The notes beneath the pieces were generated by a model. That model saw only the letters and a program-made list of their open reading frames with translations, did no database searches and was not told where the DNA came from. Of a stretch of 64,000 nucleotides of DNA, positions 1 through 64,000 are shown one piece after another; positions within the stretch are counted from its first letter, which is position 1; each line of letters starts with the position of its first letter. The DNA is from an uncultured Lentisphaeraceae bacterium (GTDB lineage: Bacteria > Verrucomicrobiota > Kiritimatiellia > RFP12 > UBA1067): positions 50,054 to 114,053 of the forward strand of contig CAYLRN010000004.1 in NCBI GenBank assembly GCA_964386385.1, in the 5' to 3' direction. The position numbers and the translations under genes are program-made.

Positions 1-2
1 CC

Positions 3-182
3 GGCGGCGGCGCGGCGGAGACGGACGGCAGAGCGAACGCCGCAATCGAACTTCGCCTCGCGCCGTCCGACTCCTCCCCCGTCGTCGCCAGGCTCCCCGC
101 CGGCACTCCCGCGAAGGAGGTCGGCCGCCATCGCTCATGGCGCCGCCTTGAATCCGCCCGCGCAGCCGGCTGGACGAAGTAG
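3..182 (+). CDS. 3' end of an upstream gene, SH3-like C-terminus (partial)
   Basis: Frame is open from the window edge to TAG 180-182. Translation ...AIELRLAPSDSSPVVARLPAGTPAKEVGRHRSWRRLESARAAGWTK fits a bacterial SH3-type pattern. Absent from the ORF track because it is 5'-truncated. Confidence 0.3.
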   Translation, partial: GGGAAETDGRANAAIELRLAPSDSSPVVARLPAGTPAKEVGRHRSWRRLESARAAGWTK

Positions 183-254
183 CGCCGCCGATTCGCCCGC
201 CCCCGGCGTTTCCGGATTTTCCGGACATCCCGGCGCACTTGCCCACTTGACGAC

Positions 255-1514
255 TTAACCAAAGGCCGGGATCTTCAGCGTCTCACCGCCCTTCATGGCG
301 GAAAGGTGGGCGTAGACGCCGGACACCGTCGTGTTCAGGGCGGTCACCACGTCGACGCACGGCTTCCGGCCCAGCAGGATGGCGCGGATGAAGTCGTCGG
401 TCAGATATCCGTGCGAACCGCCATGCGCCCCGGCGGGCATTCCCGGCGGCAGCTGCGGCTTGCAGCGCGCCACGCCTGCGACGAGCGCGTTGTCGCCCAC
501 GTAACGGTCGTTGCGGTAGTTGCCCTTCCGCCCCCAGCAGCGTCCGACCTCGCCGCCCATGCCTGGCATGTCCCAGAAGACGCCCATCCTGGCCGCGCTT
601 CCGTCCTCGCACTTGAAGAACGCGACTTCGGACGCATATGGGTTGCCGTAGCGGTTGCCCTTCGGCGTGTACAGCGGCCTGTCGCTCGGCTTTCCGATGC
701 ACGTCACCTCGGTGAAGCGCCTGTGCGTCACGCACGTGTAGAAGCCGTTGGAGTGGGTGGGATAGTACTGCGGCGGAAGACCCTGCCGCCAGCCGTTGAA
801 CGACCCGACGCCGGCGGCGCCCGGGGCGGTGTAGTGCCAGTACTCGCCTTCCGTGTAGGCGAGTTCGCCGAATCCGCCCGCATCGAATATGGCGCGCATT
901 TCAAAGCACTGCGGACGAAACGCCGTCGTCTCGTTCATCTGGTAGACCTTCCCGCTCTTCTTCACCGCCTCCAGAAGGTCGGGGATGAACTGCAGCTGCT
1001 CCCGCCCCAGGAGCGCGGGCACGGCCGAGCAGACGTGGAGTCCGCGGCGCAGCGCGAGAATGGCCAGACGCACGTGGCTTGGCGCGTCAGTTGCAATGTA
1101 GACCGCCTCAAGCCCCCTCTCCTTTTCGATCATCTCCTCGCACGACCCGTACGCGCGCGGCGCCTTCACGCGCTCCTGCAGCCGCCGCCGGTTTTCGGGA
1201 ATCAGGTCCGTGCAGGCGACCACCTCCACGTTTGGATGGTTCTGAAAGCCGAACGCAGAGCCAAACGAGCAGACTCCCTCGCCCGCGATGCCCACGCGGA
1301 CCCTGCGGTCCGAGAACGGCTTCCACGGCGTCTGATCCAGTTTCCCGACGTTGACCTCGTCAAAGCCGGCAATCGCCTTTCCTCCCGCCGGCCTTGCCTG
1401 CGCTCCGCCCGCGGCCGCCGCGCCAAGCGCGACCGCGCCCATCAGAAAACCGCGCCGGCCAGTCGCCGGCCCTATCCCAGGATGTCGTCCGTCCATGTTC
1501 GCAACCTCCGTCAT
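255..1514 (-). CDS. Gfo/Idh/MocA-family oxidoreductase with Tat signal
   Basis: 419-aa ORF. Twin-arginine signal GRRGFLMGAVALGAAAAGGAQA. Rossmann-like VGIAGEGVCSFGS. The antisense ORF 306..1562 is Arg/Ala/Pro-rich junk. Confidence 0.8.
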   Translation of the reverse strand: MTEVANMDGRHPGIGPATGRRGFLMGAVALGAAAAGGAQARPAGGKAIAGFDEVNVGKLDQTPWKPFSDRRVRVGIAGEGVCSFGSAFGFQNHPNVEVVACTDLIPENRRRLQERVKAPRAYGSCEEMIEKERGLEAVYIATDAPSHVRLAILALRRGLHVCSAVPALLGREQLQFIPDLLEAVKKSGKVYQMNETTAFRPQCFEMRAIFDAGGFGELAYTEGEYWHYTAPGAAGVGSFNGWRQGLPPQYYPTHSNGFYTCVTHRRFTEVTCIGKPSDRPLYTPKGNRYGNPYASEVAFFKCEDGSAARMGVFWDMPGMGGEVGRCWGRKGNYRNDRYVGDNALVAGVARCKPQLPPGMPAGAHGGSHGYLTDDFIRAILLGRKPCVDVVTALNTTVSGVYAHLSAMKGGETLKIPAFG

Positions 1515-1555
1515 TCGTTTCCGTTTGCAGTCTGCCGTCGCCGTTCCATGCCTCC

Positions 1556-1564
1556 ATTATAGCA
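1556..1564 (-). promoter_or_regulatory. extended -10 box TGCTATAAT
   Basis: Plus-strand attatagca reads TGCTATAAT on the minus strand, about 42 nt upstream of ATG 1514. Confidence 0.45.
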
Positions 1565-1594
1565 TTAAGTGGTTAAGTGAGTAAGGATTAAGTT
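1564..1594. repeat. TTAAGT 8-mer array containing the 15-mer ATTAAGTGGTTAAGT
   Basis: attaagtggttaagtgagtaaggattaagtt. The identical 15-mer recurs at 28144..28158 (+) and 35525..35539 (-). Confidence 0.8.
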
Positions 1595-1595
1595 C

Positions 1596-2080
1596 CGGTA
1601 GGGCGCGACGTCCCGTCGCGCCGTTCCGCCCTCGGCGGCGCGTGAGGACACACGCCCTCCCGAGAACGCCCCGTCACGCACCGATAAACCATGTCGCCAT
1701 CGACACATGGGAGGGACGCGCTCCTGCGCGTCCGCCGCAAATGCCACACGGGATGGCGCGTATCCTCACGCGCCGTTGCGCTTGAAAGGGCAACTGAATG
1801 GCTGTCCCCGGCAGGGCGCGACGTCCCGTCGCGCCGTTCGTCCTCAGCGGCGCATGAGGACGAACGCCTCCCGGAACCGCCTTGCCACGCGCCCATAAAA
1901 CACATTTTCATCGGCGGCGGCGGGGCGGGACGCCCCGCCCTACCGTGGAGGTTAAGTGATTAAGGGTTAAGCGGTTAAGTTGCGGATGGTTGACGCGACG
2001 TTCGAGATCCGGTAGGGCGGTCGCCCCACGACCGCCGCATCCGTCTGCGCATCGGTAGGGCGCACCGTCTCGTCCCATCC
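1596..2080. repeat. REP/BIME-like cluster of GC-rich hairpins (also holds a second TTAAGT array at 1949..1981)
   Basis: At least 8 hairpin units, e.g. GTAGGGCGCGACGTCCCGTCGCGCC (1598..1622), GGGAGGGACGCGCTCCTGCGCGTCC, and GGCGGGGCGGGACGCCCCGCCCTACC in both orientations. Confidence 0.75.
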
Positions 2081-2212
2081 CTTCGCGCTGAACGAGTACG
2101 TCTTGCCGGCAATCGACACCTTCACGGACAATGCCGTCCTTTCCGATGCGGTTGGCCGTGATTTCGGCGTATGCCGCGCTTTCCTTTACCCTAAACGCCC
2201 TTCCCTTTTCCG

Positions 2213-2860
2213 TCATTCGTCAAAGAAGCCGTCACGCTCCATTCGCCGAAGGAGCTCAGCCCAATGCTCTTCCGTCATCTCGTTTGCATGAGTCGCCGGC
2301 AGACCCGTGACCGGCATGACAAGAACAAACGGCGCCCATGTAATGGTTGTCAGGGCGCTTGACAGCCGATACGTCCTCTTCAACCCCTTCCTGTCGGACG
2401 CCTCGACGTAAAGCGTATAGACGTCATCCCCCCAGCATGGGACAATCGTCCACGTGAAACCGGAAAGCGCCGCGGCGAAAAGGCTCAGGCCGTTCCATGA
2501 ATTCTGCTGCATGATGTCCATGCGGATGTCGTATTCGCGATTCGCCTCATTGGCAAAACGGCGAATCTCCGTAGTTCTGTGTGAAAACGCCCTTCTGAAC
2601 TGCGAAATCGCCACGCTTTCGTCCTGTGGTCCAACCCATGCTCCCTTCAATTCCGTGGCGTCGTAGACGTCCTTGTCAAAGTCTGCGCTCGTGGAACACC
2701 GGCTTGTCCGGCGAAAACTGTACGCGATGCTCTTTGGAGTCCTGCCATCTCCGGAAGCCGCAGAAGACATGGTGAATTTAGGGGCAATCGTGGAAATGCA
2801 GCCTGAACTCAGCATGATCGCCGCACAGACGGCCGCAATGCAAAATGGATTGTCTTTCAT
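2213..2860 (-). CDS. hypothetical lipoprotein
   Basis: 215-aa ORF with a lipobox-like N-terminus MKDNPFCIAAVCAAIMLSSGC. Its start overlaps the stop of the upstream gene. Confidence 0.6.
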   Translation of the reverse strand: MKDNPFCIAAVCAAIMLSSGCISTIAPKFTMSSAASGDGRTPKSIAYSFRRTSRCSTSADFDKDVYDATELKGAWVGPQDESVAISQFRRAFSHRTTEIRRFANEANREYDIRMDIMQQNSWNGLSLFAAALSGFTWTIVPCWGDDVYTLYVEASDRKGLKRTYRLSSALTTITWAPFVLVMPVTGLPATHANEMTEEHWAELLRRMERDGFFDE

Positions 2861-3417
2861 CTTTCAACTCCGGTGGAGGAACGTTCGGCGACCGGAATCC
2901 GGGAAACCGTCGCCTTTCTGTTGGTGGGCTGCGGCGGCAGTCGAGGAGACGACCACGGTAATGCGGCAAGCCTCTTTCCTTCGGGGGAATCCTGCGCAAC
3001 AGAGCGGACGACCCTGTCATGCTCGTCATAGACCACATAGTAGACGTATTCGGGATAGTCGGCGTTCATCATCTCGATTGGAGTTCCTATGAACTCCCAC
3101 AGGAAAAGCGTCAGGTCGTCGCACAGGCAATGCGCCACGACACGAAGTATCTTCCATCTCATGCGAATGCCGTCGACAAACTGAATCTGCTCAACGTACT
3201 CTTTCCCATCGGCGCTCATGCCAACCGCGACGGGATGCCCATAGATTTCATCGATTTCCCGCTGCGTCTTGCCGGGGACAATGCCATCTGGAGGACGCGC
3301 AAGCGGAAGGCGCGCGGACATGAAGATTGAACATCCCGAAACAAGCAATGCCAGCGCAGACATCGCGAATGGCAATCCAAAACCAGGCCTCACATTCAAT
3401 TCCTTTCCTTTCAACAT
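2857..3417 (-). CDS. hypothetical lipoprotein
   Basis: ORF 2857..3504 trimmed to ATG 3417 (MLKGKELNV...FAMSALALLVSGCS). AAGGA RBS upstream. The longer start would include the promoter and its A11 tract. Confidence 0.55.
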   Translation of the reverse strand: MLKGKELNVRPGFGLPFAMSALALLVSGCSIFMSARLPLARPPDGIVPGKTQREIDEIYGHPVAVGMSADGKEYVEQIQFVDGIRMRWKILRVVAHCLCDDLTLFLWEFIGTPIEMMNADYPEYVYYVVYDEHDRVVRSVAQDSPEGKRLAALPWSSPRLPPQPTNRKATVSRIPVAERSSTGVER

Positions 3418-3453
3418 CCTTGGTCCCAGTGGGGGTTTAATGAAAACAGCCTC

Positions 3454-3482
3454 ATAATAGTTTTTTTTTTTCGCAGTGTCAA
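3454..3482 (-). promoter_or_regulatory. sigma70-like promoter with an A11 tract in the spacer
   Basis: Minus strand reads TTGACA (3482..3477), then CTGCG-A11-C (17 nt), then TATTAT (3459..3454). ATG at 3417. Confidence 0.55.
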
Positions 3483-3562
3483 GACGGTGTTTTTTAAATG
3501 CCAAAAATTCGTCCGCGCCGTGATCTCACGGCCTGTGGACGACGTTGAGTGATTACAAGCCT

Positions 3563-3631
3563 GGGAGGGGGCGCGCTCCTGCGCGACCGAAACGAGGTAG
3601 GATGCGGCGGGGCGGGACGCCCCGCCCTACC
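3563..3631. repeat. REP-like hairpin pair
   Basis: gggagggggcgcgctcctgcgcgacc plus gcggcggggcgggacgccccgccctacc. Confidence 0.7.
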
Positions 3632-3733
3632 GATGAAGCGGCACAATGGCAGAGCGAAGAACCGCCACGACGGCGGTCGCGCCGCCTGGCGATCTCCCCG
3701 CAAATATTGACGCGGGAGAACGAGGATGGTAGA

Positions 3734-5617
3734 ATGGCCCGCATGGAACGTCGACTGAAAATACCGTACGGCATCAAGGACTTCAAGCGCATCCGCGAAG
3801 AGGGCTACTGCTACGTCGACAAGACGGCGTACGTCCGGCGGATGGAGGAGCGCGACAGCTTCGTCTTCTTCGCGCGCCCCAGGCGCATGGGCAAGTCCCT
3901 CTTCGTCGAGACGCTCCGCCGCTACTACGACGTCAACGAAAAGGGCAACTTCAGGAAACTGTTCGGCGGGCTTGACATCGGCGAGACCCCCACCGAGAAC
4001 GCGAACAGATATCTTGTGCTTGCGCTTGACTTTTCGCTGGTCGCCGCCAGTTCCGAGCGAACCCTCGAGCAGGCGTTCGATGACTACATGGGCGTCTGCC
4101 TCGACCTCTTCTTCGACCGGTATCCCTCATGCTATCCGCAGGAGAGACGTCCTGATTTCGCCGCGCTTCCTCCGGAGGCGAAATTCGCCTACCTCTCGCA
4201 GACCGCAAAGGAGCGCGGGGCGCAGATCTACCTGATAATCGACGAATACGACAACTTCACGAACACGATGCTGCGCAGCGAGGCGAACAGGGACTACCGC
4301 GCCGTCACGCACGGCGCCGGGTTCTACCGCGGCTGGTTCAAGAGGTTCAAGGAGGCCTGCTCGCGCATATTCATGACGGGCGTATCGCCCGTCACGATGG
4401 ACGACCTCACGAGCGGCTTCAACATCGCCGCCAACCTCACGCAGGACGAGGACTTCAACGCGATGGCCGGCTTCTCCGAGGAGGAGGTCGTGAAGATGTA
4501 CTCAGACTTCAAGGGCACTGGCCGTTTCACGGAAGGAGACCCCGCCGAGATCGTGCGGTCGATCAAGCCGTGGTACGACGGCTACTGCTTCGCGACGGCC
4601 TGCATCGGGAAGGAGTGCGTGTTCAACAGCGACATGGCGCTATACTACCTGAAGTCGCTCGTCGCCAAGGGCCGGCCGCCGGAGAACATGGTGGACGCCA
4701 ACATCAGGACCGACTACGAAAAGCTGAAGATAATCGCCGAGATCCAGCGGCGGCAAGGCCACTGCGCGGACGCAATGCAAAACGCTGATGGCAAAGGTGG
4801 CACGATGGCAGACGCATATGCCACTGCGGAAGCCAACGGCGGCGCGGGAAAGAACGCCTCCGAAAATGCCAACGACGACATGGAGGAAAGCATGGGCGTG
4901 CTGCCAGTCACGGAGCAGCTGGCGGCGACGGGCGAAATCTCCTTCGACCTCGTGGAGAGCTTTCCGGCGGACAAAATCTCCGACCTCGCGAACTTCCACT
5001 CGCTCTTCCACTACTACGGAATCGTGTCCATGCAGAGCAGGCGCAAGGGCAGCACGGTGTTCAGAATACCCAACGTCTGCGTCCGCCGCCAGCTCTTCGA
5101 CTATCTCCGCGATTCCTACCACAGGACGCGGACGCCGGACTGGATCGAGTGGTCGCATCTCGCATCCGCGTTCGCCTACGACGGCAAATACGAGCCGTTC
5201 CTCACGCGCCTCGCGCGGGACTACGCCGAGACAACGCCGGTTCGCGGCGGCCTCCAGGGCGAGATCCGCGTGCAGGGCTACATGCAGGCGGAGTTCGGAC
5301 ACCTCAAGTTCTATCTCCTCGCGCCGGAAATGGAACTTGCGCGCGGCTTCTGCGACTTCCGCCTGTTTCCCGAGCGCGTCCACTACGGCGACGCCTCGCA
5401 CAGCTACCTGATCGAACTGAAGTACGCGAAGGCGGAGGCTTCGGACGAGGACATGGCCGGCCTGGTCGCGGAGGCGAGGGCGCAGCTTGCGAGATACCGC
5501 GCCGACCGCTCCGTCCCGTCCCTCGCGCGCGGCACGACCCTGCACCAGATCGTCTACGTCTTCCGCGGGACCCGATTGCATGCTCTTGAACAAATCAGCT
5601 GCGAGGCAATGGCTTAA
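3734..5617 (+). CDS. predicted AAA-ATPase-like protein with C-terminal PD-(D/E)XK-like region (DUF1703-type family)
   Basis: Track ORF starts at 3545, but its first 63 codons are translated REP hairpins. ATG 3734 gives MARMERRLKIPYGIKDFKRIREEGYCYVDKTAYV, the family-typical N-terminus. C-terminal HSYLIELKYAK segment. Confidence 0.7.
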   Translation: MARMERRLKIPYGIKDFKRIREEGYCYVDKTAYVRRMEERDSFVFFARPRRMGKSLFVETLRRYYDVNEKGNFRKLFGGLDIGETPTENANRYLVLALDFSLVAASSERTLEQAFDDYMGVCLDLFFDRYPSCYPQERRPDFAALPPEAKFAYLSQTAKERGAQIYLIIDEYDNFTNTMLRSEANRDYRAVTHGAGFYRGWFKRFKEACSRIFMTGVSPVTMDDLTSGFNIAANLTQDEDFNAMAGFSEEEVVKMYSDFKGTGRFTEGDPAEIVRSIKPWYDGYCFATACIGKECVFNSDMALYYLKSLVAKGRPPENMVDANIRTDYEKLKIIAEIQRRQGHCADAMQNADGKGGTMADAYATAEANGGAGKNASENANDDMEESMGVLPVTEQLAATGEISFDLVESFPADKISDLANFHSLFHYYGIVSMQSRRKGSTVFRIPNVCVRRQLFDYLRDSYHRTRTPDWIEWSHLASAFAYDGKYEPFLTRLARDYAETTPVRGGLQGEIRVQGYMQAEFGHLKFYLLAPEMELARGFCDFRLFPERVHYGDASHSYLIELKYAKAEASDEDMAGLVAEARAQLARYRADRSVPSLARGTTLHQIVYVFRGTRLHALEQISCEAMA

Positions 5618-5664
5618 GGGAGGGGAACTTTGCCACCCGCAGAGATGGAGAGAGGGAGTTTCAC

Positions 5665-5766
5665 CGGCAGGGCGCGATGTCCTGTCGCGCCGTTCCGTAT
5701 CGGCGGCGGGGCGAGACGCCCCGCCCTACCTGATGTGGAGTCCCCATGGGAGGGACGCGCTACCGC
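5665..5766. repeat. REP-like hairpin cluster
   Basis: cggcagggcgcgatgtcctgtcgcgcc, cggcggcggggcgagacgccccgccctacc, gggagggacgcgc. Confidence 0.7.
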
Positions 5767-5770
5767 TGGA

Positions 5771-8203
5771 TCACCATTTGGCGTATGGGAGGGGCGGGAA
5801 CGCATTGGGCGTGGCGGGCGGCGCGACCGCCCGCGGCGTTCCGTTCGTACGGCGCGCGTCCTCGGCCTCGGAAATCTCCGCCAAGGTGCGCTTGACGGCC
5901 GCGGAGCCGGGCGCAAGCGTCCGCGCCTTTTCCGCCGTCGCGCGCGCCTCGTCAAGGCGTCCCAGCGCCATTCGGCACATCGCCAGGTTGTTGAGGATTG
6001 CCGCGTCGTCCGGCTGCAGTTCAAGGCATCGTATAAAGCGCTCTTCGGCCTGTGCGTAATGCCCCTGCATGACATAGCTCATGGCCAGTGCGAAATTCGC
6101 CTCAGGGTTGTTCGGCGCCGCGGAGACGATCTGCTCGGCGTAGAACCTGGCGCTCGCGAAGTCCGCGCGCACGAGCGCAAGATGCAGGGCCTCCCGCGGC
6201 GCCACGCGGCGGAGCGTGGAGAGCTGGACTTCGCGCAGCGCCCGCTGGATGTTCCGGATTGCGCCGTTCTTCCGGTCGAGGCCGTCGGACCAGGCGATTT
6301 CCGCCTTGGCCGCATCGGCCCGGCCCATGACGTCCAGGCGGTCCGCCCGCGTCCGCGCCATGCGCGCCAGACGCCACTGGGCTGTCTGAAGCAGGTCATC
6401 CACCAGGCGGTCTGCGCTCGGACGGTCCCCATGCGTCGCATAGCAGGCGAGAATCCCTTCGCCAAGCGCGCGAGCGCGCGCAATCGACTCCGCCATCTTC
6501 GCCTCGTCGTCCGAAACGCGCGCAAGCGTCCCCCAGCACGGCGGCAGCGGCTTCTGGTCGTACTGCCAGACCTCGAAGCCAAGCTGCACTCCGCTCCTGG
6601 CAAGGAGCTCCGGCCGGTCGCGCACCCAGGTGCGCAGCAGGGTCGGCGCGCCCTGACGCGCCGCCAGAGCGTTTTCGCCGTCCGGGACATGGCTCTTGAC
6701 GAGGCTCAATTCAAGCGGACTCATTCCCGCCATGAACGAGAACGGCCACAGCGTCCGCCCCCGCGCCGCGCAGAGGAGGCGAAAGGCATCGTCGAAACGT
6801 CCGTCCGTGAACAGGTACTCGCACCCTTCCGCGTCCGCAAGCACCGCGTCGGCATATTTTCCCAGAATGCGCATCTTCTCGCGCACGGCGGCAGCGCCCC
6901 GGTCGCCGACGAGCGCGGCGAGAAGTCCCGCGACTGCGACGAGCGTCCAGAAGACCGCGCGGCGGTAGCGTCCGCGAATCGTCCACGCAGGCGAACGGGA
7001 TTCGACATCCTCTTCGTAGTTGCCGTTCTCCGCAATGTCCCGCGTCGCGACGATCGGACGCCAGACGTGGCTGCGGCAGAACGCATATACGCCCAGCACT
7101 GCAAGCGACATCAGAAGGATGAACGCCGCAACGCCCGAGAGGAGCATCTGGAAGAGGTCGGACGAGACAAGCGGACGCTCCCCCCACGACCATATCCATA
7201 GCGGCGAGACGACAGACAGCTGGGAAAGAGCGACGAGCGCGCCCGCAAAGAAGCAGAACCCCGTGCGGTACGGAAGGTAGACCTCCTCGTCCGTAGCGCC
7301 GCGCATCATGAACGCCAGCAGGACGGCAGGGAGGACGAGCATGACGAACGCGGAAATCCATCCGAGCGTCCCGGCGGCGTCCGTCCACTGCCGAAGATAG
7401 TCGCGCGCCGCGTCGACGACGAGACGGTCGGGGGCGAATCCGCCCGCCGTGAACCCGTCGTGCCACGACAGCAACGCCACGTTCAGGCATGTGGCCGCGA
7501 TGAAGCCCGCCAGCACGATGAACGAGACCTTCCACGTCACGACGCCCATGCACGTTCGCATCGCCATCGTCGGAGAGCAGAGCACCAGATCGCGCACGAC
7601 AAGTCCGTACAGCGTGAACCCGACCGCCAGTACGAAAATCGCCCACGGCGTCTCCGCGCAGAGAACGCCAGTCAGCAGCGCGCCCGCGTAGAGCGCACCG
7701 TCCGCCTCGGCGAGATGGAACTTCACGAAGAGCCGCAGCGCGAAGAGCAGCATGAAGAACATCAGGAAGTCCGGAGCGAACGACTGCGCACCGCGCCATA
7801 CCGGCTCGGACGCGACGAGCGCGATGGTCGCCAGCGCGGACGCCATGCGCTTCACCGCAAGCCGCCGGCGGCGATGCCGCTCGTAGTCGCAGACGAACAC
7901 CGTCAGCGCGTCCATGCAGAGCAGATGGAACGTCGCCGCCACGCCGCCAAGCACGGCAAACCCCAGTCCACGCGCCGCCCACATGGCGAACTCGACGCCG
8001 CCGAAATGGCAGACGGCGGACATCAGCCCGCGCCACACGCCCGGGAAGAGACTGCCCGCAGGACGCAGAAACGCCGCCTCCGCAAACGGGCGCCACACGG
8101 CCGGATGAAGCCCCGGATAGGCCAGCAGAGCCGCCGCACCCACCGCCAGCAAGGCCAGCAGCGCCGCAAGCGGCCATTCGCGACTCTTCGTCACATCAGT
8201 CAT
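5771..8203 (-). CDS. polytopic membrane protein with C-terminal TPR repeats (DUF2723/glycosyltransferase-like)
   Basis: ORF 5771..8425 trimmed to ATG 8203 (MTDVTKSREWPLAALLALLAV). Many hydrophobic helices, then TPR-like ...YVMQGHYAQAEERFIRCLELQPDDAAILNNLAMCRMALGRLDEA. Confidence 0.7.
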   Translation of the reverse strand: MTDVTKSREWPLAALLALLAVGAAALLAYPGLHPAVWRPFAEAAFLRPAGSLFPGVWRGLMSAVCHFGGVEFAMWAARGLGFAVLGGVAATFHLLCMDALTVFVCDYERHRRRRLAVKRMASALATIALVASEPVWRGAQSFAPDFLMFFMLLFALRLFVKFHLAEADGALYAGALLTGVLCAETPWAIFVLAVGFTLYGLVVRDLVLCSPTMAMRTCMGVVTWKVSFIVLAGFIAATCLNVALLSWHDGFTAGGFAPDRLVVDAARDYLRQWTDAAGTLGWISAFVMLVLPAVLLAFMMRGATDEEVYLPYRTGFCFFAGALVALSQLSVVSPLWIWSWGERPLVSSDLFQMLLSGVAAFILLMSLAVLGVYAFCRSHVWRPIVATRDIAENGNYEEDVESRSPAWTIRGRYRRAVFWTLVAVAGLLAALVGDRGAAAVREKMRILGKYADAVLADAEGCEYLFTDGRFDDAFRLLCAARGRTLWPFSFMAGMSPLELSLVKSHVPDGENALAARQGAPTLLRTWVRDRPELLARSGVQLGFEVWQYDQKPLPPCWGTLARVSDDEAKMAESIARARALGEGILACYATHGDRPSADRLVDDLLQTAQWRLARMARTRADRLDVMGRADAAKAEIAWSDGLDRKNGAIRNIQRALREVQLSTLRRVAPREALHLALVRADFASARFYAEQIVSAAPNNPEANFALAMSYVMQGHYAQAEERFIRCLELQPDDAAILNNLAMCRMALGRLDEARATAEKARTLAPGSAAVKRTLAEISEAEDARRTNGTPRAVAPPATPNAFPPLPYAKW

Positions 8204-8226
8204 CGGACAGCCCCCTCCCCACGCCG

Positions 8227-8799
8227 TCAGGCGTTCTTCCTGCGGCGCAGCGCAAGCAGCCCCGCGCCAACGAGGACGAGAAGTCCCGACGTCGGCTCCG
8301 GCACGGCGGAGAACGACCCCGCCGTCGTCACCCACGAGTTGATGTAGCCCGTCCCGATGCCGGATATCGGTCCCAGCGACTTCTGCACTCCAAGGTCGCT
8401 GTAGCTCAGCCCCGTCGTCGTCCACGACGCCTCATACGATGCGTTGCCGAGCTCGATATAGAAGTAATAGGACGACGAACCGCCCGAAAGCGCCGAAAGG
8501 ACGCCCTCCGGCAACTGCGACAGGTCTGTGCGAAACGTCCACGTGCCATCCGTCCATCCCATGTTCCCCACGCCGCTGAACGCCGAACCGTCGTCCGTTA
8601 TGAGCGTGTTCTTTATCGCAGTCGTGGGCGTCGTCGAAGACGCGCCGCCCTCGCGGTAGGAGACCCACGCCATCTGTGGCTCCTCGGCGTCCACCGACCA
8701 CGGAGTCCCCTCCGTGAAGTCGACCGTCCAGTACAGCCATTCGGCCTGCGCGGCGCACGCGCACAGCAGCGCCACAATGAACATCATGCGTTTCATCAT
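8227..8799 (-). CDS. PEP-CTERM sorting-domain secreted protein
   Basis: Signal peptide MMKRMMFIVALLCACAAQA. C-terminal VPEPTSGLLVLVGAGLLALRRRK. Confidence 0.8.
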   Translation of the reverse strand: MMKRMMFIVALLCACAAQAEWLYWTVDFTEGTPWSVDAEEPQMAWVSYREGGASSTTPTTAIKNTLITDDGSAFSGVGNMGWTDGTWTFRTDLSQLPEGVLSALSGGSSSYYFYIELGNASYEASWTTTGLSYSDLGVQKSLGPISGIGTGYINSWVTTAGSFSAVPEPTSGLLVLVGAGLLALRRRKNA

Positions 8800-8815
8800 T
8801 TTCCTAGCCCCCTTT

Positions 8816-9619
8816 TCAGTTGGACGTTCCGAACGCCGGCGCCTTGAATGTCAGCGTCGCCGAAACAGCGTTCCCCGCGGCGCGCACGTACCAGCAGGCC
8901 ATGCCGCGAGCGACAGTACACGCCTCGCTCCACGCGCCGCCCGAACGGTAGCGCCATTTCTTCGTGGACGGATTCCACTCGTAGACCTTGTCCAGTTCGC
9001 CGTCCGCCTTGAACGTGCGAATCTCGTCGCCCTTCAGCGCAACCGTCGACCAGTCGACGTCCGAGCCGCCGTTCAGGTCCCAGTCGCCAGTCGCGGGGAA
9101 GGGACGCGAGATCAGCGTCGAAGTCGCGTACTTCGCGCCGTTTTCGTCCTCCGTCGCGCCGGCGATCGTCACGGAGACCCCCGCCGCCGGGACCTGCCCG
9201 TGGACATAGACCGGCCTGTCGGCCGCGTCGGCAGCCCGGTTCAGCCAGACGCCGCGCCCCATGTCGACCGCAGTCGTCTCCGGATCGGGGCGCGTATCGT
9301 CCGCGCCGAGAACGCCCGCCCACGCGCCGTTCACGTACTTGAACGACACGTACTTCTGCGCCTTCGAATCGTAGACCCACACGCGGTCCTCTGCGGTCAG
9401 CGTCGCGGGGCAGACAAGGTCGGCAACGCGAATCGGCGAGTCCGTCTTCCCATACCCGGAATAGACGACGCCGAGCGGAGTCATTCCGGACACGCCCGCC
9501 ATGCGCGTGACGCCAACCACGTTCTCCGAATCCATCTCCACCACGGGAGCGGAGAGGACGGAGAGGCATATTCCGGCGAAGAGCGGGAAAACGCCGCGTG
9601 AAAGATGCAGTCTCTTCAT
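8816..9619 (-). CDS. secreted hypothetical protein
   Basis: ORF 8816..9637. ATG 9619 (MKRLHLSRGVFPLFAGICLSVLSA) has a GGGAG RBS and a signal-like N-terminus. Confidence 0.6.
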   Translation of the reverse strand: MKRLHLSRGVFPLFAGICLSVLSAPVVEMDSENVVGVTRMAGVSGMTPLGVVYSGYGKTDSPIRVADLVCPATLTAEDRVWVYDSKAQKYVSFKYVNGAWAGVLGADDTRPDPETTAVDMGRGVWLNRAADAADRPVYVHGQVPAAGVSVTIAGATEDENGAKYATSTLISRPFPATGDWDLNGGSDVDWSTVALKGDEIRTFKADGELDKVYEWNPSTKKWRYRSGGAWSEACTVARGMACWYVRAAGNAVSATLTFKAPAFGTSN

Positions 9620-9633
9620 TTCGAACAACTCCC

Positions 9634-10452
9634 TCATTTCATCGGATTGCGGATGACCCTGAAGAACCGGCCTGTCGCCTGCCTGTCGCGAGGAATGCGC
9701 AGTTCGATCGTCCCGCCCGCAGCGGACGTTCCGCTCACAGGCGACTGCGCCGCCGCGCCGGAGGACGCAACCGCCGCCTCCGGCGTCTCGCCCGCCGCCG
9801 CGTTGTACACGACATTGTCGGCAGTCGACGAAACGGTCAGCACGACGTAGTCGTCCTCCACGCGGATGCCGGTCACGACCGGGTTCTCAACGACCTCGTC
9901 GTCAAGCGTGCTCAGCAGAAACGGCTTGCCAGCGCTCGTGCCTCCGAACGGATTGCCGTTGGACGCGATGAAGCCAGCCACTTCGGCGAAGCCCTGCACG
10001 GACAGCGAGCCCGCAAGCGTGGCGTTCGTCGTCACGGACGCGACGTTCCCCGCCTCGTCGTACGAGACCGTCGGCGCGGCGAATCTCCGCGTGTCGAGGA
10101 GATAGAGCGCAAAACGCCCGCCCTCCTCGAACGACTTGTGACTGCGCTCGTCGAACGTGAACGCCCTCTCTTCGAGATAGCCGTCCTTCGCCGCCGCCCT
10201 GCACCAGAGGACTTCGCAGCTTTCGGGCGAAACGGGAGTGCCGTCGACGGTGAAGCCGTCGAACGTCCATCCGCGCCTCTGCCACGTGAGCGCGTACCAC
10301 TCGCCGTCCATCACGACAGCGCCGTCCGCGTAATGGTCTTCTGGAACGGTGAAGAACGAGAAGAACATCGCGTCCTCTCCCGCCCCTGCGGCTGAAAGAG
10401 CCGCGATGGCGCAGAGGAGGCCGCCGCACATGATTTTCGATAACATCTTCAT
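9634..10452 (-). CDS. secreted hypothetical protein
   Basis: ORF 9634..10512 trimmed to ATG 10452 (MKMLSKIMCGGLLCAIAALSAAGAG). Confidence 0.6.
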   Translation of the reverse strand: MKMLSKIMCGGLLCAIAALSAAGAGEDAMFFSFFTVPEDHYADGAVVMDGEWYALTWQRRGWTFDGFTVDGTPVSPESCEVLWCRAAAKDGYLEERAFTFDERSHKSFEEGGRFALYLLDTRRFAAPTVSYDEAGNVASVTTNATLAGSLSVQGFAEVAGFIASNGNPFGGTSAGKPFLLSTLDDEVVENPVVTGIRVEDDYVVLTVSSTADNVVYNAAAGETPEAAVASSGAAAQSPVSGTSAAGGTIELRIPRDRQATGRFFRVIRNPMK

Positions 10453-10462
10453 GCCGTCACAC

Positions 10463-11845
10463 TCACTTTCTCTCCAGCACGGCCGCCGGACGGTAGAAGC
10501 GCTGCCGCGCATCGGCCGCCTCGTCCGTGAACTCCGCCTCGTCCTGCGGATCGCCCACCGCCGTGAACGCCGCCGTCTCCGAATCCGCCCTGTACAGACG
10601 GTACTTCAGCGCAAGGTCGCCGAACGTCGTCTGCGGCGGGTTCATCCCGGTCACGCCCACCGACGCCGCGCCGGTCTCCGCGTCGACCTTCACGACCTTC
10701 GCCAGCAGCGCTGCGGACGGATCTGCGGGGTTCCACCCCAGCACGTAGTTCTGCCAGTAGGGATGGCCGTTCTTCGCGGGCGTCTTCAGGTTGTCGGACG
10801 CATCCGCAGTCTCGTCGGGAATGTCCTCGGACACGTTCGCCGCGTACCACTCCGCCGACACCGGCAGAACGGCGTCGTCGCCGAACAGCACTCCGAGCAG
10901 GTCGGAATCGAGATGGAACTTCGCCGTCTCCGTCGCGCCGCCGGACACGTGGGTGAACGTGTACGTGCCGCGCACAAGGCCGTTCGTGTTCCAGTTCCAT
11001 GAGCCGTCCGCCGTCGGAACGGCGTTCTGGTCCTTGCCGTCACGCGAAATCGTCACGGATTCCGTCAGACCCGGCCAGATGACGTTGAACGTAGTAGAGG
11101 CCGCCCCCATCTGCCGGACGCCGTTCGCATCCATCGCGTTGTCGATCGTCGCCGCCCCATCTCCGGGCAGTGCCACTTCCGCAAGCGCGGTCACGAGGTA
11201 CGAGGCCGTATAGGTCTGTCCGTTCCACGCGAGCGTGACGTCGTAGGCGCCGGGCATGAGCGGGTCCGTCGCCCAGTCCAGCGTCTCCGCATCGGACGAA
11301 ATTTCGCCGGCCGAGACGGAACCGTTCACACCGGACACGGTGACGGTGACTTCGCTCTCGACCGTCTCGCCCCACGCAGCCGGCAGCACGAGCGTCTCGC
11401 TCTCGCCGTCGGCGACGTAGGTCTTGCCCGACTCGGAAGTCGTTCCGTTGTCAATCGCAAGCGTCCCCCACTCGGCGACGGCTGCGGCCGCGACGAGGAA
11501 GGTGGCGGTGTACGTCTCGTCTCCCGCCGTAAGCGTGAGCGCGTACGTGCCGGGCAGAAGCGGACCCGTCTCCCAGTCGTAGGATTCGCCGCCCGCCGGA
11601 AGCGCGATGTCGCTCCCAACGCCCGCGACCTTCAGGGTGGGCGCAGCGGCGTTTCCGCCCCAGGCAGCCGGCAGGACGAGCGACTCGGAATCGAGCGCGG
11701 TTTTCGTCGCGGCGTTGTCCAGTACGACGCCGGCGGCGGTCGAAGCCTCGGCCAGCGCGCCCTCCACGCCGTCGGCCAGAAGGCCTCCGGCGAGGAGAAC
11801 GCCCGCGAGCGCGCAGACGCGCCGCAATGCATTCATCGGTTTCAT
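10463..11845 (-). CDS. secreted protein with three ~110-aa Ig-like tandem modules
   Basis: Signal MKPMNALRRVCALAGVLLAGGLLA. Repeated LVLPAAWG...Y(D/N)W(E/A)T.PL.PG.Y..TL....TYTA.(F/Y)LV modules. Confidence 0.65.
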   Translation of the reverse strand: MKPMNALRRVCALAGVLLAGGLLADGVEGALAEASTAAGVVLDNAATKTALDSESLVLPAAWGGNAAAPTLKVAGVGSDIALPAGGESYDWETGPLLPGTYALTLTAGDETYTATFLVAAAAVAEWGTLAIDNGTTSESGKTYVADGESETLVLPAAWGETVESEVTVTVSGVNGSVSAGEISSDAETLDWATDPLMPGAYDVTLAWNGQTYTASYLVTALAEVALPGDGAATIDNAMDANGVRQMGAASTTFNVIWPGLTESVTISRDGKDQNAVPTADGSWNWNTNGLVRGTYTFTHVSGGATETAKFHLDSDLLGVLFGDDAVLPVSAEWYAANVSEDIPDETADASDNLKTPAKNGHPYWQNYVLGWNPADPSAALLAKVVKVDAETGAASVGVTGMNPPQTTFGDLALKYRLYRADSETAAFTAVGDPQDEAEFTDEAADARQRFYRPAAVLERK

Positions 11846-11867
11846 CGGCTGATCTCCGCGTCCCCGA

Positions 11868-14800
11868 TCACTTCGCGTACACCCTGAACGTCACGCCGGA
11901 CTGGCGGGCGGGCACGGCGGCGGTCGAATCCCAGACCACGTGGACAGTCTTCGCGGTCTCCTGCGCGGCCATCGTGAACGAGCCGTCGGACACGTTCACC
12001 TCGCTCTGCGTTCCGTCCTCGTTGACCAGCTTCGCCGTCGTCATCGGAAGGCGCACCGTCTCCGTGCCGCTGGCGTACTCGGCCACGATGAAGAGGCGCA
12101 CGGACTTGTTCGACTTCAACTCGAACGTGACGTCCACGAGGCCGTTCCACGGATAGCGCTGACGCGCCGCGACACTGCCGAGCGTGACAGGGGCGTCAAC
12201 GACCTTGTACACGCCGTCCTGCTCGACGAGCTTCGACCATTCCGCAACCTTCGCCCACGAGGCATCCGCCTCCGCGAACGGGGCGCTGTCGTACTCGCCG
12301 CCCGTAATGGTGAGCGTACCGCCGCCAGTGTTGCGTCCGTAGATCGTCGTGACCATGTCCGTGTCAACCGTCCACTCTTCGTCGCCCACGGCGCTTCTGC
12401 TGCCGTAGGCCATGTTTCCGTCCACGGTTGCGGACACCGTCGTGCCGGGCGCGTTGGCCGTCGCGAAGACAGAGCCGACAATGTCCCTGCGGGGCGCGCC
12501 GTTCTTTATCTCCGTGCAGACGATGACGTTGTTGCGCAGCACCGCGTTCTCGACGGTCATCTTCAGTCCGCCGTCGGAAGCGGCGTACGCGACAAGTCCG
12601 GCCGTAGCGCCTGCGCCGACGATCGTCGAATTCAGCAGCGAGCAGTCCTTCATGACGACCTCGCCCGTGTAGCAGATGGAGATGAACGCGGACGTGAAGC
12701 AGTCGGCCGTCGCGTCCAGCGGACTGCGGACCTTCGCGCCGTCGATGACGACGCCGTCAAGCGTGACGGACTTCAGCCAGAACGCATTGTCGAGAACAAG
12801 AGCCGTCTTCTCTCCCGCGCCGACGACATTCGCGTCCTTGAACGTCAGATTCCTCATCGCGAGAACCGTGCCCTTCGCCTCGTTCTTCGGATTGGTGAAC
12901 AGCATTCCCGGCAGTCCCGTGACCGTCTTGCCGTTGCCGTTTACGACGAGCGTCTTGTCGGCGGTGAGTTCGATTGCCTCCCACGTGTCGCCGTCGGTGA
13001 ACGTGATGTCGTCTACGATCTCCACGGGGATGCCGTCGTTCGCCGCGAGCGCGGCCTTGAGCGCCGCCGCGAGGTCGTTGTACTCCGTCTCGCCGACCTT
13101 CGCGACGACGTGCATCTGCACGCCGTACGTGCCGTCGCCGTTCGCCGTCACTTCGTAGCCCTTCGCGCAGTAGTCCGCATCGACCGCCGCCGTGAACGTG
13201 CCGCCCGTGAGGTTGAACTCGTTCCTGGCCGCCGCCGCGTCGCCGGTCGAGGCGATCGTGAACGTGCCGCGGATTCCCGTGCCGTTCGCGGAGACCGTCG
13301 CCTCGTCGTCGATGATGTCGCGGGTGATGAGGCCCTTCGCGCAGTTCTTCACAGTGACGTCCTCAAGCGTGACGACGCCGGAGTTGTCGCTGTACGAGTT
13401 CTTCGAGACGAGCACCGCCGCCTTCTCCGTAAGGCCGTCGAAGGTCGCGCCCTTGATCGTCACGGCGGGCGTTTCGTCCTTGCCCACCGAATAGAGCTTC
13501 ACGCCGCGCTTGCCGGTGAACGTTCCGCCGTTCACCTCGGCCTCGCCGCCGTGCACCCAGAGGTTGTAGCCGTTGTTGCCGCCGGACGTCTCGTTGCAGA
13601 ACGTGCAGTCGTTGTAGAACGTCTTTCCGTACTGGTTGTTGCCGGTTCCGTTCGGGAACGTGCAGCGCATGTAGGTGACGGAGTTCTCCGCCGCGTTCAC
13701 GTTGCGCAGCCACGTCGTGAAGTTGCTCGCGCCGAAGTTGATGTCCTGCACCCAGCCGGAGAGATTCGGCTTCGTGAGCGTGAGGTCGGTGAACTCGACG
13801 TCCACGTCGTACGACTGCTCCGCAAGAAGCGCAACCCGCTTCGTCAGGCAGATTTCCGCGTTTTCGGACGTTCCGACGAACTTCACCAGCTTCACGCCCG
13901 CGAGGCCAGACTTCAGGATCTGCACCCAGCCCTCGCCGTCGACCATCGCCTTGCCGCCGATCTCGTACGTCACGACGCCGTCGGCGTCCGGCTCCGCCGC
14001 CGCGAACGCCGCTTCAAGCGACGCATATCCGACGCCGTTCGCCTTGATGAAGTATTCGACCTTCCAGCCATCCGCATCGCTGCCCGCGAGAGCACAGCCT
14101 TCCGCGACAGTCGCCCAGGAGGCGTCCTCGGCGAACGGACGGTTGTCGTACGTGCCGCCAGTGACGGTGAGCGTGCCGCCGGAGGCATTGCGTCCGTAGA
14201 TTGTCGTCACTTCCGCGTCCTTCGTCAGCGTCTCCGCGTCATACGCGCTCGCGCTGCCGTAGACGGAGTTGTCCGTCATGGTGGCGGACACCGAAGCTCC
14301 GCCCGCGCCGATCGTTCCCACGACCGCGCCGACGATGTCCGTGCGGGGCTTTCCATCCTCGATCTCCGTGCCGACGATCGTGTTGCCGGTCACCTCGCAG
14401 TTCTCGACGACGAGCGCCACAGCTTCGTCAGGGGTCGCCGTCGTGAACGCCACCAGTCCGCCGACCGATCCGCAGCTGACGAGCGTGGAGTTGCGGATGG
14501 CGCAGTTGCGGAGCGTCACCGTCTTCTTGCCGCCGGCGGACACGCCGTTGCACCATGCGATGAAGCCCGCGACGTAGCTGTCCGTTCCGGCGCGGACGTC
14601 CGCGCCCTCGATGACGACGCCGTCGAGCGTGACGTCAATGCCGTAGGCGGCGGGGAGGACCACTGCCGCACCGGACTTGCCGTCCGACGTATAGGAATCC
14701 TTCGGGTTGACGAACTTCAGGTCCGTGACCGTCAGGCTGCCGTTCCACTTGTTGACCGACAGGTCATGCGAGCCGAGCAGGCTTCCCTGCATATTGGATA

Positions 14801-16118
14801 TCGTCTTGCCGTTGCCGTGGACGACGAGCGTTTCGCCGTTGCTGAACGGTACGGGCGTCCACGTGCCGCCGTCGGCGAACGTGACGTCGTCGACGATCTC
14901 CACGGGGACGCCGTCGTTCGCCGCGAGCGCGGCCTTGAGCGCGTCCGCGAGGTCGTTGTACTCCGCATCGCCGACCTTCGCGACGACATGCTTCTTCACG
15001 CCGTACGTGCCGTCGTCGTTCTTGGACAACAGGTAGCCGTCCGCAAGGCCGTCCACCGAATCCGTGGTGAAACTCGCCGCGGAATCGGCAGGAACGATCG
15101 CGCCTACGTAGGACGCCGAAGACGTGCGCACGACATCGCCGTCGATTACGCCGCCGGCAACCGAGACGGAGACTCCATCACCCGCAACTTCGTCCTGCTC
15201 GTCAGTGACGTAGACCGCCGCGACGCCTTTAAGCGTACCGCCGGAAATCGTGACGTCGATCCTGCGGTTCGTCGTGTGCTGCGAGACTGCAACGGCGGCG
15301 CCTATGACCGAAGGTCCGTTATCAAAGGCCTTCGCCGTGAGTTCAGCCGCAGTCGCGACAATCGTACCACCCTCGACATTGAGCGTGCCTGCACGGACTT
15401 CAACGCCCGTGACGCCGGAGACATAAGATCCCTCCTTGATTGTCAACGTGCCAAGTCCTGGGAAATAGACTCCCTCGGAGTTCTTCGCCACCGTCCTGGA
15501 GCCGTTCTCAAGTGTGACGTTAAATGGGACTTCGGCAGAGCCGACACCGGAAATCGCGCCCGCCGCCTCCACGGGCGAGGCAATCTCAACCGTGCCGAAG
15601 ACATCAAGCGAAATGCCGCCCTTGTTCTTGCCGTTGGCCACGATGCCGTTGCACCTGTCCGTCTTGATGGAGACGTCCGCGCCGACCTTGAGCGAGATGC
15701 CGGACTCGTTTTCCATTGTATCTCCAAGGAATACGACGCACTGCGTCACGCCGACGTTCTCGCCACTGGCGGAAATCGTCCCTTTGCCCGTAAAGGTCAC
15801 GTCGCCCGACAGAATCCAGAGCGGAAAGCCGCATGTCGCGTTGAGGTCATGTCCGTTGAGGTCAAGGGTAAGGTCGTCCGTAATCTTGACGAGCGAACCG
15901 AGCGAAACGCCATCGACCAACGTCACCGTGTCGCCCTTTGCGGTGGCCGCAATCGCCGCCTCAAGCGTCTCGTATTCCGCATCGCCCACCTTTGCGACCG
16001 ACGCGGCCGATGCCGTGCCGGCTGCAAAGAACGCCGCCGCGCCAAGCGCGGCAACCACCCACTTCTGCGCGCGCCGCAGCGCGGCGCACACTTTACTACC
16101 TCGTAATTGCGATTTCAT
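11868..16118 (-). CDS. giant secreted beta-helix-type surface protein with an internally duplicated ~300-aa module
   Basis: ORF 11868..16160 trimmed to ATG 16118 (MKSQLRGSK...AAFFAAGTASA; AAGGA RBS). Gly/Thr/Val-rich repeats. Duplicated HVVAKVG(D/E)(A/T)EYNDLA.ALKAALAANDG.PVEIVDD modules. Confidence 0.75.
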   Translation of the reverse strand: MKSQLRGSKVCAALRRAQKWVVAALGAAAFFAAGTASAASVAKVGDAEYETLEAAIAATAKGDTVTLVDGVSLGSLVKITDDLTLDLNGHDLNATCGFPLWILSGDVTFTGKGTISASGENVGVTQCVVFLGDTMENESGISLKVGADVSIKTDRCNGIVANGKNKGGISLDVFGTVEIASPVEAAGAISGVGSAEVPFNVTLENGSRTVAKNSEGVYFPGLGTLTIKEGSYVSGVTGVEVRAGTLNVEGGTIVATAAELTAKAFDNGPSVIGAAVAVSQHTTNRRIDVTISGGTLKGVAAVYVTDEQDEVAGDGVSVSVAGGVIDGDVVRTSSASYVGAIVPADSAASFTTDSVDGLADGYLLSKNDDGTYGVKKHVVAKVGDAEYNDLADALKAALAANDGVPVEIVDDVTFADGGTWTPVPFSNGETLVVHGNGKTISNMQGSLLGSHDLSVNKWNGSLTVTDLKFVNPKDSYTSDGKSGAAVVLPAAYGIDVTLDGVVIEGADVRAGTDSYVAGFIAWCNGVSAGGKKTVTLRNCAIRNSTLVSCGSVGGLVAFTTATPDEAVALVVENCEVTGNTIVGTEIEDGKPRTDIVGAVVGTIGAGGASVSATMTDNSVYGSASAYDAETLTKDAEVTTIYGRNASGGTLTVTGGTYDNRPFAEDASWATVAEGCALAGSDADGWKVEYFIKANGVGYASLEAAFAAAEPDADGVVTYEIGGKAMVDGEGWVQILKSGLAGVKLVKFVGTSENAEICLTKRVALLAEQSYDVDVEFTDLTLTKPNLSGWVQDINFGASNFTTWLRNVNAAENSVTYMRCTFPNGTGNNQYGKTFYNDCTFCNETSGGNNGYNLWVHGGEAEVNGGTFTGKRGVKLYSVGKDETPAVTIKGATFDGLTEKAAVLVSKNSYSDNSGVVTLEDVTVKNCAKGLITRDIIDDEATVSANGTGIRGTFTIASTGDAAAARNEFNLTGGTFTAAVDADYCAKGYEVTANGDGTYGVQMHVVAKVGETEYNDLAAALKAALAANDGIPVEIVDDITFTDGDTWEAIELTADKTLVVNGNGKTVTGLPGMLFTNPKNEAKGTVLAMRNLTFKDANVVGAGEKTALVLDNAFWLKSVTLDGVVIDGAKVRSPLDATADCFTSAFISICYTGEVVMKDCSLLNSTIVGAGATAGLVAYAASDGGLKMTVENAVLRNNVIVCTEIKNGAPRRDIVGSVFATANAPGTTVSATVDGNMAYGSRSAVGDEEWTVDTDMVTTIYGRNTGGGTLTITGGEYDSAPFAEADASWAKVAEWSKLVEQDGVYKVVDAPVTLGSVAARQRYPWNGLVDVTFELKSNKSVRLFIVAEYASGTETVRLPMTTAKLVNEDGTQSEVNVSDGSFTMAAQETAKTVHVVWDSTAAVPARQSGVTFRVYAK

Positions 16119-16170
16119 ACGTCCAGTTCCTTGTTTTACGAATCTGCCTTCTTTGAGCATTCGGGCGCAA

Positions 16171-16200
16171 ATGATATCGTTTTTTTTTTTTCCTCGTCAA
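16171..16200 (-). promoter_or_regulatory. sigma70-like promoter with an A12 tract in the spacer
   Basis: Minus strand reads TTGACG (16200..16195), then AGG-A12-CGA (18 nt), then TATCAT (16176..16171). About 46 nt upstream of ATG 16118. Confidence 0.55.
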
Positions 16201-16310
16201 CACCTCCGTTGACAAATAATTTGCTTTTTTTTTTCTTCAAATTCATAGCCGAAAACCGATGTTTTCACGCAGGTATGTACAAAAGTTTTTTTTGCGAGTC
16301 CATGCATTTC

Positions 16311-16416
16311 GGGGAGGGGCGCGCTCCTGCGCGACCATGGCAGGAACGGCGGACGCGCGGGAGCGCGTCCCTCCCGTTGAAAGCGAATGCGGCGGGGCGG
16401 GACGCCCCGCCCTACC
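16311..16416. repeat. REP-like hairpin cluster
   Basis: ggggaggggcgcgctcctgcgcgacc, its inverted partner ggacgcgcgggagcgcgtccctccc, and gcggcggggcgggacgccccgccctacc. Confidence 0.7.
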
Positions 16417-16585
16417 AGATGGCGAAGCAGATTTCCCCTCGCATGGGGACGACGCCTCGCCGCGCCATGCGTCTGCGATTCGGCAAAATAAAATGGGCGG
16501 AACGCCGAAACATACCGTTGTTATTTTGCCGATTAAATGGTAGACTTTGCCGGTGCCGTCCATCCATTTTTAAAGGGGAAGCGAC

Positions 16586-17467
16586 ATGCGTCTACTGTCC
16601 GTCAAAGAATGCGCCGAAAAATGGCAGATATCAGAACGAAGCGTCCGAAACTACTGTTCATTGGGGCGCATCGGCGGAGCTGTCCTTGAAAAAGGCGAGT
16701 GGCGCATTCCGGACGAAGCCGAAAAGCCGCCTCGCAAGAACCGTCTTCGGGTCTTGCCCAAAAGCGTCGGCCAAATTCTAAGGCTTGAGATGAAATCGCG
16801 CGTAAGGGGACGTCTCTACCACCAGGTGCAGGTCGACCTCACCTACAACTCCAACCACATTGAGGGGGGACGGCTTACACATGAGCAGACGCGCTGGATA
16901 TTCGAAACGTCGACGATCGGCGCCGTGGCGGACGACCTGCCGGTCAACGACATCGTTGAAACGGCGAACCATTTCCGCTGCATCGACACGATCATTTCCA
17001 CCTTCACCGACCGCCTCACGGAACCATATGTCAAACGCCTCCATCTCCAATTGAAAAACGGCACTTCGGATGGCAGAAAGCCATGGTTTGCGACGGGCGA
17101 CTACAAGCGTCTCGTGAATTCCGTGAACGACGTCGAAACGACACGTCCTGAAGACGTCCACGACGAGATGAAAGCCCTTCTCGCATGGTATGAATCCGCG
17201 CCGCCGTCCTTTGAACGAATCCTCGACTTCCACGTCCGCTTCGAGACAATACATCCGTTCCAGGATGGAAACGGACGCATCGGACGGCTGCTCATGTTCA
17301 AGGAATGCCTCCGCGCCGACATTCTTCCGTTCATCATCGACGACTCGCTCAAGAGGTTCTACTATCGCGGACTCCACGAATGGCCGAAGGTCAGGGAATA
17401 TCTCCTCGACATCTGCAGGACCGGGCAAGACCGCTTCGCTGCGTTGATGCGCCATTACGGTCTTTGA
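16586..17467 (+). CDS. Fic/DOC-family protein with N-terminal HTH
   Basis: Canonical Fic motif HPFQDGNGRIGR. N-terminal MerR/excisionase-like HTH (LSVKECAEKWQISERSVRNYC). Confidence 0.9.
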   Translation: MRLLSVKECAEKWQISERSVRNYCSLGRIGGAVLEKGEWRIPDEAEKPPRKNRLRVLPKSVGQILRLEMKSRVRGRLYHQVQVDLTYNSNHIEGGRLTHEQTRWIFETSTIGAVADDLPVNDIVETANHFRCIDTIISTFTDRLTEPYVKRLHLQLKNGTSDGRKPWFATGDYKRLVNSVNDVETTRPEDVHDEMKALLAWYESAPPSFERILDFHVRFETIHPFQDGNGRIGRLLMFKECLRADILPFIIDDSLKRFYYRGLHEWPKVREYLLDICRTGQDRFAALMRHYGL

Positions 17468-17568
17468 CCCTCACAGAGGCGAAAACGGCAGGAGGCGGTC
17501 TGCGGCGCAAACGTGAAAAGGCGCGAAAGCGACGTCACGAGACGGCGGGCGGGCGGCCCTGCCGGCGT

Positions 17569-18147
17569 TCAGGAGACCGGCAGCCTGACGCCGCCGGGGC
17601 GGAGGACGGAGACGCGGCCGCCGGGATCGACCTTCACGACGGCGGAGGCGACGCCGCCCGGAGAGGGACCGTCGTCCACCACCACGTCCGCCGAGAGGCC
17701 GACGTCCGCAAGCGCCTCGGCCGCGTCAACGGCGGGCCGGCCTCCGCTGAGGTTCGCGCTCGTCACGCGCAGAGTTCCGCCGCAGGCGGCGAGCAGTTTT
17801 CGCGTCCATTCGTGGTCAGGCACGCGGAGGCCCTCGTACGCGCCGCCGGCGGCCGGGAGGACGAGCGTGAGGGCGCCGGGCCAGAACTCGTCCGCAAGGC
17901 GCTGCGCGGCCGACGGCAGGGGACTGCCGAGAAAGGCGGCGGCGGCGGCGGAATCGGAAGCCAGGAGGGCTATCGGCTTCTTCGCCTCCCGTCCCTTGAT
18001 CGTGTAGAGACGGTCGACGGCGGCGGGGAAGGCGGGATGGGCGGCGAGGCCGTAGACGGTGTCCGTCGGTATCACGGCCACGCCGCCCGCATTGAGAAGC
18101 GCCGCAGTCTCGCGGACCGCGGCGTCGCTGCATTCGACGATTCTCAT
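17569..18147 (-). CDS. tsaC: L-threonylcarbamoyladenylate synthase (YrdC/TsaC family)
   Basis: 192 aa. VIPTDTVYGLAAHP, KGREAKKPIALL and RVTSANLSG motifs. Confidence 0.85.
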   Translation of the reverse strand: MRIVECSDAAVRETAALLNAGGVAVIPTDTVYGLAAHPAFPAAVDRLYTIKGREAKKPIALLASDSAAAAAFLGSPLPSAAQRLADEFWPGALTLVLPAAGGAYEGLRVPDHEWTRKLLAACGGTLRVTSANLSGGRPAVDAAEALADVGLSADVVVDDGPSPGGVASAVVKVDPGGRVSVLRPGGVRLPVS

Positions 18148-18165
18148 TCTCGGCGGGACCGGAAG

Positions 18166-18861
18166 CTACCGCTTGTCGAGTTCGTTGATCTTGACGTTGC
18201 GGAAGTACGGCTTCGCGCCGCCGTGCATTCCCTGAAGGCCGATCGCGCCCTTCGTGGGGAGTTCGGCGAGGGGACGGGAGAGCCACGGCGGGATGGGGGT
18301 GCCGTCGGGGTTCTTCTTCGCGCTCGTGAACCTGGCCAGGCTCGTGTCGACGGTTATCTCGTCGTTGACGGCGACCTTGATGCGCTTGCCCTGCGCCCAT
18401 ATCGTCATGCGGTTCCACTCGCCGGCGGGCTTGACGGAGCTCTTCTCCGGGCCGACGTGTCCGTAGACGCTTCCGTTCTTCAGGCGCGGCGCGTCCTTCT
18501 TCCACTTGTCGGCGTTGTCGTCGAGGAGCTGGATCTCGACGGAGTTGGGAATCCAGTTGGCGACGTCGGAGCAGTAGACGATCACGCCGGAGTTCGCGGC
18601 GGGGTCGAGCTTGTATTCGAGGTCGAGAATGAAGTTCTCGTATTCGCCCTTGAACCAGAGGGCGCTGTCCACGGTGGAGAACATTCCGCCGTCGGCGGTG
18701 CGCGACCAGGCGCCGGCCTTAAAGCTGGCCACGTTCTCAAGCGGCGTGCCGACGTCGCCGAGCAGATTGCGCCATCCGTCCGCAGACGTGTCCGGATGAA
18801 CGCCGGCCATGCACGCGCCGGCGGCCATCGCCAACGCCCCAACAAGAATTCTGCATTCCAT
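18166..18861 (-). CDS. DUF1080 (3-keto-disaccharide hydrolase-like) secreted protein
   Basis: Signal peptide. F.L.LEYK...NSGV...EIQLLD...GL.Q.H...FRN(V)KI pattern typical of DUF1080. Confidence 0.8.
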   Translation of the reverse strand: MECRILVGALAMAAGACMAGVHPDTSADGWRNLLGDVGTPLENVASFKAGAWSRTADGGMFSTVDSALWFKGEYENFILDLEYKLDPAANSGVIVYCSDVANWIPNSVEIQLLDDNADKWKKDAPRLKNGSVYGHVGPEKSSVKPAGEWNRMTIWAQGKRIKVAVNDEITVDTSLARFTSAKKNPDGTPIPPWLSRPLAELPTKGAIGLQGMHGGAKPYFRNVKINELDKR

Positions 18862-18927
18862 CTATCAGTTCCTTTCGTTCCATGCGATGCGGGACGCCGA
18901 AGGCCCGGCGTCCGTCACGCGGGAAGC

Positions 18928-18936
18928 ATTATAGCA
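18928..18936 (-). promoter_or_regulatory. extended -10 box TGCTATAAT
   Basis: Plus-strand attatagca, upstream of the DUF1080 gene (ATG 18861). Confidence 0.4.
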
Positions 18937-18974
18937 GAAAATCCCATCCGCGTCCTCCATGCGCTCTCCGCAGA

Positions 18975-19016
18975 GGAAAAAACGCAAAGAGGCCGCGGCG
19001 CAGACGCCGCGGCCTC
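18975..19016 (-). terminator. rho-independent terminator of rpsU
   Basis: Perfect 12-bp stem gaggccgcggcg / cgccgcggcctc with loop caga. Followed on the minus strand by TTTGCGTTTTTT. Confidence 0.65.
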
Positions 19017-19047
19017 CTCATGCTAAGGCATGCTGGCCTTTTCGGAA

Positions 19048-19248
19048 TCAGAATTCCTGCGAACGACGACGGGAGCGATTCCGAATGCGCGCACGGGCGG
19101 ATTTCTTCCGCGCCTTGACGCACGGCTTCTCGAAGTACCGCTGATCGCGAAGCGTCTTGATGATGCCCTCCTTGTCGAGGATCTTCTTCAGACGCTTCAA
19201 GCCGCGTTCGACGGACTCGTTTTTCTTCAGCTTGAGCTGGATCGACAT
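19048..19248 (-). CDS. rpsU: 30S ribosomal protein S21
   Basis: The last 66 codons of track ORF 19048..20625 read MSIQLKLKKNESVERGLKRLKKILDKEGIIKTLRDQRYFEKPCVKARKK... ATG at 19248. Confidence 0.9.
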   Translation of the reverse strand: MSIQLKLKKNESVERGLKRLKKILDKEGIIKTLRDQRYFEKPCVKARKKSARARIRNRSRRRSQEF

Positions 19249-19349
19249 GCCTTTTTCACCTGCCTTTCGTTTTCCGGCTCTTGGGACGCCGGTAGATTTG
19301 GCGGACAGTATACCATTTGGCGCCGCCGAAATCAAGTCCCGACGCCGGG

Positions 19350-20873
19350 CTACTTTTTCTCGAGGACCAGGCAGCGGTTGCCCGTGCCGAACGCGTCCAC
19401 GTAGGCCTGCGTGGCGGGGCCGTACGTCTCGCGCCTGGCCGTCGTCTCGGAGATCGTGCCGAACTGGTCGCCGGCGCGGCCGATGAACAGGTTGTCCGTC
19501 ATGGTGGGCATGGAGGACGAGCCGTCCTCGTTCTTCAGCCCGCTGCAGATCTGGACGAGCATGTCGCCCGATTCGCAGAAGACGTTTTCGCGCACGACGT
19601 AGTTCTTCGCGCGGTTGCGGTCGCCGTGGTACCACGCCTTGATGTGGGCGCCCTCGTTCCGGTCGGGCCTCTGCTCGCAGAATCCGCGCCCGGCGTCGAT
19701 CATGACGTTGCGGTCGAAGAGCAGGTTCTCCATGCGGCTGGGGTTGCCGTTCTTCGCCGTGAGGAAGTACTCGATCGAGTAGTTGCACTTCTCGAACACG
19801 TTGTCCACGTAGCGGACGTTCTTCTCGTCGCAGCGCTCCATGCCCTTCGATTCGGGGATGTTGAACTGGTGCGTGACGCCCGCGTCGTAGATCTGGGAGA
19901 AGCAGCAGTTGGTGACGACATATCCGTCGCAGGCGCCGTAGATCTCGACGGCGTTCCCCAGGCGCGTCGGGTAGTCGCGTCCGAAGATCCCCTCGGCCTG
20001 GATAGATCCGCCGATCCACGCGAACTCGCAGTTGGAGACCTTGAGGTTGCGGCACGTGCCGGCGCCGACGCCGTGGACGCCGACGTACTTGACGGTGAAG
20101 TTGTCGATCGCCACGTCGCAGGCGCCGCCCACGCCGAAGCCGTGGCACTTGACGTTGAACTCGATCGACTTGAAGCGCGAGCCGGGGTTCGTCTCGCTGT
20201 AGAGGTAGACCTTGCCGGTGCCGCCCTTGTAGTAGTCGTGCCAGAAGTGGAGGTCCGTGTCGAGGTCGCGGTAGGAGTTGAACGGACGGCCGGTGAACTT
20301 GTTGAACTTCTTTCCGGTCTTCCTGTCGGTGCGGATGACGATCTTGACGGCGCACGCGGCGCCGTCGTCGAAGACGAGCGTTCCCACGTCGCGCGTGTCC
20401 ATCTGGTAGGCCCAGACGCGCGGATTGTCGGTCTGCACCCACTTGGACGGGTCGGCGCCGTTCGCGGGCGAGCCGTATACGCAGGGCTTGGGGCCCTTCC
20501 CGTACGCGGTGTACGTAACGCCGCTCCTGACGGGGACGGTACCGCGGTAGACGCCGCCGCGCTCGAAGAGGACGACGGAGCCGGGGGCGAGCGTTTCGCG
20601 GCCGAGGCGCGCGGAGGTCTTCCACGCCGTCTGCGGCGTCCGCCCGTCGGCAGCGTCGTCACCGGACTTTTCGGAGAGGTAGTACTTCGGCGCGTCCGCG
20701 GGGACGTCGCCGTTCGGCGTTGCGCGGATCTCGGCGATTCGCCTGTCCGCCCACGCGCGCACGACCGCGCGCGGGTTGTCCGAGCGCGCGACCTGTTCGA
20801 TTCCGCATTCCGGCACGCAGCCGGCGCCGAAAGCCGCCCCAAGGGCCAGCAGAAGAGTCTGTTTCATGTTCAT
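19350..20873 (-). CDS. secreted right-handed beta-helix (pectate-lyase-fold) protein
   Basis: 507 aa. Signal/lipobox MNMKQTLLLALGAAFGAGC. Repeated ..N..V.N..F.. beta-helix turns. Confidence 0.7.
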   Translation of the reverse strand: MNMKQTLLLALGAAFGAGCVPECGIEQVARSDNPRAVVRAWADRRIAEIRATPNGDVPADAPKYYLSEKSGDDAADGRTPQTAWKTSARLGRETLAPGSVVLFERGGVYRGTVPVRSGVTYTAYGKGPKPCVYGSPANGADPSKWVQTDNPRVWAYQMDTRDVGTLVFDDGAACAVKIVIRTDRKTGKKFNKFTGRPFNSYRDLDTDLHFWHDYYKGGTGKVYLYSETNPGSRFKSIEFNVKCHGFGVGGACDVAIDNFTVKYVGVHGVGAGTCRNLKVSNCEFAWIGGSIQAEGIFGRDYPTRLGNAVEIYGACDGYVVTNCCFSQIYDAGVTHQFNIPESKGMERCDEKNVRYVDNVFEKCNYSIEYFLTAKNGNPSRMENLLFDRNVMIDAGRGFCEQRPDRNEGAHIKAWYHGDRNRAKNYVVRENVFCESGDMLVQICSGLKNEDGSSSMPTMTDNLFIGRAGDQFGTISETTARRETYGPATQAYVDAFGTGNRCLVLEKK

Positions 20874-20879
20874 GCGCCG

Positions 20880-20888
20880 ATTATAGCA
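20880..20888 (-). promoter_or_regulatory. extended -10 TGCTATAAT, 6 nt from the ATG (leaderless candidate)
   Basis: Minus strand reads TGCTATAAT-cggcgc-ATG(20873). Confidence 0.45.
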
Positions 20889-20961
20889 AAAAACGCGGAC
20901 GTTCGCCTATTCGCAGCCGTGCCACTTGCCTATGCGCGGCGGTTGTGCGATAATTGTCCGC

Positions 20962-21756
20962 ATGGCAACCAACCGACACAGAGGTCCCCGGGAGATCCTT
21001 TCCGGCGGAGAATGGATATACGGGCGCAAGCCCGTTCTTGAAGTGCTGCAGGCGGAGAGGCGCAAGATCCGCGAGATGATCCTGCCGCCGCCCGAAAAGG
21101 GCGAGGCGGACGAGATCGCCTGGTTCAGGAAGGTCGCGCGCGAAATGGGCGTCGTCGTCCATTCCGAAGACCGGAAGCGCCTGGACGCGCTTGCGCGCGG
21201 CGGAAACCACCAGGGCGTCGCGGCGAAGGCGGACTCCTATCCGTACGTTCCCTTCGAGGAGATAGTGGAGGAGGTGGAGGCGGACGAGAACGCGCTTGTC
21301 GTGGTGCTGGACCATCTCGAGGACCCGCAGAACGTCGGCTCGATCCTCCGCAGCGCCTGCGCCGCCGGCGCGACGGGCGTCGTCATCCCGGAGGACCGCG
21401 GCGCGGGCGTCACCCCCGCCGTCGTGCGCGCGTCGGCCGGCGCGAGCGAGTACCTGAAGGTGGCGCGCGTCGTCAACGTCGTGCGCGCGATGAAGCGCCT
21501 CCAGGAGTCCGGCACGTGGTTCACGGGGCTTGACTGGGGCAAGGACGCGCGGGCTTACACGGACGTCGACTTCAAGGGCCGCACGGGGCTTGTCGTCGGC
21601 GCGGAGGGCGCCGGGGTGTCGCGCCTCGTCCGCGAGACGTGCGACTTCGTCGCAGTGCTGCCGATGGTCGGACGGATCGAATCGCTCAACGCCGGCGTCG
21701 CCGCCGCGATCTGCCTCTACGAAGTCCTGCGCCAGCGCGGCGTGAAGGGCAAGTGA
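20962..21756 (+). CDS. rlmB: 23S rRNA (guanosine-2'-O)-methyltransferase RlmB (SpoU/TrmH family)
   Basis: ATG 20962 (MATNRHRGPREI...GRKPVLEVL). SpoU motifs LDHLEDPQNVGSILRSA, GAEGAGVS and ESLNAGVAAAICLYE. Confidence 0.85.
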   Translation: MATNRHRGPREILSGGEWIYGRKPVLEVLQAERRKIREMILPPPEKGEADEIAWFRKVAREMGVVVHSEDRKRLDALARGGNHQGVAAKADSYPYVPFEEIVEEVEADENALVVVLDHLEDPQNVGSILRSACAAGATGVVIPEDRGAGVTPAVVRASAGASEYLKVARVVNVVRAMKRLQESGTWFTGLDWGKDARAYTDVDFKGRTGLVVGAEGAGVSRLVRETCDFVAVLPMVGRIESLNAGVAAAICLYEVLRQRGVKGK

Positions 21757-21782
21757 ACGCACACGACAAGGAGAACGAGAAA

Positions 21783-22541
21783 ATGAGAAAAATCGCAGCA
21801 GTCGCCGTCGCCGCGCTTGCGCTCTGCGGCGCCGCCGCGGACGACGACTTCCAGGCAAACCCCGTCCCGGCCATCGGGCAGAACGCGAAGGACAGCAAGG
21901 CGTTCGACCCGGCGAAGAAGGGGCCGCGCGTGCTCTTCGTCGGCAACTCGATCACCCTGCACGGGCCGCGCCCGTCGATCGGATGGACGAACAACTGGGG
22001 CATGGCGGCGAGCGCGCGCGACCTGGACTACGTGCACCGCCTCCAGAGGAAGATCGCGGCGGCAAGCCCAGACGCGCAGTGCTGTCTCCTCCAGGTGGCC
22101 GGCACGTTCGAGCGCTCCTTCTTCAAGCCCGGCTGGTCGTGCGAGGCGAACTTCAAGTGGGCGCGCGAGTTCCGTCCGGACGTCGTCGTGATGTTCTTCG
22201 GCGCGAACGTCCCGCGCGAATACGACGCGGGGACGATGTCCCCCGCGCCCGCCCGCTCGTTCGGCGACGCGCTTGAATCGTTCCGCGTGTACCTGGACCC
22301 GGACGGCAAGGCGCGCTTTCTCGTCTCGCAGGGCTTCTACGTCCGCCCGAAACTCGACGCGGAGAAGGAGGCCGTCGCGAAGAGGCACGGCGACGTCTTC
22401 GTGGACATGACGGACGTCCGCGCCCGCAAGGACGCGCACGGACGCTACAACCACCCCGGCGACCTCGGCATGGAGCTGATCGCAGAGCGCTTCTGGCACC
22501 ACGTCGAGCCGCTCGTCCGCGATTTCAGGCCGCGCCAATGA
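21783..22541 (+). CDS. SGNH/GDSL-type hydrolase, secreted
   Basis: ATG 21783 (MRKIAAVAVAALALCGAAA). VLFVGNSITLHG block. The upstream ORF extension overlaps rlmB. Confidence 0.65.
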   Translation: MRKIAAVAVAALALCGAAADDDFQANPVPAIGQNAKDSKAFDPAKKGPRVLFVGNSITLHGPRPSIGWTNNWGMAASARDLDYVHRLQRKIAAASPDAQCCLLQVAGTFERSFFKPGWSCEANFKWAREFRPDVVVMFFGANVPREYDAGTMSPAPARSFGDALESFRVYLDPDGKARFLVSQGFYVRPKLDAEKEAVAKRHGDVFVDMTDVRARKDAHGRYNHPGDLGMELIAERFWHHVEPLVRDFRPRQ

Positions 22542-23206
22542 CAGTCGCCGACGTGCCGGCGGTGGACAGGATCCTCCGAAGGGAGTTCCTGGCGCACGAC
22601 TCGCCGATAATCGAGCTCATCGAGGCGCAGACGCGCGACCCGTTCTGCGTCCTAGTAGGCACAATCCTCTCCGCCCGCACGAAGGACGCCTGCACCGCCG
22701 GCGCGGTACGCCGCCTCTTCGCCGCCATGGGCGGCAGGGCGACGCCGGACGCGCTGGAGCGCATTCCACTTCCAGACCTCGAATCGCTCATCTATCCCGT
22801 CGGCTTCTACCGCGACAAGGCGCGCCACCTCCACGCCCTCCCGGGCGTCCTGCGCGAGAGGTTCAACGGCGTCCTCCCGAAGACGGTGGAGGAACTGTGC
22901 GAACTGCCGGGCGTCGGGCGCAAGACCGCGAACCTCACCGTCACCGTCGGATTCGGCCTCCCCGCGATATGCGTCGACGTCCACGTCCACCGCATAATGA
23001 ACCGCATGGGGCTGATCCGGACGAAGACGCCGCTCGAAACGGAAATGGCGCTCCGCTCGATCCTTCCCGTCCGCCACTGGAAGACCTGGAACTCGCATTT
23101 CGTCTCGTTCGGACAGACCAGGTGCTTCCCGCGCAATCCCAACTGCGCCGGCTGCCCCGTCGCGAAGTGCTGTGACTCCGCAGGGAAGGACGCCGGCGCC
23201 AAATAG
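22538..23206 (+). CDS. nth: endonuclease III-family DNA glycosylase
   Basis: HhH-GPD LPGVGRKTANL. Fe-S cluster C-X6-C-X2-C-X5-C (CFPRNPNCAGCPVAKCC). Confidence 0.85.
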   Translation: MTVADVPAVDRILRREFLAHDSPIIELIEAQTRDPFCVLVGTILSARTKDACTAGAVRRLFAAMGGRATPDALERIPLPDLESLIYPVGFYRDKARHLHALPGVLRERFNGVLPKTVEELCELPGVGRKTANLTVTVGFGLPAICVDVHVHRIMNRMGLIRTKTPLETEMALRSILPVRHWKTWNSHFVSFGQTRCFPRNPNCAGCPVAKCCDSAGKDAGAK

Positions 23207-23215
23207 CAGGAGACC

Positions 23216-23956
23216 ATGACCATGGACAAGCTCATAGACGCAATCATGAACGCCAGGCACGTCGCCGCCCTGACAGGGGCCGGCGTGAGCACTCTCTGCG
23301 GCATCCCCGACTTCCGCGGCCCGCAGGGCCTCTACGGCAAGCCCGGCGCCGAAAGGATGTTCGACGTCGACTTCTTCGACCGCGACCCCTCGCTCTACTA
23401 CGGGGGATGCCGCGAACTTGTCTACGGCCTTGAGAGATTCAGGCCAGGCCCCGTCCACTTCGCGCTCAAACACCTGGAGGAACTGGGACGCCTCGACGGA
23501 ATCTCCACGCAGAACATCGACATGCTCCACCAGAAGGCCGGCTCGTCCCGCGTCCACGAAATCCACGGCTCGCCGCGCTTCCACCACTGCCGCTTCTGCG
23601 GCGCGGAGAAGACGTTCGAGGAAATATGCGAGGCGATCAGGGCGGCCGGCGACGCCCCCGGATTCGTACCGCGATGCAGATGCGGCGGGCCGTTCAAGCC
23701 GGACATCACGTTCTTCGGCGAATCCCTGCCGGAGGGCGCGTACATGAGGAGCGTCGAACTCATGGCCGGGGCGGACGTCCTGCTCGTCCTGGGGACTTCG
23801 CTCACTGTCTATCCTGCAAACACGCTTCCGGACCACACCCTGAAGGCCGGCGGAAAGGTCTTCATCGTCAACGCGCAGCCGACAGGGCTGGATTCCAGCG
23901 CGGCCGGAAGGTGGCCGGACCTGGCGGAGTTCGCCGAAAGGGTCCTGGCGCTATGA
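23216..23956 (+). CDS. cobB: NAD-dependent protein deacylase (Sir2 family)
   Basis: GAGVSTLCGIPDFRGPQGLY, QNIDMLH, HGS, Zn-ribbon C..C...C.C, VLGTSLTV. Confidence 0.85.
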   Translation: MTMDKLIDAIMNARHVAALTGAGVSTLCGIPDFRGPQGLYGKPGAERMFDVDFFDRDPSLYYGGCRELVYGLERFRPGPVHFALKHLEELGRLDGISTQNIDMLHQKAGSSRVHEIHGSPRFHHCRFCGAEKTFEEICEAIRAAGDAPGFVPRCRCGGPFKPDITFFGESLPEGAYMRSVELMAGADVLLVLGTSLTVYPANTLPDHTLKAGGKVFIVNAQPTGLDSSAAGRWPDLAEFAERVLAL

Positions 23957-26055
23957 GAGCGCACTGCCTCATTGCGGCGGCGGCCATTGTTTCAACCTCC
24001 GCCTTCGCCGAACGGATCGTGTGGCTTGAGGACGTCGACCGCTCCGCCATGTCGTGCGGCTACGGGCGTCCGCTCGTCGGGCGTTCGGTGGACGGCGGGC
24101 TTCTGCAGCTCGGTGGCAGGACGTACGAGCGCGGGCTCGGAGTCCACGCCTACAGCGCCCTTGAAGTGCCGGTCGGCGGAAACGCCCTGCGCTTCGAGGC
24201 GGACGTCGGAATCGACGACGAGATGAAGGACCGTCGAAAGGCGTCGGTCGTCTTCAACGTGTGGACGGACGGACGCCTCGCCGAATCCTCCGGCGTCCTG
24301 AAGCGCAGAAAGCGCACCCACCACTTCAACGTGGACCTCACCGACGTCCGGGTCGTGATGCTGGAGGTGACGGACGCTGGCGACGGAAACGACAGCGACC
24401 ACGCCGACTGGGCGAACGCCTTCTTCGCGTTCAAGGACGGGACCGGCCTCGCAAGCGCCGCCGACGTCACGGAGCAGCTCGGCATTCTCACTCCGCCCGT
24501 CCCGTCCGCCCCGCGGATCAACGGACCCGCCGTCGTCGGCGTCCGCCCCGGCAGCCCGATCCTCTACCGCGTCCCCGTCAGCGGCGCGCGTCCGATGAAG
24601 ATCGACGTCGCCGGCATCCCGCCAGGCGCCTACTACGACGCGAAAAGGCAGAGCGTCAACGGCGCCGTCGCGACGCCCGGCGAACACGCCCTCCGCATCG
24701 TCGCGGAAAACGCGCACGGCAGGGCGGAGCGCACCGTCCGCCTCGTCGTGGGCGAGAAGATCGCCCTCACGCCGCCGATGGGCTGGAGCAGCTGGAACGC
24801 ATTCGCGGGCGCCGTGACGGCGAAGAAGGTCAAGGCCGCCGCGGACGCGATGGTGGCAAGCGGACTTGCGGACCACGGCTGGAGCTACGTGAACGTGGAC
24901 GACTTCTGGCAGAACAGACCCGGAGAGAAGGAGGACAAGACGCTCATGGGCCCGCCCAGGAACGAGGACGGGACAATCGGCGTCAACGCGCGCTTCCCGT
25001 CCATGCCCGCCCTCGCGGAATACGTCCACGCGCGCGGCCTTCGCGTCGGCCTCTACTCCTCGCCAGGCCCCACCACCTGCGGCGGATGCACCGGCAGCTG
25101 GATGCACGAGCTCCTCGACGCGCGGACGTACGCGGAATGGGGCTTCGACTTCCTGAAATACGACTGGTGCAGCTACGGAAGCGTCGCACAGGGCGTCGGC
25201 CTTGAGCGCGCCCGCCTCCCGTACCTCCTGATGGGCAGCGCGCTTCGGACCCAGAACCGCGACATCGTCTTCTCCCTCTGCCAGTACGGCAGCGAGAACG
25301 TCCCGTCGTGGGGGGCGACCGCCGGCGGACAGTGCTGGCGCACGACCGGCGACGTCTTCGACAACTGGGGCAGCGTCTACGGCAGCGTCAGGGCGCAGGC
25401 GAACCTCTGGCACTGGTCCGGCCCCGGCTCCTGGAACGACCCCGACATGCTCTGCGTCGGAAAGATGGCGTGGAACAAGTACGCAGGCTCCCGCCTCACG
25501 CCGAACGAGCAGTACACGCAGATATCGATGTGGTGCCTCATGGCCGCGCCGCTGACAATCGGATGCGACCTTGAAAAAATGGACGACTTCACGCTCTCCC
25601 TTCTCGTGAACGACGAAATCCTCGCCATCGACCAGGATCCGCTCGGAGCGGGGGCGGCGAAAGTCGCGGCGGACGGCGTAGGGGAGGTCTGGGCGCGTCC
25701 GCTTGCCGACGGCTCCGTCGCGGTCGGCCTCCTCAACGCCGGCCTCGTGCCGATGGAAATCGGATTCGACCTCGAAAAGGCCGGGCTTCTCGGCACGTGG
25801 AAGGTGCGCGACGTCTGGCGGCAGAAGGACGAGCCGCAGGTCACGGGTCTCTACGCGAAGAACGTGTTCGGACACGCCACGCACGTCGTGCGCCTGTCGC
25901 CGGACGCCGACGGCCGTCTGCGGGACGACATCCGCGACGTGCGCGACAACGCCTGGCGGCGGATTCTCGAACGCCGGCGCCCCGTCGACCCGGCCGCGGC
26001 GAAAAAGGCCGCCGCCGACTGTCCGCAATGCCTTGAAAAACGCGGCCGGAAATGA
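23953..26055 (+). CDS. alpha-galactosidase, NPCBM module + GH27 catalytic domain
   Basis: ATG 23953 with signal MRAHCLIAAAAIVSTSAFA. NPCBM-like N-terminus. GH27 motifs PPMGWSSWNAF and FLKYDWC. Confidence 0.85.
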   Translation: MRAHCLIAAAAIVSTSAFAERIVWLEDVDRSAMSCGYGRPLVGRSVDGGLLQLGGRTYERGLGVHAYSALEVPVGGNALRFEADVGIDDEMKDRRKASVVFNVWTDGRLAESSGVLKRRKRTHHFNVDLTDVRVVMLEVTDAGDGNDSDHADWANAFFAFKDGTGLASAADVTEQLGILTPPVPSAPRINGPAVVGVRPGSPILYRVPVSGARPMKIDVAGIPPGAYYDAKRQSVNGAVATPGEHALRIVAENAHGRAERTVRLVVGEKIALTPPMGWSSWNAFAGAVTAKKVKAAADAMVASGLADHGWSYVNVDDFWQNRPGEKEDKTLMGPPRNEDGTIGVNARFPSMPALAEYVHARGLRVGLYSSPGPTTCGGCTGSWMHELLDARTYAEWGFDFLKYDWCSYGSVAQGVGLERARLPYLLMGSALRTQNRDIVFSLCQYGSENVPSWGATAGGQCWRTTGDVFDNWGSVYGSVRAQANLWHWSGPGSWNDPDMLCVGKMAWNKYAGSRLTPNEQYTQISMWCLMAAPLTIGCDLEKMDDFTLSLLVNDEILAIDQDPLGAGAAKVAADGVGEVWARPLADGSVAVGLLNAGLVPMEIGFDLEKAGLLGTWKVRDVWRQKDEPQVTGLYAKNVFGHATHVVRLSPDADGRLRDDIRDVRDNAWRRILERRRPVDPAAAKKAAADCPQCLEKRGRK

Positions 26056-26084
26056 ACCGGCAGATTTGAAAGGACTTCGACAAG

Positions 26085-27188
26085 ATGACGCCCGCATGGT
26101 CAGTACATCCCGACGAATGGAAACCGCTCCTGAAGGAACGCGGACTCCGCCCCTTCCGCGCAGACCAGATACTCCAGTGCCTCTACCGCGACTACATCAT
26201 GGACTGGGACGACGCAACCACCCTTCCAAAGGACCTGCGCGAAACGCTCAAGACGGAGTTCCCGCTTCGTCCGCCGAAGGTCGCGGCGGAGGACAGGGCG
26301 GAGGACGGGACTGCGAAGCTGCTGCTTGAGATGGCGGACGGGCAGTCCGTCGAGACGGTCGTCATCCCCGCGCAGGGACGCCTTACGCAGTGCATATCGA
26401 CCCAGGTCGGATGCGCCATGGGATGCGCGTTCTGCGCAAGCGGCAGCCGCGGCCTCGTGCGCTCGCTTACGGCGGACGAGATCGTGGGCGAAGTCCTCTG
26501 CGCGCAGTCCCTCTACGCGACGCCGGAGAACAGGCGGCAGGGATCCGGCCTCTGCCTGACGAACCTCGTCGTGATGGGGATGGGCGAGCCGTTCATGAAC
26601 TACGACGAGACGATGAGGGCGCTGCGCATCATCAACGCCGGACGCGGCCCGAACCTCGGAGCCCGGCACATAACGCTTTCCACGTGCGGCGTCGTGCCGG
26701 GATTCGGGAAACTCGCCGCCGAAGGGCTGCAGTTCGAGTTGTCTGTGTCGCTCCATGCGCCGAACGACGAACTGCGCTCCCACCTCATGCCGGTCAACAG
26801 ACGCTGGCCGGTAGACGAACTTATAGAGACGTGCCGCAGCTACACGCTTTCGACGGGGCGGGTGATAACGTTCGAGTACACGCTCGTGAAGGGTCTCAAC
26901 GATTCGCGCGCGTGCGCGGAGGAACTTGTGCGCCTTCTGAAGCGCCTTCCGTCGTGCAAGGTCAACCTGATCCCACTTTCGCCGGTCGACCACCGCCCGG
27001 ACCTCCACACGCCGGAGGAAAGCACGATGATGGCGTTCCTCGACGTGCTGATGAAAGCGCGAATCCAGACGATGCTGCGCCGCAGCCGCGGAAAGGACGT
27101 CGCCGCAGCCTGCGGACAGCTGCGCCTCCGGCACGGGCGCGCAGTCTGCCAGACCCCTTCCTCCGTCGTCGCAGACGGACGGGAATGA
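26085..27188 (+). CDS. rlmN: 23S rRNA/tRNA m2A methyltransferase RlmN (radical SAM)
   Basis: FRADQI, the radical-SAM box CAMGCAFCASG, and MGMGEP. Confidence 0.9.
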   Translation: MTPAWSVHPDEWKPLLKERGLRPFRADQILQCLYRDYIMDWDDATTLPKDLRETLKTEFPLRPPKVAAEDRAEDGTAKLLLEMADGQSVETVVIPAQGRLTQCISTQVGCAMGCAFCASGSRGLVRSLTADEIVGEVLCAQSLYATPENRRQGSGLCLTNLVVMGMGEPFMNYDETMRALRIINAGRGPNLGARHITLSTCGVVPGFGKLAAEGLQFELSVSLHAPNDELRSHLMPVNRRWPVDELIETCRSYTLSTGRVITFEYTLVKGLNDSRACAEELVRLLKRLPSCKVNLIPLSPVDHRPDLHTPEESTMMAFLDVLMKARIQTMLRRSRGKDVAAACGQLRLRHGRAVCQTPSSVVADGRE

Positions 27189-27217
27189 GCCGGTCGACTG
27201 CTAGGCAATGGCCTGAT

Positions 27218-28075
27218 TCACTGCCGGCGGCGGTTTTCCGCGCCAGAATCGCCAACTGGGCGAAGCGCCTTCCTGGGGCTGGGCGAATCGGCGGAGGGCT
27301 CCAGCATGAGCGAGCGGAAGCGCTCGACGTCGGCGGAGCTGAAGCCCAGCGACTTGACGTAGCCCTCCGCCTTTTCCCGCAGCGTTGCGCCTGGATAGGG
27401 CGCGAAGACCTGCATCAGGTCGTCGAAGCGTCCGAAGTCGAATGAATCGTTGCCCCTTGAGCGTTCGCTGAACTCGTAGTCGCGGCGAAGGTCGTCTTCG
27501 CACACGCCAAGCAAGGCCCCGAGCACGACGGCGACGGTTCCGGCGCGATCGCGTCCGCGCTGGCAGTGGAAGAGAATAGGATACGCCGTCTCGTCGAGGA
27601 AGACGCGAAACAATTCCGCGAACGCGGCGCGTCCCCTGCGCGACACGAGGCCGACGTACGCCTGCGACGGGATATGCCGCCACGCGACGGATCCGCCAAG
27701 CGGCGACCCTTCCATCCCCTCGCATTCCCTGTCGTTGCGCAGGTCGACGTCCGTCCTGACGCCGAGGACGTCCACGAGATGGAGCCGCGAACGTTCGGGC
27801 AGAGTCCTGTCGCCCCGATACCAGCGGCGGTAGCTGCGGTTGAGGGCTCCAGAGCGGAAGACGCGCCCCATGCGGACCTTTCGCCCGTCAAGCCCGGTCC
27901 ATCCGCCAATATCGCGCATGTTCTCCACGCCGGGCACGTCGTGCACGACAATGCCGTCGACAACGTACGAACGTGGAGCGGCGGCGTCAGACAGATGAAA
28001 CGCCGCCAGCGCGATCCCGGCGACGGAGACGAGCGCGACGACGGCAATGAGGCATCTTCCAAGACGTTTTTTCAT
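27218..28075 (-). CDS. secreted tyrosine-protein-phosphatase-like protein
   Basis: ATG 28075 (MKKRLGRCLIAVVALVSVAGIALA). CX5R P-loop HCQRGRDRAG. Confidence 0.75.
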   Translation of the reverse strand: MKKRLGRCLIAVVALVSVAGIALAAFHLSDAAAPRSYVVDGIVVHDVPGVENMRDIGGWTGLDGRKVRMGRVFRSGALNRSYRRWYRGDRTLPERSRLHLVDVLGVRTDVDLRNDRECEGMEGSPLGGSVAWRHIPSQAYVGLVSRRGRAAFAELFRVFLDETAYPILFHCQRGRDRAGTVAVVLGALLGVCEDDLRRDYEFSERSRGNDSFDFGRFDDLMQVFAPYPGATLREKAEGYVKSLGFSSADVERFRSLMLEPSADSPSPRKALRPVGDSGAENRRRQ

Positions 28076-28082
28076 GCCGCGC

Positions 28083-28091
28083 ATTATGCCA
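28083..28091 (-). promoter_or_regulatory. extended -10 TGGCATAAT, 7 nt from the ATG (leaderless candidate)
   Basis: Minus strand reads TGGCATAAT-gcgcggc-ATG(28075). Confidence 0.4.
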
Positions 28092-28143
28092 CACGCACAT
28101 GGCGGCAAAGTTGCCCGAACATTGCCGTTTGGCAACATTGAAG

Positions 28144-28158
28144 ATTAAGTGGTTAAGT
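28144..28158 (+). repeat. 15-mer ATTAAGTGGTTAAGT (left island boundary)
   Basis: Exact copy of 1564..1578. The HsdR-like reading frame opens at 28157, inside this motif. Confidence 0.8.
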
Positions 28159-28216
28159 TGGGTCCCATAACGGCGAGACGATATCGTGCGAGCAGCAAGT
28201 ACGCACTCGCGACAAG

Positions 28217-30463
28217 ATGACCCGCGCCGAGAAATGGGAGACGCTCGACGACGATCTTCCATACACAGGCAAGGACCTCGACAGGAAAGTCGTAAACAAG
28301 AGCCAGATTCGCACAGTCATCTTGGAGTTCCAAAATGTCTTGTACTCCAAACTCTTCCCTCGCAGATCCGGCAGACATGTGCCAAAGACCCTCATTTTCG
28401 CCAAGGACGATTCGCACGCAAACGACATTGTCGACATCGTGCGCGAAGTGTTCGGCGAGGGCAACGATTTCTGCAAGAAGGTCACGTATCAGGGCGACGA
28501 AAATCCAAAGAGCATACTGTCGCAGTTCAGGAACGACTACTATCCCCGCATCGCCGTCACCGTCGACATGATTGCGACGGGCACGGACATGAAGCCGCTC
28601 GAATACCTTGTCTTCATGCGCGACGTTCGCAGCGCAAACTATTTCGAGCAGATGAAGGGACGCGGAACGCGTACCATTGACGTTGAGGCGCTCAAGAGGG
28701 TCACGCCGGACGCCAAAGACGGCAAACAGCACTACATCCTTGTCGATGCGATCGGCGTGACGTCGTCGATGAAAGTCATATCAGGCGATTTCGAGAAGAA
28801 GCCGGGCGTCTCGCTCAAGGAACTTCTGCAAAAGGCCGCGCTTTCACAACTGACCGCCGACGAGGGGTCGTCGCTTGCGAGATGCCTTGTAAAACTCGGA
28901 AATGTGTTGACGAATGACGAACAGGCGAAGATTGCGCAGCTGACGGGCGGCAAAGACCTTAAATCCGTGGCCAAAGACCTCCACTGCGCATTCGACCCCG
29001 ACAACGTCAGCTCCGCTGCGACAGCGGAGAAGATTGCAGACCCCAACCTGTCCGACGACGAAGCGAAGGCAAAGACCGAAGAGAGACTTCAAAACGAGGC
29101 CACAAAGCCGTTCACCGGGGTTCTGAATCAGTTTCTTGTGAACGAGTGGAACTGGCAGATTCTTAAGTCAAAAACCGGAACCGAACTGAAAGACTGCTAC
29201 GAGAAACTTCTCGCCGTCCTCGGCAGCGAGCCAGGCATGCTTGGACAGATGTTCCTTCAGGCGAAGAACCATATCGGCACTCCGGCTCGTCTTGCAGGGG
29301 TGATAGACATGATCATCGGGCGCGAGACTTGGAGCGGAATGAACACCGACCTTAAAGGCGACATCTACGAGGAGCTTCTTGCCAAGACCGCCGAAGACAA
29401 GAAAAGCGACGCTGGACAGTACTTCACCGCCCGCGCCCTCATGTCGGCAATCATGCAGTGTGTCCGTCCACAGCCGGGCGAGACGATCTGCGACCCCGCC
29501 CGCGGAACGGGTGGATTCTTCCTCAAGGCATACGAATACATCCTCGAACGCTTCGCGGACACAATGAACGTTCACCAGAAGAAGTTTCTGCGCGACGAGA
29601 CTTTCTCCGGAAACGAGATCGTGCCCACCACGCGCCGCCTTTGCCTGATGAACATGTATCTGCACAACATGGGCACTCTCGACGGAGCGGTCCCCATTGA
29701 ACTCAAGGACGCGCTCGTGTCCTCGCCGTCAACCCTTGTGAAGATCGTCGCGACGAATCCTCCGTTCGGCAAGAAAACCGCCCAGACCGTCATCAACGAG
29801 GAAGGCGAGGAGAGCAAGGAGAAACAAATCTACAACCGCCAGGACTTCTGGTGCGTGACCTCGAACAAGCAGTTGAACTTCGTGCAGCACATCCGGACCC
29901 TGCTGCGCACGGACGGGCGGGCGGCAGTCGTCTTGCCGGATAATGTCCTGTTCGAGAAAGGCGCGGGGGAAACGATCCGCAGGAAGCTTATGGACACGAT
30001 GGATCTCCATACCATTCTCCGCCTCCCGACTGGAATCTTCTACGCGCAGGGCGTAAGGGCAAATGTCCTCTTCTTCGATGCCCGTCCTGCCTCAAAGAAC
30101 GTCCAGACAAAGGAAGTGTGGGTTTACGACTATCGCACGAACATCCACCATACATTCAAGCCGAATCCGATGCGAGAAGAGGATCTTGCAGATTTCGTCA
30201 AATGCTACAATCCGGAAAACCGCCACAAGAGGCATGAGACCTGGAGCGAATCTAACCCGGACGGACGCTGGCGCAAGTTTTCATACGACGAGATCGTCAA
30301 GCGCGAAGCGACAAATCTCGACTTCAAGTGGATCAAGGAGAAGTCGGATTCCGTGGAGGACGTCTCGCTTTCCGAACTCATTGACGAACTCAAATCGCAC
30401 CGAGAGGCGTATGCTGCAGCCATCAATGGACTTGATGCAGCCCTTGCGGAGGTCGGTGAATGA
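28217..30463 (+). CDS. hsdM: type I R-M methyltransferase HsdM fused in frame to a C-terminal HsdR fragment
   Basis: The N-terminal ~300 aa are helicase-C/EcoEI_R_C-like (TLIFAKDDSHA, DMIATGTDMKPLEYLVFMR, QMKGRGTR). The rest is HsdM (QYFTARAL, DPARGTGGF, NPPFG). The usual HsdM N-terminal ~50 aa are absent. Confidence 0.75.
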   Translation: MTRAEKWETLDDDLPYTGKDLDRKVVNKSQIRTVILEFQNVLYSKLFPRRSGRHVPKTLIFAKDDSHANDIVDIVREVFGEGNDFCKKVTYQGDENPKSILSQFRNDYYPRIAVTVDMIATGTDMKPLEYLVFMRDVRSANYFEQMKGRGTRTIDVEALKRVTPDAKDGKQHYILVDAIGVTSSMKVISGDFEKKPGVSLKELLQKAALSQLTADEGSSLARCLVKLGNVLTNDEQAKIAQLTGGKDLKSVAKDLHCAFDPDNVSSAATAEKIADPNLSDDEAKAKTEERLQNEATKPFTGVLNQFLVNEWNWQILKSKTGTELKDCYEKLLAVLGSEPGMLGQMFLQAKNHIGTPARLAGVIDMIIGRETWSGMNTDLKGDIYEELLAKTAEDKKSDAGQYFTARALMSAIMQCVRPQPGETICDPARGTGGFFLKAYEYILERFADTMNVHQKKFLRDETFSGNEIVPTTRRLCLMNMYLHNMGTLDGAVPIELKDALVSSPSTLVKIVATNPPFGKKTAQTVINEEGEESKEKQIYNRQDFWCVTSNKQLNFVQHIRTLLRTDGRAAVVLPDNVLFEKGAGETIRRKLMDTMDLHTILRLPTGIFYAQGVRANVLFFDARPASKNVQTKEVWVYDYRTNIHHTFKPNPMREEDLADFVKCYNPENRHKRHETWSESNPDGRWRKFSYDEIVKREATNLDFKWIKEKSDSVEDVSLSELIDELKSHREAYAAAINGLDAALAEVGE

Positions 30464-32014
30464 CCACCGTCGAGAAAATCAAGGCGAAGATTCTCGACCT
30501 CGCCATTCGCGGCAAGCTCGTGCCGCAAGATTCCGCTGACGAGCCAGCGCGCGTTCTCCTTGAACGTATCAAGGCGGAGAAGGCGGAACTCGTCAAGGCC
30601 AAGAAGATAAAGAAGGACAATAATCCTTCCGAAATCGTCGTCGGTTCCGATGGGATGCCCTATGAGACCGTAAACGGCAAGACGAAGTGCATACAGGATG
30701 AAATCCCGTTTGAACTGCCGAAAGGCTGGGCGTGGGCAAGGTTGGGCGAGATTTCCAATTATGGGAAATGCCAAGGCGTGTCTGCAGGCGAAGTCTCTGC
30801 CAACACATGGTCGCTCGCTCTTGAAGACATTGAAAAAGGAACTGGAAAACTACTTGTTCGCAAACTTGTACAGGCCAAGCCATCGACAAGCTCAAAACAC
30901 GGTTTTAGAAAAGGAATGTTGTTGTACAGCAAATTGCGCACCTATTTGAACAAGGTACTCATTGCCGACATGGACGGAGTTTGCACATCTGAAATAATCC
31001 CAATTTCCTTTGAAGGAGGAATATTACCTACGTTCATGCGAATAATCTTGATGTCGCCATACTTTCTTTCATACACGGCAAGTAAGGATTATGGCGTCAA
31101 GATGCCTCGCCTCGGCAAGTCAGACGCGCGAGCGGCACTCATTCCAATTCCCCCCCTCGCCGAGCAGAGGCGCATTGTGGCGAAGGCCGAAACTAACTGC
31201 ATACGCCGACAGGGCTGGCGTGGCGGCGGACGGGCTGGAAGCGACGGCGCGGCGGATTGAAAGGAAGATTCTCGACCTTGCCATTCGCGGAAAGCTCGTC
31301 CCGCAAGACCCGTCCGACGAGCCTACGGTCGAACTGCTGAAGCGCGTCGCCGCCGAGCGACAGGCGCTCGTAAAGGCAGGGAAACTGAAGGTGAGCAAGG
31401 CCGAAGCCACTTTCCTCCGCGCTTCCGATAGGCCCGCCTATGCGACGCCGGAGGGAGGGTCGCGCTCCTGCGCGACCGCCGACGCTCCGTTCCCCATCCC
31501 GCCGGGTTGGAAATGGGTGCGCCTGGGGGATGTGTCAAACTATGGGCAATGTTCGAGCGTAGGCGTCATCGACATTGATTCAAATACATGGTCGCCTGAC
31601 CTGGAAGACATAGAGAAAGACTCTGGACGGCTTGTCGTGCGCAAGACCGCAGCGGAAAGGCAATCGGAAAGCAGCAGACATACGTTCACAAAAGGAACGT
31701 TGCTTTACAGCAAGCTCCGCACATACCTGAACAAGGTTCTTGTCGCCGACATGGACGGCGTATGTACGTCCGAAATCGTTCCCGTGGAATTGCACGGCGG
31801 CATCAGCGCGGAATATGTCCGCCTTGTCCTGATGTCGCCGTACTTTCTGGAATACACGGCTTCAAGGGGCTATGGCGTGAAGATGCCGCGTATTGGGACG
31901 AATGACATGAGGGCGACGTCCATCCCCCTCCCACCCCTTGCCGAGCAGAAGCGGATTGTGGCGAAGGTCGAGGGGGTGAAAGCCCTGTTGGACAATCTGA
32001 AAAGCCGATTTTAG
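30460..32014 (+). pseudogene. hsdS: hsdS specificity subunit (two TRDs) split by a +1 frameshift
   Basis: Track ORFs 30460..31260 and 31091..32014 together form CR-TRD1-CR-TRD2-CR (KILDLAIRGKLVPQD twice, LPPLAEQ(R/K)RIVAK twice). The frame breaks at GAAA 31189..31192. Confidence 0.7.
30666..30746 (+). repeat. 81-bp inverted repeat, left arm (inside hsdS TRD1 entry)
   Basis: 79/81 identical to the reverse complement of 34709..34789. The only difference is TA versus CG. Confidence 0.9.
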
Positions 32015-32043
32015 CCGCTGTCACATTTGACTGTGAGACATGT

Positions 32044-32081
32044 TCATCCCTACACGAGTTTGCAAACTCGTGTAGGGATGA
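32044..32081. repeat. 38-bp perfect palindrome P1
   Basis: tcatccctacacgagtttg|caaactcgtgtagggatga. Confidence 0.9.
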
Positions 32082-32087
32082 AATCGT

Positions 32088-32687
32088 TCAGGAGAGACAG
32101 AGTTCGGAAAGTCCTAGGACTGCTTTTGAAGGATGCGGGACGGCTCTCGTTCTCGCAGGAAGGCCGTGGCGGATGGGCGTTTCAACTTCCGCAAAACCAT
32201 TGCGGCAAAGCGTTCGGCGATGCTTCAGGACTGTTCTGGCGGATATTCGGAGCTGTCGGCCAATCTCCTCGCAATCGACCCATCCGCCGGTCTTCAGCAG
32301 ATACTTCATCATTTTGACGGCATTCGACGTCCGCAGCGCCGAAAAGAGCGCAATGACCTCTTCGTCGCTTCTGCCTTCCTGAAACATCCCCATGACGATT
32401 TCCATCACCCTGCCGGCCTGTGGGACAATGGGGTCGGACTTGAACTCGTAGAACACGTTGACGGACTTTCGCCTTGCATGGATCAGTCCGCGAGCCTGCA
32501 GTTCCTTGAGATAGAGACTTATCGTTCCCTTGCGCATCGCCGTCTGGCGCACCATACCCATGACCGTCAACGACTTCTCCTTCATCAAGATCCGCAGGAT
32601 GCGAAGCCGCACGGGGTTTGCTACGACACGGCACGTTTTCCACAAGGTCGGCGACAGCGCGTTCAATTTTGTCGGGGTGCGTTTCAT
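32088..32687 (-). CDS. double winged-helix (ArsR-like) DNA-binding protein
   Basis: ORF 32088..32912 trimmed to ATG 32687 (MKRTPTKLN...). ArsR-type ANPVRLRILRIL...SLYLKELQARGLI. Second HTH CEEIGRQLRISARTVLKHRR. Confidence 0.55.
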   Translation of the reverse strand: MKRTPTKLNALSPTLWKTCRVVANPVRLRILRILMKEKSLTVMGMVRQTAMRKGTISLYLKELQARGLIHARRKSVNVFYEFKSDPIVPQAGRVMEIVMGMFQEGRSDEEVIALFSALRTSNAVKMMKYLLKTGGWVDCEEIGRQLRISARTVLKHRRTLCRNGFAEVETPIRHGLPARTRAVPHPSKAVLGLSELCLS

Positions 32688-32700
32688 GGCGGTGATTATA

Positions 32701-32738
32701 CCATCCCTGCACGAGTTTGCAAACTCGTGTAGGGATGG
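32701..32738. repeat. 38-bp palindrome P2 (1 mismatch)
   Basis: ccatccctGcacgagtttgcaaactcgtgtagggatgg. Lies between the divergent starts 32687 (-) and 32831 (+). Confidence 0.9.
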
Positions 32739-32830
32739 TGTTGCCAAAATATGCAGAATCGTCTGCAGGACAGAAGGCCTCATGACACTTAGTTTCGCTA
32801 TCATGGCTGACCTTGCGAAAGGGAACTGCC

Positions 32831-33640
32831 ATGATAGACCTTGAAGGATTCGACGCATTCCTGCGGAGGACAAACAAGTCGGACAACACAATCGCCTCGT
32901 ATCTCTATGCATTGCGGCAGTTCGCCGCGCTTCACGCGAAGATCGACAGGCAAACGCTTGGCCCGCACAAGGCGTATCTGCTTGAACACTTCAAGCCGAA
33001 GACGGTCAACGTACGACTGCTTGCGCTCAACTGCTACGCCGGAAGCATCGGCAAGCCCGAACTCAAGATTCCGCTCGTGCGCATACAGCAGAAGCCGTTC
33101 CTCGAGAATGTCATCAGTGACGCCGACTACGCGTACTTCAAGCGGCGGCTGGACAATCCGTCGGAACGGTACTGGTACTTCGTCGTTCGCTTCCTTGCGG
33201 CGACGGGTGCGCGCATCAGCGAACTTCTCCAGTTGAAGGTGGAACACGTCGTCCTGGGACATGTCGACCTCTACTCCAAGGGTGGCAAGATGCGCCGCAT
33301 CTACATCCCTCAGAAACTTGTTGAAGAGTCGTTGTCTTGGCTCTCTTCGCGCAATCAAACGACAGGCTTCATCTTCGTCAACCGAAGCGGCGAACGCATC
33401 ACGGCAAGAGGAATCGCCGCGCAGCTGAAGAAACTGGCAATCAAGTACAAATTGAATCCTGCGGTTGTCTGTCCACACTCATTCCGCCACCGGTTTGCCA
33501 AGAACTTCCTTGAAAGGTTCAACGACATATCACTGCTTGCAGACCTCATGGGACATGAAAGCATAGAGACGACGAGAATCTACCTCCGACGCACAAGCAC
33601 GGAGCAACGCTCAATCGTCGATAGGGTTGTGACGTGGTGA
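32831..33640 (+). CDS. tyrosine site-specific recombinase (XerC/D-like integrase)
   Basis: ATG 32831 (MIDLEGFDAFL). Catalytic signature ATGARISEL ... HSFRHRFA ... GHESIETTRIY. Confidence 0.85.
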   Translation: MIDLEGFDAFLRRTNKSDNTIASYLYALRQFAALHAKIDRQTLGPHKAYLLEHFKPKTVNVRLLALNCYAGSIGKPELKIPLVRIQQKPFLENVISDADYAYFKRRLDNPSERYWYFVVRFLAATGARISELLQLKVEHVVLGHVDLYSKGGKMRRIYIPQKLVEESLSWLSSRNQTTGFIFVNRSGERITARGIAAQLKKLAIKYKLNPAVVCPHSFRHRFAKNFLERFNDISLLADLMGHESIETTRIYLRRTSTEQRSIVDRVVTW

Positions 33641-34124
33641 AGTTTGCGGAACGATGTCCTTCGCAATTGGCGTGAAAATCCCGCCGCTATCATTCCGCAA
33701 ATGTGATATCACATACGGACAAGAACGAAATGGTAATAATATACGAATCGTGCGAAGAAACCGCCAAGCGACAGCGGACCTCCGCTCGGCGTGTACATGT
33801 TCTCTGCGCAAACAGATAGGGCGAAGGCGCTCGGCGCGACGGCAAACTGTGGATGATTCCGCAGACGACAGGAAAGCCGCTCGACGGTCGGACGAAACGC
33901 AGGCTTGTGATTCCCGCAGCCATGCGCGGAGAAATCATCGAAGTCGACAGTCTCAAGGACAAACTTGCCGACAGGCGCATTACGAGGCGTTCACGTCATG
34001 TCACGCCAAAGGCGACGGCGCGCCAATGCTTGCGATATTCGCGGAGCGTGAACGACCGAGACTTGCGGATTGCCTGTCTATTTTTACATTCGTGCCACTT
34101 GCCCGTATTTTAAGAGGGGAATCT

Positions 34125-34170
34125 CATTCCACCCCTACACGAGTTTGCAAACTCGTGTAGGGGTGGAATG
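34125..34170. repeat. 46-bp perfect palindrome P3
   Basis: cattccacccctacacgagtttg|caaactcgtgtaggggtggaatg. Confidence 0.9.
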
Positions 34171-34218
34171 TGCCGCTCATGCCAATCTGATTATGCCTGA
34201 AACCGTTATTTCAGTTTG

Positions 34219-34977
34219 TCAAGCAGGGCAAACAGTTCTTCGACCTTCGCCGCAATCCGCCTCTACTCGGCGAGGGGGGGGAAGAGGTACGATCAATTCG
34301 TTCAAGTATTCGGCTTTCAGATTCCTTATGTTTGTACCTTTGGATTTTTCGCGTATGTGCTTGCGGTAATAGTCTCCTAAAAAAACAAGTGGCAGCCATC
34401 CAGTTACCTCTTCCGATACAGCCCGCACAATTCTCAAAAAAGCACCGATCTGTACGCTGGGCATATCCTGGCGCACAATTGCCGGCCGTCCAATCACCGC
34501 ACTGCTGCCCGTTGAGGCCACAACAACAACATCACCCTTTGAGACTGCCATTGTAGCGTCAGCATATACGTTCGGAAGGAACACATCATCATCGTAAAGG
34601 TAAACGTTTGCGTCTTCTTTGATATTACCTCCACGAAGTATTCGCACACCTTCATGTGTCACATCATTCTTCTGATATGATGCTCTAGCAATAATTTGAA
34701 CGAGATTTCCCAACCTTGCCCACGCCCAGCCTTTCGGCAGTTCAAACGGGATTTCATCCTGCGTGCACTTCGTCTTGCCGTTTACGGTCCCATAGGCGGG
34801 CCTATCGGAAGCGCGGAAGATGACGGATTCGGCGGTGCGCGAGGACACGCGCCCTCCCTTTCGTCCACGAGAGGCACGACGCTCCCCTATGCGCTTCAGG
34901 AGTTCGCCCGCAGGTTCGTCGCACTAGTCTTGCGGAACAAGTATGCCTCTGATTGCAAGATCGATAATCACTACCAT
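34219..34977 (-). pseudogene. inverted silent/decayed hsdS' half-gene (alternative TRD cassette)
   Basis: One frame from ATG 34977 reads MVVIIDLAIRGILVPQD*CDEP...FRASDRPAYGTVNGKTKCTQDEIPFELPKGWAWARLG...TRD...PLPP. In-frame TAG at 34926..34924. At the 3' end, a C8 tract (34281..34274) and TAG (34265..34263) replace the conserved PPLAEQ. Confidence 0.7.
34709..34789 (-). repeat. 81-bp inverted repeat, right arm (inside hsdS')
   Basis: Reverse complement matches 30666..30746 at 79/81. Confidence 0.9.
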
Positions 34978-35508
34978 GCAATAGAGTGGCTTTAGAGTGC
35001 AGATATGTTGCGTTCTCTGCCATAAGCGCACGATTGGGAAATCGCTTCAAGAAGCGTGTGATGACGTATTCTGCCGAAATCTGTTTTTAGGGCGTTCCTT
35101 TCCGTCCCGGGCATGTGCCATCCAATGGCCAGTCGTTCAAAGCGCCCGGCAGATACGGCATTCTTTCGTCTGGCGGAGGCTTGTTCCGGCTCGATGCCAC
35201 GCAATAGAAATCGCGCACGGATTCAAGCGAACGCCTCAGCCAGATCGTGTTCTTGATGACGGCAATCTATTCGATCCTGTACCCGGGAAGGTGTCATTGG
35301 ACTATTTAGTGTCTGCCCAGCAATTCAAAGAGGAGCGCTACAGGCGGCTGTTCGCGTCGCGGCGCGGGGGAGGCGGACGACTCCACCTCGTGGCATTTCA
35401 TCGAGATTCCAGAGGATGGCGCATGAACGCGCCGCAAGACGCCCTTTGTTGGGCAGACACTAAGTAGTTAAGTTGCTGTCTCTCATTTAGGCGCTTGACC
35501 ACTCACGC

Positions 35509-35540
35509 ACTTAACCACTTAACTACTTAACCACTTAATC
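35509..35540 (-). repeat. TTAAGT 8-mer array (4 units) containing the 15-mer in inverted orientation
   Basis: acttaaccacttaactacttaaccacttaatc. Supplies the last codons and the TAA stop of the adjacent gene. Confidence 0.8.
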
Positions 35541-35865
35541 CCCGAAGGGCGGGACAGACGGAATGGGAATCGAGGTTGGTCCACTCAAACGGGAAGGTGC
35601 GGCACTTGTCGGGCTTGACCGGGTTTATCAGGCAGAGGTTGTCCTCCGAGAGATAGACGCACGCGCCGTCCGGGCGGCTCTTGAGAATCAGTCCGCGCCT
35701 GTCGGGGGCGAGTTCCGTTTCGCTTTCGATGAACTTCGCCTCGTCCATGCGGAGATGCGCGGCTATGCGCGCGATCTCCGCATCGGACACGCGGACGATT
35801 CCGTTCTTTATCCGGCAGCAGGCGCCGCACGTCAGGCAGTGGAACGCCTTGCCAATGCCGTCCAT
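35527..35865 (-). CDS. YkgJ-family cysteine-cluster (Fe-S/Zn) protein
   Basis: ATG 35865 inside track ORF 35527..36168. MDGIGKAFHCLTCGACCRIK... with a CxxCxxCC cluster. Confidence 0.7.
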   Translation of the reverse strand: MDGIGKAFHCLTCGACCRIKNGIVRVSDAEIARIAAHLRMDEAKFIESETELAPDRRGLILKSRPDGACVYLSEDNLCLINPVKPDKCRTFPFEWTNLDSHSVCPALRGLSG

Positions 35866-35866
35866 C

Positions 35867-37786
35867 TCACTTCTCGCCCGGGATCTTCTCGTGCGGGCCG
35901 TACTCGACGGGGAACCAGGTGCGGCAGGCGTTGCCGGGCTCCCAGAGGTTCGCGGCGGAGGCGTAGTCGCAGAAGTGGATCGTCGGGAACGTGTGCCCTT
36001 CCGGGTTCTCGTGGTGCGAGCCGACGGGGAGGGATGCGGTGAACGCCATCCAGATGTCCTCGCTCGGGCTGCGGGCCGGCGTGAACGCTGGCGGATTTTC
36101 GGGACGCACGGCGCCGCTGCGGAAGACCTCGTCGATCGGGCCGTCGTTGAAGCGCGTGTCGCGCGCAAGCGCGATCGGGCCGCGGGAGAACGCCACGTAG
36201 TGGTCGAGCGTGTGGACCTGGACGGCCATGTCGAAATAGACGTCGACCACGTCGCCGATCGTCCATTCGCGGGAGAGGTTGCAGTACGTGCCGGGCCTGA
36301 CGTCCTTGACGGGCTGTCCGTTGACCTTGACCGACGTGTTGCGGCTCCATGCGGGAATGCGCAGCGCGAGCGTGAACGGTCCCTTCTCGACCGTGTGGTT
36401 CGTCAGGCGCACGTAGCCGGTCTTCGGATAGACCGCGTAGGACTCGAAGACGACCTCCCTGCCGCTCTTCGGAAGCCTGATCTTCTGCTTGCCGGAGGCG
36501 TAGAAGTTCATGATCGCCGTGTCCCCGCTTGCCTGGAAGAGGGCGCGGAGGAACGCGAGGAAGCCGCGGGGGCCGTTCGCGTTGCAGCAGTTCGTGTGCA
36601 TGTAGCAGTGGTGGTGGCCGCGGTAGCGGTAGCCGTTGAGCGGCGTGTAGGCGGCGAACTCGTCGCCCTGGCGGTTGAGGGAGGCGAGGTAGATGTTGTA
36701 GAACGCCTTTTCAAGCTCGTCCGCGTACTTCGGATTGCCGGTGATCGTCAGGAGCGTCTCCACGAAGCGCATCCACGTGGTGACGACGCACGTCTCCTGG
36801 AGGCGCGTGTAGGGGAGGTGCTGCTTCTTCGCGCCGTGGAACCAGGCCTCGGACGCCGCGCTGCCGCCGGCGACGTTGATCTCGTCGCGGATGATCTGGT
36901 CGCAGGTGGCGATGGCCGCGTCGAGGAGGTCCTTGCGCCCGGTGGCCTGCGAGTACTCGATCAGGCCCTGGTAGCAGCTCATCATCTCGTAGGCCTTCCA
37001 GCGGTTGTGCTTCATCACGTAGCCGCCGTGCGTGTCGGCCTTGTTCCCGTAGCCGTTGCGGTCCGCAACGGAAATGCCCTTGAGCGCGAGGTCGAGAAGG
37101 CGCGGGCCGTCCTCGGCCTCGGTCATGTCCTTGACGAGATACGTGGCGAAGTCGAGGTACTTTTTGTCCTTCGTGCGGTTGTAGAGCCACATGACGGGCT
37201 CCAGAATGGACGAGCTGGCGAATCCGCACCAGTTGCCCGTCTGGTAGAGCCGGCGGCCGCGGGCGCCGCCGGGGCCGAGCTGGGAGATCACGTAGTCGCA
37301 CACGCGACGCGCGGCCTCAAGGGCCTTTTTGCCCTGCGCCGTCTCAGGCTGTCCGTCGTAGTAGTGCAGAAGTCCCATGATCGTGTACTTCATGCCCCAG
37401 ACGTCCCAGCCCTCGCCGCAGCGAAGCTCGTCGGGGTAGTTGCCGATGTAGCCGCTGGGTTCCTGGCTCTTGAGGATGTTGGCGAGACCCGCGTCGATCT
37501 GCCTCTTCAGCTGCGCGTTCTGCGTGTACGTCCAGAACGGCACTGCGGCGTGCATGTACTTGCCCCAGAATTCGGTCTGCCACCAGTTCCGGCGTTCCGT
37601 CTTCTCCAGGAACGGCGCGGTGATGTATTCCGTGTCCGTCGCCAGAAGATGGTTGTCCAGCATCGTCCGGAGGCGCTCGCCCATCGGGCCCTTCAGCGTG
37701 ACGTCGCCGTACGGGGCCACCACGTTCGCGGCGAAGAGGCCGAAGCCCGCCAGGGCCGCAGTTGAAAGAATCGTTCGCTTCATCAT
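35867..37786 (-). CDS. GH127 (DUF1680) beta-L-arabinofuranosidase-like glycoside hydrolase
   Basis: 639 aa with signal peptide. Family landmarks LQETCVVTTWM and HTNCCNANGPRG (Cys-Zn site). Confidence 0.8.
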   Translation of the reverse strand: MMKRTILSTAALAGFGLFAANVVAPYGDVTLKGPMGERLRTMLDNHLLATDTEYITAPFLEKTERRNWWQTEFWGKYMHAAVPFWTYTQNAQLKRQIDAGLANILKSQEPSGYIGNYPDELRCGEGWDVWGMKYTIMGLLHYYDGQPETAQGKKALEAARRVCDYVISQLGPGGARGRRLYQTGNWCGFASSSILEPVMWLYNRTKDKKYLDFATYLVKDMTEAEDGPRLLDLALKGISVADRNGYGNKADTHGGYVMKHNRWKAYEMMSCYQGLIEYSQATGRKDLLDAAIATCDQIIRDEINVAGGSAASEAWFHGAKKQHLPYTRLQETCVVTTWMRFVETLLTITGNPKYADELEKAFYNIYLASLNRQGDEFAAYTPLNGYRYRGHHHCYMHTNCCNANGPRGFLAFLRALFQASGDTAIMNFYASGKQKIRLPKSGREVVFESYAVYPKTGYVRLTNHTVEKGPFTLALRIPAWSRNTSVKVNGQPVKDVRPGTYCNLSREWTIGDVVDVYFDMAVQVHTLDHYVAFSRGPIALARDTRFNDGPIDEVFRSGAVRPENPPAFTPARSPSEDIWMAFTASLPVGSHHENPEGHTFPTIHFCDYASAANLWEPGNACRTWFPVEYGPHEKIPGEK

Positions 37787-37827
37787 GTCCCTTCCTTTTT
37801 CTGCTTCTCCACTTCAGGTGGGAGATT

Positions 37828-38898
37828 CTATTTCATGTGCCTGTCCGCGAAGTCCATGTACTTCTCCCAGTCGTATGGGGTCAGCTTGTGCCTGCCTTCG
37901 CGAAGATGGTATCCCATGCGCTCCGGGCAGCCGTAGGCCTCCCAGACGTCGTGCGCGCGCGTCCACGCCTCCTTCTCGGCGGGCGGTCCCGCCCAGGGGT
38001 CTTCCGATGCGCTTGCGACGTAGCAGAGGCGCGGCGCGATGAGGCGGAGAAGGTCGTCCGAGTCGCGCTCTATCTCCGCGTCACGGCCGATCCACTTCGC
38101 GTAGTTCGGGCAGAACCAGTTGGGGAAGTTGTGGAGGATCTGGCCGATGTGCTCGCTCTTCGGGCAGTCGTAGTTGTTGAGCTTCGCGCCGCCGCAGCCG
38201 GAGTTGTTGGAAATGCCCATCGCGAAACGCGTGTCCTGCGCCGCCGCCCAGAGCGCGGTCTTGCCGCCGCGCGAATGGCCGATGACGGCGACGCGCCTGG
38301 CGTCCAGTTCCGGGCGCGTCTCGATCCAGTCCATGACGCGGCTGAAGCCCCAGGCCCAGGCTCCGATCGTGCCCCAGCCCGTCGCCGTGCGCTCTACGTC
38401 ACGCGATGCCGGATCGCCGGTCGCCTGCCAGGCGATCACGCCGTCCGCCCATCGGGCGAGGTCCTTCGAGTAGAGCGCGGCGTTCGGGCAGACGTTGTTG
38501 AAGTTCCACGTCACGTAGGCGTAGCCGCGCGCCGTGATCGCGTTCGTCGGAATGCCGTCGTATACCGTGGGCGCGTATGGCGGCTTCGACGCGCAGGTAT
38601 GGTCGCCGAAGACGAAGACGGGAACGGGGCGGTCCTTCGACGCGCCCGCCGGAAGGGCGAGCGTTACGTCGATGCGGATCTTCCCGCCCGCGAACGACAC
38701 GCTGCGCTCGCCGATCGTCTCGTCCGCCGGACGCCCGATCGGCGTCCGGCCGAACTGGTTGTCCTCGAACCAGCGCAGGACCGCCGCGCGGTCGCGCTCC
38801 TCCCACGCCCTGACGCGGGCGTCGTCGCGCCCCGCCGCGCGGGAAAACGCGGCGGACAGGCACAGAACGCCGCAGATGGCCATGATGCTGTTTTTCAT
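37828..38898 (-). CDS. alpha/beta hydrolase, CE15 glucuronoyl-esterase-like
   Basis: Signal MKNSIMAICGVLCLSAAFS. Nucleophile elbow GHSRGGKTALWAAA. Confidence 0.6.
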   Translation of the reverse strand: MKNSIMAICGVLCLSAAFSRAAGRDDARVRAWEERDRAAVLRWFEDNQFGRTPIGRPADETIGERSVSFAGGKIRIDVTLALPAGASKDRPVPVFVFGDHTCASKPPYAPTVYDGIPTNAITARGYAYVTWNFNNVCPNAALYSKDLARWADGVIAWQATGDPASRDVERTATGWGTIGAWAWGFSRVMDWIETRPELDARRVAVIGHSRGGKTALWAAAQDTRFAMGISNNSGCGGAKLNNYDCPKSEHIGQILHNFPNWFCPNYAKWIGRDAEIERDSDDLLRLIAPRLCYVASASEDPWAGPPAEKEAWTRAHDVWEAYGCPERMGYHLREGRHKLTPYDWEKYMDFADRHMK

Positions 38899-38905
38899 GG
38901 ACTTG

Positions 38906-38914
38906 ATTATAGCA
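38906..38914 (-). promoter_or_regulatory. extended -10 TGCTATAAT, 7 nt from the ATG (leaderless candidate)
   Basis: Minus strand reads TGCTATAAT-caagtcc-ATG(38898). Confidence 0.45.
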
Positions 38915-38946
38915 CAACTGCGGCGCTGGCGGGGAGGGCGATCCGC

Positions 38947-41589
38947 CTAGCGGAGGATCACCATCGTGCCGTGGGCGGTGTCCACGGCAAGCCGGCCGTC
39001 GCGGACGGACACGCGGCTCGCCGTCGACCGGACGCCGTTCACCACGACCGTCCACGTCTTCAAATTCTCCTCGCCCGCAACCGTCCGCAGTTCAAGGCCG
39101 GTGTCGACGCTCGCGCGGAGACGTCCCGCCGCGTCTACGGGCGCGTTCACGAGATGCAGGACGCCGTTCGGCGCGGGGACGAACTTCGTGATCGCGCCCG
39201 CGCCACGCCCGAAGTCGACCTTGAGCGCGTTGAAGGCGACGTTCTCCTCCCGCAGCTCGTCCATGTCCAGGACGGCGCCCGCGTCCACCTGCACGGCCCC
39301 GTACGTGGTGAACTTCCACTCCGCGTTCTTCGCGGAGAAGAGGTAGGGGACGTGCGCGTTGTAGGTGTAGTTGAACTGCGCGCTCAGCCGCGGGCCTTCG
39401 GTGGTCGTGGTAAACGTCTGGTTGGAGCGGACGTCCATGACCTCCCAGTCCACGCCGTTCGGACTGGACTCGAGCGTCCAGTCCGTCGCGTGCGGCTTGT
39501 CCGCGCCGTCCGCGTTCACGCAGCGGCGCAAGGCGTAGGACGCCGGCGCGTTGTCCTTCCAGGACTTCTTCACGCGCCACGCCACGGTCTCCCACGTCTC
39601 CGGGACGTCGGGGCGTATGACGGAGTTCGTGAAGAGGACGCCGCTCGACCAGTCGGTGATGTGCGCCGAAGCCTGGTTCGTCGCCGGCAGGTCGTAGCAG
39701 TTCACCTTCCAGCCGTCCCTGTTGACCCTGACGAACGTCACCACCCCGGCATCCGCCGTGCCGCCGCCGAGGATCGGGCGTCCCTGCGCGCCCGGGTAGA
39801 GCGCTTTGTAGATATTGAAGCTCCACTTCATCACGGGCTTCGCGGACGAGACGAAGCCCTCCGCGAGGTCGGCCGCCGCCGTGCCGTCCTCCGCGCCGGT
39901 CGCGGCGCCCATGCACTGCAGACCGTCCGGCGAGAACATTCCGATCGACCCAAGCATGAGCGTGACGTCGCGGGAGAACTCCGGCACGGACGCATCCGTG
40001 AAATGGCGGGAGTCCACCATCGCCTTCCTCACGACGAAGCGCCACCAGTCGTTCGTGCAGACGCATCCGCCCATCCGCAGGACACCGCCCTTCACGTGAA
40101 TGGGCGTCCCCTTCGCGTCCGCCACCGTCGCGCAAGTCACAAGCCCCACGCCCTCCTTCACGAGTGGGACGTCCGGCGCCGTCGCGTAGACCGCCGCCAT
40201 CTCGTTCGTCTGCGCGGACGCCGGAATCACCACCGCCACGTCCGCGTTCGGCCCAAGCAGCCAGTTCTCGACCTCAAGCGTCGCATTTGGCGCAATGCGG
40301 ACTGTTGCGTTCGTCACGGCGAACGTCTTCACGCGGTTTGCCGTGCCGGCGCGGAAGTCGACACCACCGCCCGTCACGGAGAGCGCACGGACCGTCGCGT
40401 TCGAGAGCGTAAGCGTCCCCGCGCCGGTCTTGACGCAGGAAATCTCCGCGTTCGTGACGGCGCCGGCGAGAACGCCGTCAGCGTCTCCCTCGCCGAACGT
40501 CAGCGTCGTGCCGGCGGGCGCCTCCAGCAAGACGCCCTCCCCGAGGTCCAGTCCGTTCAGCATCTGCGACGTCTTCTTCAGTTTCAGCGTCAGCGCGAAG
40601 TCCGCGTCCGGCCACGTGCGCGCGACGACGTTCCCCGTCTGCGGGCCGTGCGGCAGGACGTCCGCCTCTTCGACGGCAAATGCCATGTCCTTGTCCGGCT
40701 TCGTGAACGGCCCTATCACCAGGTCGCCCGCGTGGTCCCAGACGACGTTCGTCGTGTTGAGCGTGGCGGCGGCATGGCGTCCCGGCTCCAGACGGACGTC
40801 GCAGTCGCCTTCGAAGCGGACGCACCCCTTCGGCGCCGTGTTCGCGACGAAGAGGCTCCATCCCCAGCCATACCATCCCTGGATCCTGACCGGCGCATTC
40901 GCGCCGCCGGCGAAGACCAGATCGCCGCCCGCCGCCGGAAGGCGCGCCACCGCCCGGCTTGCGAAGAGGGTGAGCGTTCCGGCATTGCCGACGTCGCCCT
41001 CCCTGTTCTCGAACGTCACGCGCATGGGCTTGGCGTTCTCGTTGCGCAGTTCGTGGACGGAGAGCTCGCTGCGCGAGCCGATGCGGACGACGTCGAAGAC
41101 GGCGGCGTCCGTCTGCGCCTTTTCCGCAAGGCGGACCTGCCGCATGAGGACGCCGGCGCCCGCGTCGCCGACGGCGTCCGTGGCGTGGAGCCAGAGACGT
41201 CCGTTTCCGCCCCTCTCGCCAAACGACATGTCGCCGACAAGGCCGTGTCCGTTGCTGAAGAAACTCTTCAGTTCCGACTTCTGCACCTCAAGCGTGGAGT
41301 CGTCGCCCGCGTCAGGGCCGACGGAGACGGGGACGTCGGCGCTGGTCGCATTTCCGTCGTCGTCGAGATTGAAGAGAAAGAGATGCGAATAGCGGCTGCC
41401 GAGGCAGACCGTCAGGTCGCCGTGCACCGTCATGCTCGTGTTCGTCCTCCCGGCGCATTCCGATCCGAGCACGACCGCTTCGCCACGCGGCACGACGAGA
41501 TCCGGCGCCCAGACCGTCTCCGCCCGCGCCGTTCCAAGGGCGAGGCCAGCCGCCACGCCAAACGCACATCCTGCAACCGCAACTTTCAT
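38947..41589 (-). CDS. large secreted protein with autotransporter-associated beta-strand repeats
   Basis: 880 aa. Signal MKVAVAGCAFGVAAGLALGTARA. PATR-like VKTGAGTLTLSNATV. Confidence 0.7.
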   Translation of the reverse strand: MKVAVAGCAFGVAAGLALGTARAETVWAPDLVVPRGEAVVLGSECAGRTNTSMTVHGDLTVCLGSRYSHLFLFNLDDDGNATSADVPVSVGPDAGDDSTLEVQKSELKSFFSNGHGLVGDMSFGERGGNGRLWLHATDAVGDAGAGVLMRQVRLAEKAQTDAAVFDVVRIGSRSELSVHELRNENAKPMRVTFENREGDVGNAGTLTLFASRAVARLPAAGGDLVFAGGANAPVRIQGWYGWGWSLFVANTAPKGCVRFEGDCDVRLEPGRHAAATLNTTNVVWDHAGDLVIGPFTKPDKDMAFAVEEADVLPHGPQTGNVVARTWPDADFALTLKLKKTSQMLNGLDLGEGVLLEAPAGTTLTFGEGDADGVLAGAVTNAEISCVKTGAGTLTLSNATVRALSVTGGGVDFRAGTANRVKTFAVTNATVRIAPNATLEVENWLLGPNADVAVVIPASAQTNEMAAVYATAPDVPLVKEGVGLVTCATVADAKGTPIHVKGGVLRMGGCVCTNDWWRFVVRKAMVDSRHFTDASVPEFSRDVTLMLGSIGMFSPDGLQCMGAATGAEDGTAAADLAEGFVSSAKPVMKWSFNIYKALYPGAQGRPILGGGTADAGVVTFVRVNRDGWKVNCYDLPATNQASAHITDWSSGVLFTNSVIRPDVPETWETVAWRVKKSWKDNAPASYALRRCVNADGADKPHATDWTLESSPNGVDWEVMDVRSNQTFTTTTEGPRLSAQFNYTYNAHVPYLFSAKNAEWKFTTYGAVQVDAGAVLDMDELREENVAFNALKVDFGRGAGAITKFVPAPNGVLHLVNAPVDAAGRLRASVDTGLELRTVAGEENLKTWTVVVNGVRSTASRVSVRDGRLAVDTAHGTMVILR

Positions 41590-41638
41590 TCCGCCATCCT
41601 TTCATTGTCATCCGCGCTCCAATTCGCAGAACGCAACA

Positions 41639-41666
41639 ATTATATCCATTTTTTTTTTCTGCGCAA
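41639..41666 (-). promoter_or_regulatory. sigma70-like promoter with an A10 tract in the spacer
   Basis: Minus strand reads TTGCGC (41666..41661), then AG-A10-TGGA (16 nt), then TATAAT (41644..41639). ATG at 41589. Confidence 0.5.
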
Positions 41667-41702
41667 TCGCATTTGCAGGCCTTTTGCGACATCAACCTCC
41701 TG

Positions 41703-41990
41703 CGGCGGCGGGGCGGGACGCCCCGCCCTGCCGGAAACGCATTGCCATGCGCATATGAACCGCATTGCCGTTCGCAACGGCGGGGCGGGACGCCCCGCCC
41801 TACCGATTCGCCGTTCGGCGCCTCAGCAACACCATTCGTCTGCCCATCGGTAGGGCGCGACGTCCCGTCGCGCCGTTCCGCCGGGTGCGGCGGCGGGGCG
41901 GGATGCCCCGCCCTGCCGGAAACGCTTTGCGTGCGCCCATGATGAGACAAGACCGCGGTGCGACGGTCGCGCAGGAGCGCGACCCTCCCT
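41703..41990. repeat. REP/BIME-like cluster
   Basis: Five or more hairpin units of the same families, lying between divergent giant-protein genes. Confidence 0.75.
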
Positions 41991-42017
41991 TTTCCACAGG
42001 CCTCCCCTTTCGGTGGA

Positions 42018-42045
42018 TTGACTGGGGGAAAAATATAGATATAAT
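42018..42045 (+). promoter_or_regulatory. sigma70-like promoter
   Basis: TTGACT (42018..42023), 16-nt spacer, TATAAT (42040..42045). AGGAG RBS at 42087, ATG at 42099. Confidence 0.55.
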
Positions 42046-42098
42046 ATGTGTCGTTGCATTTTTGCATTCACGGGACATTTGTTTTCAGGAGACGCCGT

Positions 42099-45000
42099 AT
42101 GTTGACAAAGAACGTTTTTCCGCTTGAAGCGGGGACGCGCCTGGCGGGGCGCGTTTTCCTGTTCTGCGCCGCGTGCGCGGCCCTTGCCGCCGCGGGCGAG
42201 CCGTACGTCGAGGGGACGGGCGCGCAGGCCGTCGTGACGGACTTCCACGTCAGCCCCGGCACGAAGATCGTCTGCGACTTCGCATTCACGTCCGCCTCGC
42301 CCGTGCAGCAGCGCGTATTCGGCGTAGACAAGGACAACGCCACCACGCTCTCCTGCTCCCTCTACATCAACGGCGGCGGCGGCTACTCGTGGGCTTTCTG
42401 CGACGGCAACGGCAACTGGACGCCGTTCAGCGCGAACAACGAGATGAAGGCCTCGACCGACCGCTGGACGGCGACGCTGGACAGCCCGAACAACGTCGCC
42501 AGCCTCTGCAGCGACTCCACGAACATCGTGCAGACGATCGGGACGACGCGCACGCGCGCCTGCAGTCTTCCGATGACGCTCATGGCAACGGTCTGCGACA
42601 CCGACGGGACGCAGTTCCAGAACTACGGCAAGGTCCGCATCTACTCCTTCTCCGTCTCCGAATGCGGCGAGCCGGTCATGAACCTCGTCCCGCGCATCTA
42701 CAAGGGCGAGGGCGTCTTCTACGACACCGTCTCCCGCCGCGTCTTCGGCTCCTCCACTTCCACGCCGCTCGTGGCGGGCGACGACTGCGAGGAGCTGGCG
42801 GAGGAGGACGTCGCCGCGCCTGTCGCCGACCTCGTCCTTTCCGACGCCGCCGGCGGAGTCCATGTCGCGGCCGCGAACGCCCGCCACGCCAACGTCGTCT
42901 TCACCGATACGGCCGGCGTCTACACGGTCTCCGGCGGCCCGATCGCCATCTCCGGCAACGTCCGCAACGAGAGCGCCGCGGCGCAGACCGTTTCCGCGCC
43001 GCTGGCCGCGTCGGGGCCGCTGACTCCCCTTCTCGGCGGCGGTCTCTCGCTTTCCGACGTCGCCGGCGGCTCGCTCTTCGCCCCGGTCGGCACGAACGTC
43101 TCCGCCACGCTGAACGGAAACTGCGTCTTTCGCGGCGGCCTCTCGCTCAAGGGCAATCCGACGGTCGTCTCGCCACGCGTCTACGCGACGAGCGGCTTCA
43201 GCAAGGACCTCTCCGGGAAGTCCGACTCGTCCGTACAGGTGACGTACACGCTGCGGAGCGCGGGGACGGCGGCGTTCGGCGGGGGGCTGGAGGATCACAC
43301 GGGCGGCCAGCGCGGCGACGTGATCCTGCTGGACGGCAGCTTCACGTTCGGCGGCAACGTCCAGCCGAACGGCAACGACGGCTATCTCGTCTTCAGGGGC
43401 GGCGCCTCGCAGGTCGGCGGCCTCGACTGGGACAGCTCGCGCGGCTACAACTCCCGGCTCCACGTCGAATCCGGCGCATCGCTCGTCTGCGCCGGCGACG
43501 CGCTGCACCGCAACAGCTACGGACTCCACTACTACGTTGACGGAGAGTTCACCGTCAATGGAACGCTCACGTTCGCGGCCTCCAACTGCCGGCTCGTCTC
43601 CTCCGCCGGCACGGGCGTCGTCAACGTCCGGAAGATGAAGGCCGCCGGCATGGCGGAGAAGATCTCCGTCTCCGCGCTGAACGTCGGCCCCGGCGGCTTT
43701 TATGGCGCTTCCACGCCAATCGGCGCGATCGAACTGGGCGCGTGGACCGGCGACTTCACGGTCGGCGGCTCCCCGGTCTTCACCGGCACCACGCTGCGCG
43801 CGGCGACGCCCGGCGGAGCGCCGGCGCGGATCACGCTGGAGGGAGCGCCCGTCGCGTCGGGAACGCTGACGAAGACCGGCGCGGGCGAACTCGCGCTCGC
43901 GGCCGTCTCCTACCCCGGACTGACGGGGACGCTGGCGGTCAGGGAGGGAACGCTCGCCTTCACCGCCTCGACGGAGCTTGACGCGGCGGTGGAGATTTCG
44001 GACGGCGCCGGCGTCAGGGTCGCGGCGGGCAGAACGGCCGCACTGCGGTCGGCCTCGTTCGCCGGCGCGGCGACGCTCGCGTTCGGCGCGGCGCCCGCGC
44101 AGACCGGCGCGCTCTCCCTGCCGGCAGGCTCCCTATCGTCCGCGACGGCCGTCCTCGTCCGCATCGACGGCATCGCCCCGACGGCGGGGACGACTGCGAC
44201 GCTCGTCTCGGGCGCCGGCATTTCCGGCGCGGACCTTGCGAAGTTCAGCCTTGCAATGCCGGAAGGCGCGGAGGGCGAACTGTCCGTGCAGGATGGAAGC
44301 CTCGTCTTGAGCGTACGGACGTCCTCCACGGCGGCGGCGCGCGGGCTCGTCTGGACCGGCGCGGAATCGGCGGCCTGGGACGCCGCTGCCGCGAACTGGA
44401 CGGCGAACGGAGCCGCGGCGGTCTTTACCGCATACGACGATGCGTTTTTCGACGGCACGGACGCGGGCGACGGCCGGGTTGACGTGGCCGAGGGCGGCGT
44501 CACGGCCGGCGCCGTGACGTTCGACGCGGACAAGGCCTACTCCGTCGCGGGCGGAAAGATATCCGGGACCGCCCCCTTCACCATCAGGGGCGGCGCCGAG
44601 GTCACGCTCTCCGCGCCGCTTGACGGCCAGACGGTCGTCGTCACGAACGGCCTCCTGCGCGTCGGCGCCGCGAACGCCGAGCTGCTTGGCGACGGCGGCG
44701 CGTACGTGGAGGTCCGCGACGGCGGCACGTTCGACATCAACGCGACGACGAACACGGCCGACGCCATTCTCACGACGTACAACAAGAAGTTCCGCATCGC
44801 GGGCAAGGGCTTCAACGGACTTGGCGCGATCAACAACCTGGGCAAGGACGGTTCCACCGCGGCGCGCATCCACACGATAGAGCTGGCGGGCGACGCGACG
44901 ATCTCCGGCGCCACGCGCTGGGACATGCGCGTATATTCGGACGGACACAACGCCGGACGTCCGCAGGTCGTCGGCACGAACCACGCGCTGACCGTCAACG

Positions 45001-47942
45001 GCCCAGGTGGCGGGTACGTCGCCATGGTCGACACGGACGTCGACGTCGGCAAACTGGCCGTCTCCGGCGGCACGACGCTCAGCGTCGAGGGCGCGAGCGC
45101 GGTCGCGGCGAAGGACGGCGTGGACGTCGTAGGCTCCGTCCTCCAGTTCTGGGCCACGAGCCGCGCGTTCGAGACGCCGATTTTCGCCAAGGCGGGCGAG
45201 GACGGCGCGAAGCCGCGAATCGCCGCCGGCAGCGGAACGGCGAAGATCTCCGCCCCGGTCGTCGTCGAGGACGGCGCGGAGCTGACGCTGACGGGCTCCG
45301 CCACGGCAACGTACGCGGGCGGAATCCAGGGCGGCGGCGTCCTGAACGCGGCAGCAGGCTTCCACCAGTTCGCAGGCGACGTCGAGCAGGACGAGCTGTC
45401 AATCACGGGAGCGCGCGTCGTCTACGGCGACATGACGGAGGCCGGCAGCGGCAGAAAGTGGCCGAAGAAAGTCGCGATGGCGAGCGGATCGCTCTGCTTC
45501 GCGCCGTCGTCCAATTCCGTCTACGGCGGCTACGCCCTGACGTCGTCCAATTCCGTCTACGGCGGCTACGCCCTGACGTCGTCGGGGTCCGCCGCCGTGA
45601 ACTTCGTGCCCGGCTACACGGGCGGCGCGTCCAAATCCCCCGTAGTCACGGTCGAGGACACGACGCTTTCCGGGGACAACTTCAGGATCTGCCTCGGCCT
45701 CGGCGCGACGACTTCGGCGGACACGCGCCATGCCGGCTTCGCCACGCTCGGCAGGGGCTTCACGGCGGATTCCCTTGCTCAGATCGCGCTCGGCACGTTC
45801 GCGAACTTCCCCGCGAACGCCACGCTCACAATCGCCGACGGCGCGTCCGTCACGATGAAGAGCGGCGGCGACGTCACGCTCGGCTACTGGAGCGGCGAGA
45901 CGAACAACACGCACAGGCTGGTCGTGGAGGGCGGGACGCTCGACGCCTCCGCGGCAGTCCCGCTCCGCGTCGGCTACGACGCGCGCAACGCCGAGTTCCT
46001 CGTGAACGGCGGCACGGTCAAGGCGCCTGGCGTCGCCCTTCGCGCGCACAGCCAGTACAACATGAAGCCCATGGCGAACCTGTTCGACGGCATGGGCTAC
46101 GAGGTCTTCGGCATGGGCGGCGGACTCTTCGAGCTCGCCGGCGACTTCACGACGGAGCGCGCCTATCCGATGCTCCCGCAGATCTGGCTCGGCGGCGGCA
46201 CGCTCGTGAGCGCGGCGGACTGGTCGACGGACAACTTCCAGTACGGCATGTTCGAAACGTGGGGCGACATCGCCGGCACAAACGCCTTCACGCTTGCGAC
46301 GAACGGGAAGACGACCACGTTCCGCTCCGCCCTCCAAGGCAATTCCGCGGTCGAGATCGCCGGCGACGGCAGCTTCGTCTCCGACTGCTCCGGCGCGCAG
46401 GGCGGCGTTGAGGGTCGCTGGACTGTTGCGAACACCGGCACGGCGACGCTCAAGACGGCGGCGGCGTTCGCCTCTGGCCTCGCCCTCACCAACGGCGCGT
46501 CCGCGACAATCGACATCGGTCCGCGCACGAACTACGTGGCTCTCGCCGTCCTGTGCAACGCCAAGGCCGACTACGGCGTCAATCCGTTCACGGCGGGCGC
46601 ATTCCATTCCGCAGCATCCGTCATCCCGTCCCTCTTCGCGAAGGACGCGCAGAAGCTCTTTCTAGAACTGAAGTCGCCCACCTACACGGCCTACCGGGAG
46701 GAGGCGGAGTTCTACGTGGACGAGGCGGGGACATGGACGTTCGCGGCGACGTACGACGACCGCGGCGACGTCTACGTCGACGGCCGGCGCGTTGCGTACA
46801 ACTCGGCGTGGAACAACGTCGGCGTCGGTTCGGTAGACCTCGCCAAGGGATGGCACGTCCTCTCCATGACGTGCCAGGACGCCGCCGGCGGCGCCGGCCC
46901 CGCTGTCAGCGCGACGGAGCCGAAGGCGTTCTACGACCGCGGCATGGCCGTCGGCTTCCACAAGGGCGCGACGACGTCCACGGCCGCCGCAGACTATCTG
47001 CCCGTCAACGGGGCGAACATGAAGATGCGGCCGACGCGCTCGGTCCGCTGGACGTACCGCGACGGCCTCACCGACCTCGCCCAGCTCAATGGCTGGCCCG
47101 ACTGCACGTACGAGTTCACGATGGTGACGAACTCCATGCAGGCAATCCACAGCACGACGTGGCCTCTCGGCTTCACGGCAGTCCACTCCTTCGGCGGCTG
47201 GCTCTACGTCGAGCCGGAGGAGTCCGGCACGTGGGCGTTCGACGGCGTGTACGACGACCGCATCCACGTGGCAATCGACGGCAGGACGGTATTCGCGAAC
47301 GGCACCTACAACAAGGCGGCCTCGTCGACTGCCGAAGTGACGGCCGGCTGGCACTCCTTCCGCGTGACGGTGTGCGACAAGGTCGGCGGCATTTCATGGA
47401 GTGCGGTGGACGGCTATGGCGCGGCCCTCTACGTCAAGCGTCCATGCGACGCGACGAAAGTCCCGTTCGACGAGCGCAGCGTCTACATGACGGCGCATCC
47501 GTTCGGGTTCATCGGCGGCGAGCTGTTCGTGGGCGAGGGCTCCACGCTCGCGAACGCCTCCGCGAACGGCCCCGCGGAAATCGCGGGAACGCTCTCCGGA
47601 ACGGGAACGCTCACTGGCCCCTACAGGCTCACCGGCACGTGGAACGTGTCTGTCGAGGGCGGCCAGACGCTCAGGGCCGCGACGTGGGGCGAAGGCGCGT
47701 ACGCGGACACGCTGGCGAACGCCCGGATCCACGTCTCGATGAACGCGAAGCCGGTCAAGGCAAAGTGGGACCTCGGCCCAGCGCTGGGGCTTGAAAGCAG
47801 AAGCGAAGCGGAGCTTGCGGCGATGCTGTCGGCGGATCTGAACGGAGAGCCATATGAAAACGGCTTCAGGCTTGACGTGTCCGACGGCCGCCTCGTGCTG
47901 GTGAACCTCAAGCCCGGCTGCACGGTCCTCATCCTGCGCTGA
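42099..47942 (+). CDS. giant (~1947 aa) secreted surface protein: beta-strand repeats plus two C-terminal PA14-like modules
   Basis: ATG 42099 (MLTKNVFPLEAG...CAACAALAAAGEP). PATR-like LTKTGAGELALA. PA14-like blocks (GTWTFAATYDDRGDVYVDGRRV; GTWAFDGVYDDRIHVAIDGRTV). Confidence 0.8.
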   Translation: MLTKNVFPLEAGTRLAGRVFLFCAACAALAAAGEPYVEGTGAQAVVTDFHVSPGTKIVCDFAFTSASPVQQRVFGVDKDNATTLSCSLYINGGGGYSWAFCDGNGNWTPFSANNEMKASTDRWTATLDSPNNVASLCSDSTNIVQTIGTTRTRACSLPMTLMATVCDTDGTQFQNYGKVRIYSFSVSECGEPVMNLVPRIYKGEGVFYDTVSRRVFGSSTSTPLVAGDDCEELAEEDVAAPVADLVLSDAAGGVHVAAANARHANVVFTDTAGVYTVSGGPIAISGNVRNESAAAQTVSAPLAASGPLTPLLGGGLSLSDVAGGSLFAPVGTNVSATLNGNCVFRGGLSLKGNPTVVSPRVYATSGFSKDLSGKSDSSVQVTYTLRSAGTAAFGGGLEDHTGGQRGDVILLDGSFTFGGNVQPNGNDGYLVFRGGASQVGGLDWDSSRGYNSRLHVESGASLVCAGDALHRNSYGLHYYVDGEFTVNGTLTFAASNCRLVSSAGTGVVNVRKMKAAGMAEKISVSALNVGPGGFYGASTPIGAIELGAWTGDFTVGGSPVFTGTTLRAATPGGAPARITLEGAPVASGTLTKTGAGELALAAVSYPGLTGTLAVREGTLAFTASTELDAAVEISDGAGVRVAAGRTAALRSASFAGAATLAFGAAPAQTGALSLPAGSLSSATAVLVRIDGIAPTAGTTATLVSGAGISGADLAKFSLAMPEGAEGELSVQDGSLVLSVRTSSTAAARGLVWTGAESAAWDAAAANWTANGAAAVFTAYDDAFFDGTDAGDGRVDVAEGGVTAGAVTFDADKAYSVAGGKISGTAPFTIRGGAEVTLSAPLDGQTVVVTNGLLRVGAANAELLGDGGAYVEVRDGGTFDINATTNTADAILTTYNKKFRIAGKGFNGLGAINNLGKDGSTAARIHTIELAGDATISGATRWDMRVYSDGHNAGRPQVVGTNHALTVNGPGGGYVAMVDTDVDVGKLAVSGGTTLSVEGASAVAAKDGVDVVGSVLQFWATSRAFETPIFAKAGEDGAKPRIAAGSGTAKISAPVVVEDGAELTLTGSATATYAGGIQGGGVLNAAAGFHQFAGDVEQDELSITGARVVYGDMTEAGSGRKWPKKVAMASGSLCFAPSSNSVYGGYALTSSNSVYGGYALTSSGSAAVNFVPGYTGGASKSPVVTVEDTTLSGDNFRICLGLGATTSADTRHAGFATLGRGFTADSLAQIALGTFANFPANATLTIADGASVTMKSGGDVTLGYWSGETNNTHRLVVEGGTLDASAAVPLRVGYDARNAEFLVNGGTVKAPGVALRAHSQYNMKPMANLFDGMGYEVFGMGGGLFELAGDFTTERAYPMLPQIWLGGGTLVSAADWSTDNFQYGMFETWGDIAGTNAFTLATNGKTTTFRSALQGNSAVEIAGDGSFVSDCSGAQGGVEGRWTVANTGTATLKTAAAFASGLALTNGASATIDIGPRTNYVALAVLCNAKADYGVNPFTAGAFHSAASVIPSLFAKDAQKLFLELKSPTYTAYREEAEFYVDEAGTWTFAATYDDRGDVYVDGRRVAYNSAWNNVGVGSVDLAKGWHVLSMTCQDAAGGAGPAVSATEPKAFYDRGMAVGFHKGATTSTAAADYLPVNGANMKMRPTRSVRWTYRDGLTDLAQLNGWPDCTYEFTMVTNSMQAIHSTTWPLGFTAVHSFGGWLYVEPEESGTWAFDGVYDDRIHVAIDGRTVFANGTYNKAASSTAEVTAGWHSFRVTVCDKVGGISWSAVDGYGAALYVKRPCDATKVPFDERSVYMTAHPFGFIGGELFVGEGSTLANASANGPAEIAGTLSGTGTLTGPYRLTGTWNVSVEGGQTLRAATWGEGAYADTLANARIHVSMNAKPVKAKWDLGPALGLESRSEAELAAMLSADLNGEPYENGFRLDVSDGRLVLVNLKPGCTVLILR

Positions 47943-48017
47943 CGCGCGAATGTTCGTTCCTGCAGAAACGCCTTGCCGTATCTGAATGGGTTTGATAGAG
48001 TGTATGCGTTTTACGTC

Positions 48018-48263
48018 ATGAAAAAAAGATATGACATCATGAGAAACGCAATAAGGGCGTTGTGTCGCGCGTTCGCCAATCTCGGCATGGCGAATGACCT
48101 CTCTGCGCTCTATCAAACCACTCCTCCCGTTCCACCTCCAAGAATTCCAACTGAAACGGAAGCGATGGAACTCGACGCCCGGGCAATCCACTCTGATTGG
48201 CTTGCTGTTGGAGCGGTGATGTCGTCGGCTTTCAGACGCGAGCGCACGGAGCAGACGATATGA
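48018..48263 (+). CDS. small hypothetical protein
   Basis: ATG 48018 (MKKRYDIMRNAIRAL...). Its stop overlaps the next gene's start (ATGA at 48260). Confidence 0.4.
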   Translation: MKKRYDIMRNAIRALCRAFANLGMANDLSALYQTTPPVPPPRIPTETEAMELDARAIHSDWLAVGAVMSSAFRRERTEQTI

Positions 48264-48649
48264 GCGAGGAGATGCGAAAGGAGACTACGCCGTATGCGCA
48301 GCTTGTTGCGCATGCGGTTTCGGGTCCAATTCCCCCGCCAGAAGACATGGAACACTATGAGCGCATTCATGCGGGTGCGGCGGAACGCATACTGGCGATG
48401 GCGGAGAAGGAGGCGGAAGTCCGTCACAAGGCGATGCTTCTTGCGGCGCAGGCGGCCCATGACGACGTGTCGAGCGCACGAACGGAAACGCGAATCGGGC
48501 AGTTTCTTTCATTCTTTCTTACGGTGGCGGCGTTTGCCGTGGCTGCGTACTGCGCAAAACTTGGAGCGACGAAGATCGGCGTCACTGTTGCAGGCGTGAC
48601 GCTTGTGAGCGTCGTGTCCACGCTCGTGAACCGCAGACGGAATTCTTGA
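48260..48649 (+). CDS. DUF2335-like membrane protein
   Basis: MSEEMRKE...GPIPPPEDMEHYERIHAGAAERILAMAEKEAEVRH, then two hydrophobic helices. Confidence 0.6.
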   Translation: MSEEMRKETTPYAQLVAHAVSGPIPPPEDMEHYERIHAGAAERILAMAEKEAEVRHKAMLLAAQAAHDDVSSARTETRIGQFLSFFLTVAAFAVAAYCAKLGATKIGVTVAGVTLVSVVSTLVNRRRNS

Positions 48650-48666
48650 CAGTCACCACAGAAGAC

Positions 48667-48708
48667 GAGATTGAGAACTTTTTCAAAAACGCAAAAGTTC
48701 TCAATCTC
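48667..48708 (+). terminator. 16-bp perfect hairpin (terminator-like)
   Basis: gagattgagaactttt / aaaagttctcaatctc with a 10-nt loop, 18 nt after the stop at 48649. No clear U-tract. Confidence 0.4.
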
Positions 48709-48747
48709 GTTCCGCCGCCCTTGCGTCCGCCCCGCCGCAGCAAAGCC

Positions 48748-48930
48748 CATTTTCGTGACGGAATCGCCCTTCCGAAGTCCCATTCTCGTGACAAATCGAC
48801 CGTTTCGAACCTCACGTTTCGTGACAAATAGGCCGTTTTGAACCTCACGTTTCGTGACAAATAGGCCGTTTTGAACCTCGCATTTCGTGACAAAACCGAT
48901 CTTTCAAAGTCTCATTTTCGTGACGGCCGC
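48748..48930 (+). repeat. iteron-like array: six direct repeats with exact 33-bp phasing
   Basis: The TCGTGAC core sits at 48753, 48786, 48819, 48852, 48885 and 48918. Units 3 and 4 are near-identical (cgtttcgtgacaaataggccgttttgaacctc). Confidence 0.8.
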
Positions 48931-49094
48931 TTGCGGAACGGCACAGAAACATGATGTGATTCTGCAAAGGAACGGCATTGCTGAATTGCAGTTTCATTCC
49001 GCAGAACGGCATCAAGGCCTCGCAGTTGGAAGTCATTGCGCAGACAAGAGACAATGGGAGTGGAATCTGTGTAGAAAACGAATGGCGTTGAATC

Positions 49095-49153
49095 GGGAGG
49101 GGCGCGCTCCTGCGCGACCGAAATGCGGCGGCGGTCAAGGACGACCGCCCTAC
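49095..49153. repeat. REP-like hairpin pair
   Basis: gggaggggcgcgctcctgcgcgacc and gcggcggcggtcaaggacgaccgccctacc. Confidence 0.65.
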
Positions 49154-49346
49154 CGCAGTGGCCCTGGAGAACGCTGCGCCACTTTGCGATTTTCCACATT
49201 TCGCCCATTGACATCGGAGAAAAAAAAAATGCAAAAATATATGCCGTGTTTCATGGCGCATTGACGGGCTTTTCCCTGTCCCGCCCTTCCGCCGTGGCAA
49301 CGCATGAAAACGGAGAGCGGAGAATGTGTGGAAAGGTTGTTGAGAC

Positions 49347-50495
49347 ATGACTGCGGCGGAGCGGAAGGTCGCGCTCGTCGCGGGCGTAGGGACGACGCCG
49401 GCGGTGCTGACGGAGACGGTCTGGGGGCTTGCCCACCAGACGCCACCGGTGGTGCCGGACGAGATCGTCGTGTTGACTACGCAGACCGGCCGGCAGAGGC
49501 TTGAGCGCGAAGTGATGGCGGGCGAGCCGTCCGTATGGTCGCGCCTCGTCTCCGCGCTCAAGGAAGAGGGGCTGCCGGTGGACGGAAAACTCGCGTTCGG
49601 AGAGACCTCCATCCGCGTCTTCCCTGACGCGCGGAGGAATCCGCTTGCCGACCTGCGCTCCGGCGACGAGAACCTACGGGCCGCCGACTTCATGCTCGCG
49701 CAGCTGCGCCAGTACACGGAAAGCCCGGACTTCGTCGTGCTCACGTCGATCGCGGGCGGGCGCAAGACGATGAGCGCGCTGCTCCTCTCCTGCATGACGC
49801 TGCTTGGGCGGGCTGACGACAGGGTCTACCACGTCCTCCTTCCTCCCGAATTCGAGGGACGTCTCGATCCGCCCTTCTACTTCCCCGAAAATGGCGTCTT
49901 GCACCGGACATCCGCCAATCCTCCCTGCGAACTGGCGGGGGCGGCGGCTAAGATCGAACTCTTCGAGGTGCCGTATGTCCGGATGCGCGGATGGTACCAG
50001 GAGAAGTTCAAGACGATTCCGCCGTCCTACGAGACGCTCGTGTCGAAGGTGCAGTCCGTGGCGCCGGCCGCCGTCGTGCCGACCGAAATCGCCATCGACG
50101 TCTGGAACGGCACGGCGACGGTGAACGGCCGCCATGTGTCCATGAGCCGACCGTGCTTCGCGGCGCTAGTCCTTCTCGCGTCCGGCTGCGCCGCGAAGGA
50201 CCTGCACGAACGCCTCTGCGGCCTGCACGCCGGAAAAGGCGGAGCGGACTGCGACTGGCTTTCGTCGTTCAGGGAGGATCGCGGACGTTTCTCTAGCCGG
50301 GAATATACGCAAGACCTGACGAAGGTGATGTCCGAACTCCGCAAAAAGCTGAAGGAGGCTGGGTTCGCGGACGCGGAAAGCCTCGTGCCGATGCGCAGCC
50401 GCCCCGTCGTCTTCCCGCTTTCCCGCGTTCACTGGAAGAACCGCAACCGCTTCACGGACGTCTGCGGATGTCCGTATGCGAAGGAACAGGTCTGA
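49347..50495 (+). CDS. CRISPR-associated CARF protein (Cas_NE0113-like) with C-terminal winged-helix region
   Basis: VALVAGVGTTPAVLTET...LTSIAGGRKTMSA CARF core. The C-terminus VNGRHVSMSRPCFAALVLLASG resembles an OmpR-type wHTH. Confidence 0.7.
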   Translation: MTAAERKVALVAGVGTTPAVLTETVWGLAHQTPPVVPDEIVVLTTQTGRQRLEREVMAGEPSVWSRLVSALKEEGLPVDGKLAFGETSIRVFPDARRNPLADLRSGDENLRAADFMLAQLRQYTESPDFVVLTSIAGGRKTMSALLLSCMTLLGRADDRVYHVLLPPEFEGRLDPPFYFPENGVLHRTSANPPCELAGAAAKIELFEVPYVRMRGWYQEKFKTIPPSYETLVSKVQSVAPAAVVPTEIAIDVWNGTATVNGRHVSMSRPCFAALVLLASGCAAKDLHERLCGLHAGKGGADCDWLSSFREDRGRFSSREYTQDLTKVMSELRKKLKEAGFADAESLVPMRSRPVVFPLSRVHWKNRNRFTDVCGCPYAKEQV

Positions 50496-50598
50496 ACTGC
50501 GCTACAATGTGCGGCGCATGGCAAAGAAGACGCAACCCCTTTTATTGACAGAGACAATGAGTATGGAATCTGTGGCAGCAAACGGATGGCGTGGAATT

Positions 50599-50662
50599 GG
50601 GAGGGGCGCGCTCCTGCGCGACCGGGACGAGAACGACGGACGCGCAGGAGCGCGTCCCTCCC
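50599..50662. repeat. inverted REP pair between the CARF gene and cas10
   Basis: gggaggggcgcgctcctgcgcgacc ... ggacgcgcaggagcgcgtccctccc. Confidence 0.7.
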
Positions 50663-50760
50663 GTTGCGCAGTCGCATCAGCCGCCACTTGTGCATCCGCC
50701 GTGGCGAATGCCGCATGCACTCGTCTTCTCTGGGCTGTGCAATAAGGAGAAAAAACGCAG

Positions 50761-52149
50761 ATGGACAAGTACAAGGAACTGCTGCTGTTTCAGATCGGCC
50801 CCGTGCAGGAGTTCATCGCACAGGCCGAAACGCCTGGAGACCTCCGCGCCGGCTCGGAGATGCTGTCGGAAGTCACGGCGGCGGCGCTGCGGACAATTCC
50901 CGGCTACGAGACCGAGGCCGTGTTCCCCGCCGTCAAGAAGGACGAACTTGCGGGGATTCCCAACCGCTTTCTCGTCTTCGTGCCGCAGGGACGCGGCGAG
51001 GAACTGGCGCGCGCGGCCGCCGAGGCGGCGCGGGAGGAACTTCGGCGAATGGCCGAGGATGCATTCCCGAAGACGGGTCTTGCAGAAAGTCTGCGCAAAG
51101 CCTTCATGCGTCAGGTGGAGGCGTTCCTCCAGACGACATGGGCCGTCCTGAAGAGTCCGAGCGACGACATGGGCGCGGACTACAGGACGATCGGCAAGCT
51201 GATGGCCCTTCGACGCAACGTGCGCGCGTTCGACGCCTGGCATGAGGAAACGACGGGCCGCGTGAAGGATTTTCTGTCCGGAAAGGAGTGCGCATTGGAC
51301 GTGCCGGATGGCAGGTCTCCCAACCGCAACAGCGGACGCGGCGCGATGAATCTCATCAAGAAGGCCCGCTGGACGAATGCGAACAAGAACGAGGCCTCCA
51401 GGCTGGGCGACTACGTTGCCGTCCTCGCGCTGGACGGCGACCACATGGGCCGCGCGCTTTCGGGCTTCAAGACGCAAGAGGAGCATCGCGACTTCAGCGA
51501 GAAGCTGGCGGCATTCGCCCGGTCAGTTTCCATTCAAAAGGAAGACGGCCAGCTCATCTACGCCGGCGGCGACGACGTCCTTGCGGTCGTGAAGGCAACA
51601 CGAGCGGTCCCCATTGCGAAGGAACTGGCGAAGCAGTTCAAGGACACAGTGAAAGCCGACGGCATTACGGCGTCCGTCGGCATTGCCATCGGCTCGTCGA
51701 AGGCGCCGTTGCAGGACCTCGTCCACGAGGCGCACTCCGCGGAAAGCCGAGCCAAGCGCGACTATGGACGCGACGCGCTTGCGGTTTCCATCCTGAAGCG
51801 TTCCGGCGAAATCCTGCATTGGGGATGCAAGTGGGATTCGAAGGCGTTCGAGATCTACGAGAAACTGACAAGTGCAAGCGGCAAGGATTCCCTTTCGCGT
51901 TTCGCATACAAGCTTGCGGGCTTCCTCGCCCCCTACTGCCTTGAATCATGCAAGGAACTGGATGAGAACATGAAGGACGTCGTCCATGCGGAGACGCTTC
52001 ACGTCCTTGAGCAGACAGAGGGCGCAAAGGACGTTCTGTCGGAAGAACTGTTTAGGGACTATCTTGACGAGGAGTGCGTAAAAACGCACCCCAAAGACTA
52101 TCTTGGGCTGTTCCTCTGCGAGGCGTTCATCGACCGCCCGCGTGGATAA
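50761..52149 (+). CDS. cas10: Cas10/Cmr2, minimal form (no HD domain, no CxxC Zn finger, GGDD intact)
   Basis: Starts directly with the Cmr2 N-terminal motif LLLFQIGPVQEFIAQA..LRAGSEMLS. Cyclase palm VAVLALDGDHMG and IYAGGDDVLAV. 462 aa. Confidence 0.85.
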   Translation: MDKYKELLLFQIGPVQEFIAQAETPGDLRAGSEMLSEVTAAALRTIPGYETEAVFPAVKKDELAGIPNRFLVFVPQGRGEELARAAAEAAREELRRMAEDAFPKTGLAESLRKAFMRQVEAFLQTTWAVLKSPSDDMGADYRTIGKLMALRRNVRAFDAWHEETTGRVKDFLSGKECALDVPDGRSPNRNSGRGAMNLIKKARWTNANKNEASRLGDYVAVLALDGDHMGRALSGFKTQEEHRDFSEKLAAFARSVSIQKEDGQLIYAGGDDVLAVVKATRAVPIAKELAKQFKDTVKADGITASVGIAIGSSKAPLQDLVHEAHSAESRAKRDYGRDALAVSILKRSGEILHWGCKWDSKAFEIYEKLTSASGKDSLSRFAYKLAGFLAPYCLESCKELDENMKDVVHAETLHVLEQTEGAKDVLSEELFRDYLDEECVKTHPKDYLGLFLCEAFIDRPRG

Positions 52150-52162
52150 GGAGAGAAGGGAA

Positions 52163-53356
52163 ATGGGAAAGACGACATACGAACTGACTCCGCGCGACGT
52201 GCTGTTCTTCCGCGACGCCCGGCCGATGGATGTCGACAAGTCGCGGACGGACGACGTGTTCAACGTCGGACACGGCGCGAACTGGCCGCGCCCCGACCGG
52301 CTTTTCAGCGCCGTAATCCATGAACTTGTACGCGATTCCCTTGCGCCCGAAGGCGCATGGTACGGCAAGGTTTCGGATCTGCGCGTGACGGGACCGTTTC
52401 CGCTTCGGAACGGTACGTTGTATCTGCCGACGCCGCTTGACTGGGACATGAAACTTGTCGAGTTCAACAATGCGCTCGGCGCCACGGACGCCCCCGCGCC
52501 GCTCACGGCGGGCTTCGCCGACCGCGTCATCGAAAAGAAGTCCTATCCGAAGTGGATTTCGACCGTGGACTACGAGCGCTACCTTGAAGGCGAGGAGGCG
52601 GACACGCCGCGGGATGACGACAGTTCCCTATTTCTGCGCGAACCGCGCATCGGCACGACGCTTGACGCGGAGACAGGAGCTTCGAAGCGCGTAGAGGGGA
52701 AGACGGAGAGCGGTCGCTACGCGGCGGAATACCTCCGTCTCGGCAAGGACGTAAAACTGCTCTGCGCCGTAGAGACGGAACGCGCTGCGGAGTTGAACGG
52801 AAACTGGGTGCGTTTCGGCGGGCAGGGCGGTCTTGTGCGCTTCGATGCGGCGGGCGACCTTGACGCACAGCTGTCCAGACTGCCGCAGAATGCGCCGACG
52901 AAGTTTGTGCGCTGGACGCTTCTCTCGCCGGCCCTCTTCGCGAAGGGGTGGTATCCCAACTGGCTTGAGGAGACGGCGGACGGAATGCGCACCGGCAAGG
53001 TGATGCTTCCGGCGGAAAAGGTTCTGCGCCGCCCAGGGGAATCACGCGCGGCGTATCGGGCGCGGATGAAGACCGAGATGCGTCCATTCGAGACGGCGCG
53101 TCTGATTGCGGCGTGTGTCGGGAAGGCTGTGGCCTTTTCGGGATACGATTCGCAGGAGCGCGAAAAGCCGACGGAACTCGCCGTCCCGGCGGGGTCGTCC
53201 TACGTCTTCGCCTGCGACACGGCCGAGGAGGCGAAGAAACTTGTGGATGCGCTTCATCTGAAGCCTCTTTCCGACCTTGGTGAAAAGGGCTTTGGGCTTG
53301 GCGTGTGCTCGTACGTGTCCGCGCCTGAGCCGTTCAAGGCGGAACAGAACAGCTGA
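52163..53356 (+). CDS. cmr3: Cmr3
   Basis: ATG 52163. YELTPRDVLFFRDARPM N-terminus typical of Cmr3. Sits between cas10 and cmr4. Confidence 0.8.
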   Translation: MGKTTYELTPRDVLFFRDARPMDVDKSRTDDVFNVGHGANWPRPDRLFSAVIHELVRDSLAPEGAWYGKVSDLRVTGPFPLRNGTLYLPTPLDWDMKLVEFNNALGATDAPAPLTAGFADRVIEKKSYPKWISTVDYERYLEGEEADTPRDDDSSLFLREPRIGTTLDAETGASKRVEGKTESGRYAAEYLRLGKDVKLLCAVETERAAELNGNWVRFGGQGGLVRFDAAGDLDAQLSRLPQNAPTKFVRWTLLSPALFAKGWYPNWLEETADGMRTGKVMLPAEKVLRRPGESRAAYRARMKTEMRPFETARLIAACVGKAVAFSGYDSQEREKPTELAVPAGSSYVFACDTAEEAKKLVDALHLKPLSDLGEKGFGLGVCSYVSAPEPFKAEQNS

Positions 53357-53362
53357 TTTGCG

Positions 53363-54259
53363 ATGTCAAAAAGGGAATCTACCATGCAGACGAAACTCAT
53401 GACCATCTTCACCCGCACGCCGCTCCACGTGGGATGCGGATCTTCCGTCGGCGCGGTCGACCAGCCGGTCGCCCGCGAACGCCACACGCGCTTCCCGGTC
53501 ATCCCCGGCTCCGCCATCAAGGGCGTCCTCGCCGACCTGTGGAACGAGGAGAGGCTCGACCCGAAGGACGCAGGAGGAAGGAAAGTGGTGATTGTCCGTT
53601 CTGCCGAGGGTGTCATGCTCTTCGGCGAGACGGACACGAATAATCCGTCCGCCGGCAAGCTGCTCATCGGCGAGGGAAAACTTCTCGCTTTTCCCGTCCG
53701 CTCCGCAAAAGGCGCGTTCGCGTGGCTGACCTGCCCGCTCGTCCTCAACCGCTTCAGGCGCGACGCGGGCGCATCGTTTTCCGTGCCGAAGTTCAGGGAC
53801 ACGACCTCCGCCGTCGTGGCGCAGGACAGCGCACTCTGCCTGAAGGAGAACAATGTCATTTTCGAGGAGTACCCGCTCGCGGCGGAGAAGACGCTGAATG
53901 CGGCTCTCGCCGATGAGTTCAAGAATCTCTCCGACGACTCCGTGTGGCAGAACGAAGTCGCCGCGCATCTCGCCGTCGTCTCCGACGAACTCTTCCGGCA
54001 TTTCGCCGAGAACGCCTGCGAAATCGCGCAGCACAACCGCATCGACGACGAGACGGGCGTCGTCGAAAATGGAGCTCTCTTCAGCCAGGAGAACGTGCCG
54101 AGCGAAACTCTCTTCTACAGCGTCATGAATGCGCAGGACGCCGATCCTCTTGACAAACTGGCGACGGGCCTCGCCAAGGAAAGGAATCTCGTCCAGATCG
54201 GCGCGGACGTCACTACGGGTCTCGGCTGGTGCACGGTCGCGCTGAAGGAGGTGAAGTGA
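53363..54259 (+). CDS. cmr4: Cmr4 (Cas7-type RAMP backbone/RNase subunit)
   Basis: TPLHVGCGSSVGAVDQPVARE (catalytic-Asp context), IPGSAIKGVLAD, and a C-terminal GADVTTGLGWC glycine loop. Confidence 0.85.
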   Translation: MSKRESTMQTKLMTIFTRTPLHVGCGSSVGAVDQPVARERHTRFPVIPGSAIKGVLADLWNEERLDPKDAGGRKVVIVRSAEGVMLFGETDTNNPSAGKLLIGEGKLLAFPVRSAKGAFAWLTCPLVLNRFRRDAGASFSVPKFRDTTSAVVAQDSALCLKENNVIFEEYPLAAEKTLNAALADEFKNLSDDSVWQNEVAAHLAVVSDELFRHFAENACEIAQHNRIDDETGVVENGALFSQENVPSETLFYSVMNAQDADPLDKLATGLAKERNLVQIGADVTTGLGWCTVALKEVK

Positions 54260-54693
54260 TGGGAGGCGATTCAATGAATGTTTCCGGTGGAAACGAGGGG
54301 CTTCGCAATCTTGAACAGCTCCGCGCCCAGCACGCCTATGCGTGGCGCGACAAGATCGGCACGAGCAAGGAGGGCGGCCGCGCCGTAGCGAAGAAAGTGC
54401 CGGCGATGATCGTCTCCAACGGCTTTCTCGGCGCGCTTGCGTTCGCAATGGAGGACAACCCCGGACATCTCTCCGTCTTCAAGGCAATCATCGACTATCT
54501 GCACGCGGCAAAGGTCGACTGCGGAATCGCCGCCGCCGAGCCTGCCGCGTTCATGGACGCGCTCTGCGCAGCGGACGCCGACACGCTCCGCGCCGTGACG
54601 TCCGAGGCGATGGCGTACCTGAACTATCTGCGGCGCTTCGCGAAGCCGGGGAAGGAAGAGGCCAATGAAAATCACAGTGGCAGCAGCAGGTAG
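54259..54693 (+). CDS. cmr5: Cmr5 (Cas11 small subunit)
   Basis: ATGA overlap with the cmr4 stop. Helical; VAKKVPAMIVSNGFLGALAF pattern. Confidence 0.7.
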   Translation: MGGDSMNVSGGNEGLRNLEQLRAQHAYAWRDKIGTSKEGGRAVAKKVPAMIVSNGFLGALAFAMEDNPGHLSVFKAIIDYLHAAKVDCGIAAAEPAAFMDALCAADADTLRAVTSEAMAYLNYLRRFAKPGKEEANENHSGSSR

Positions 54694-56155
54694 TTCTCCA
54701 AGGCCATCCAATGGCGGACGATGCGTTCCTCGTCCGACGGCCTTGGCGGAGGTATGCAACCTTCTTGGCGGCGACAGGTTTCCGCATTGCGAATCGCGCT
54801 CGCTGCGGCTTGAGAAGTTCGTCCGAATCGGCGGCAACTCCAAGCGGGAGGAGATCGACGCGGTGGTGAAGTGTCAGTCGAGGCTGGCGCGTCCGATGCC
54901 GCTGCCGGCGGGGGCGGTCCAGTTCCCCGCGACGCTGAAGAGCCGTCTCATCGTCAACCAGGCGGGCGGAATCCTGGAAAACGCCGGCCTCTGCCTCCAC
55001 CCTCATTTCGGCTATCCGTACGTTCCCGGCAGCGCCGTGAAAGGCGTCGCCCGCCATGCGGCGTGGTGCGAATGGAATACGGAAACAGACGAGGGCAAAA
55101 AGGCCGACGTCGCCCGCCGCATCGCCGTCGTCTTCGGCTACCCGACAACGGACAACGGACTGGACAGGCATCTGGCAGAACGCGGATGCGACGAGCGCCG
55201 CTGCGGCGCGGTGTCGTTCTTCGCGGCCGAACCGGAAAACGGCAAAGCCCCGCTTGTCACGGACATCGTGAACTGCCATCACCCGAAATACTACGCAGGT
55301 GGCCAGCCTGGCGCAACTGACGACGAACAGCCGAATCCGCAGTTCTTCCCGGCGGTGGAAGCGGGCGCGACGTTCGTCTTCACAATCGCGCCTGTCAGCC
55401 GTGCCGGTCTCGGCGGCGGGGCGAGACGCCCCGCCCTACCGACGGGCGCGTGTTCTGCGGAATCGGCATGGCGCCCCGCCCTACCAGAAGGCGATTCTTC
55501 TACCCAATCGGCAGGGCGCGACGTCCCCGTCGCGCCGCACGTCGCCGCCGCGCTTGCCGACGCGAAACGCTGGCTCAAGGCAGCCCTGACCGAAAACGGC
55601 ATAGGCGCGAAGACCTCCGCCGGCTACGGATGGTTCTCCGTCGGCACTGACACCGACGACGCCGAATGGAACGGAAAGCGCGAAGCGCAGGAACGCGCCG
55701 CCGCCGATGCACGGCGGAAGAAAGCCGAGCAGTCGGAATTGCATTGCCTTGTCATGTCGCTGGCGGGCATGGACGAGAAAGCGCCCGAATTCTCCGCGCT
55801 CCTCCGTTCGCTTGAAAGGCGCTCGGACGACATGGACGAACTGGACAAGACCGAGTTCAACAGGCAGAAGAAGCGCGAACCGGAGCTTTCGCCAAAGGAG
55901 AAGGTTCGCCGCGAATGGGACGGCAAAACGGACGTCCAGTGCGCGACAGGACGCTTCATCCGCGAGTTTCAGAAACTGGACGAGGTGACCAAGGCGACGG
56001 TCGTGTCCGTACTGCGTACCCACCCGCTCTGGACATACCTCAAGACCAGGAACTTCAAGGACATCAAGAAGAAGCAGCATATGTCCGATGTCCGCAGGGC
56101 TGTGGATTCCATTTGCGCATTCGCCAAGACGACGCCGGAGGGGAAGATGCCATGA
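54665..56155 (+). CDS. cmr6: Cmr6 RAMP with an in-frame REP insertion and a ~170-aa C-terminal extension
   Basis: RLIVNQAGGILENAGLCLHPHFGYPYVPGSAVKGVARH, then the glycine loop GIGAKTSAGYGWF. 496 aa. Confidence 0.8.
   Translation: MKITVAAAGSSPRPSNGGRCVPRPTALAEVCNLLGGDRFPHCESRSLRLEKFVRIGGNSKREEIDAVVKCQSRLARPMPLPAGAVQFPATLKSRLIVNQAGGILENAGLCLHPHFGYPYVPGSAVKGVARHAAWCEWNTETDEGKKADVARRIAVVFGYPTTDNGLDRHLAERGCDERRCGAVSFFAAEPENGKAPLVTDIVNCHHPKYYAGGQPGATDDEQPNPQFFPAVEAGATFVFTIAPVSRAGLGGGARRPALPTGACSAESAWRPALPEGDSSTQSAGRDVPVAPHVAAALADAKRWLKAALTENGIGAKTSAGYGWFSVGTDTDDAEWNGKREAQERAAADARRKKAEQSELHCLVMSLAGMDEKAPEFSALLRSLERRSDDMDELDKTEFNRQKKREPELSPKEKVRREWDGKTDVQCATGRFIREFQKLDEVTKATVVSVLRTHPLWTYLKTRNFKDIKKKQHMSDVRRAVDSICAFAKTTPEGKMP
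55411..55536. repeat. REP-like hairpins inside the cmr6 coding sequence
   Basis: cggcggcggggcgagacgccccgccctacc, ggcgccccgccctacc, cggcagggcgcgacgtccccgtcgcgcc. The block is ~126 bp (42 codons) and the frame is preserved. Confidence 0.75.
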
Positions 56156-56958
56156 CGAAGACATACAATCTAGAGTTCATCACGCCAGCGTTTCTGACGG
56201 GCGCGGACCAGTCAAAAGCCGAACTGCGCGCACCGTCAGTGCGCGGCGCCCTGCGCTGGTGGTTCCGCGTTTTGGGCGGAACGAAGGACGAGGAGGCGGT
56301 GGCCTTCGGCGGCGTCCATGGCGGCGCAAGGAAGAGCAAGGTCGTCGTGCGGACGGAGATGCCGAAACCCGTGCACGAGGAGTTCAAGAAGCCCGCCACG
56401 ATGTCCGACTTCGACTACCTTTACCACTTCGCCACCGTTTCGGGCGAGCCCAAGGGGATTCGCATCGGACTTCAGGCCTACTTCGCGACGGGGACGCGCT
56501 TCGCAATCCATGTCACGGAGAGCGGGCTTGCCGCCGATCTCTCCGCGAAGTTCTGGAAAGCCGTTGACTGCTTCATCCGCCTTGGCGCTCTGGGGCTTCG
56601 CGAAACACGCGGCTGCGGCGCATTTGCCGAACCGGATGCGCTTTTGTCGAAAGCCGAATTCATAGACTGGGCGAATGCGTTTCCGCGAAAGGCGGGAAAG
56701 GTGGCGGTCGTCTCCGACGAGACGCTCACTTCCGCAAAAAAGGCGCAAGAGGAGCTTGGGCGCTATTTGCGCGCGATTCGCCGCGACAACGACCTGAGCG
56801 GGAAACGGGAATCCGCGCTGGGCTATTCCATTGGCAACAAGCGCATAGCTTCGGCGCTGAAGCTGCGCCCAACCAGGGTGAAGGAGGGCTATCTTGCGGC
56901 CATCTTCTATTCGGACACTGCCTGCTCCTGCAAAAGCGTGGCGGATCTGATTCCATGA
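56152..56958 (+). CDS. cmr1: Cmr1 RAMP
   Basis: ATGA overlap with the cmr6 stop. LEFITPAFLTGADQSKAELRAPSVRGALRWWFR signature. Confidence 0.75.
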   Translation: MTKTYNLEFITPAFLTGADQSKAELRAPSVRGALRWWFRVLGGTKDEEAVAFGGVHGGARKSKVVVRTEMPKPVHEEFKKPATMSDFDYLYHFATVSGEPKGIRIGLQAYFATGTRFAIHVTESGLAADLSAKFWKAVDCFIRLGALGLRETRGCGAFAEPDALLSKAEFIDWANAFPRKAGKVAVVSDETLTSAKKAQEELGRYLRAIRRDNDLSGKRESALGYSIGNKRIASALKLRPTRVKEGYLAAIFYSDTACSCKSVADLIP

Positions 56959-57146
56959 CAACGGCTCTTGGCGGACTTCCGCCGCGCTACGACCCGTCGC
57001 TCGCCGATTCGCGCGAACTTGCCGCCGGCCGCATGATGCTTTTGAGCGCACTGCCGTGCAACGCGCACTTCGACTGGAACACATGCCACAGAATGAACGA
57101 CCACGTCGCTGCAATGTGCCGCCGCATCCGAGGCGAAAGAGAATGA
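56955..57146 (+). CDS. small Cys/His-rich ORF (63 aa), uncertain
   Basis: ATGA overlap with the cmr1 stop. ...CNAHFDWNTCHRMNDHVAAMC... Confidence 0.25.
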   Translation: MTTALGGLPPRYDPSLADSRELAAGRMMLLSALPCNAHFDWNTCHRMNDHVAAMCRRIRGERE

Positions 57147-57164
57147 AACATGGGAGAACGTGAA

Positions 57165-58322
57165 ATGAAGAATCAAGTGCTTCTTGTATCAGATCAGCCA
57201 ATACCGAATTTCATACCGATTCTGAACGACGAACTGAAGCCCAAATCGGTGACGCTCGTCGTTTCCGACAAAATGAGGACAAAAGCCGAATGGCTCAAGC
57301 GCGAAATCAGAAAACAGCAGGTTGAAGTTCTAGACGACATCCTGATTGGCGACAGGGAATCAGACATAGCCGCCGTTCAGAATCGCCTTCTAGAATGGGC
57401 AGGCGAGCATGAGGAACTCCTGACGGAAAGCACGTTAAACATCACAGGCGGCACGAAGCCTATGGCAATCGCCGCCCAGGAACTCTTCCGCAGCGAGCAA
57501 CGCCCTGTCTTCTATCTTGACATTCAATCGGACACCGCGTCCTGGATTGCCGACGGCAAAAAACCAAGACCATCGGTTCAACTCAGAAACTCGCCGACAT
57601 TGGCGCAGTTCTTTGGCTTGATGGGAATGGCAATGGTGGGTGGCGATTTTAAATCGCAACTTGAAAACGAAAAATGGCGCTATTTCTGCGACGAGATTGC
57701 ACAGAACGTTCGTGAGTATGCCTCAGCGCTCGGCGGATTGAACTGTCTCGCAAGCGACGCCGAGCGCAATCGGGAGCTGCTGTTCAACCCACGGGAACAA
57801 GAATTCAGATTGCCCAAATGGGCAGACCTTGTTGAAATGTTGTCGGCTCACGAACTGATTCGTTCAAATCGCAACGGCAAAAAGGAATTCGTCTCGCCAG
57901 ATGCGCGAAGATTTTGCAATGGAATTTGGCTGGAACACTATGTCTTCACGCTGCTGAAGGAATTCGGGTTCAACAAGAAGCGCGCGTTGATGAATGTCAA
58001 GGTCAGGCGCGAAAGCACGGGACTTTCGTCGATTGAAAACGAATTCGACGCGGTCGTGCTTCACAAGAACACATGCTATATCGTCGAGTGCAAGACGCGA
58101 AACATGAAACCGAGCAAGAAAAACGCCCATGTAGACATAGGGGACTCCGCCGTCTACAAACTGGCAGAACTTTCAAGCGAACTGGGGCTTCGCGCAACTG
58201 GCATTCTCGTGTCGGCGCGCGAAGTGCGCAAGGAAGACAAAGACCGAGCCAAATACCGCAATGTAAAGGTTTTCAGCGACCTAACGACCCTCAAGGAGGA
58301 TTTCGCGAAGGTTTTCGGATGA
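57165..58322 (+). CDS. can2: Card1/Can2-like CARF + PD-(D/E)xK nuclease effector
   Basis: GGGAG RBS, ATG 57165. CARF motifs LLVSDQPIPN and NITGGTKPMA. Nuclease GIWLEHYV and EFDAVVLHKNTCYIVECKT. Confidence 0.8.
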   Translation: MKNQVLLVSDQPIPNFIPILNDELKPKSVTLVVSDKMRTKAEWLKREIRKQQVEVLDDILIGDRESDIAAVQNRLLEWAGEHEELLTESTLNITGGTKPMAIAAQELFRSEQRPVFYLDIQSDTASWIADGKKPRPSVQLRNSPTLAQFFGLMGMAMVGGDFKSQLENEKWRYFCDEIAQNVREYASALGGLNCLASDAERNRELLFNPREQEFRLPKWADLVEMLSAHELIRSNRNGKKEFVSPDARRFCNGIWLEHYVFTLLKEFGFNKKRALMNVKVRRESTGLSSIENEFDAVVLHKNTCYIVECKTRNMKPSKKNAHVDIGDSAVYKLAELSSELGLRATGILVSAREVRKEDKDRAKYRNVKVFSDLTTLKEDFAKVFG

Positions 58323-58564
58323 CTCATCAGCACGGACTTCCCCGAAGGAACCTCGTCGCGACGTACCCGTGCGGCACGTACGTCTTCGAGCTGAAGGTGG
58401 GCGGGACGGCGGCGGAGGCCCTGGGGCTGATTCGCGAGCGGGGGTACGCGAAGCCGTACCTCGCGCAGGGTCTCCCCGTATGGGCGGTCGGCCTCGCGTT
58501 CGACCTGGAGACGCGCAGCTCGTCGACGCCGACGTCGATAGGGTGCGGTAAGGTCGACGGCTGA
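58319..58564 (+). pseudogene. C-terminal remnant of a PD-(D/E)XK (DUF1703-partner) family gene
   Basis: ...GTYVFELKVGGTAAEALGLIRERGYAKPYLAQGLPVWAVGLAFD... matches only the family C-terminus. No N-terminal part is present. Overlaps the can2 stop. Confidence 0.5.
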
Positions 58565-58727
58565 CGAAAACCCCCCGAAAACTGCCGTCAGCCGTCAAAG
58601 GATAATCTGGAAAAGATTGGATTTCCCTGCGAATTTCGCAATTCGCCTTTTCAGCCTCGCGCTTCAAGCCGTCAGCCGTCAAAAACGCCCATTTGCCCCT
58701 TTACTTCAAGGCCGAAAATATGGTACA
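58565..58727 (+). promoter_or_regulatory. CRISPR leader
   Basis: AT-richer 163 bp directly 5' of repeat 1. Contains the exact 16-nt direct repeat gccgtcagccgtcaaa at 58584 and 58668. Confidence 0.6.
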
Positions 58728-59295
58728 TTGCAATTGTTGATGAAGCCGAAAGGCTATTGAGACGCAACAAGCGGCGCCAGGAACACCACCGCCGCAATGG
58801 TTGCAATTGTTGATGAAGCCGAAAGGCTATTGAGACAAGGTCCCGTACGACTCTTCCCCCTCCTGCCATGTGACTTGCAATTGTTGATGAAGCCGAAAGG
58901 CTATTGAGACCCCGCGTCAGGCGGGCGTCGCCTCCTCGTGGTTTCCACGGCATTGCAATTGTTGATGAAGCCGAAAGGCTATTGAGACGTCGCGGTGCGA
59001 TGCGGCGCAAGGCATTCCTGCAAGTCCGGATTGCAATTGTTGATGAAGCCGAAAGGCTATTGAGACTCCGGTCAAGTTCGCGTACCTTCCCGCAGTCGTT
59101 GAGGTATTGCAATTGTTGATGAAGCCGAAAGGCTATTGAGACGGGCGGCACTGGGGCGGCACTGGGGCGGCTCTGGGGCAATTGCAATTGTTGATGAAGC
59201 CGAAAGGCTATTGAGACTCGTCGCCTTGGTTCTTCGTCGCTTGTCCGCTGCCCCTCTGATTGCAATTGTTGATGAAGCCGAAAGGCTATTGAGAC
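58728..59295 (+). CRISPR. CRISPR array, 8 identical 36-nt repeats and 7 spacers (37-42 nt)
   Basis: Repeat TTGCAATTGTTGATGAAGCCGAAAGGCTATTGAGAC at 58728, 58801, 58875, 58953, 59031, 59107, 59182 and 59260. The 3' end ATTGAGAC is the 8-nt tag type. AGCC-GAAA-GGCT mini-hairpin. Confidence 0.95.
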
Positions 59296-59352
59296 TCCTC
59301 GGATTTTGATAGCGAATGTTGTAGTGTTGATCGATGTGAACGGAGGAAAAGA

Positions 59353-59466
59353 ATGAGGGTAGTATTTGGTACGTGTTCGGCGGCCGCGGTGTTCATGGCT
59401 TCGATCGTGGTGGCGTTCGGAGTCGCGGCATGGCGTGTCTCGAAAGGGGGGAGGCTAGCGAAGTGA
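59353..59466 (+). CDS. 37-aa single-TM peptide
   Basis: GGAGG RBS at 59342. MRVVFGTCSAAAVFMASIVVAFGVAAWRVSKGGRLAK. Confidence 0.35.
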   Translation: MRVVFGTCSAAAVFMASIVVAFGVAAWRVSKGGRLAK

Positions 59467-59672
59467 TAGGCAAGGCAATTGGATGCATATCGTGCCTCGG
59501 GGCGGCGGCAATTGTCACGTCGGTTGCGTGGGCGCTGGCGATTCGCGCCCACCTGTGGGTCACCTTGCATGTGACGGGGGAGCCGTGGAGCGCGCTTCTG
59601 CTGATGCTCGCCATGCTGTACGCGGCGTGGCTCGTCGTGAAATGGCTTTTAAAAAGAAAGGAAAAGGAATGA
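59463..59672 (+). CDS. 69-aa two-TM peptide
   Basis: GTGA start/stop overlap. VIGKAIGCISCLGAAAIVTSVAWALAI...ALLLMLAMLYAAWLVVKWLLKRKEKE. Part of track ORF 59373..59672. Confidence 0.35.
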   Translation: MIGKAIGCISCLGAAAIVTSVAWALAIRAHLWVTLHVTGEPWSALLLMLAMLYAAWLVVKWLLKRKEKE

Positions 59673-59750
59673 AGCACAAGCTGATGGGCGTCCCAATGGA
59701 CGTCTGCTGCGCCGAGCAGGTCGCGGCGTACCGCCCTTTGGCGGGAGCGA

Positions 59751-60326
59751 ATGGCGGATTGCCTCCGCATCCCGCAACGAACATGGGCGATGCGCTTCAT
59801 GGGACTCGTCCATTTCTTCGAGCCGCGCGATGGCGAAACTGGTAAACAGGCAGCCGCCCGCATCTCCGAACGCAATTTCGATTTCGCCTACGATAGGTTC
59901 TACGGAAACGACAGACTGCGCGAAGGCCTTGACGAGATTGGCATACGGCTGCGCGTTGACAACAACCGGCATGTCCAGTATGTCCGTACAATTCTCTACT
60001 ATTCCGGCTGGATGTACGTAAAGTTCGCCCGGACAATCGCCCGTGCCGTCGGCAAGTCCTCATGGGAAAAGATTGCCGAACACGACACCATCCTTCGGTT
60101 GCTGGAACACGACATCAATCGTTTTCAGCGGACAGGCGATTCGTCCGAGGAGGAATTGTCGCGGGAGGACGTCGTCTCGTTCTTCCAGTCTTTGGCGCGC
60201 CTCTACCGACGCTACAACGCGCCGTTCTCCGTGGAGGACGTGCAGGAACTGGCGCCGCTCAAAAGATCCGTCGCCCAGCGCATCATAGACGAAATGTGCG
60301 CGGCGTCCGATGGCGGTTCGCTGTAG
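59751..60326 (+). CDS. hypothetical protein (segment 1 of a same-frame triplet)
   Basis: 191-aa helical ORF with no motif I recognise. The alternative ORF 59669..59845 (ATGA-coupled, good RBS) overlaps its 5' end. Confidence 0.45.
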   Translation: MADCLRIPQRTWAMRFMGLVHFFEPRDGETGKQAAARISERNFDFAYDRFYGNDRLREGLDEIGIRLRVDNNRHVQYVRTILYYSGWMYVKFARTIARAVGKSSWEKIAEHDTILRLLEHDINRFQRTGDSSEEELSREDVVSFFQSLARLYRRYNAPFSVEDVQELAPLKRSVAQRIIDEMCAASDGGSL

Positions 60327-60353
60327 GATCTTGAAACTCGTCCACACATCGCA

Positions 60354-61988
60354 TTGGATGGCAAAGGACGCCCGGTGTTCTCTCTGCCGCAGAATGGCCA
60401 TTTCGCGGAGGGGGCGGACACGGTTGTGTTCGCGTTTCGGGAGGCGTCTGACAGTTCTGTGCCGCCGTTCGCCCATGCCATATACCATCGTACGTCAAAA
60501 GGCGACCATGTCCTGTCATGGGACAGGCATCGCGAATACGGATCTGGAGTCCCCTGCAGGGGACGGCACATCGTCCGTTCCATCACGCGGTTCGAGCCTG
60601 GGACAGACAAGCCGCAGGTCGAAGTGATTCCGCAGGTCTGCCTTGACCAGGAACGAACGCATCTGCTTCTGCGTCTGCGAGATTCGGCAAGGATGGCGTG
60701 TGGATATGAACTTGACGCAAATGGCTCTGACGCCGGCATCGTTTCCACGCGACAGAAACTCTCCGCCGGAACACGCTGCCAGATTCTCCCGTTGACCGGA
60801 GGCGACTTGAACGTCGCCGTCATGTGCGGGGGCGAAAGGTCGCCTCTTCCGATTTCCGAAAACGGCGTTCTGACTATTCCCGGCGCGGCGGACGAGCTGA
60901 TCGTCGGAGAGGATGTCTACGAAGTCCGGACAGTCGCCGACGACTACTTGAACATGGACGATCGATGCCGCCATTTCCGACATCCAGGGCGACTGTTCTT
61001 CGAGCGTTCGCGCAATCCGTTCACGGACGTTTGCCGTGCAGCAGGAGAAAACCTCTCCGCATGGTATCTGTTCGATGATGGCGGCAGTTTGCGCAGGATG
61101 CCAATGCCTCTTTCCGGCGATGCAGACCAAACCATCCCGAACGAAATCCTGTGGAAGAAGGGAAGCCTTGAAGTTCGCGTGAACGATACGCCGCTGTTCA
61201 GGCGCGCTGTCACTTTTACGGAGAAACTGGACATACGGGCATTTGAACGTCCGCTTGACCTGGAGGCGGACGCGAGGCGGATAGCCGTGGTTGGCGACGA
61301 ACGGCTTCCAGTCGACATACTGCCGCGCACCAGGCGGATCGAGATCCAGTGCCACGGATTCACCCTCTCGCTTCCAATTAGCCGGACGGGCGTATATTTC
61401 GAGTGCGCGGACACGGCAATTCCGATTCCGCGTGAACGTCCCGGCGCATCGTACGCGCGCGAACTTGCGCGGAGCGACTTCGAGCGGCTGAAGTGCAGCA
61501 TCGCAACGGAATCAGATGCGGACAATGTTTTCGTGGCGCGGGGAAATACGACGCTTGTCACCCTTGACGAACGCAGATTCACCGGTGGCAAGCTGCTTGC
61601 GGACGAGGCTCTGCAGAAAACGGACAGCGACCATTTCGCCATCTGCGTAAGGCATGAGGGAAGACGCGGGCCGGAACTTTCATTCTACAAGTTCCATCTC
61701 TACGATCCGCAGCGCACAAACGTCGCGGACGCAGGAGAGAATCCACACAGCGTGGCATGGAGACATGAAGTTGAAACGGATGACCTTGTACTGACATACT
61801 GGATTGCGTTTTCAGACCGCAACCGGCAGAAGCATCTTGCGTTCTTTCCGGCGCATCGCCAAGACGAATCCCCCATTGTCGTCGAATCCGGGCCGAAGGA
61901 GACGTATCTACATGTTGAAGACGAAGCGACTGGACGCTGCCGCGAGACGATTCGCATCCCCGGCTTCTTTAGGCGAGACATCGATTGA
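60354..61988 (+). CDS. hypothetical protein (segment 2, TTG start, no RBS)
   Basis: 544-aa ORF in the same frame as 59751..60326. Separated from it only by TAG 60324..60326 and 9 sense codons. Confidence 0.5.
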   Translation: MDGKGRPVFSLPQNGHFAEGADTVVFAFREASDSSVPPFAHAIYHRTSKGDHVLSWDRHREYGSGVPCRGRHIVRSITRFEPGTDKPQVEVIPQVCLDQERTHLLLRLRDSARMACGYELDANGSDAGIVSTRQKLSAGTRCQILPLTGGDLNVAVMCGGERSPLPISENGVLTIPGAADELIVGEDVYEVRTVADDYLNMDDRCRHFRHPGRLFFERSRNPFTDVCRAAGENLSAWYLFDDGGSLRRMPMPLSGDADQTIPNEILWKKGSLEVRVNDTPLFRRAVTFTEKLDIRAFERPLDLEADARRIAVVGDERLPVDILPRTRRIEIQCHGFTLSLPISRTGVYFECADTAIPIPRERPGASYARELARSDFERLKCSIATESDADNVFVARGNTTLVTLDERRFTGGKLLADEALQKTDSDHFAICVRHEGRRGPELSFYKFHLYDPQRTNVADAGENPHSVAWRHEVETDDLVLTYWIAFSDRNRQKHLAFFPAHRQDESPIVVESGPKETYLHVEDEATGRCRETIRIPGFFRRDID

Positions 61989-62054
61989 GGACGTGGGCTG
62001 ATCTGTTTCGTCGTCCACCGAAAGACCTACTTCGGGGAACGCCACGGCTACGAT

Positions 62055-63266
62055 GTGCTGAGTTCCGGCTTCTTCCTGAATGCGCCGGCGGAGAAGACGA
62101 CGGAAATCGGAAACGACCCATATGGTCTTCGTGCCGCATTCGCAGGCAGGGATGGTCTGATTGGCGAGGACGGCGATGCGATCCTTCGCGCCATGACGTC
62201 GAGGGACTCCGCCACGCAGAACTATGTCGCCGGCTTCCTCGACCGCATGAAGGACGCAGTGTCGGAACTGAACGTCTTCACATATCTCAATGCCTACTGG
62301 AACAAGATACCACGTCGCAGCGCAGACCGGCGTCCAAGCGGCTATGCGTTCATGGCGGGAGCGCATTTTGCGAAAATCCTTTCAGACGAGGTGGCGGCCG
62401 AGCCGTATCGTGGACTGTGGAGTCGGCTGCTAATCGGCTACCCTCATTTGAAACCGCAAAGCGACCGCTTGATACGGAAATATCTGTCGCGCGCAAGCCA
62501 TCTTGACAAACTGCCTGTTGCGTTGAAGTCTTCGCTTTGGAGGAAAGTGCGAAAGGCCATCGGACACACCTCTCCAATGGGGTATTTCATGTTCACGAGA
62601 AACCACGTGTTCTCCTATCCGCAGCTGGCGGAAGCAGTTCGCCGCGCATATCGACGCGGAACAAGTCTGCGCGAACTGCAGAACAGAATCCCCAAAACTC
62701 CTTTAGGCGACAGGGCTCGAAACGCCATAGCCAAACTCTATTCAGCCTGGATGAAGGTTGCACGAGGCGAATTGTGCGTTGAAGAAATCGCATGGAAGTC
62801 TGGTACGATCTACCGCAGCGTCCATGCAGAATTTCCGCAAGGCAATCTTGGATGTTTCAGCTGGAAGTTTTTCGAGCCGGCCTTTGACGGTTTTATCGAT
62901 TCGCCAAGCCTCTTTTACGACGGCTACGAGGACGGTTTCAGGGAGGTTCGCGGAAACACATGGGGTGAGAATTGCTACCTTTCCGACGACGACATCGAAA
63001 AATTCATTGAGACAATGGGGCTGCGTCTTCACAATTGGCGGCTTAATCCGACACTGGGAGAGGCGCAGGGCTTGCGGAACGTTTTCGTTTTTCTCGAAAG
63101 CGTGGACGCCCACGTCAATCTCCTGCCTGATCGCAAGGACCCTCGCATGGGGTTGCTGGACGGCATTGAGAACGAGGCCTGGTTCCAATGCAAACTTGCA
63201 CGAAAGTCATCGGCGAAGAAGTGGTCAGAACTTGACCGCATGAAAGAGGAGATGCAAAGAAAGTGA
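62055..63266 (+). CDS. hypothetical protein (segment 3, GTG start, no RBS)
   Basis: 403-aa ORF in the same frame again. Separated by TGA 61986..61988 and 22 sense codons (GRGLICFVVHRKTYFGERHGYD). Confidence 0.5.
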   Translation: MLSSGFFLNAPAEKTTEIGNDPYGLRAAFAGRDGLIGEDGDAILRAMTSRDSATQNYVAGFLDRMKDAVSELNVFTYLNAYWNKIPRRSADRRPSGYAFMAGAHFAKILSDEVAAEPYRGLWSRLLIGYPHLKPQSDRLIRKYLSRASHLDKLPVALKSSLWRKVRKAIGHTSPMGYFMFTRNHVFSYPQLAEAVRRAYRRGTSLRELQNRIPKTPLGDRARNAIAKLYSAWMKVARGELCVEEIAWKSGTIYRSVHAEFPQGNLGCFSWKFFEPAFDGFIDSPSLFYDGYEDGFREVRGNTWGENCYLSDDDIEKFIETMGLRLHNWRLNPTLGEAQGLRNVFVFLESVDAHVNLLPDRKDPRMGLLDGIENEAWFQCKLARKSSAKKWSELDRMKEEMQRK

Positions 63267-64000
63267 ATGCCGAATTCAACGCCGTCCACGCCTATGAGGA
63301 CGTTCGCAGAAAATACATTCAGTTCGTGCTCGACCGCGCCTTGGGCGTATATCCGAATTTCGGCGAACGCGCCCGTACTTGAAGCGCATCTGGACGTCCG
63401 ACGACCCGAAGACCGCGCTCTTCGCCCGTCCCGTAGTCGAACCGCTCTTCCCATATCCGTCTTCGGGACGGTCGATCCAGTCGCTCGTCGCCGCCGGAGT
63501 TCTGCACCCGGCAATGACGCGCTACGTGTCGGGGTTCCTGTTGAAGGACGGCGCGTCGCTCTACAGGCACCAACTCGCCGCCATCGAGGCGAGCCGAGAA
63601 CGCCATGTCGTCGTCGCATCCGGCACGGGTTCAGGAAAGACGGAGTGCTTTCTCTATTCAATGCTGAACAATCTGCTCTTCTCCGAGACAAAGGCATCGC
63701 TGACGTGGCCCGGAGTCCGCATCCTGCTCATATATCCGATGAACGCGCTCGTCAACGACCAGTTCGCGCGCATTCGGAAACTGCTTGAAAAAAGCCCTGA
63801 TGGCATCACAGTCGGCATGTACACGGGGCAGACGAAAGAAGATGACAGGCGTGAAATCCGCAGACGCCCTCCACACATCCTCATAACCAACTATTCGATG
63901 ATGGAGTATATGCTGCTGCGGCGTGCGGACAACGCGCTCTTCGAGGGGGGGCTTCTTCAGGCGATAGTACTCGACGAGGCACATCTCTATTCGGGAGACG
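63263..64000 (+). CDS. SF2 DEAH-box helicase, YprA/Lhr/DrmA/DruE-like, 5' part (runs off window; apparent frameshift near 63379)
   Basis: GTGA-coupled start VNAEFNAVHAYEDVRRKYIQFVLDRAL... stops at 63380. The frame from 63379 continues LKRIWTSDD...LYRHQLAAIE..VVVASGTGSGKTE (motif I), YPMNALVNDQ (Ia), ILITNYSMMEYML (Ib), VLDEAHLYSG (II). Confidence 0.8.

Follow-up and report, generated by a model that had tools for sequence, protein, structure and literature searches.

A putative, recently inactivated Druantia III-like gene pair beside a CRISPR array in an uncultured Lentisphaeraceae bacterium

Directly downstream of a CRISPR array in an uncultured Lentisphaeraceae bacterium lies a co-directional run of ORFs ending in a DEAH helicase, which raises the question of what these reading frames encode and whether they still constitute a defence system. 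An initial annotation of the analysed DNA (a stretch of 64,000 nt, hereafter the window) had interpreted them as a translationally coupled multi-gene operon with transmembrane (TM) peptides among its products. We found instead a two-gene module, formed by a partner gene and a helicase gene, which is pseudogenised in the window. The segment 59731–64000 probably derives from a two-gene anti-phage module with the design of Druantia type III and lost its function recently; the module runs about 4.4 kb past the window end. The array, the junction segment and the module described below are all on the forward strand.

Boundaries, gene content and decay of the locus

The CRISPR array just upstream was confirmed. 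It occupies 58728–59295, outside the module, and consists of 8 repeats (core TTGCAATTGTTGATGAAGCCGAAAGGCTATTGAGAC) spaced 73–78 nt, the last of which lies at 59260–59295. A leader precedes it at approximately 58554–58727; the leader and first repeat are 85% identical to positions 14143–14350 of a related locus, L001, where the matching leader segment is found downstream of the helicase gene. Between the array and the module there is a junction segment (59296–59730), also outside the module, for which blastn and tblastx found nothing similar in the related loci or elsewhere in the window, tblastn returned nothing, no Rfam family was detected and a scan for promoter- or terminator-like sites was empty. 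The overlapping signals on which the operon interpretation had relied (GTGA at 59463, ATGA at 59669 and GTGA at 63263) are all present, with the ATG at 59669 opening a 58-codon ORF that is out of frame with the partner gene. The two tiny ORFs proposed as TM peptides of the operon (59353–59466 and 59430/59463–59672) lie within the junction segment. A counterpart is absent from every related locus, and their single Pfam match, to a holin family, is sub-threshold (E 0.027). These ORFs are unconserved and do not belong to the module.

The sequence that follows, described earlier as approximately 1170 codons belonging to several coupled genes, is actually one gene of approximately 1,200 codons, encoding a protein of approximately 1,200 aa with a predicted DruH-like architecture. 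This partner pseudogene spans 59731–63266, with its stop codon at 63264–63266; two stops interrupt frame 0, which is otherwise open from 59751 to 63266. Intact homologues of 1,143–1,247 aa are encoded by a single ORF (P0001–P0015). Translated through the stops, frame 0 shares 85% amino acid identity with P0001 over 100% of the length, and the DNA is 86% identical to L001 5264–9555. The pseudogene is truncated at its 5' end: homology begins at approximately 59731, which aligns with codon ~23 in the L001 orthologue. The ~22 codons before it, encoding conserved N-terminal residues, are missing together with the native upstream region. The first available ATG is at 59751. The first stop is a nonsense mutation, CAG>TAG, at 60324–60326 (residue ~221), where the aligned L001 codon is CAG. 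It falls in the linker that joins the N-terminal helical domain to the first Ig-like domain, and the low confidence of residues 215–223 in the P0001 model is consistent with a linker. The second, TGG>TGA at 61986–61988 (TGG in L001), replaces W775, a residue within the last Ig-like domain that is invariant in our alignment of 15 sequences (A1).

The helicase gene starts at 63263 with a GTG that overlaps the partner stop codon (GTGA), and its frame is lost after ~37 codons (5' end, 63263–63382). L001 has ATGA at the same position, followed by an intact helicase ORF of 1,730 aa, and P0130, P0131 and P0133 are further intact homologues. Compared with L001, the window lacks 19 nt (CATTGGGAAAGCGCACGAG) at approximately 63374, a frameshifting deletion. 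The remainder of the gene continues in the shifted frame from 63379, where a TTG may serve as a restart codon, to 64000, where it leaves the window end; this part includes motif I (GTGSGKT, 63622–63642) and motif II (DEAH, 63973–63984). In L011, a contig from a separate assembly (Logan SRR10277277), the remainder is an intact ORF of 1,665 aa (4407–9404) that carries motifs I, II, III and VI and a Cys4 cluster.

In total, the window copy has accumulated a 5' truncation and two nonsense codons in the partner and the 19 nt frameshift in the helicase. Sequencing or assembly errors in a locus that is intact in the organism are an extremely improbable source of the stops and the deletion. Such errors would fit a window of uncertain assembly quality, in which further defence genes also appear split, e.g. 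hsdS, but two substitutions and one 19 nt deletion are atypical of homopolymer errors. Moreover, L011, which was found with the product of a 191 aa ORF (a search with the Card1 product gave only a 2.9 kb contig), is 100% identical to the window over 59259–64000 (4,742 nt), with the same lesions, although it may derive from the sample or reads of the window itself and its independence is incomplete. Recoding was rejected in view of the two different stop codons plus a frameshift, and of the long normal ORFs nearby.

We also consider it very unlikely that the chain of ORFs amounts to a functional, translationally coupled split-gene version, a reading implied by the initial annotation, in which the partner gene would yield three polypeptides and the helicase gene a 39 aa peptide and a 1,665 aa protein. 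Such an arrangement would be compatible with the position of the first stop in an inter-domain linker, with the restart codons TTG 60354, GTG 62055 and TTG 63379 (the last overlapping the upstream stop) and with a helicase remainder that is intact and has all its motifs. However, the partner is a single ORF in 15 of 15 close relatives and in most of the distant ones, and the window copy has lost its conserved N-terminus and native upstream region. The second stop removes the invariant tryptophan, and the next start codon lies 23 codons further on, inside the last Ig-like domain. Four independent lesions across two adjacent genes are, besides, a signature of decay.

The dN/dS ratio against L001 was 0.20 for the partner and 0.22 for the helicase. 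Given that these values are close to that of a Cmr control gene (0.21), the decay appears to be recent relative to the split from L001. In Druantia III, removing either gene abolishes protection (10.64898/2026.05.13.724758). Since both genes were needed in every Druantia III system tested, the system in this genome is, by analogy, most likely non-functional, although the intact 1,665-codon ORF and its possible TTG restart may allow residual expression of the helicase remainder. The initial annotation, in suggesting that a repaired version be cloned, had suspected the stops, but it did not weigh decay.

Identity of the helicase and its partner

Judged from its sequence, the helicase is a defence helicase of the YprA/DruE type, and its assignment to this clade from the GTGSGKT and DEAH motifs holds. 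The best PADLOC model is DruE3 (PDLC00037), with E-values of 8.7e-46 for the window fragment, 5.9e-112 for the full L011 remainder and 1e-117 to 1e-133 for the orthologous helicases, while the DruE1, DruE2 and DruE4 models score below it. The DruE3 matches cover the RecA1, RecA2 and following regions only, and reach 370–445 bits for these helicases compared with 2,179 bits for E. coli DruE (E. coli ATCC 8739 was the E. coli genome used for the DruH–DruE comparison). Among PDB sequences, the helicase matched YprA (6znp) and 9tu7 (E 6.5e-57), a 'DEAD/DEAH box helicase' of 2,108 aa from an entry series common with DruH (9tud). The region of the Cys cluster in E. coli DruE also contains a conserved CxxC...CxxC cluster in these helicases, and the alignment to the DruE1 model runs through this region. 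The Pfam MZB domain was not detected at E≤0.1 in the helicases searched, and precomputed matches to PF27116 (YjiV_N) and PF09369 (MZB/DUF1998) were found in 0 of ~80 clade members, whereas the canonical DruE sequences examined carry both. The helicase belongs to a separate clade of about 80 clusters, which matches canonical DruE at 260–340 bits, about the same distance as that between E. coli ArmC and canonical DruE (220–246 bits). A housekeeping helicase of the Lhr/RecQ type, the alternative named in the initial annotation, was rejected. The NCBIfam helicase matches, including RecQ and the ligase-associated DEXH helicase, are all far below their cut-offs (best, 115 bits against 874; recQ, 18 against 640), and the synteny is variable and defence-rich.

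The partner family comprises 63 representative clusters and has no sequence match in Pfam, NCBIfam, PADLOC or the PDB. PADLOC-DB v2.0.0 does not recognise the partner: its models, including those of DruH, gave no match for the window pieces, the homologues tested or 27 diverse family members, in line with the earlier failure to match this protein by eye. As a positive control, E. coli DruH matched 10 DruH3 models. No match to a metabolic or structural family, the other outcome that had been contemplated, was obtained. No meaningful match emerged from PDB sequence searches, whether with P0001 or with profile A1, and hhalign comparisons with a 29-sequence DruH profile (A2) returned probabilities of 1% for A1 and 4% for A3.

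The resemblance to DruH lies in the predicted structure. The AlphaFold2 (AF2) model of P0001, of moderate confidence (pLDDT 72.9, pTM 0.38), consists of helices at 1–213, strands at 228–806 and helices at 822–1198, and that of E. coli DruH is helical at 1–247, with strands at 260–831, and helical again at 842–1118. [quoted passage not shown] At the level of these models, the predicted layout of the partner corresponds to it, with about six Ig-like domains flanked by one helical domain on either side. Foldseek searches against the PDB, in a library from which 9tud is absent, retrieved the same multi-Ig protein classes with the P0001 and E. coli DruH models, the matches of the partner model being generic multi-Ig proteins only. 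In DruH, conservation is concentrated in the N-terminal domain; in the partner family, most of it is found across the Ig region and in the C-terminal domain. Given this differing pattern, the N-terminal exonuclease site published for DruH may not apply to the partner family.

Related loci and defence context

In all the related loci examined (L001–L007, L014, L015 and L018), the partner lies directly upstream of the helicase. The gene pair is kept down to about 23% partner identity, and an HNH nuclease gene is often present; the homology of the L018 partner to the family has an hhalign probability of 98.7%. PADLOC matches of the HNH protein of L002 are limited to HNH and type II restriction-enzyme models. 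The long helicases carry a C-terminal extension of ~385 aa, with the motif HDRFM.V.Y.D conserved in four of them (L002, L003, L006 and L007). This extension has no Pfam match in L002, L003, L014 or L015 and no PDB sequence match in L002, and the HxKxxxxD motif of phospholipase D-like (PLD) domains is absent from it. The lineage has a patchy distribution across phyla: its members occur in Bacteroidales, Kiritimatiellae, Verrucomicrobia, Gemmiger and other MAGs, and a sheep rectum sample yielded at least one of these. The neighbours of the pair include an ApaLI-type restriction-modification (RM) pair in L015, and Fic, Schlafen/AlbA_2-type and AAA_14 genes in L003.

In the window, the remnant is embedded in a type III-B CRISPR-Cas locus. 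The defence-island setting proposed for it is borne out by nearby Cmr type III-B genes, CARF proteins, a Card1-like nuclease and type I RM genes, and the lower GC content is also correct (55–59% here compared with 65–70% across most of the window). The same island holds other decayed defence genes.

This location raises the possibility that the module serves the type III-B system as a CRISPR-associated accessory, functionally coupled to Cmr or to cyclic-oligoadenylate (cOA) signalling, rather than a free-standing unit. Both the window and the L001 copies lie inside a type III-B locus, the former just after the array and the latter between csx1 and the leader with cas1–cas2. We nevertheless regard this as highly improbable: the two copies are close relatives (86% nucleotide identity), so they probably reflect one insertion event, no called cas genes are found beside the pair in L002–L007, L014, L015 or L018, and domain searches with the two proteins found no CARF or other cOA-sensing domain.

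Comparison with known systems and implications

The module most resembles Druantia type III (DruH–DruE; III-A and III-B). Both are co-directional pairs in which a partner of ~1,100–1,200 aa lies directly upstream of, and often overlaps, a YprA-like DEAH helicase of 1,700–2,100 aa with a Cys4 zinc module. They also have in common the predicted partner layout and the adjacency of other defence genes, and among PADLOC models DruE3 scores highest. Unlike DruH, the partner shows no detectable similarity to the DruH families (Pfam YjiT_N and YjiT_2nd, PADLOC DruH3 and NCBIfam STY4851/ECs_5259), and the helicases form their separate clade without Pfam YjiV_N or MZB matches. No PLD domains were recognised; the long versions have the ~385 aa extension instead, and often a separate HNH_2 gene. 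The window copy differs further in having both genes disrupted.

Considering these differences, the intact family could be a helicase-centred module that is not of the Druantia anti-phage kind, serving DNA repair or mobile-element maintenance, or acting by another defence mechanism with a partner unrelated to DruH. The undetectable homology between partner and DruH, the lack of Pfam MZB and YjiV_N matches and a helicase as far from DruE as ArmC is would all fit. We consider this unlikely, given that DruE models are the best among 5,027 PADLOC models and the matching NCBIfam helicase families are far below their cut-offs, that gene order, sizes and predicted partner architecture are the same as in DruH–DruE, and that the neighbours are RM, CRISPR, Fic and AAA_14 genes in a patchy phyletic distribution.

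Related helicases are found in other systems. Druantia types I, II and IV have a DruE-family helicase as signature gene, and type IV carries DruF and DruL (PMC8565338). These types were rejected: neither the partner nor the HNH protein tested gave a PADLOC match to any of their extra proteins, and the loci described here have only 2–3 genes. ARMADA (ArmA–D) and DISARM have a central helicase from the same YprA-like defence branch. ARMADA was rejected, as no BrxHII-like helicase or PglX-like methyltransferase lies beside the pair and BLAST scores against E. coli ArmC (180–200 bits) are below those against DruE. The DISARM relationship that had been suggested was likewise abandoned: matches to DrmA models are weak (2e-15 to 2e-6), and no DrmB (DUF1998), DrmC (PLD) or methyltransferase gene accompanies the pair in any locus. 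A precedent for a Druantia-type pair persisting in truncated or pseudogenised form is provided by yjiT/yjiV of E. coli K-12, which are decayed Druantia III genes of the canonical YjiT/YjiV families and thus of a different lineage.

By analogy with Druantia III, the partner in intact copies would recognise or process exposed phage ssDNA or forked DNA, after which the product of the second gene, a YprA/DruE-type SF2 DNA helicase of ~1,700 aa with a Cys4 zinc module, would unwind the phage DNA in the 3'-to-5' direction. The extra C-terminal domain and/or the HNH protein, in copies that have them, would account for degradation. The window copy is a pseudogenised member of an undescribed Druantia III-like variant, whose mechanism is proposed on this analogy. 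Tentatively, and with somewhat less than even confidence, we suggest that its intact relatives represent a fifth kind of Druantia-like system, defined by a distinct DruE-like clade and a DruH-shaped partner that has either diverged beyond recognition or been independently recruited, in which many members would have an HNH protein in trans in place of the built-in PLD and the conserved surface of the partner would lie in the Ig and C-terminal regions. If so, the partner may sense a cue other than that of DruH, as its conserved surface is in the Ig and C-terminal regions and not in the N-terminal one.

In this genome, the locus is almost certainly a dead remnant and does not belong in a tally of active systems. 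The remnant points, however, to a coherent and rare lineage that is not recognised by the family libraries searched, with ~80 helicase and 63 partner clusters, and which retains the Druantia III blueprint while swapping the recognisable accessory domains of DruH and DruE and often adding an HNH nuclease. Models of this lineage would improve defence-system annotation tools, and an intact operon could separate the essential features of DruH–DruE, such as ssDNA or fork sensing and helicase-coupled degradation, from the interchangeable ones.

The window copy and its lesions

Behind a CRISPR array of 8 repeats, the last at 59260-59295, the window carries a partner gene (59731-63266) followed by a DruE-like helicase gene that starts at GTG 63263 and runs off the window end. 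The overlapping stop/start signals listed in the initial annotation (GTGA 59463, ATGA 59669 and GTGA 63263) are all present, but the chain of coupled ORFs read from them is not. Three-frame translation revealed that frame 0 is open across 59751-63266 except for two stops, TAG 60324 and TGA 61986. Read through these stops, its product has 1,171 residues and retrieved 15 proteins of 1,143–1,247 aa, the top match being the closest intact orthologue, P0001, which is 85% identical across its full length. These intact homologues, together with the alignment to the related contig that carries P0001 (L001), identify a single partner gene. ATG 59669 opens an out-of-frame ORF of 58 codons, which resembles other loci only through the DNA-level homology belonging to the genuine partner gene. 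The two tiny transmembrane peptides were not counted in the module either, given that no such ORFs are present 5' of the partner gene in related loci and that the segment 59296-59730 has no counterpart in those loci or in the rest of the window by blastn, tblastn or tblastx. This segment also yielded no Rfam family and no promoter- or terminator-like site, and the lone family match of the tiny ORFs was a sub-threshold one to a holin (E 0.027).

Window 59731-64000 shares 86% nucleotide identity with L001, and base-by-base alignment identified four lesions in the window. Two are nonsense lesions in the partner gene, at 60324 (TAG, CAG in L001) and 61986 (TGA, TGG in L001), the latter removing W775, a residue invariant in the 15-sequence alignment and located within the last Ig-like domain. 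The third is the absence of 19 nt at ~63374 in the helicase gene, whose ORF meets a stop 39 codons in and resumes in a different frame, where translation finds the motifs GTGSGKT (63622-63642) and DEAH (63973-63984). The fourth is a 5' truncation of the partner gene, in which the first homologous codon is approximately codon 23; the N-terminus, conserved in the family (consensus FSWE.FFR), and the native upstream region are gone. A separately assembled public Logan contig (SRR10277277; L011), which may come from the window's own sample, is 100% identical to 59259-64000, has the same lesions and completes the helicase as an intact ORF of 1,665 codons, in which a CxxC...CxxC cluster is present along with motifs I, II, III and VI.

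Comparing the window with L001 gave dN/dS values of 0.20 (partner) and 0.22 (helicase), similar to that of a Cmr control gene (0.21); most divergence thus occurred under purifying selection and, judged from these rates, the decay of the window copy is recent. With its partner gene destroyed and its helicase deprived of the start region, the window system is most likely inactive.

A helicase clade apart from canonical DruE

The proposal that the helicase is of the YprA/DruE type was corroborated by homology searches. DruE3 was the best PADLOC model for the window fragment (8.7e-46), the remainder in L011 (5.9e-112) and the orthologues (1e-117 to 1e-133), and the PDB sequence matches were YprA 6znp and 9tu7 (E 6.5e-57), a protein of 2,108 aa annotated only as 'DEAD/DEAH box helicase'. 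We take 9tu7 to be E. coli DruE because its entry series extends to 9tud, which is DruH. The models DrmA, DpdJ, BrxH and Cas3 scored far below DruE3, and, considering the DrmA scores, the suggested kinship to DISARM was abandoned. A housekeeping helicase is not what was found, as every match to NCBIfam helicase families fell far under its cut-off.

A database search delimited a helicase clade of ~80 clusters (P0130-P0208) scoring 377–3,986 bits, below which there is a sharp fall to <=272 bits, corresponding to canonical DruE. Neither Pfam YjiV_N nor MZB was detected in any of the ~80 clusters; canonical DruE, with compact forms of 1,540–1,720 aa and forms of ~2,100 aa, carries both. In all-against-all BLASTP, the clade scored 260–340 bits against canonical DruEs, which scored ~1,050–1,100 bits with one another and 220–246 against E. 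coli ArmC. By these sequence comparisons, the clade is distinct from the canonical DruE clades examined. At another locus (L019, 3674-13510), a 1,102 aa protein precedes a helicase of 2,169 aa whose MZB match is faint. The 1,102 aa protein is weakly akin to the partner family (80% over 66 columns by hhalign) and not to DruH; this may be an intermediate lineage bridging this clade and canonical Druantia III.

Helicases of the short class (~1,700 aa) are found in the window and L001, and those of the long class (~1,920–2,110 aa) in the related loci L002, L003, L006, L007, L014 and L015. Those of ~2,110 aa exceed the short form by an unassigned C-terminal extension of ~385 aa, which in L002, L003, L006 and L007 keeps the motif HDRFM(I/V/H)V(S/T)Y(I/V/L)D, a candidate degenerate PLD-like or other nuclease site. 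Searches with the C-terminal ~390–410 residues gave no match in Pfam (L002, L003, L014 and L015) or among PDB sequences (L002). Loci L002-L005, L014 and L018 also encode, beside the pair, an HNH_2 (PF13391) protein of ~253–258 aa, whose gene has the opposite orientation in L018. It accompanies long-helicase versions and is absent from the short versions (window and L001) and from L015. In L007 a 252-aa ORF (13450-14208) lies where others have HNH_2 and is a candidate by its position.

The partner family and its relation to DruH

The initial annotation could not match the partner to known Druantia or DISARM proteins, and PADLOC likewise gave no match, nor did Pfam, NCBIfam or PDB sequence searches, profile included. 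An exhaustive profile search over 1.84 billion representative proteins defined a partner family of 63 clusters at E<=1e-3, 41 of them at E<=1e-30. Partners at only 23–26% identity still have a DruE-like helicase directly downstream (L014 and L015). By the reverse route, the distant helicase of L018 has upstream a 1,000 aa protein homologous to the partner family (hhalign probability 98.7%).

As a reference, we used DruH from E. coli ATCC 8739, annotated as 'STY4851/ECs_5259 family protein', which adjoins DruE, ZorA2/ZorB2/ZorE and ARMADA genes, matches 10 PADLOC DruH3 models and corresponds to PDB 9tud; Pfam assigns YjiT_N and YjiT_2nd to its homologues. None of 27 diverse partner-family members matched PADLOC models, and hhalign against a 29-sequence DruH alignment revealed no significant similarity, with probabilities of 1% and 4% for two partner-family alignments (A1 and A3, respectively), the 4% match being co-linear between N-terminal domains and non-significant. 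The AF2 model of P0001 (pLDDT 72.9) comprises helices (1-213), strands forming approximately six beta-sandwich units (228-806) and helices (822-1198), and that of E. coli DruH has the same three-part layout (1-247, 260-831 and 842-1118). Foldseek related both models to the same PDB classes, namely contactin-2, complement C5, alpha-2-macroglobulin-type and bacterial S-layer proteins. From these layouts and shared matches, the partner and DruH are alike in predicted architecture. They differ in that invariant positions cluster in the N-terminal domain of DruH but in the Ig region and C-terminal domain of the partner family.

The Druantia kinship initially proposed holds for the helicase, best matched by DruE3; the partner is not recognised as DruH by sequence. 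DISARM, ARMADA and Druantia types I, II and IV, the last composed of DruE, DruF and DruL (PMC8565338), were rejected as the identity of the module. A 'type III-like' branch, which might already include this clade, has been described by Bell et al. (PMC12458937). Compared with Druantia III, the module would work similarly, but its partner is not matched by the DruH models and its helicase falls outside those canonical DruE clades that were examined. We rate it as a variant along Druantia III lines, present here as a pseudogene only.

Genomic setting and proposed function

The defence-island setting and lower GC noted initially were both recovered. A type III-B Cmr set, flanked by genes for a CARF5-type protein (49347-50495) and a Card1-like CARF + PD-D/ExK nuclease (57165-58322), lies upstream of the module, type I RM genes are found at 28–32 kb, and GC is 55–59% at the module vs 65–70% across most of the window. 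In L001, Csx1 (CARF-HEPN) stands where the window has Card1, indicating that the accessory effector was swapped between close relatives. The type I RM genes (28217-32014) look decayed: the 748 aa hsdM ORF begins with a stretch that matches HsdR models (REase_I, residues 8-205) in their middle and C-terminal portions, and the S subunit is divided over two overlapping ORFs (30460-31260 and 31091-32014). GC falls from ~0.66 to 0.55 near 28 kb, and thus the island edge may truncate hsdR. Two + strand ORFs of 1,363 and 1,964 aa (37762-41853 and 42048-47942; 64–71% GC), with no Pfam match, could either encode genuine giant proteins or be spurious frames arising from high GC.

In L001, csx1 borders the module on one side and the CRISPR leader and cas1-cas2 on the other, unlike in the window, where leader and array are 5' of the module. 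From this differing order, a rearrangement took place, and its breakpoint lies within the partner gene at its 5' end. The array is reduced to one repeat in Logan contigs (L011 1-329 vs window 58441-59295), with the leader and first repeat fused straight to the last repeat in L011; L001 also has a single repeat (14143-14350, leader included), its array having probably collapsed too, so that spacer content is unreadable there. About 5.5 kb past the window end, L011 contains a new gene after the helicase (9529-9654), beginning MKPIATDIADFEAMRKRGQLYVDKTALLHRLI, which we take to resemble the N-terminus of AAA-ATPase-like/PD-(D/E)xK proteins. Unlike in L001, cas1/cas2 were not found in the ~250 nt of L011 left after the helicase. 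Outside the window and L001, no locus had cas genes called next to the pair, and the CRISPR embedding is therefore probably a single lineage-specific insertion; the neighbours in those other loci are RM, Fic, Schlafen/AlbA_2-type, AAA_14 or unrelated genes.

Druantia III needs both genes; DruE works as a dimer that unwinds DNA 3'-to-5' at ssDNA-dsDNA junctions, and DruH has been described either as binding ssDNA in competition with ATP or as a 3'-5' exonuclease making the substrate (10.64898/2026.05.13.724758; 10.64898/2026.05.12.722862; 10.64898/2026.05.13.724313). The gene pair and its conservation, the helicase motifs, the partner architecture and the window lesions are established here; by analogy, intact members of the module may work as Druantia III does, and the nuclease would come from the HNH protein, the helicase's C-terminal extension or both, where present.

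Follow-up and report, generated by a model that had tools for sequence, protein, structure and literature searches.

When three consecutive open reading frames lie in one frame and are parted only by single stop codons, are they three genes, one gene read through its stops, one gene broken by mutation, or one intact gene that has been misread? The question arises in the window (the whole stretch of DNA analysed here, 64,000 nucleotides in length), where an earlier note had placed three such ORFs in a common frame, an assignment borne out by start coordinates that are all divisible by 3. The ORFs (59751-60326, 60354-61988 and 62055-63266, + strand) are split only by TAG 60324 and TGA 61986, and the spacing reported before is correct: TAG 60324-60326 is followed by 9 sense codons up to TTG 60354, and TGA 61986-61988 by 22 sense codons (GRGLICFVVHRKTYFGERHGYD) up to GTG 62055.

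59751..60323, + strand: fragment 1, 191 codons, equivalent to about residues 30-220 of a 1,200-aa orthologue; N-terminal helical domain
60324..60326, + strand: premature TAG; CAG (Gln) in both closest orthologues
60327..61985, + strand: fragment 2, with 553 sense codons; Ig-like beta-sandwich domains in series
61986..61988, + strand: premature TGA; TGG in both closest orthologues
61989..63266, + strand: fragment 3; last beta-sandwich and C-terminal helical domain, with the native stop TGA at 63264-63266

The GC pattern by codon position (low at position 2, high at position 3) is continuous from 59760 to 63120 and runs through both stops. It is important to keep in mind that the genome as a whole contains 622 pairs of coding-like same-frame ORFs (of at least 150 codons) with a single stop between them, so the geometry by itself is within what chance would give, and it is homology that lends this case its meaning.

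One Gene and Its Intact Orthologues

A phmmer search with the read-through translation against 1.84 billion representatives returned 51 matches, and the family so defined (51 representatives at 50% clustering) comes from gut and rumen bacteria of the Verrucomicrobiota/Kiritimatiellia type. The best full-length matches, of 1,130-1,210 aa, align in one stretch over both stops; tblastn on genome contigs gave single-frame matches over the whole gene, and the spanning open frames in the relatives' contigs are 1,131-1,327 codons long with zero stops. The gene is intact in every fetched contig that contains it completely. The closest orthologues, L015 and L016, share 85% and 80% amino acid identity with the translation, and both are uninterrupted, reading CAG where the present gene has TAG 60324 and TGG where it has TGA 61986, which bears out the earlier note's preferred reading of a single gene of about 1,170 aa with two nonsense changes. 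All six closest homologues (alignment A2) keep the lost tryptophan, which also predominates in an 18-sequence alignment and belongs to the motif IDW-G-x-G-L-L-C-F; the TAG 60324 position varies across the family and maps to a linker, modelled with low confidence, that joins the helical head to the first beta-sandwich domain. We put at roughly 85% the probability that the three ORFs are what is left of a single gene of about 1,200 codons, which real mutations have broken and which had encoded the partner of a Druantia-type helicase.

It might be argued instead that three or more separate functional genes yield the protein in split form, in which case the location of the first stop in a predicted inter-domain linker would be convenient. 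The observation that the second and third ORFs lack a purine-rich RBS is accurate for TTG 60354 and GTG 62055 and has to be qualified for GTG 60375, which has AAGGA 6 nt upstream and is the start that the gene caller of a Logan record picked, giving a protein of 537 aa. The bases bearing this AAGGA are plain coding sequence (DGKGRPV) in the intact orthologues, and some fragment could be translated from it. Against split genes stand the second stop, which falls within the beta region, just 5′ of its conserved strand W-G-x-G-L-L-C-F, the missing RBS at GTG 62055, the frameshift in the partner helicase and the fact that no relative is split; the last point agrees with the earlier view that separate genes fit less well, and we regard a split system as extremely unlikely.

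Further Lesions in the Module

The two stops are not the only damage, since both the 5′ end of the gene and the helicase gene that follows it are altered.

59669..59750, + strand: degenerate 5′ end of the partner gene; similar to intact orthologues only from 59731, with in-frame stops
63263..63382, + strand: detached helicase N-terminus, 39 codons, overlapping the partner gene's stop and ending at TGA 63380
63370..63374, + strand: site of a 19-nt deletion, from alignment to both closest orthologues (GERA[HWESARA]YLKRIW)

At 59669 an ATG that follows a strong RBS (GGAAAAGGA) overlaps the stop codon of a small upstream ORF, but its frame is not that of the gene body. The intact orthologues are similar in nucleotide sequence only from 59731 onwards; the first ~22 codons are scrambled, with the conserved N-terminal FSW..F motif lost and TGA codons in frame at 59670 and 59682. 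At the other end, the helicase N-terminal piece starts with GTG where relatives use ATG, and the 19-nt deletion (~63372) shifts the frame of the helicase, whose N-terminal peptide and core share one frame in relatives. A 1-nt deletion as the cause of this frameshift was considered and rejected, as the alignment gives 19 nt.

The module thus carries at least four independent lesions, namely the scrambled 5′ end, Gln-to-TAG, Trp-to-TGA and the 19-nt druE deletion, and with so many the two-gene unit of partner and DruE is very probably non-functional in the present genome. They are of three kinds (two transitions, the 19-nt deletion and a rearranged 5′ end). As to whether they cluster in the partner gene, lesions placed uniformly would put three of the four in that 41% of the length with a chance of ~0.2, which is our own estimate and supports no claim.

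Of the codon changes unique to the present lineage, 75 in the partner gene are non-synonymous and 127 synonymous, and in druE the counts are 117 and 177; for the intact L015 lineage they are 32 and 53 in the partner gene and 53 and 77 in druE. Because the non-synonymous to synonymous ratio equals that of the intact sister lineage, we infer from these sequence comparisons that the decay of the module was probably recent, though an unchanged ratio is also compatible with ongoing selection on the fragments.

Error, Mixed Alleles and Readthrough

The same stretch exists in an independent public assembly, a Logan contig from run SRR10277277, which is 100% identical over positions 59259-68626 in the numbering of the window (9,368 nt), every lesion included, and on which fragments of 191, 537, 403, 39 and 1,665 aa were called. 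The genome is a 68-contig draft, so one could suppose that the organism's gene is intact and that the stops are artefacts of sequencing, base calling or assembly. Such an artefact, which the earlier note had listed among its explanations, would have to produce lesions of three different kinds, the 19-nt deletion and the rearranged 5′ end among them, in identical form in the Logan assembly, and it would have to do so while sparing both the long ORFs nearby (1,363-1,964 codons) and the other 1,665 codons of druE, none of which is interrupted; we consider it very unlikely.

The Logan contig and the present assembly may have the same sample as their source, so that a minority intact allele is conceivable. 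The supposition would be that the assembly holds a broken allele while an intact one coexists in the community; minor variants can vanish in a metagenome consensus, and the lack of relaxation in the substitution pattern implies that the lesions are young. Yet the sole other public contig with the present sequence bears the same lesions, and no intact protein closer than 85% identity occurs among the 8,000 candidates sharing most words in a word-indexed set of 5.8 billion clustered proteins. A mixed population is therefore, in our judgement, unlikely.

Programmed readthrough or recoding, which would give a full-length protein despite the stops, had also been put forward. Near-cognate reading of UGA by tRNA-Trp is a classic leaky event, and it would suit a TGA that sits on a Trp codon. 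The 45 tRNAs include no suppressors, and tRNA-Trp has the anticodon CCA; most genuine stops are TGA and TAG, which end 65% and 26%, respectively, of 1,124 long coding ORFs, and the code is the standard one. Moreover, the stops are sense codons in relatives and hence not a conserved trait, and two different stops would need to be bypassed in a gene whose 5′ end is broken and whose druE neighbour is broken too. The chance of readthrough is close to negligible. Given the standard code, the absence of suppressor tRNAs and the identical Logan contig, the lesions are taken to be genuine, with readthrough and assembler error both unlikely.

A DruE-Type Helicase

The core of the downstream gene runs off the 3′ end of the window.

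63379..64000, + strand: core of a DruE-type (YprA-family SF2) helicase, with Walker A GSGKT and DEAH

Its ORF of 1,665 codons extends past the window to the equivalent of 68376. The best PADLOC match is DruE3 PDLC00037 (5.9e-112), followed by other DruE models, and the next families (SngC, BrxH, DpdJ, DrmA) come in at 1e-28 or weaker; the helicases of intact relatives give the same ranking with DruE3 on top. Pfam DEAD and Helicase_C match as well, and the protein has one conserved CxxC...CxxC pair versus several pairs in canonical DruE.

In the closest relatives (80-85%), DruE is intact and compact at 1,730 aa, lacks a C-terminal nuclease domain and is followed by cas1. Those at ~53% identity have a 2,110-aa DruE and HNH, together with a shared AAA-ATPase_like neighbour, and most of the distant relatives have a separate HNH_2 nuclease gene and a DruE (2,076-2,119 aa in distant relatives) with a C-terminal domain of ~380 aa, in which the motif HxK(x)4D found no match. 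The idea, prompted by the relatives at ~53%, that the 1,665/1,703-aa helicase is a C-terminal truncation, caused by a ~2.5-kb deletion that also removed the HNH gene, was rejected because DruE in the closest relatives is intact at 1,730 aa and then gives way to cas1; the short form is a lineage trait.

The Partner Protein

The partner gene lies directly upstream of, and co-directional with, the DruE helicase in the window and in 11 of 11 distinct loci that reach the downstream gene (L004, L005, L008, L015, L016, L017, L018, L019, L020, L021 and L022), which is the position of DruH. The earlier note had speculatively likened the arrangement to a DruH+DruE-like layout, and the likeness is only partial: the helicase is DruE-type, and the partner's position, size and predicted build agree, whereas every DruH sequence test was negative. 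None of the 13 DruH3 models of PADLOC matched the read-through protein or 17 full-length homologues at E<=0.1, and NCBIfam, including NF038336, gave no match for six family members at E<=1; canonical plasmid DruH, used as a control, reached 1,737 bits with PADLOC and 780 bits with NF038336. In precomputed annotation, PF27205 and PF27201 were found on 0 of 15 homologues of the partner, with PF27205 on 65 of 65 canonical DruH matches and PF27201 on most of them. Profile-profile comparison by hhalign of the 18-sequence family alignment gave a probability of 0.06% against a 17-sequence DruH alignment, comparison with a 2-sequence DruH alignment gave 0.3%, and hmmsearch --max for remote DruH homology returned nothing. 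No meaningful match to the partner was present among PDB sequences, and a plasmid search found no relative of it.

The AF2 model of the partner (pLDDT 80.9) is helical at 1-185, beta at 199-777 and helical again at 790-1170, and a model of canonical DruH likewise falls into three parts (helical 1-237, beta 248-788, helical 800-1080). In Foldseek, the partner model matches multi-Ig/MG/FnIII arrays, and both it and the model of canonical DruH draw weak matches of one kind, namely to alpha-2-macroglobulin/complement and FnIII/Ig arrays; no DruH entry was among the partner's PDB matches, and a viral fold search gave generic Ig-array and tail-protein matches only. The partner is thus predicted to be built like DruH, with some six Ig-like domains between a helical head and a helical tail, a layout that agrees with the cryo-EM description of E. 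coli DruH, in which an NTD and a CTD flank six Ig-like subdomains (bioRxiv 10.64898/2026.05.12.722862). In that E. coli protein, the ssDNA/ATP pocket is formed by Y670, N672, Y733, R1031, H1062, R1064 and K1067.

The broken gene is a routine case of defence-system decay, and the by-product of its analysis, a conserved and unannotated partner family, is more useful. The family holds the DruH position beside a DruE helicase yet is invisible to the PADLOC, NCBIfam and Pfam DruH models, so Druantia III-like systems of this kind currently go uncounted. Should sequence-unrelated partners indeed share the build predicted for DruH, a comparison of the two could show which parts of DruH are needed for sensing.

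Relation to Known Druantia Systems

An intact cassette forms a Druantia type III-like, presumably anti-phage, module in which a large partner is joined by a DruE helicase and, in the majority of relatives, by an HNH nuclease. By analogy with work on Druantia III of E. coli and M. smegmatis, the partner of intact relatives would serve as infection sensor and ssDNA-binding regulator, and DruE would act as a 3′-to-5′ helicase effector on phage DNA intermediates; most of the distant relatives encode the HNH nuclease as a separate protein.

The compact, nuclease-less system of M. smegmatis (MSMEG_1253/1254) has a DruH of 1,132 aa and a DruE of 1,667 aa (PMC13316683), and this form corresponds to the 'type III-B / III-like' branch of Bell et al. 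(PMC12458937). The DruH of M. smegmatis is reported to be toxic by itself, an effect that the helicase relieves. The present family resembles it in having two co-directional, tightly coupled genes with a partner of ~1,100-1,200 aa upstream of DruE, in the compact 1,730-aa DruE of its closest relatives, and in a predicted partner build of head, ~six Ig-like domains and tail as in DruH. It differs from Druantia III in its partner, which matches no DruH model and stays below 1% profile-profile probability, and in its helicase, which scores only ~370-440 bits on DruE3 models versus ~2,200 bits for canonical DruE; a Pfam search at E<=0.01 reported no DUF1998 for it or for L004. Unlike in the M. smegmatis type, most of the family's distant relatives add the HNH_2 gene and the ~380-aa DruE domain.

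In E. coli Druantia III-A, DruH measures 1,119 aa, and DruE, which bears tandem PLD-like domains, measures 2,104 aa (bioRxiv 10.64898/2026.05.12.722862, 10.64898/2026.05.12.724681). Gene order, protein sizes (DruE of 2,076-2,119 aa in the distant relatives) and predicted partner architecture are alike, whereas the present partner is without sequence similarity to DruH, the C-terminal domain of the family's helicase is without a recognisable PLD motif, and an HNH gene occurs in addition.

The CRISPR Setting

In the present lineage the pair lies inside a type III-B CRISPR locus, and an array is found upstream of it.

58728..59295, + strand: CRISPR array with 8 identical 36-nt repeats

It is improbable, though worth setting out, that the pair was a functional accessory of type III-B CRISPR-Cas (for example, in target DNA unwinding or processing), and no chance neighbour of it, and was later discarded in the present genome. 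DNA unwinding or processing would then serve the effector or spacer capture, and the module would have been lost when a rearrangement displaced leader and array and replaced csx1 by a Card1/Can2-type nuclease. In the present genome and its two closest relatives, the partner/DruE pair is located between the cmr/CARF-effector genes and cas1-cas2, and L015, the closest relative, has a homologous leader and one repeat downstream of druE, adjoining cas1.

One Partner Gene Broken by Two Nonsense Changes

Directly upstream of the helicase gene druE lie three open reading frames, from which a partner gene of ~1,200 codons can be reconstructed:

59751–60326, first ORF
60354–61988, second ORF
62055–63266, third ORF

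Their start coordinates are all divisible by three, placing them in one frame, and they are separated only by TAG 60324–60326, with nine sense codons up to TTG 60354, and by TGA 61986–61988, with 22 sense codons (GRGLICFVVHRKTYFGERHGYD) up to GTG 62055. The codon-position GC signature of the coding frame is unbroken from about 59760 to 63120. This geometry alone is no proof, because the genome, compact and rich in GC, has many same-frame pairs of coding-like ORFs with a single stop between them (622 counted). The earlier note's statement that the second and third ORFs lack a purine-rich ribosome-binding site holds for TTG 60354 and GTG 62055, neither of which has a Shine-Dalgarno sequence, but an AAGGA stands six bases upstream of GTG 60375.

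When 59751–63263 was translated with both stops read as residues and searched against 1.84 billion representative proteins, 51 matches were returned, the best full-length ones being 1,130–1,210 aa long and aligned as a single stretch from residue ~4 to ~1148. The uninterrupted orthologues that the earlier note proposed to seek by tblastn do exist, as whole-gene, single-frame matches in Verrucomicrobia/Kiritimatiellae MAG contigs, where ORF listing gives open frames of 1,131–1,327 codons spanning the gene. Across 18 aligned sequences, Trp occupies the TGA position in most members and in all of the six closest, as part of the conserved motif IDW-G-x-G-L-L-C-F; residues at the TAG position vary (N, Q, K, S and others). 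A word-indexed search yielded two intact relatives that are much closer, one with 85% identity (1,200 aa) and one with 80% (1,180 aa); their contigs were fetched as L015 and L016. Both carry CAG (Gln) at the TAG position and TGG (Trp) at the TGA position, and both stops are thus single G:C-to-A:T transitions. These codons and the end-to-end intact homologues support one gene broken by two nonsense changes. One family member, P0008 (1,532 aa), has an extra N-terminal extension of ~440 residues before the homologous region.

Further Lesions in the Partner Gene and druE

Nucleotide similarity of the partner gene to its counterparts in L015 and L016 does not start before 59731. The relatives start at MANEAFSWERF..., an N-terminal motif conserved family-wide, 29 codons 5′ of where ATG 59751 aligns; the corresponding stretch in this genome is scrambled, five bases shorter and interrupted by two in-frame TGAs (59670 and 59682). 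ATG 59669 has a strong ribosome-binding site but is out of frame with the partner gene. A 99-codon ORF (59373–59672), in the frame of the three ORFs, ends in a hydrophobic helix and basic tail (…LMLAMLYAAWLVVKWLLKRKEKE), its stop codon sharing bases with ATG 59669 (ATGA); neither L015 nor L016 has a homologue of this ORF, and it matches no family.

The helicase's first ~38 residues and its core share one frame in the more distant loci L004, L005 and L008 and occupy different frames here, where druE has, relative to L015 and L016, a 19-nt deletion at about 63370–63374 (lost, GERA[HWESARA]YLKRIW) and a GTG start codon against ATG in relatives. Since neither partner nor DruE can be produced at full length, the Druantia-like module is very probably inactive in this genome.

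Recoding, Artefact or Decay

Readthrough of the two stops, which the earlier note had allowed for, is not supported: none of the genome's 45 tRNAs is a suppressor, tRNA-Trp has the anticodon CCA, and TGA and TAG are ordinary stops, terminating 65% and 26% of 1,124 long coding ORFs. Base-calling error, which it also named, and an assembly artefact are unlikely, as a second public assembly, a 9,654-nt Logan contig (run SRR10277277), matches 59259–68626 at 100% identity, carries every lesion and encodes exactly the same fragment proteins, and long ORFs nearby are uninterrupted. An intact allele may persist as a minority in the population, though this seems improbable.

Lineage-unique codon changes, non-synonymous to synonymous, number 75 to 127 here against 32 to 53 in L015 for the partner gene, and 117 to 177 against 53 to 77 for druE. 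For both genes the ratio equals that of the intact L015 lineage, with no relaxation of selection visible yet, from which we infer that inactivation was recent. Overall, this is an ordinary case of a defense module that decayed recently.

A DruE-Type Helicase and Its Cassettes

We classify the helicase as DruE-type by its best PADLOC match, the profile DruE3 (5.9e-112, far above other helicase families), and its GSGKT and DEAH motifs. In all fetched relatives whose sequence reaches far enough, the partner lies directly upstream of such a helicase. This genome and the closest relatives have a compact DruE (~1,700 aa) and no HNH gene; more distant relatives have a DruE of 2,076–2,119 aa, and in most of them a coupled HNH_2 gene (252–258 aa) completes a three-gene cassette.

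Features of the long-DruE loci
L005 13450–14208, coupled HNH_2 endonuclease gene 3′ of druE
L008 9841–10614, the same
L017 10146–10913, the same
L018 19818–20594, the same
L020 12150–12911, the same
L004 16528–17766, extra C-terminal domain of DruE, ~380 aa (equivalents in L005, L008, L017, L018, L020 and L021)

The extra domain has the conserved motif ...H-D/A-R-F/S-M...GKG-F/L-x-F-L/I-D/N... but lacks both an aligned match to HxK(x)4D (PLD) and any Pfam match.

Relation of the Partner to DruH

The earlier note's comparison with a DruH+DruE layout is supported in part, by the helicase and by the partner's position, size and predicted build, but not by matches to DruH models. Searches of the partner against Pfam, PADLOC and NCBIfam models gave no match, whereas canonical plasmid DruH proteins, used as positive controls, score strongly; in profile–profile comparison, DruH alignments match its family with under 1% probability, and precomputed Pfam DruH domains fall on all canonical DruH matches and on 0 family members. 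Its AF2 model (pLDDT 80.9) has a helical head (1–185), about six beta-sandwich domains (199–777) and a helical tail (790–1170), with weak Foldseek matches to alpha-2-macroglobulin/complement and fibronectin-III arrays; a canonical DruH model has the same three-part layout and class of matches, and the published account of E. coli DruH gives it N- and C-terminal domains and six Ig-like subdomains (bioRxiv 10.64898/2026.05.12.722862). By position, size and predicted build we therefore label the protein a "DruH-like partner" rather than a member of the DruH family. The intact family is of modest novelty, as a Druantia III-like variant overlooked by current models.

Unannotated "hypothetical proteins" also lie directly 5′ of DruE-like helicases on a Chryseobacterium plasmid (L013 1854–4841, 995 aa) and a Roseomonas plasmid (L014 899–4876, 1,325 aa); neither matches the partner-family profile (hmmsearch --max), a hint of candidate further partner families.

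By analogy with published Druantia III work, the partner in intact relatives would act as a sensor of infection that binds ssDNA or nucleotide, and DruE, loading onto 3′ ssDNA, would unwind intermediates of phage DNA; cleavage would come from the HNH protein or extra C-terminal domain, where present. In M. smegmatis, DruH by itself is toxic unless DruE is present; were such toxicity to apply here, loss of one gene might, speculatively, favor loss of the other.

Rearrangement of the CRISPR Locus

A further modest novelty is that in this lineage the Druantia III-like pair lies within a type III-B CRISPR locus. Comparison with L015 places the partner gene's 5′ breakpoint at a rearrangement of that locus.

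Compared regions
Window 57150–59295, rearranged CRISPR region, against L015 3910–5145 and 14143–14350
L015 gene order, cmr genes, csx1, partner, druE, leader and one repeat, cas1, cas2
L002 10500–12069 (equivalent to window positions 68500–70069), AAA-ATPase_like and PDDEXK_9 gene between druE and cas1

In place of the csx1 (CARF-HEPN) gene of L015, this genome has a Card1/Can2-type CARF nuclease gene, and the leader with an eight-repeat array lies upstream of the partner rather than next to cas1, where L015 retains only one, degenerate repeat. The AAA-ATPase_like/PDDEXK_9 gene is absent from L015 and L016. Its 5′ end has 81.6% DNA identity to the end of contig L005 (a "Gemmiger sp." MAG), a much higher value than the ~52% protein identity seen for the adjacent defense genes, which suggests that this gene is mobile or recently exchanged.
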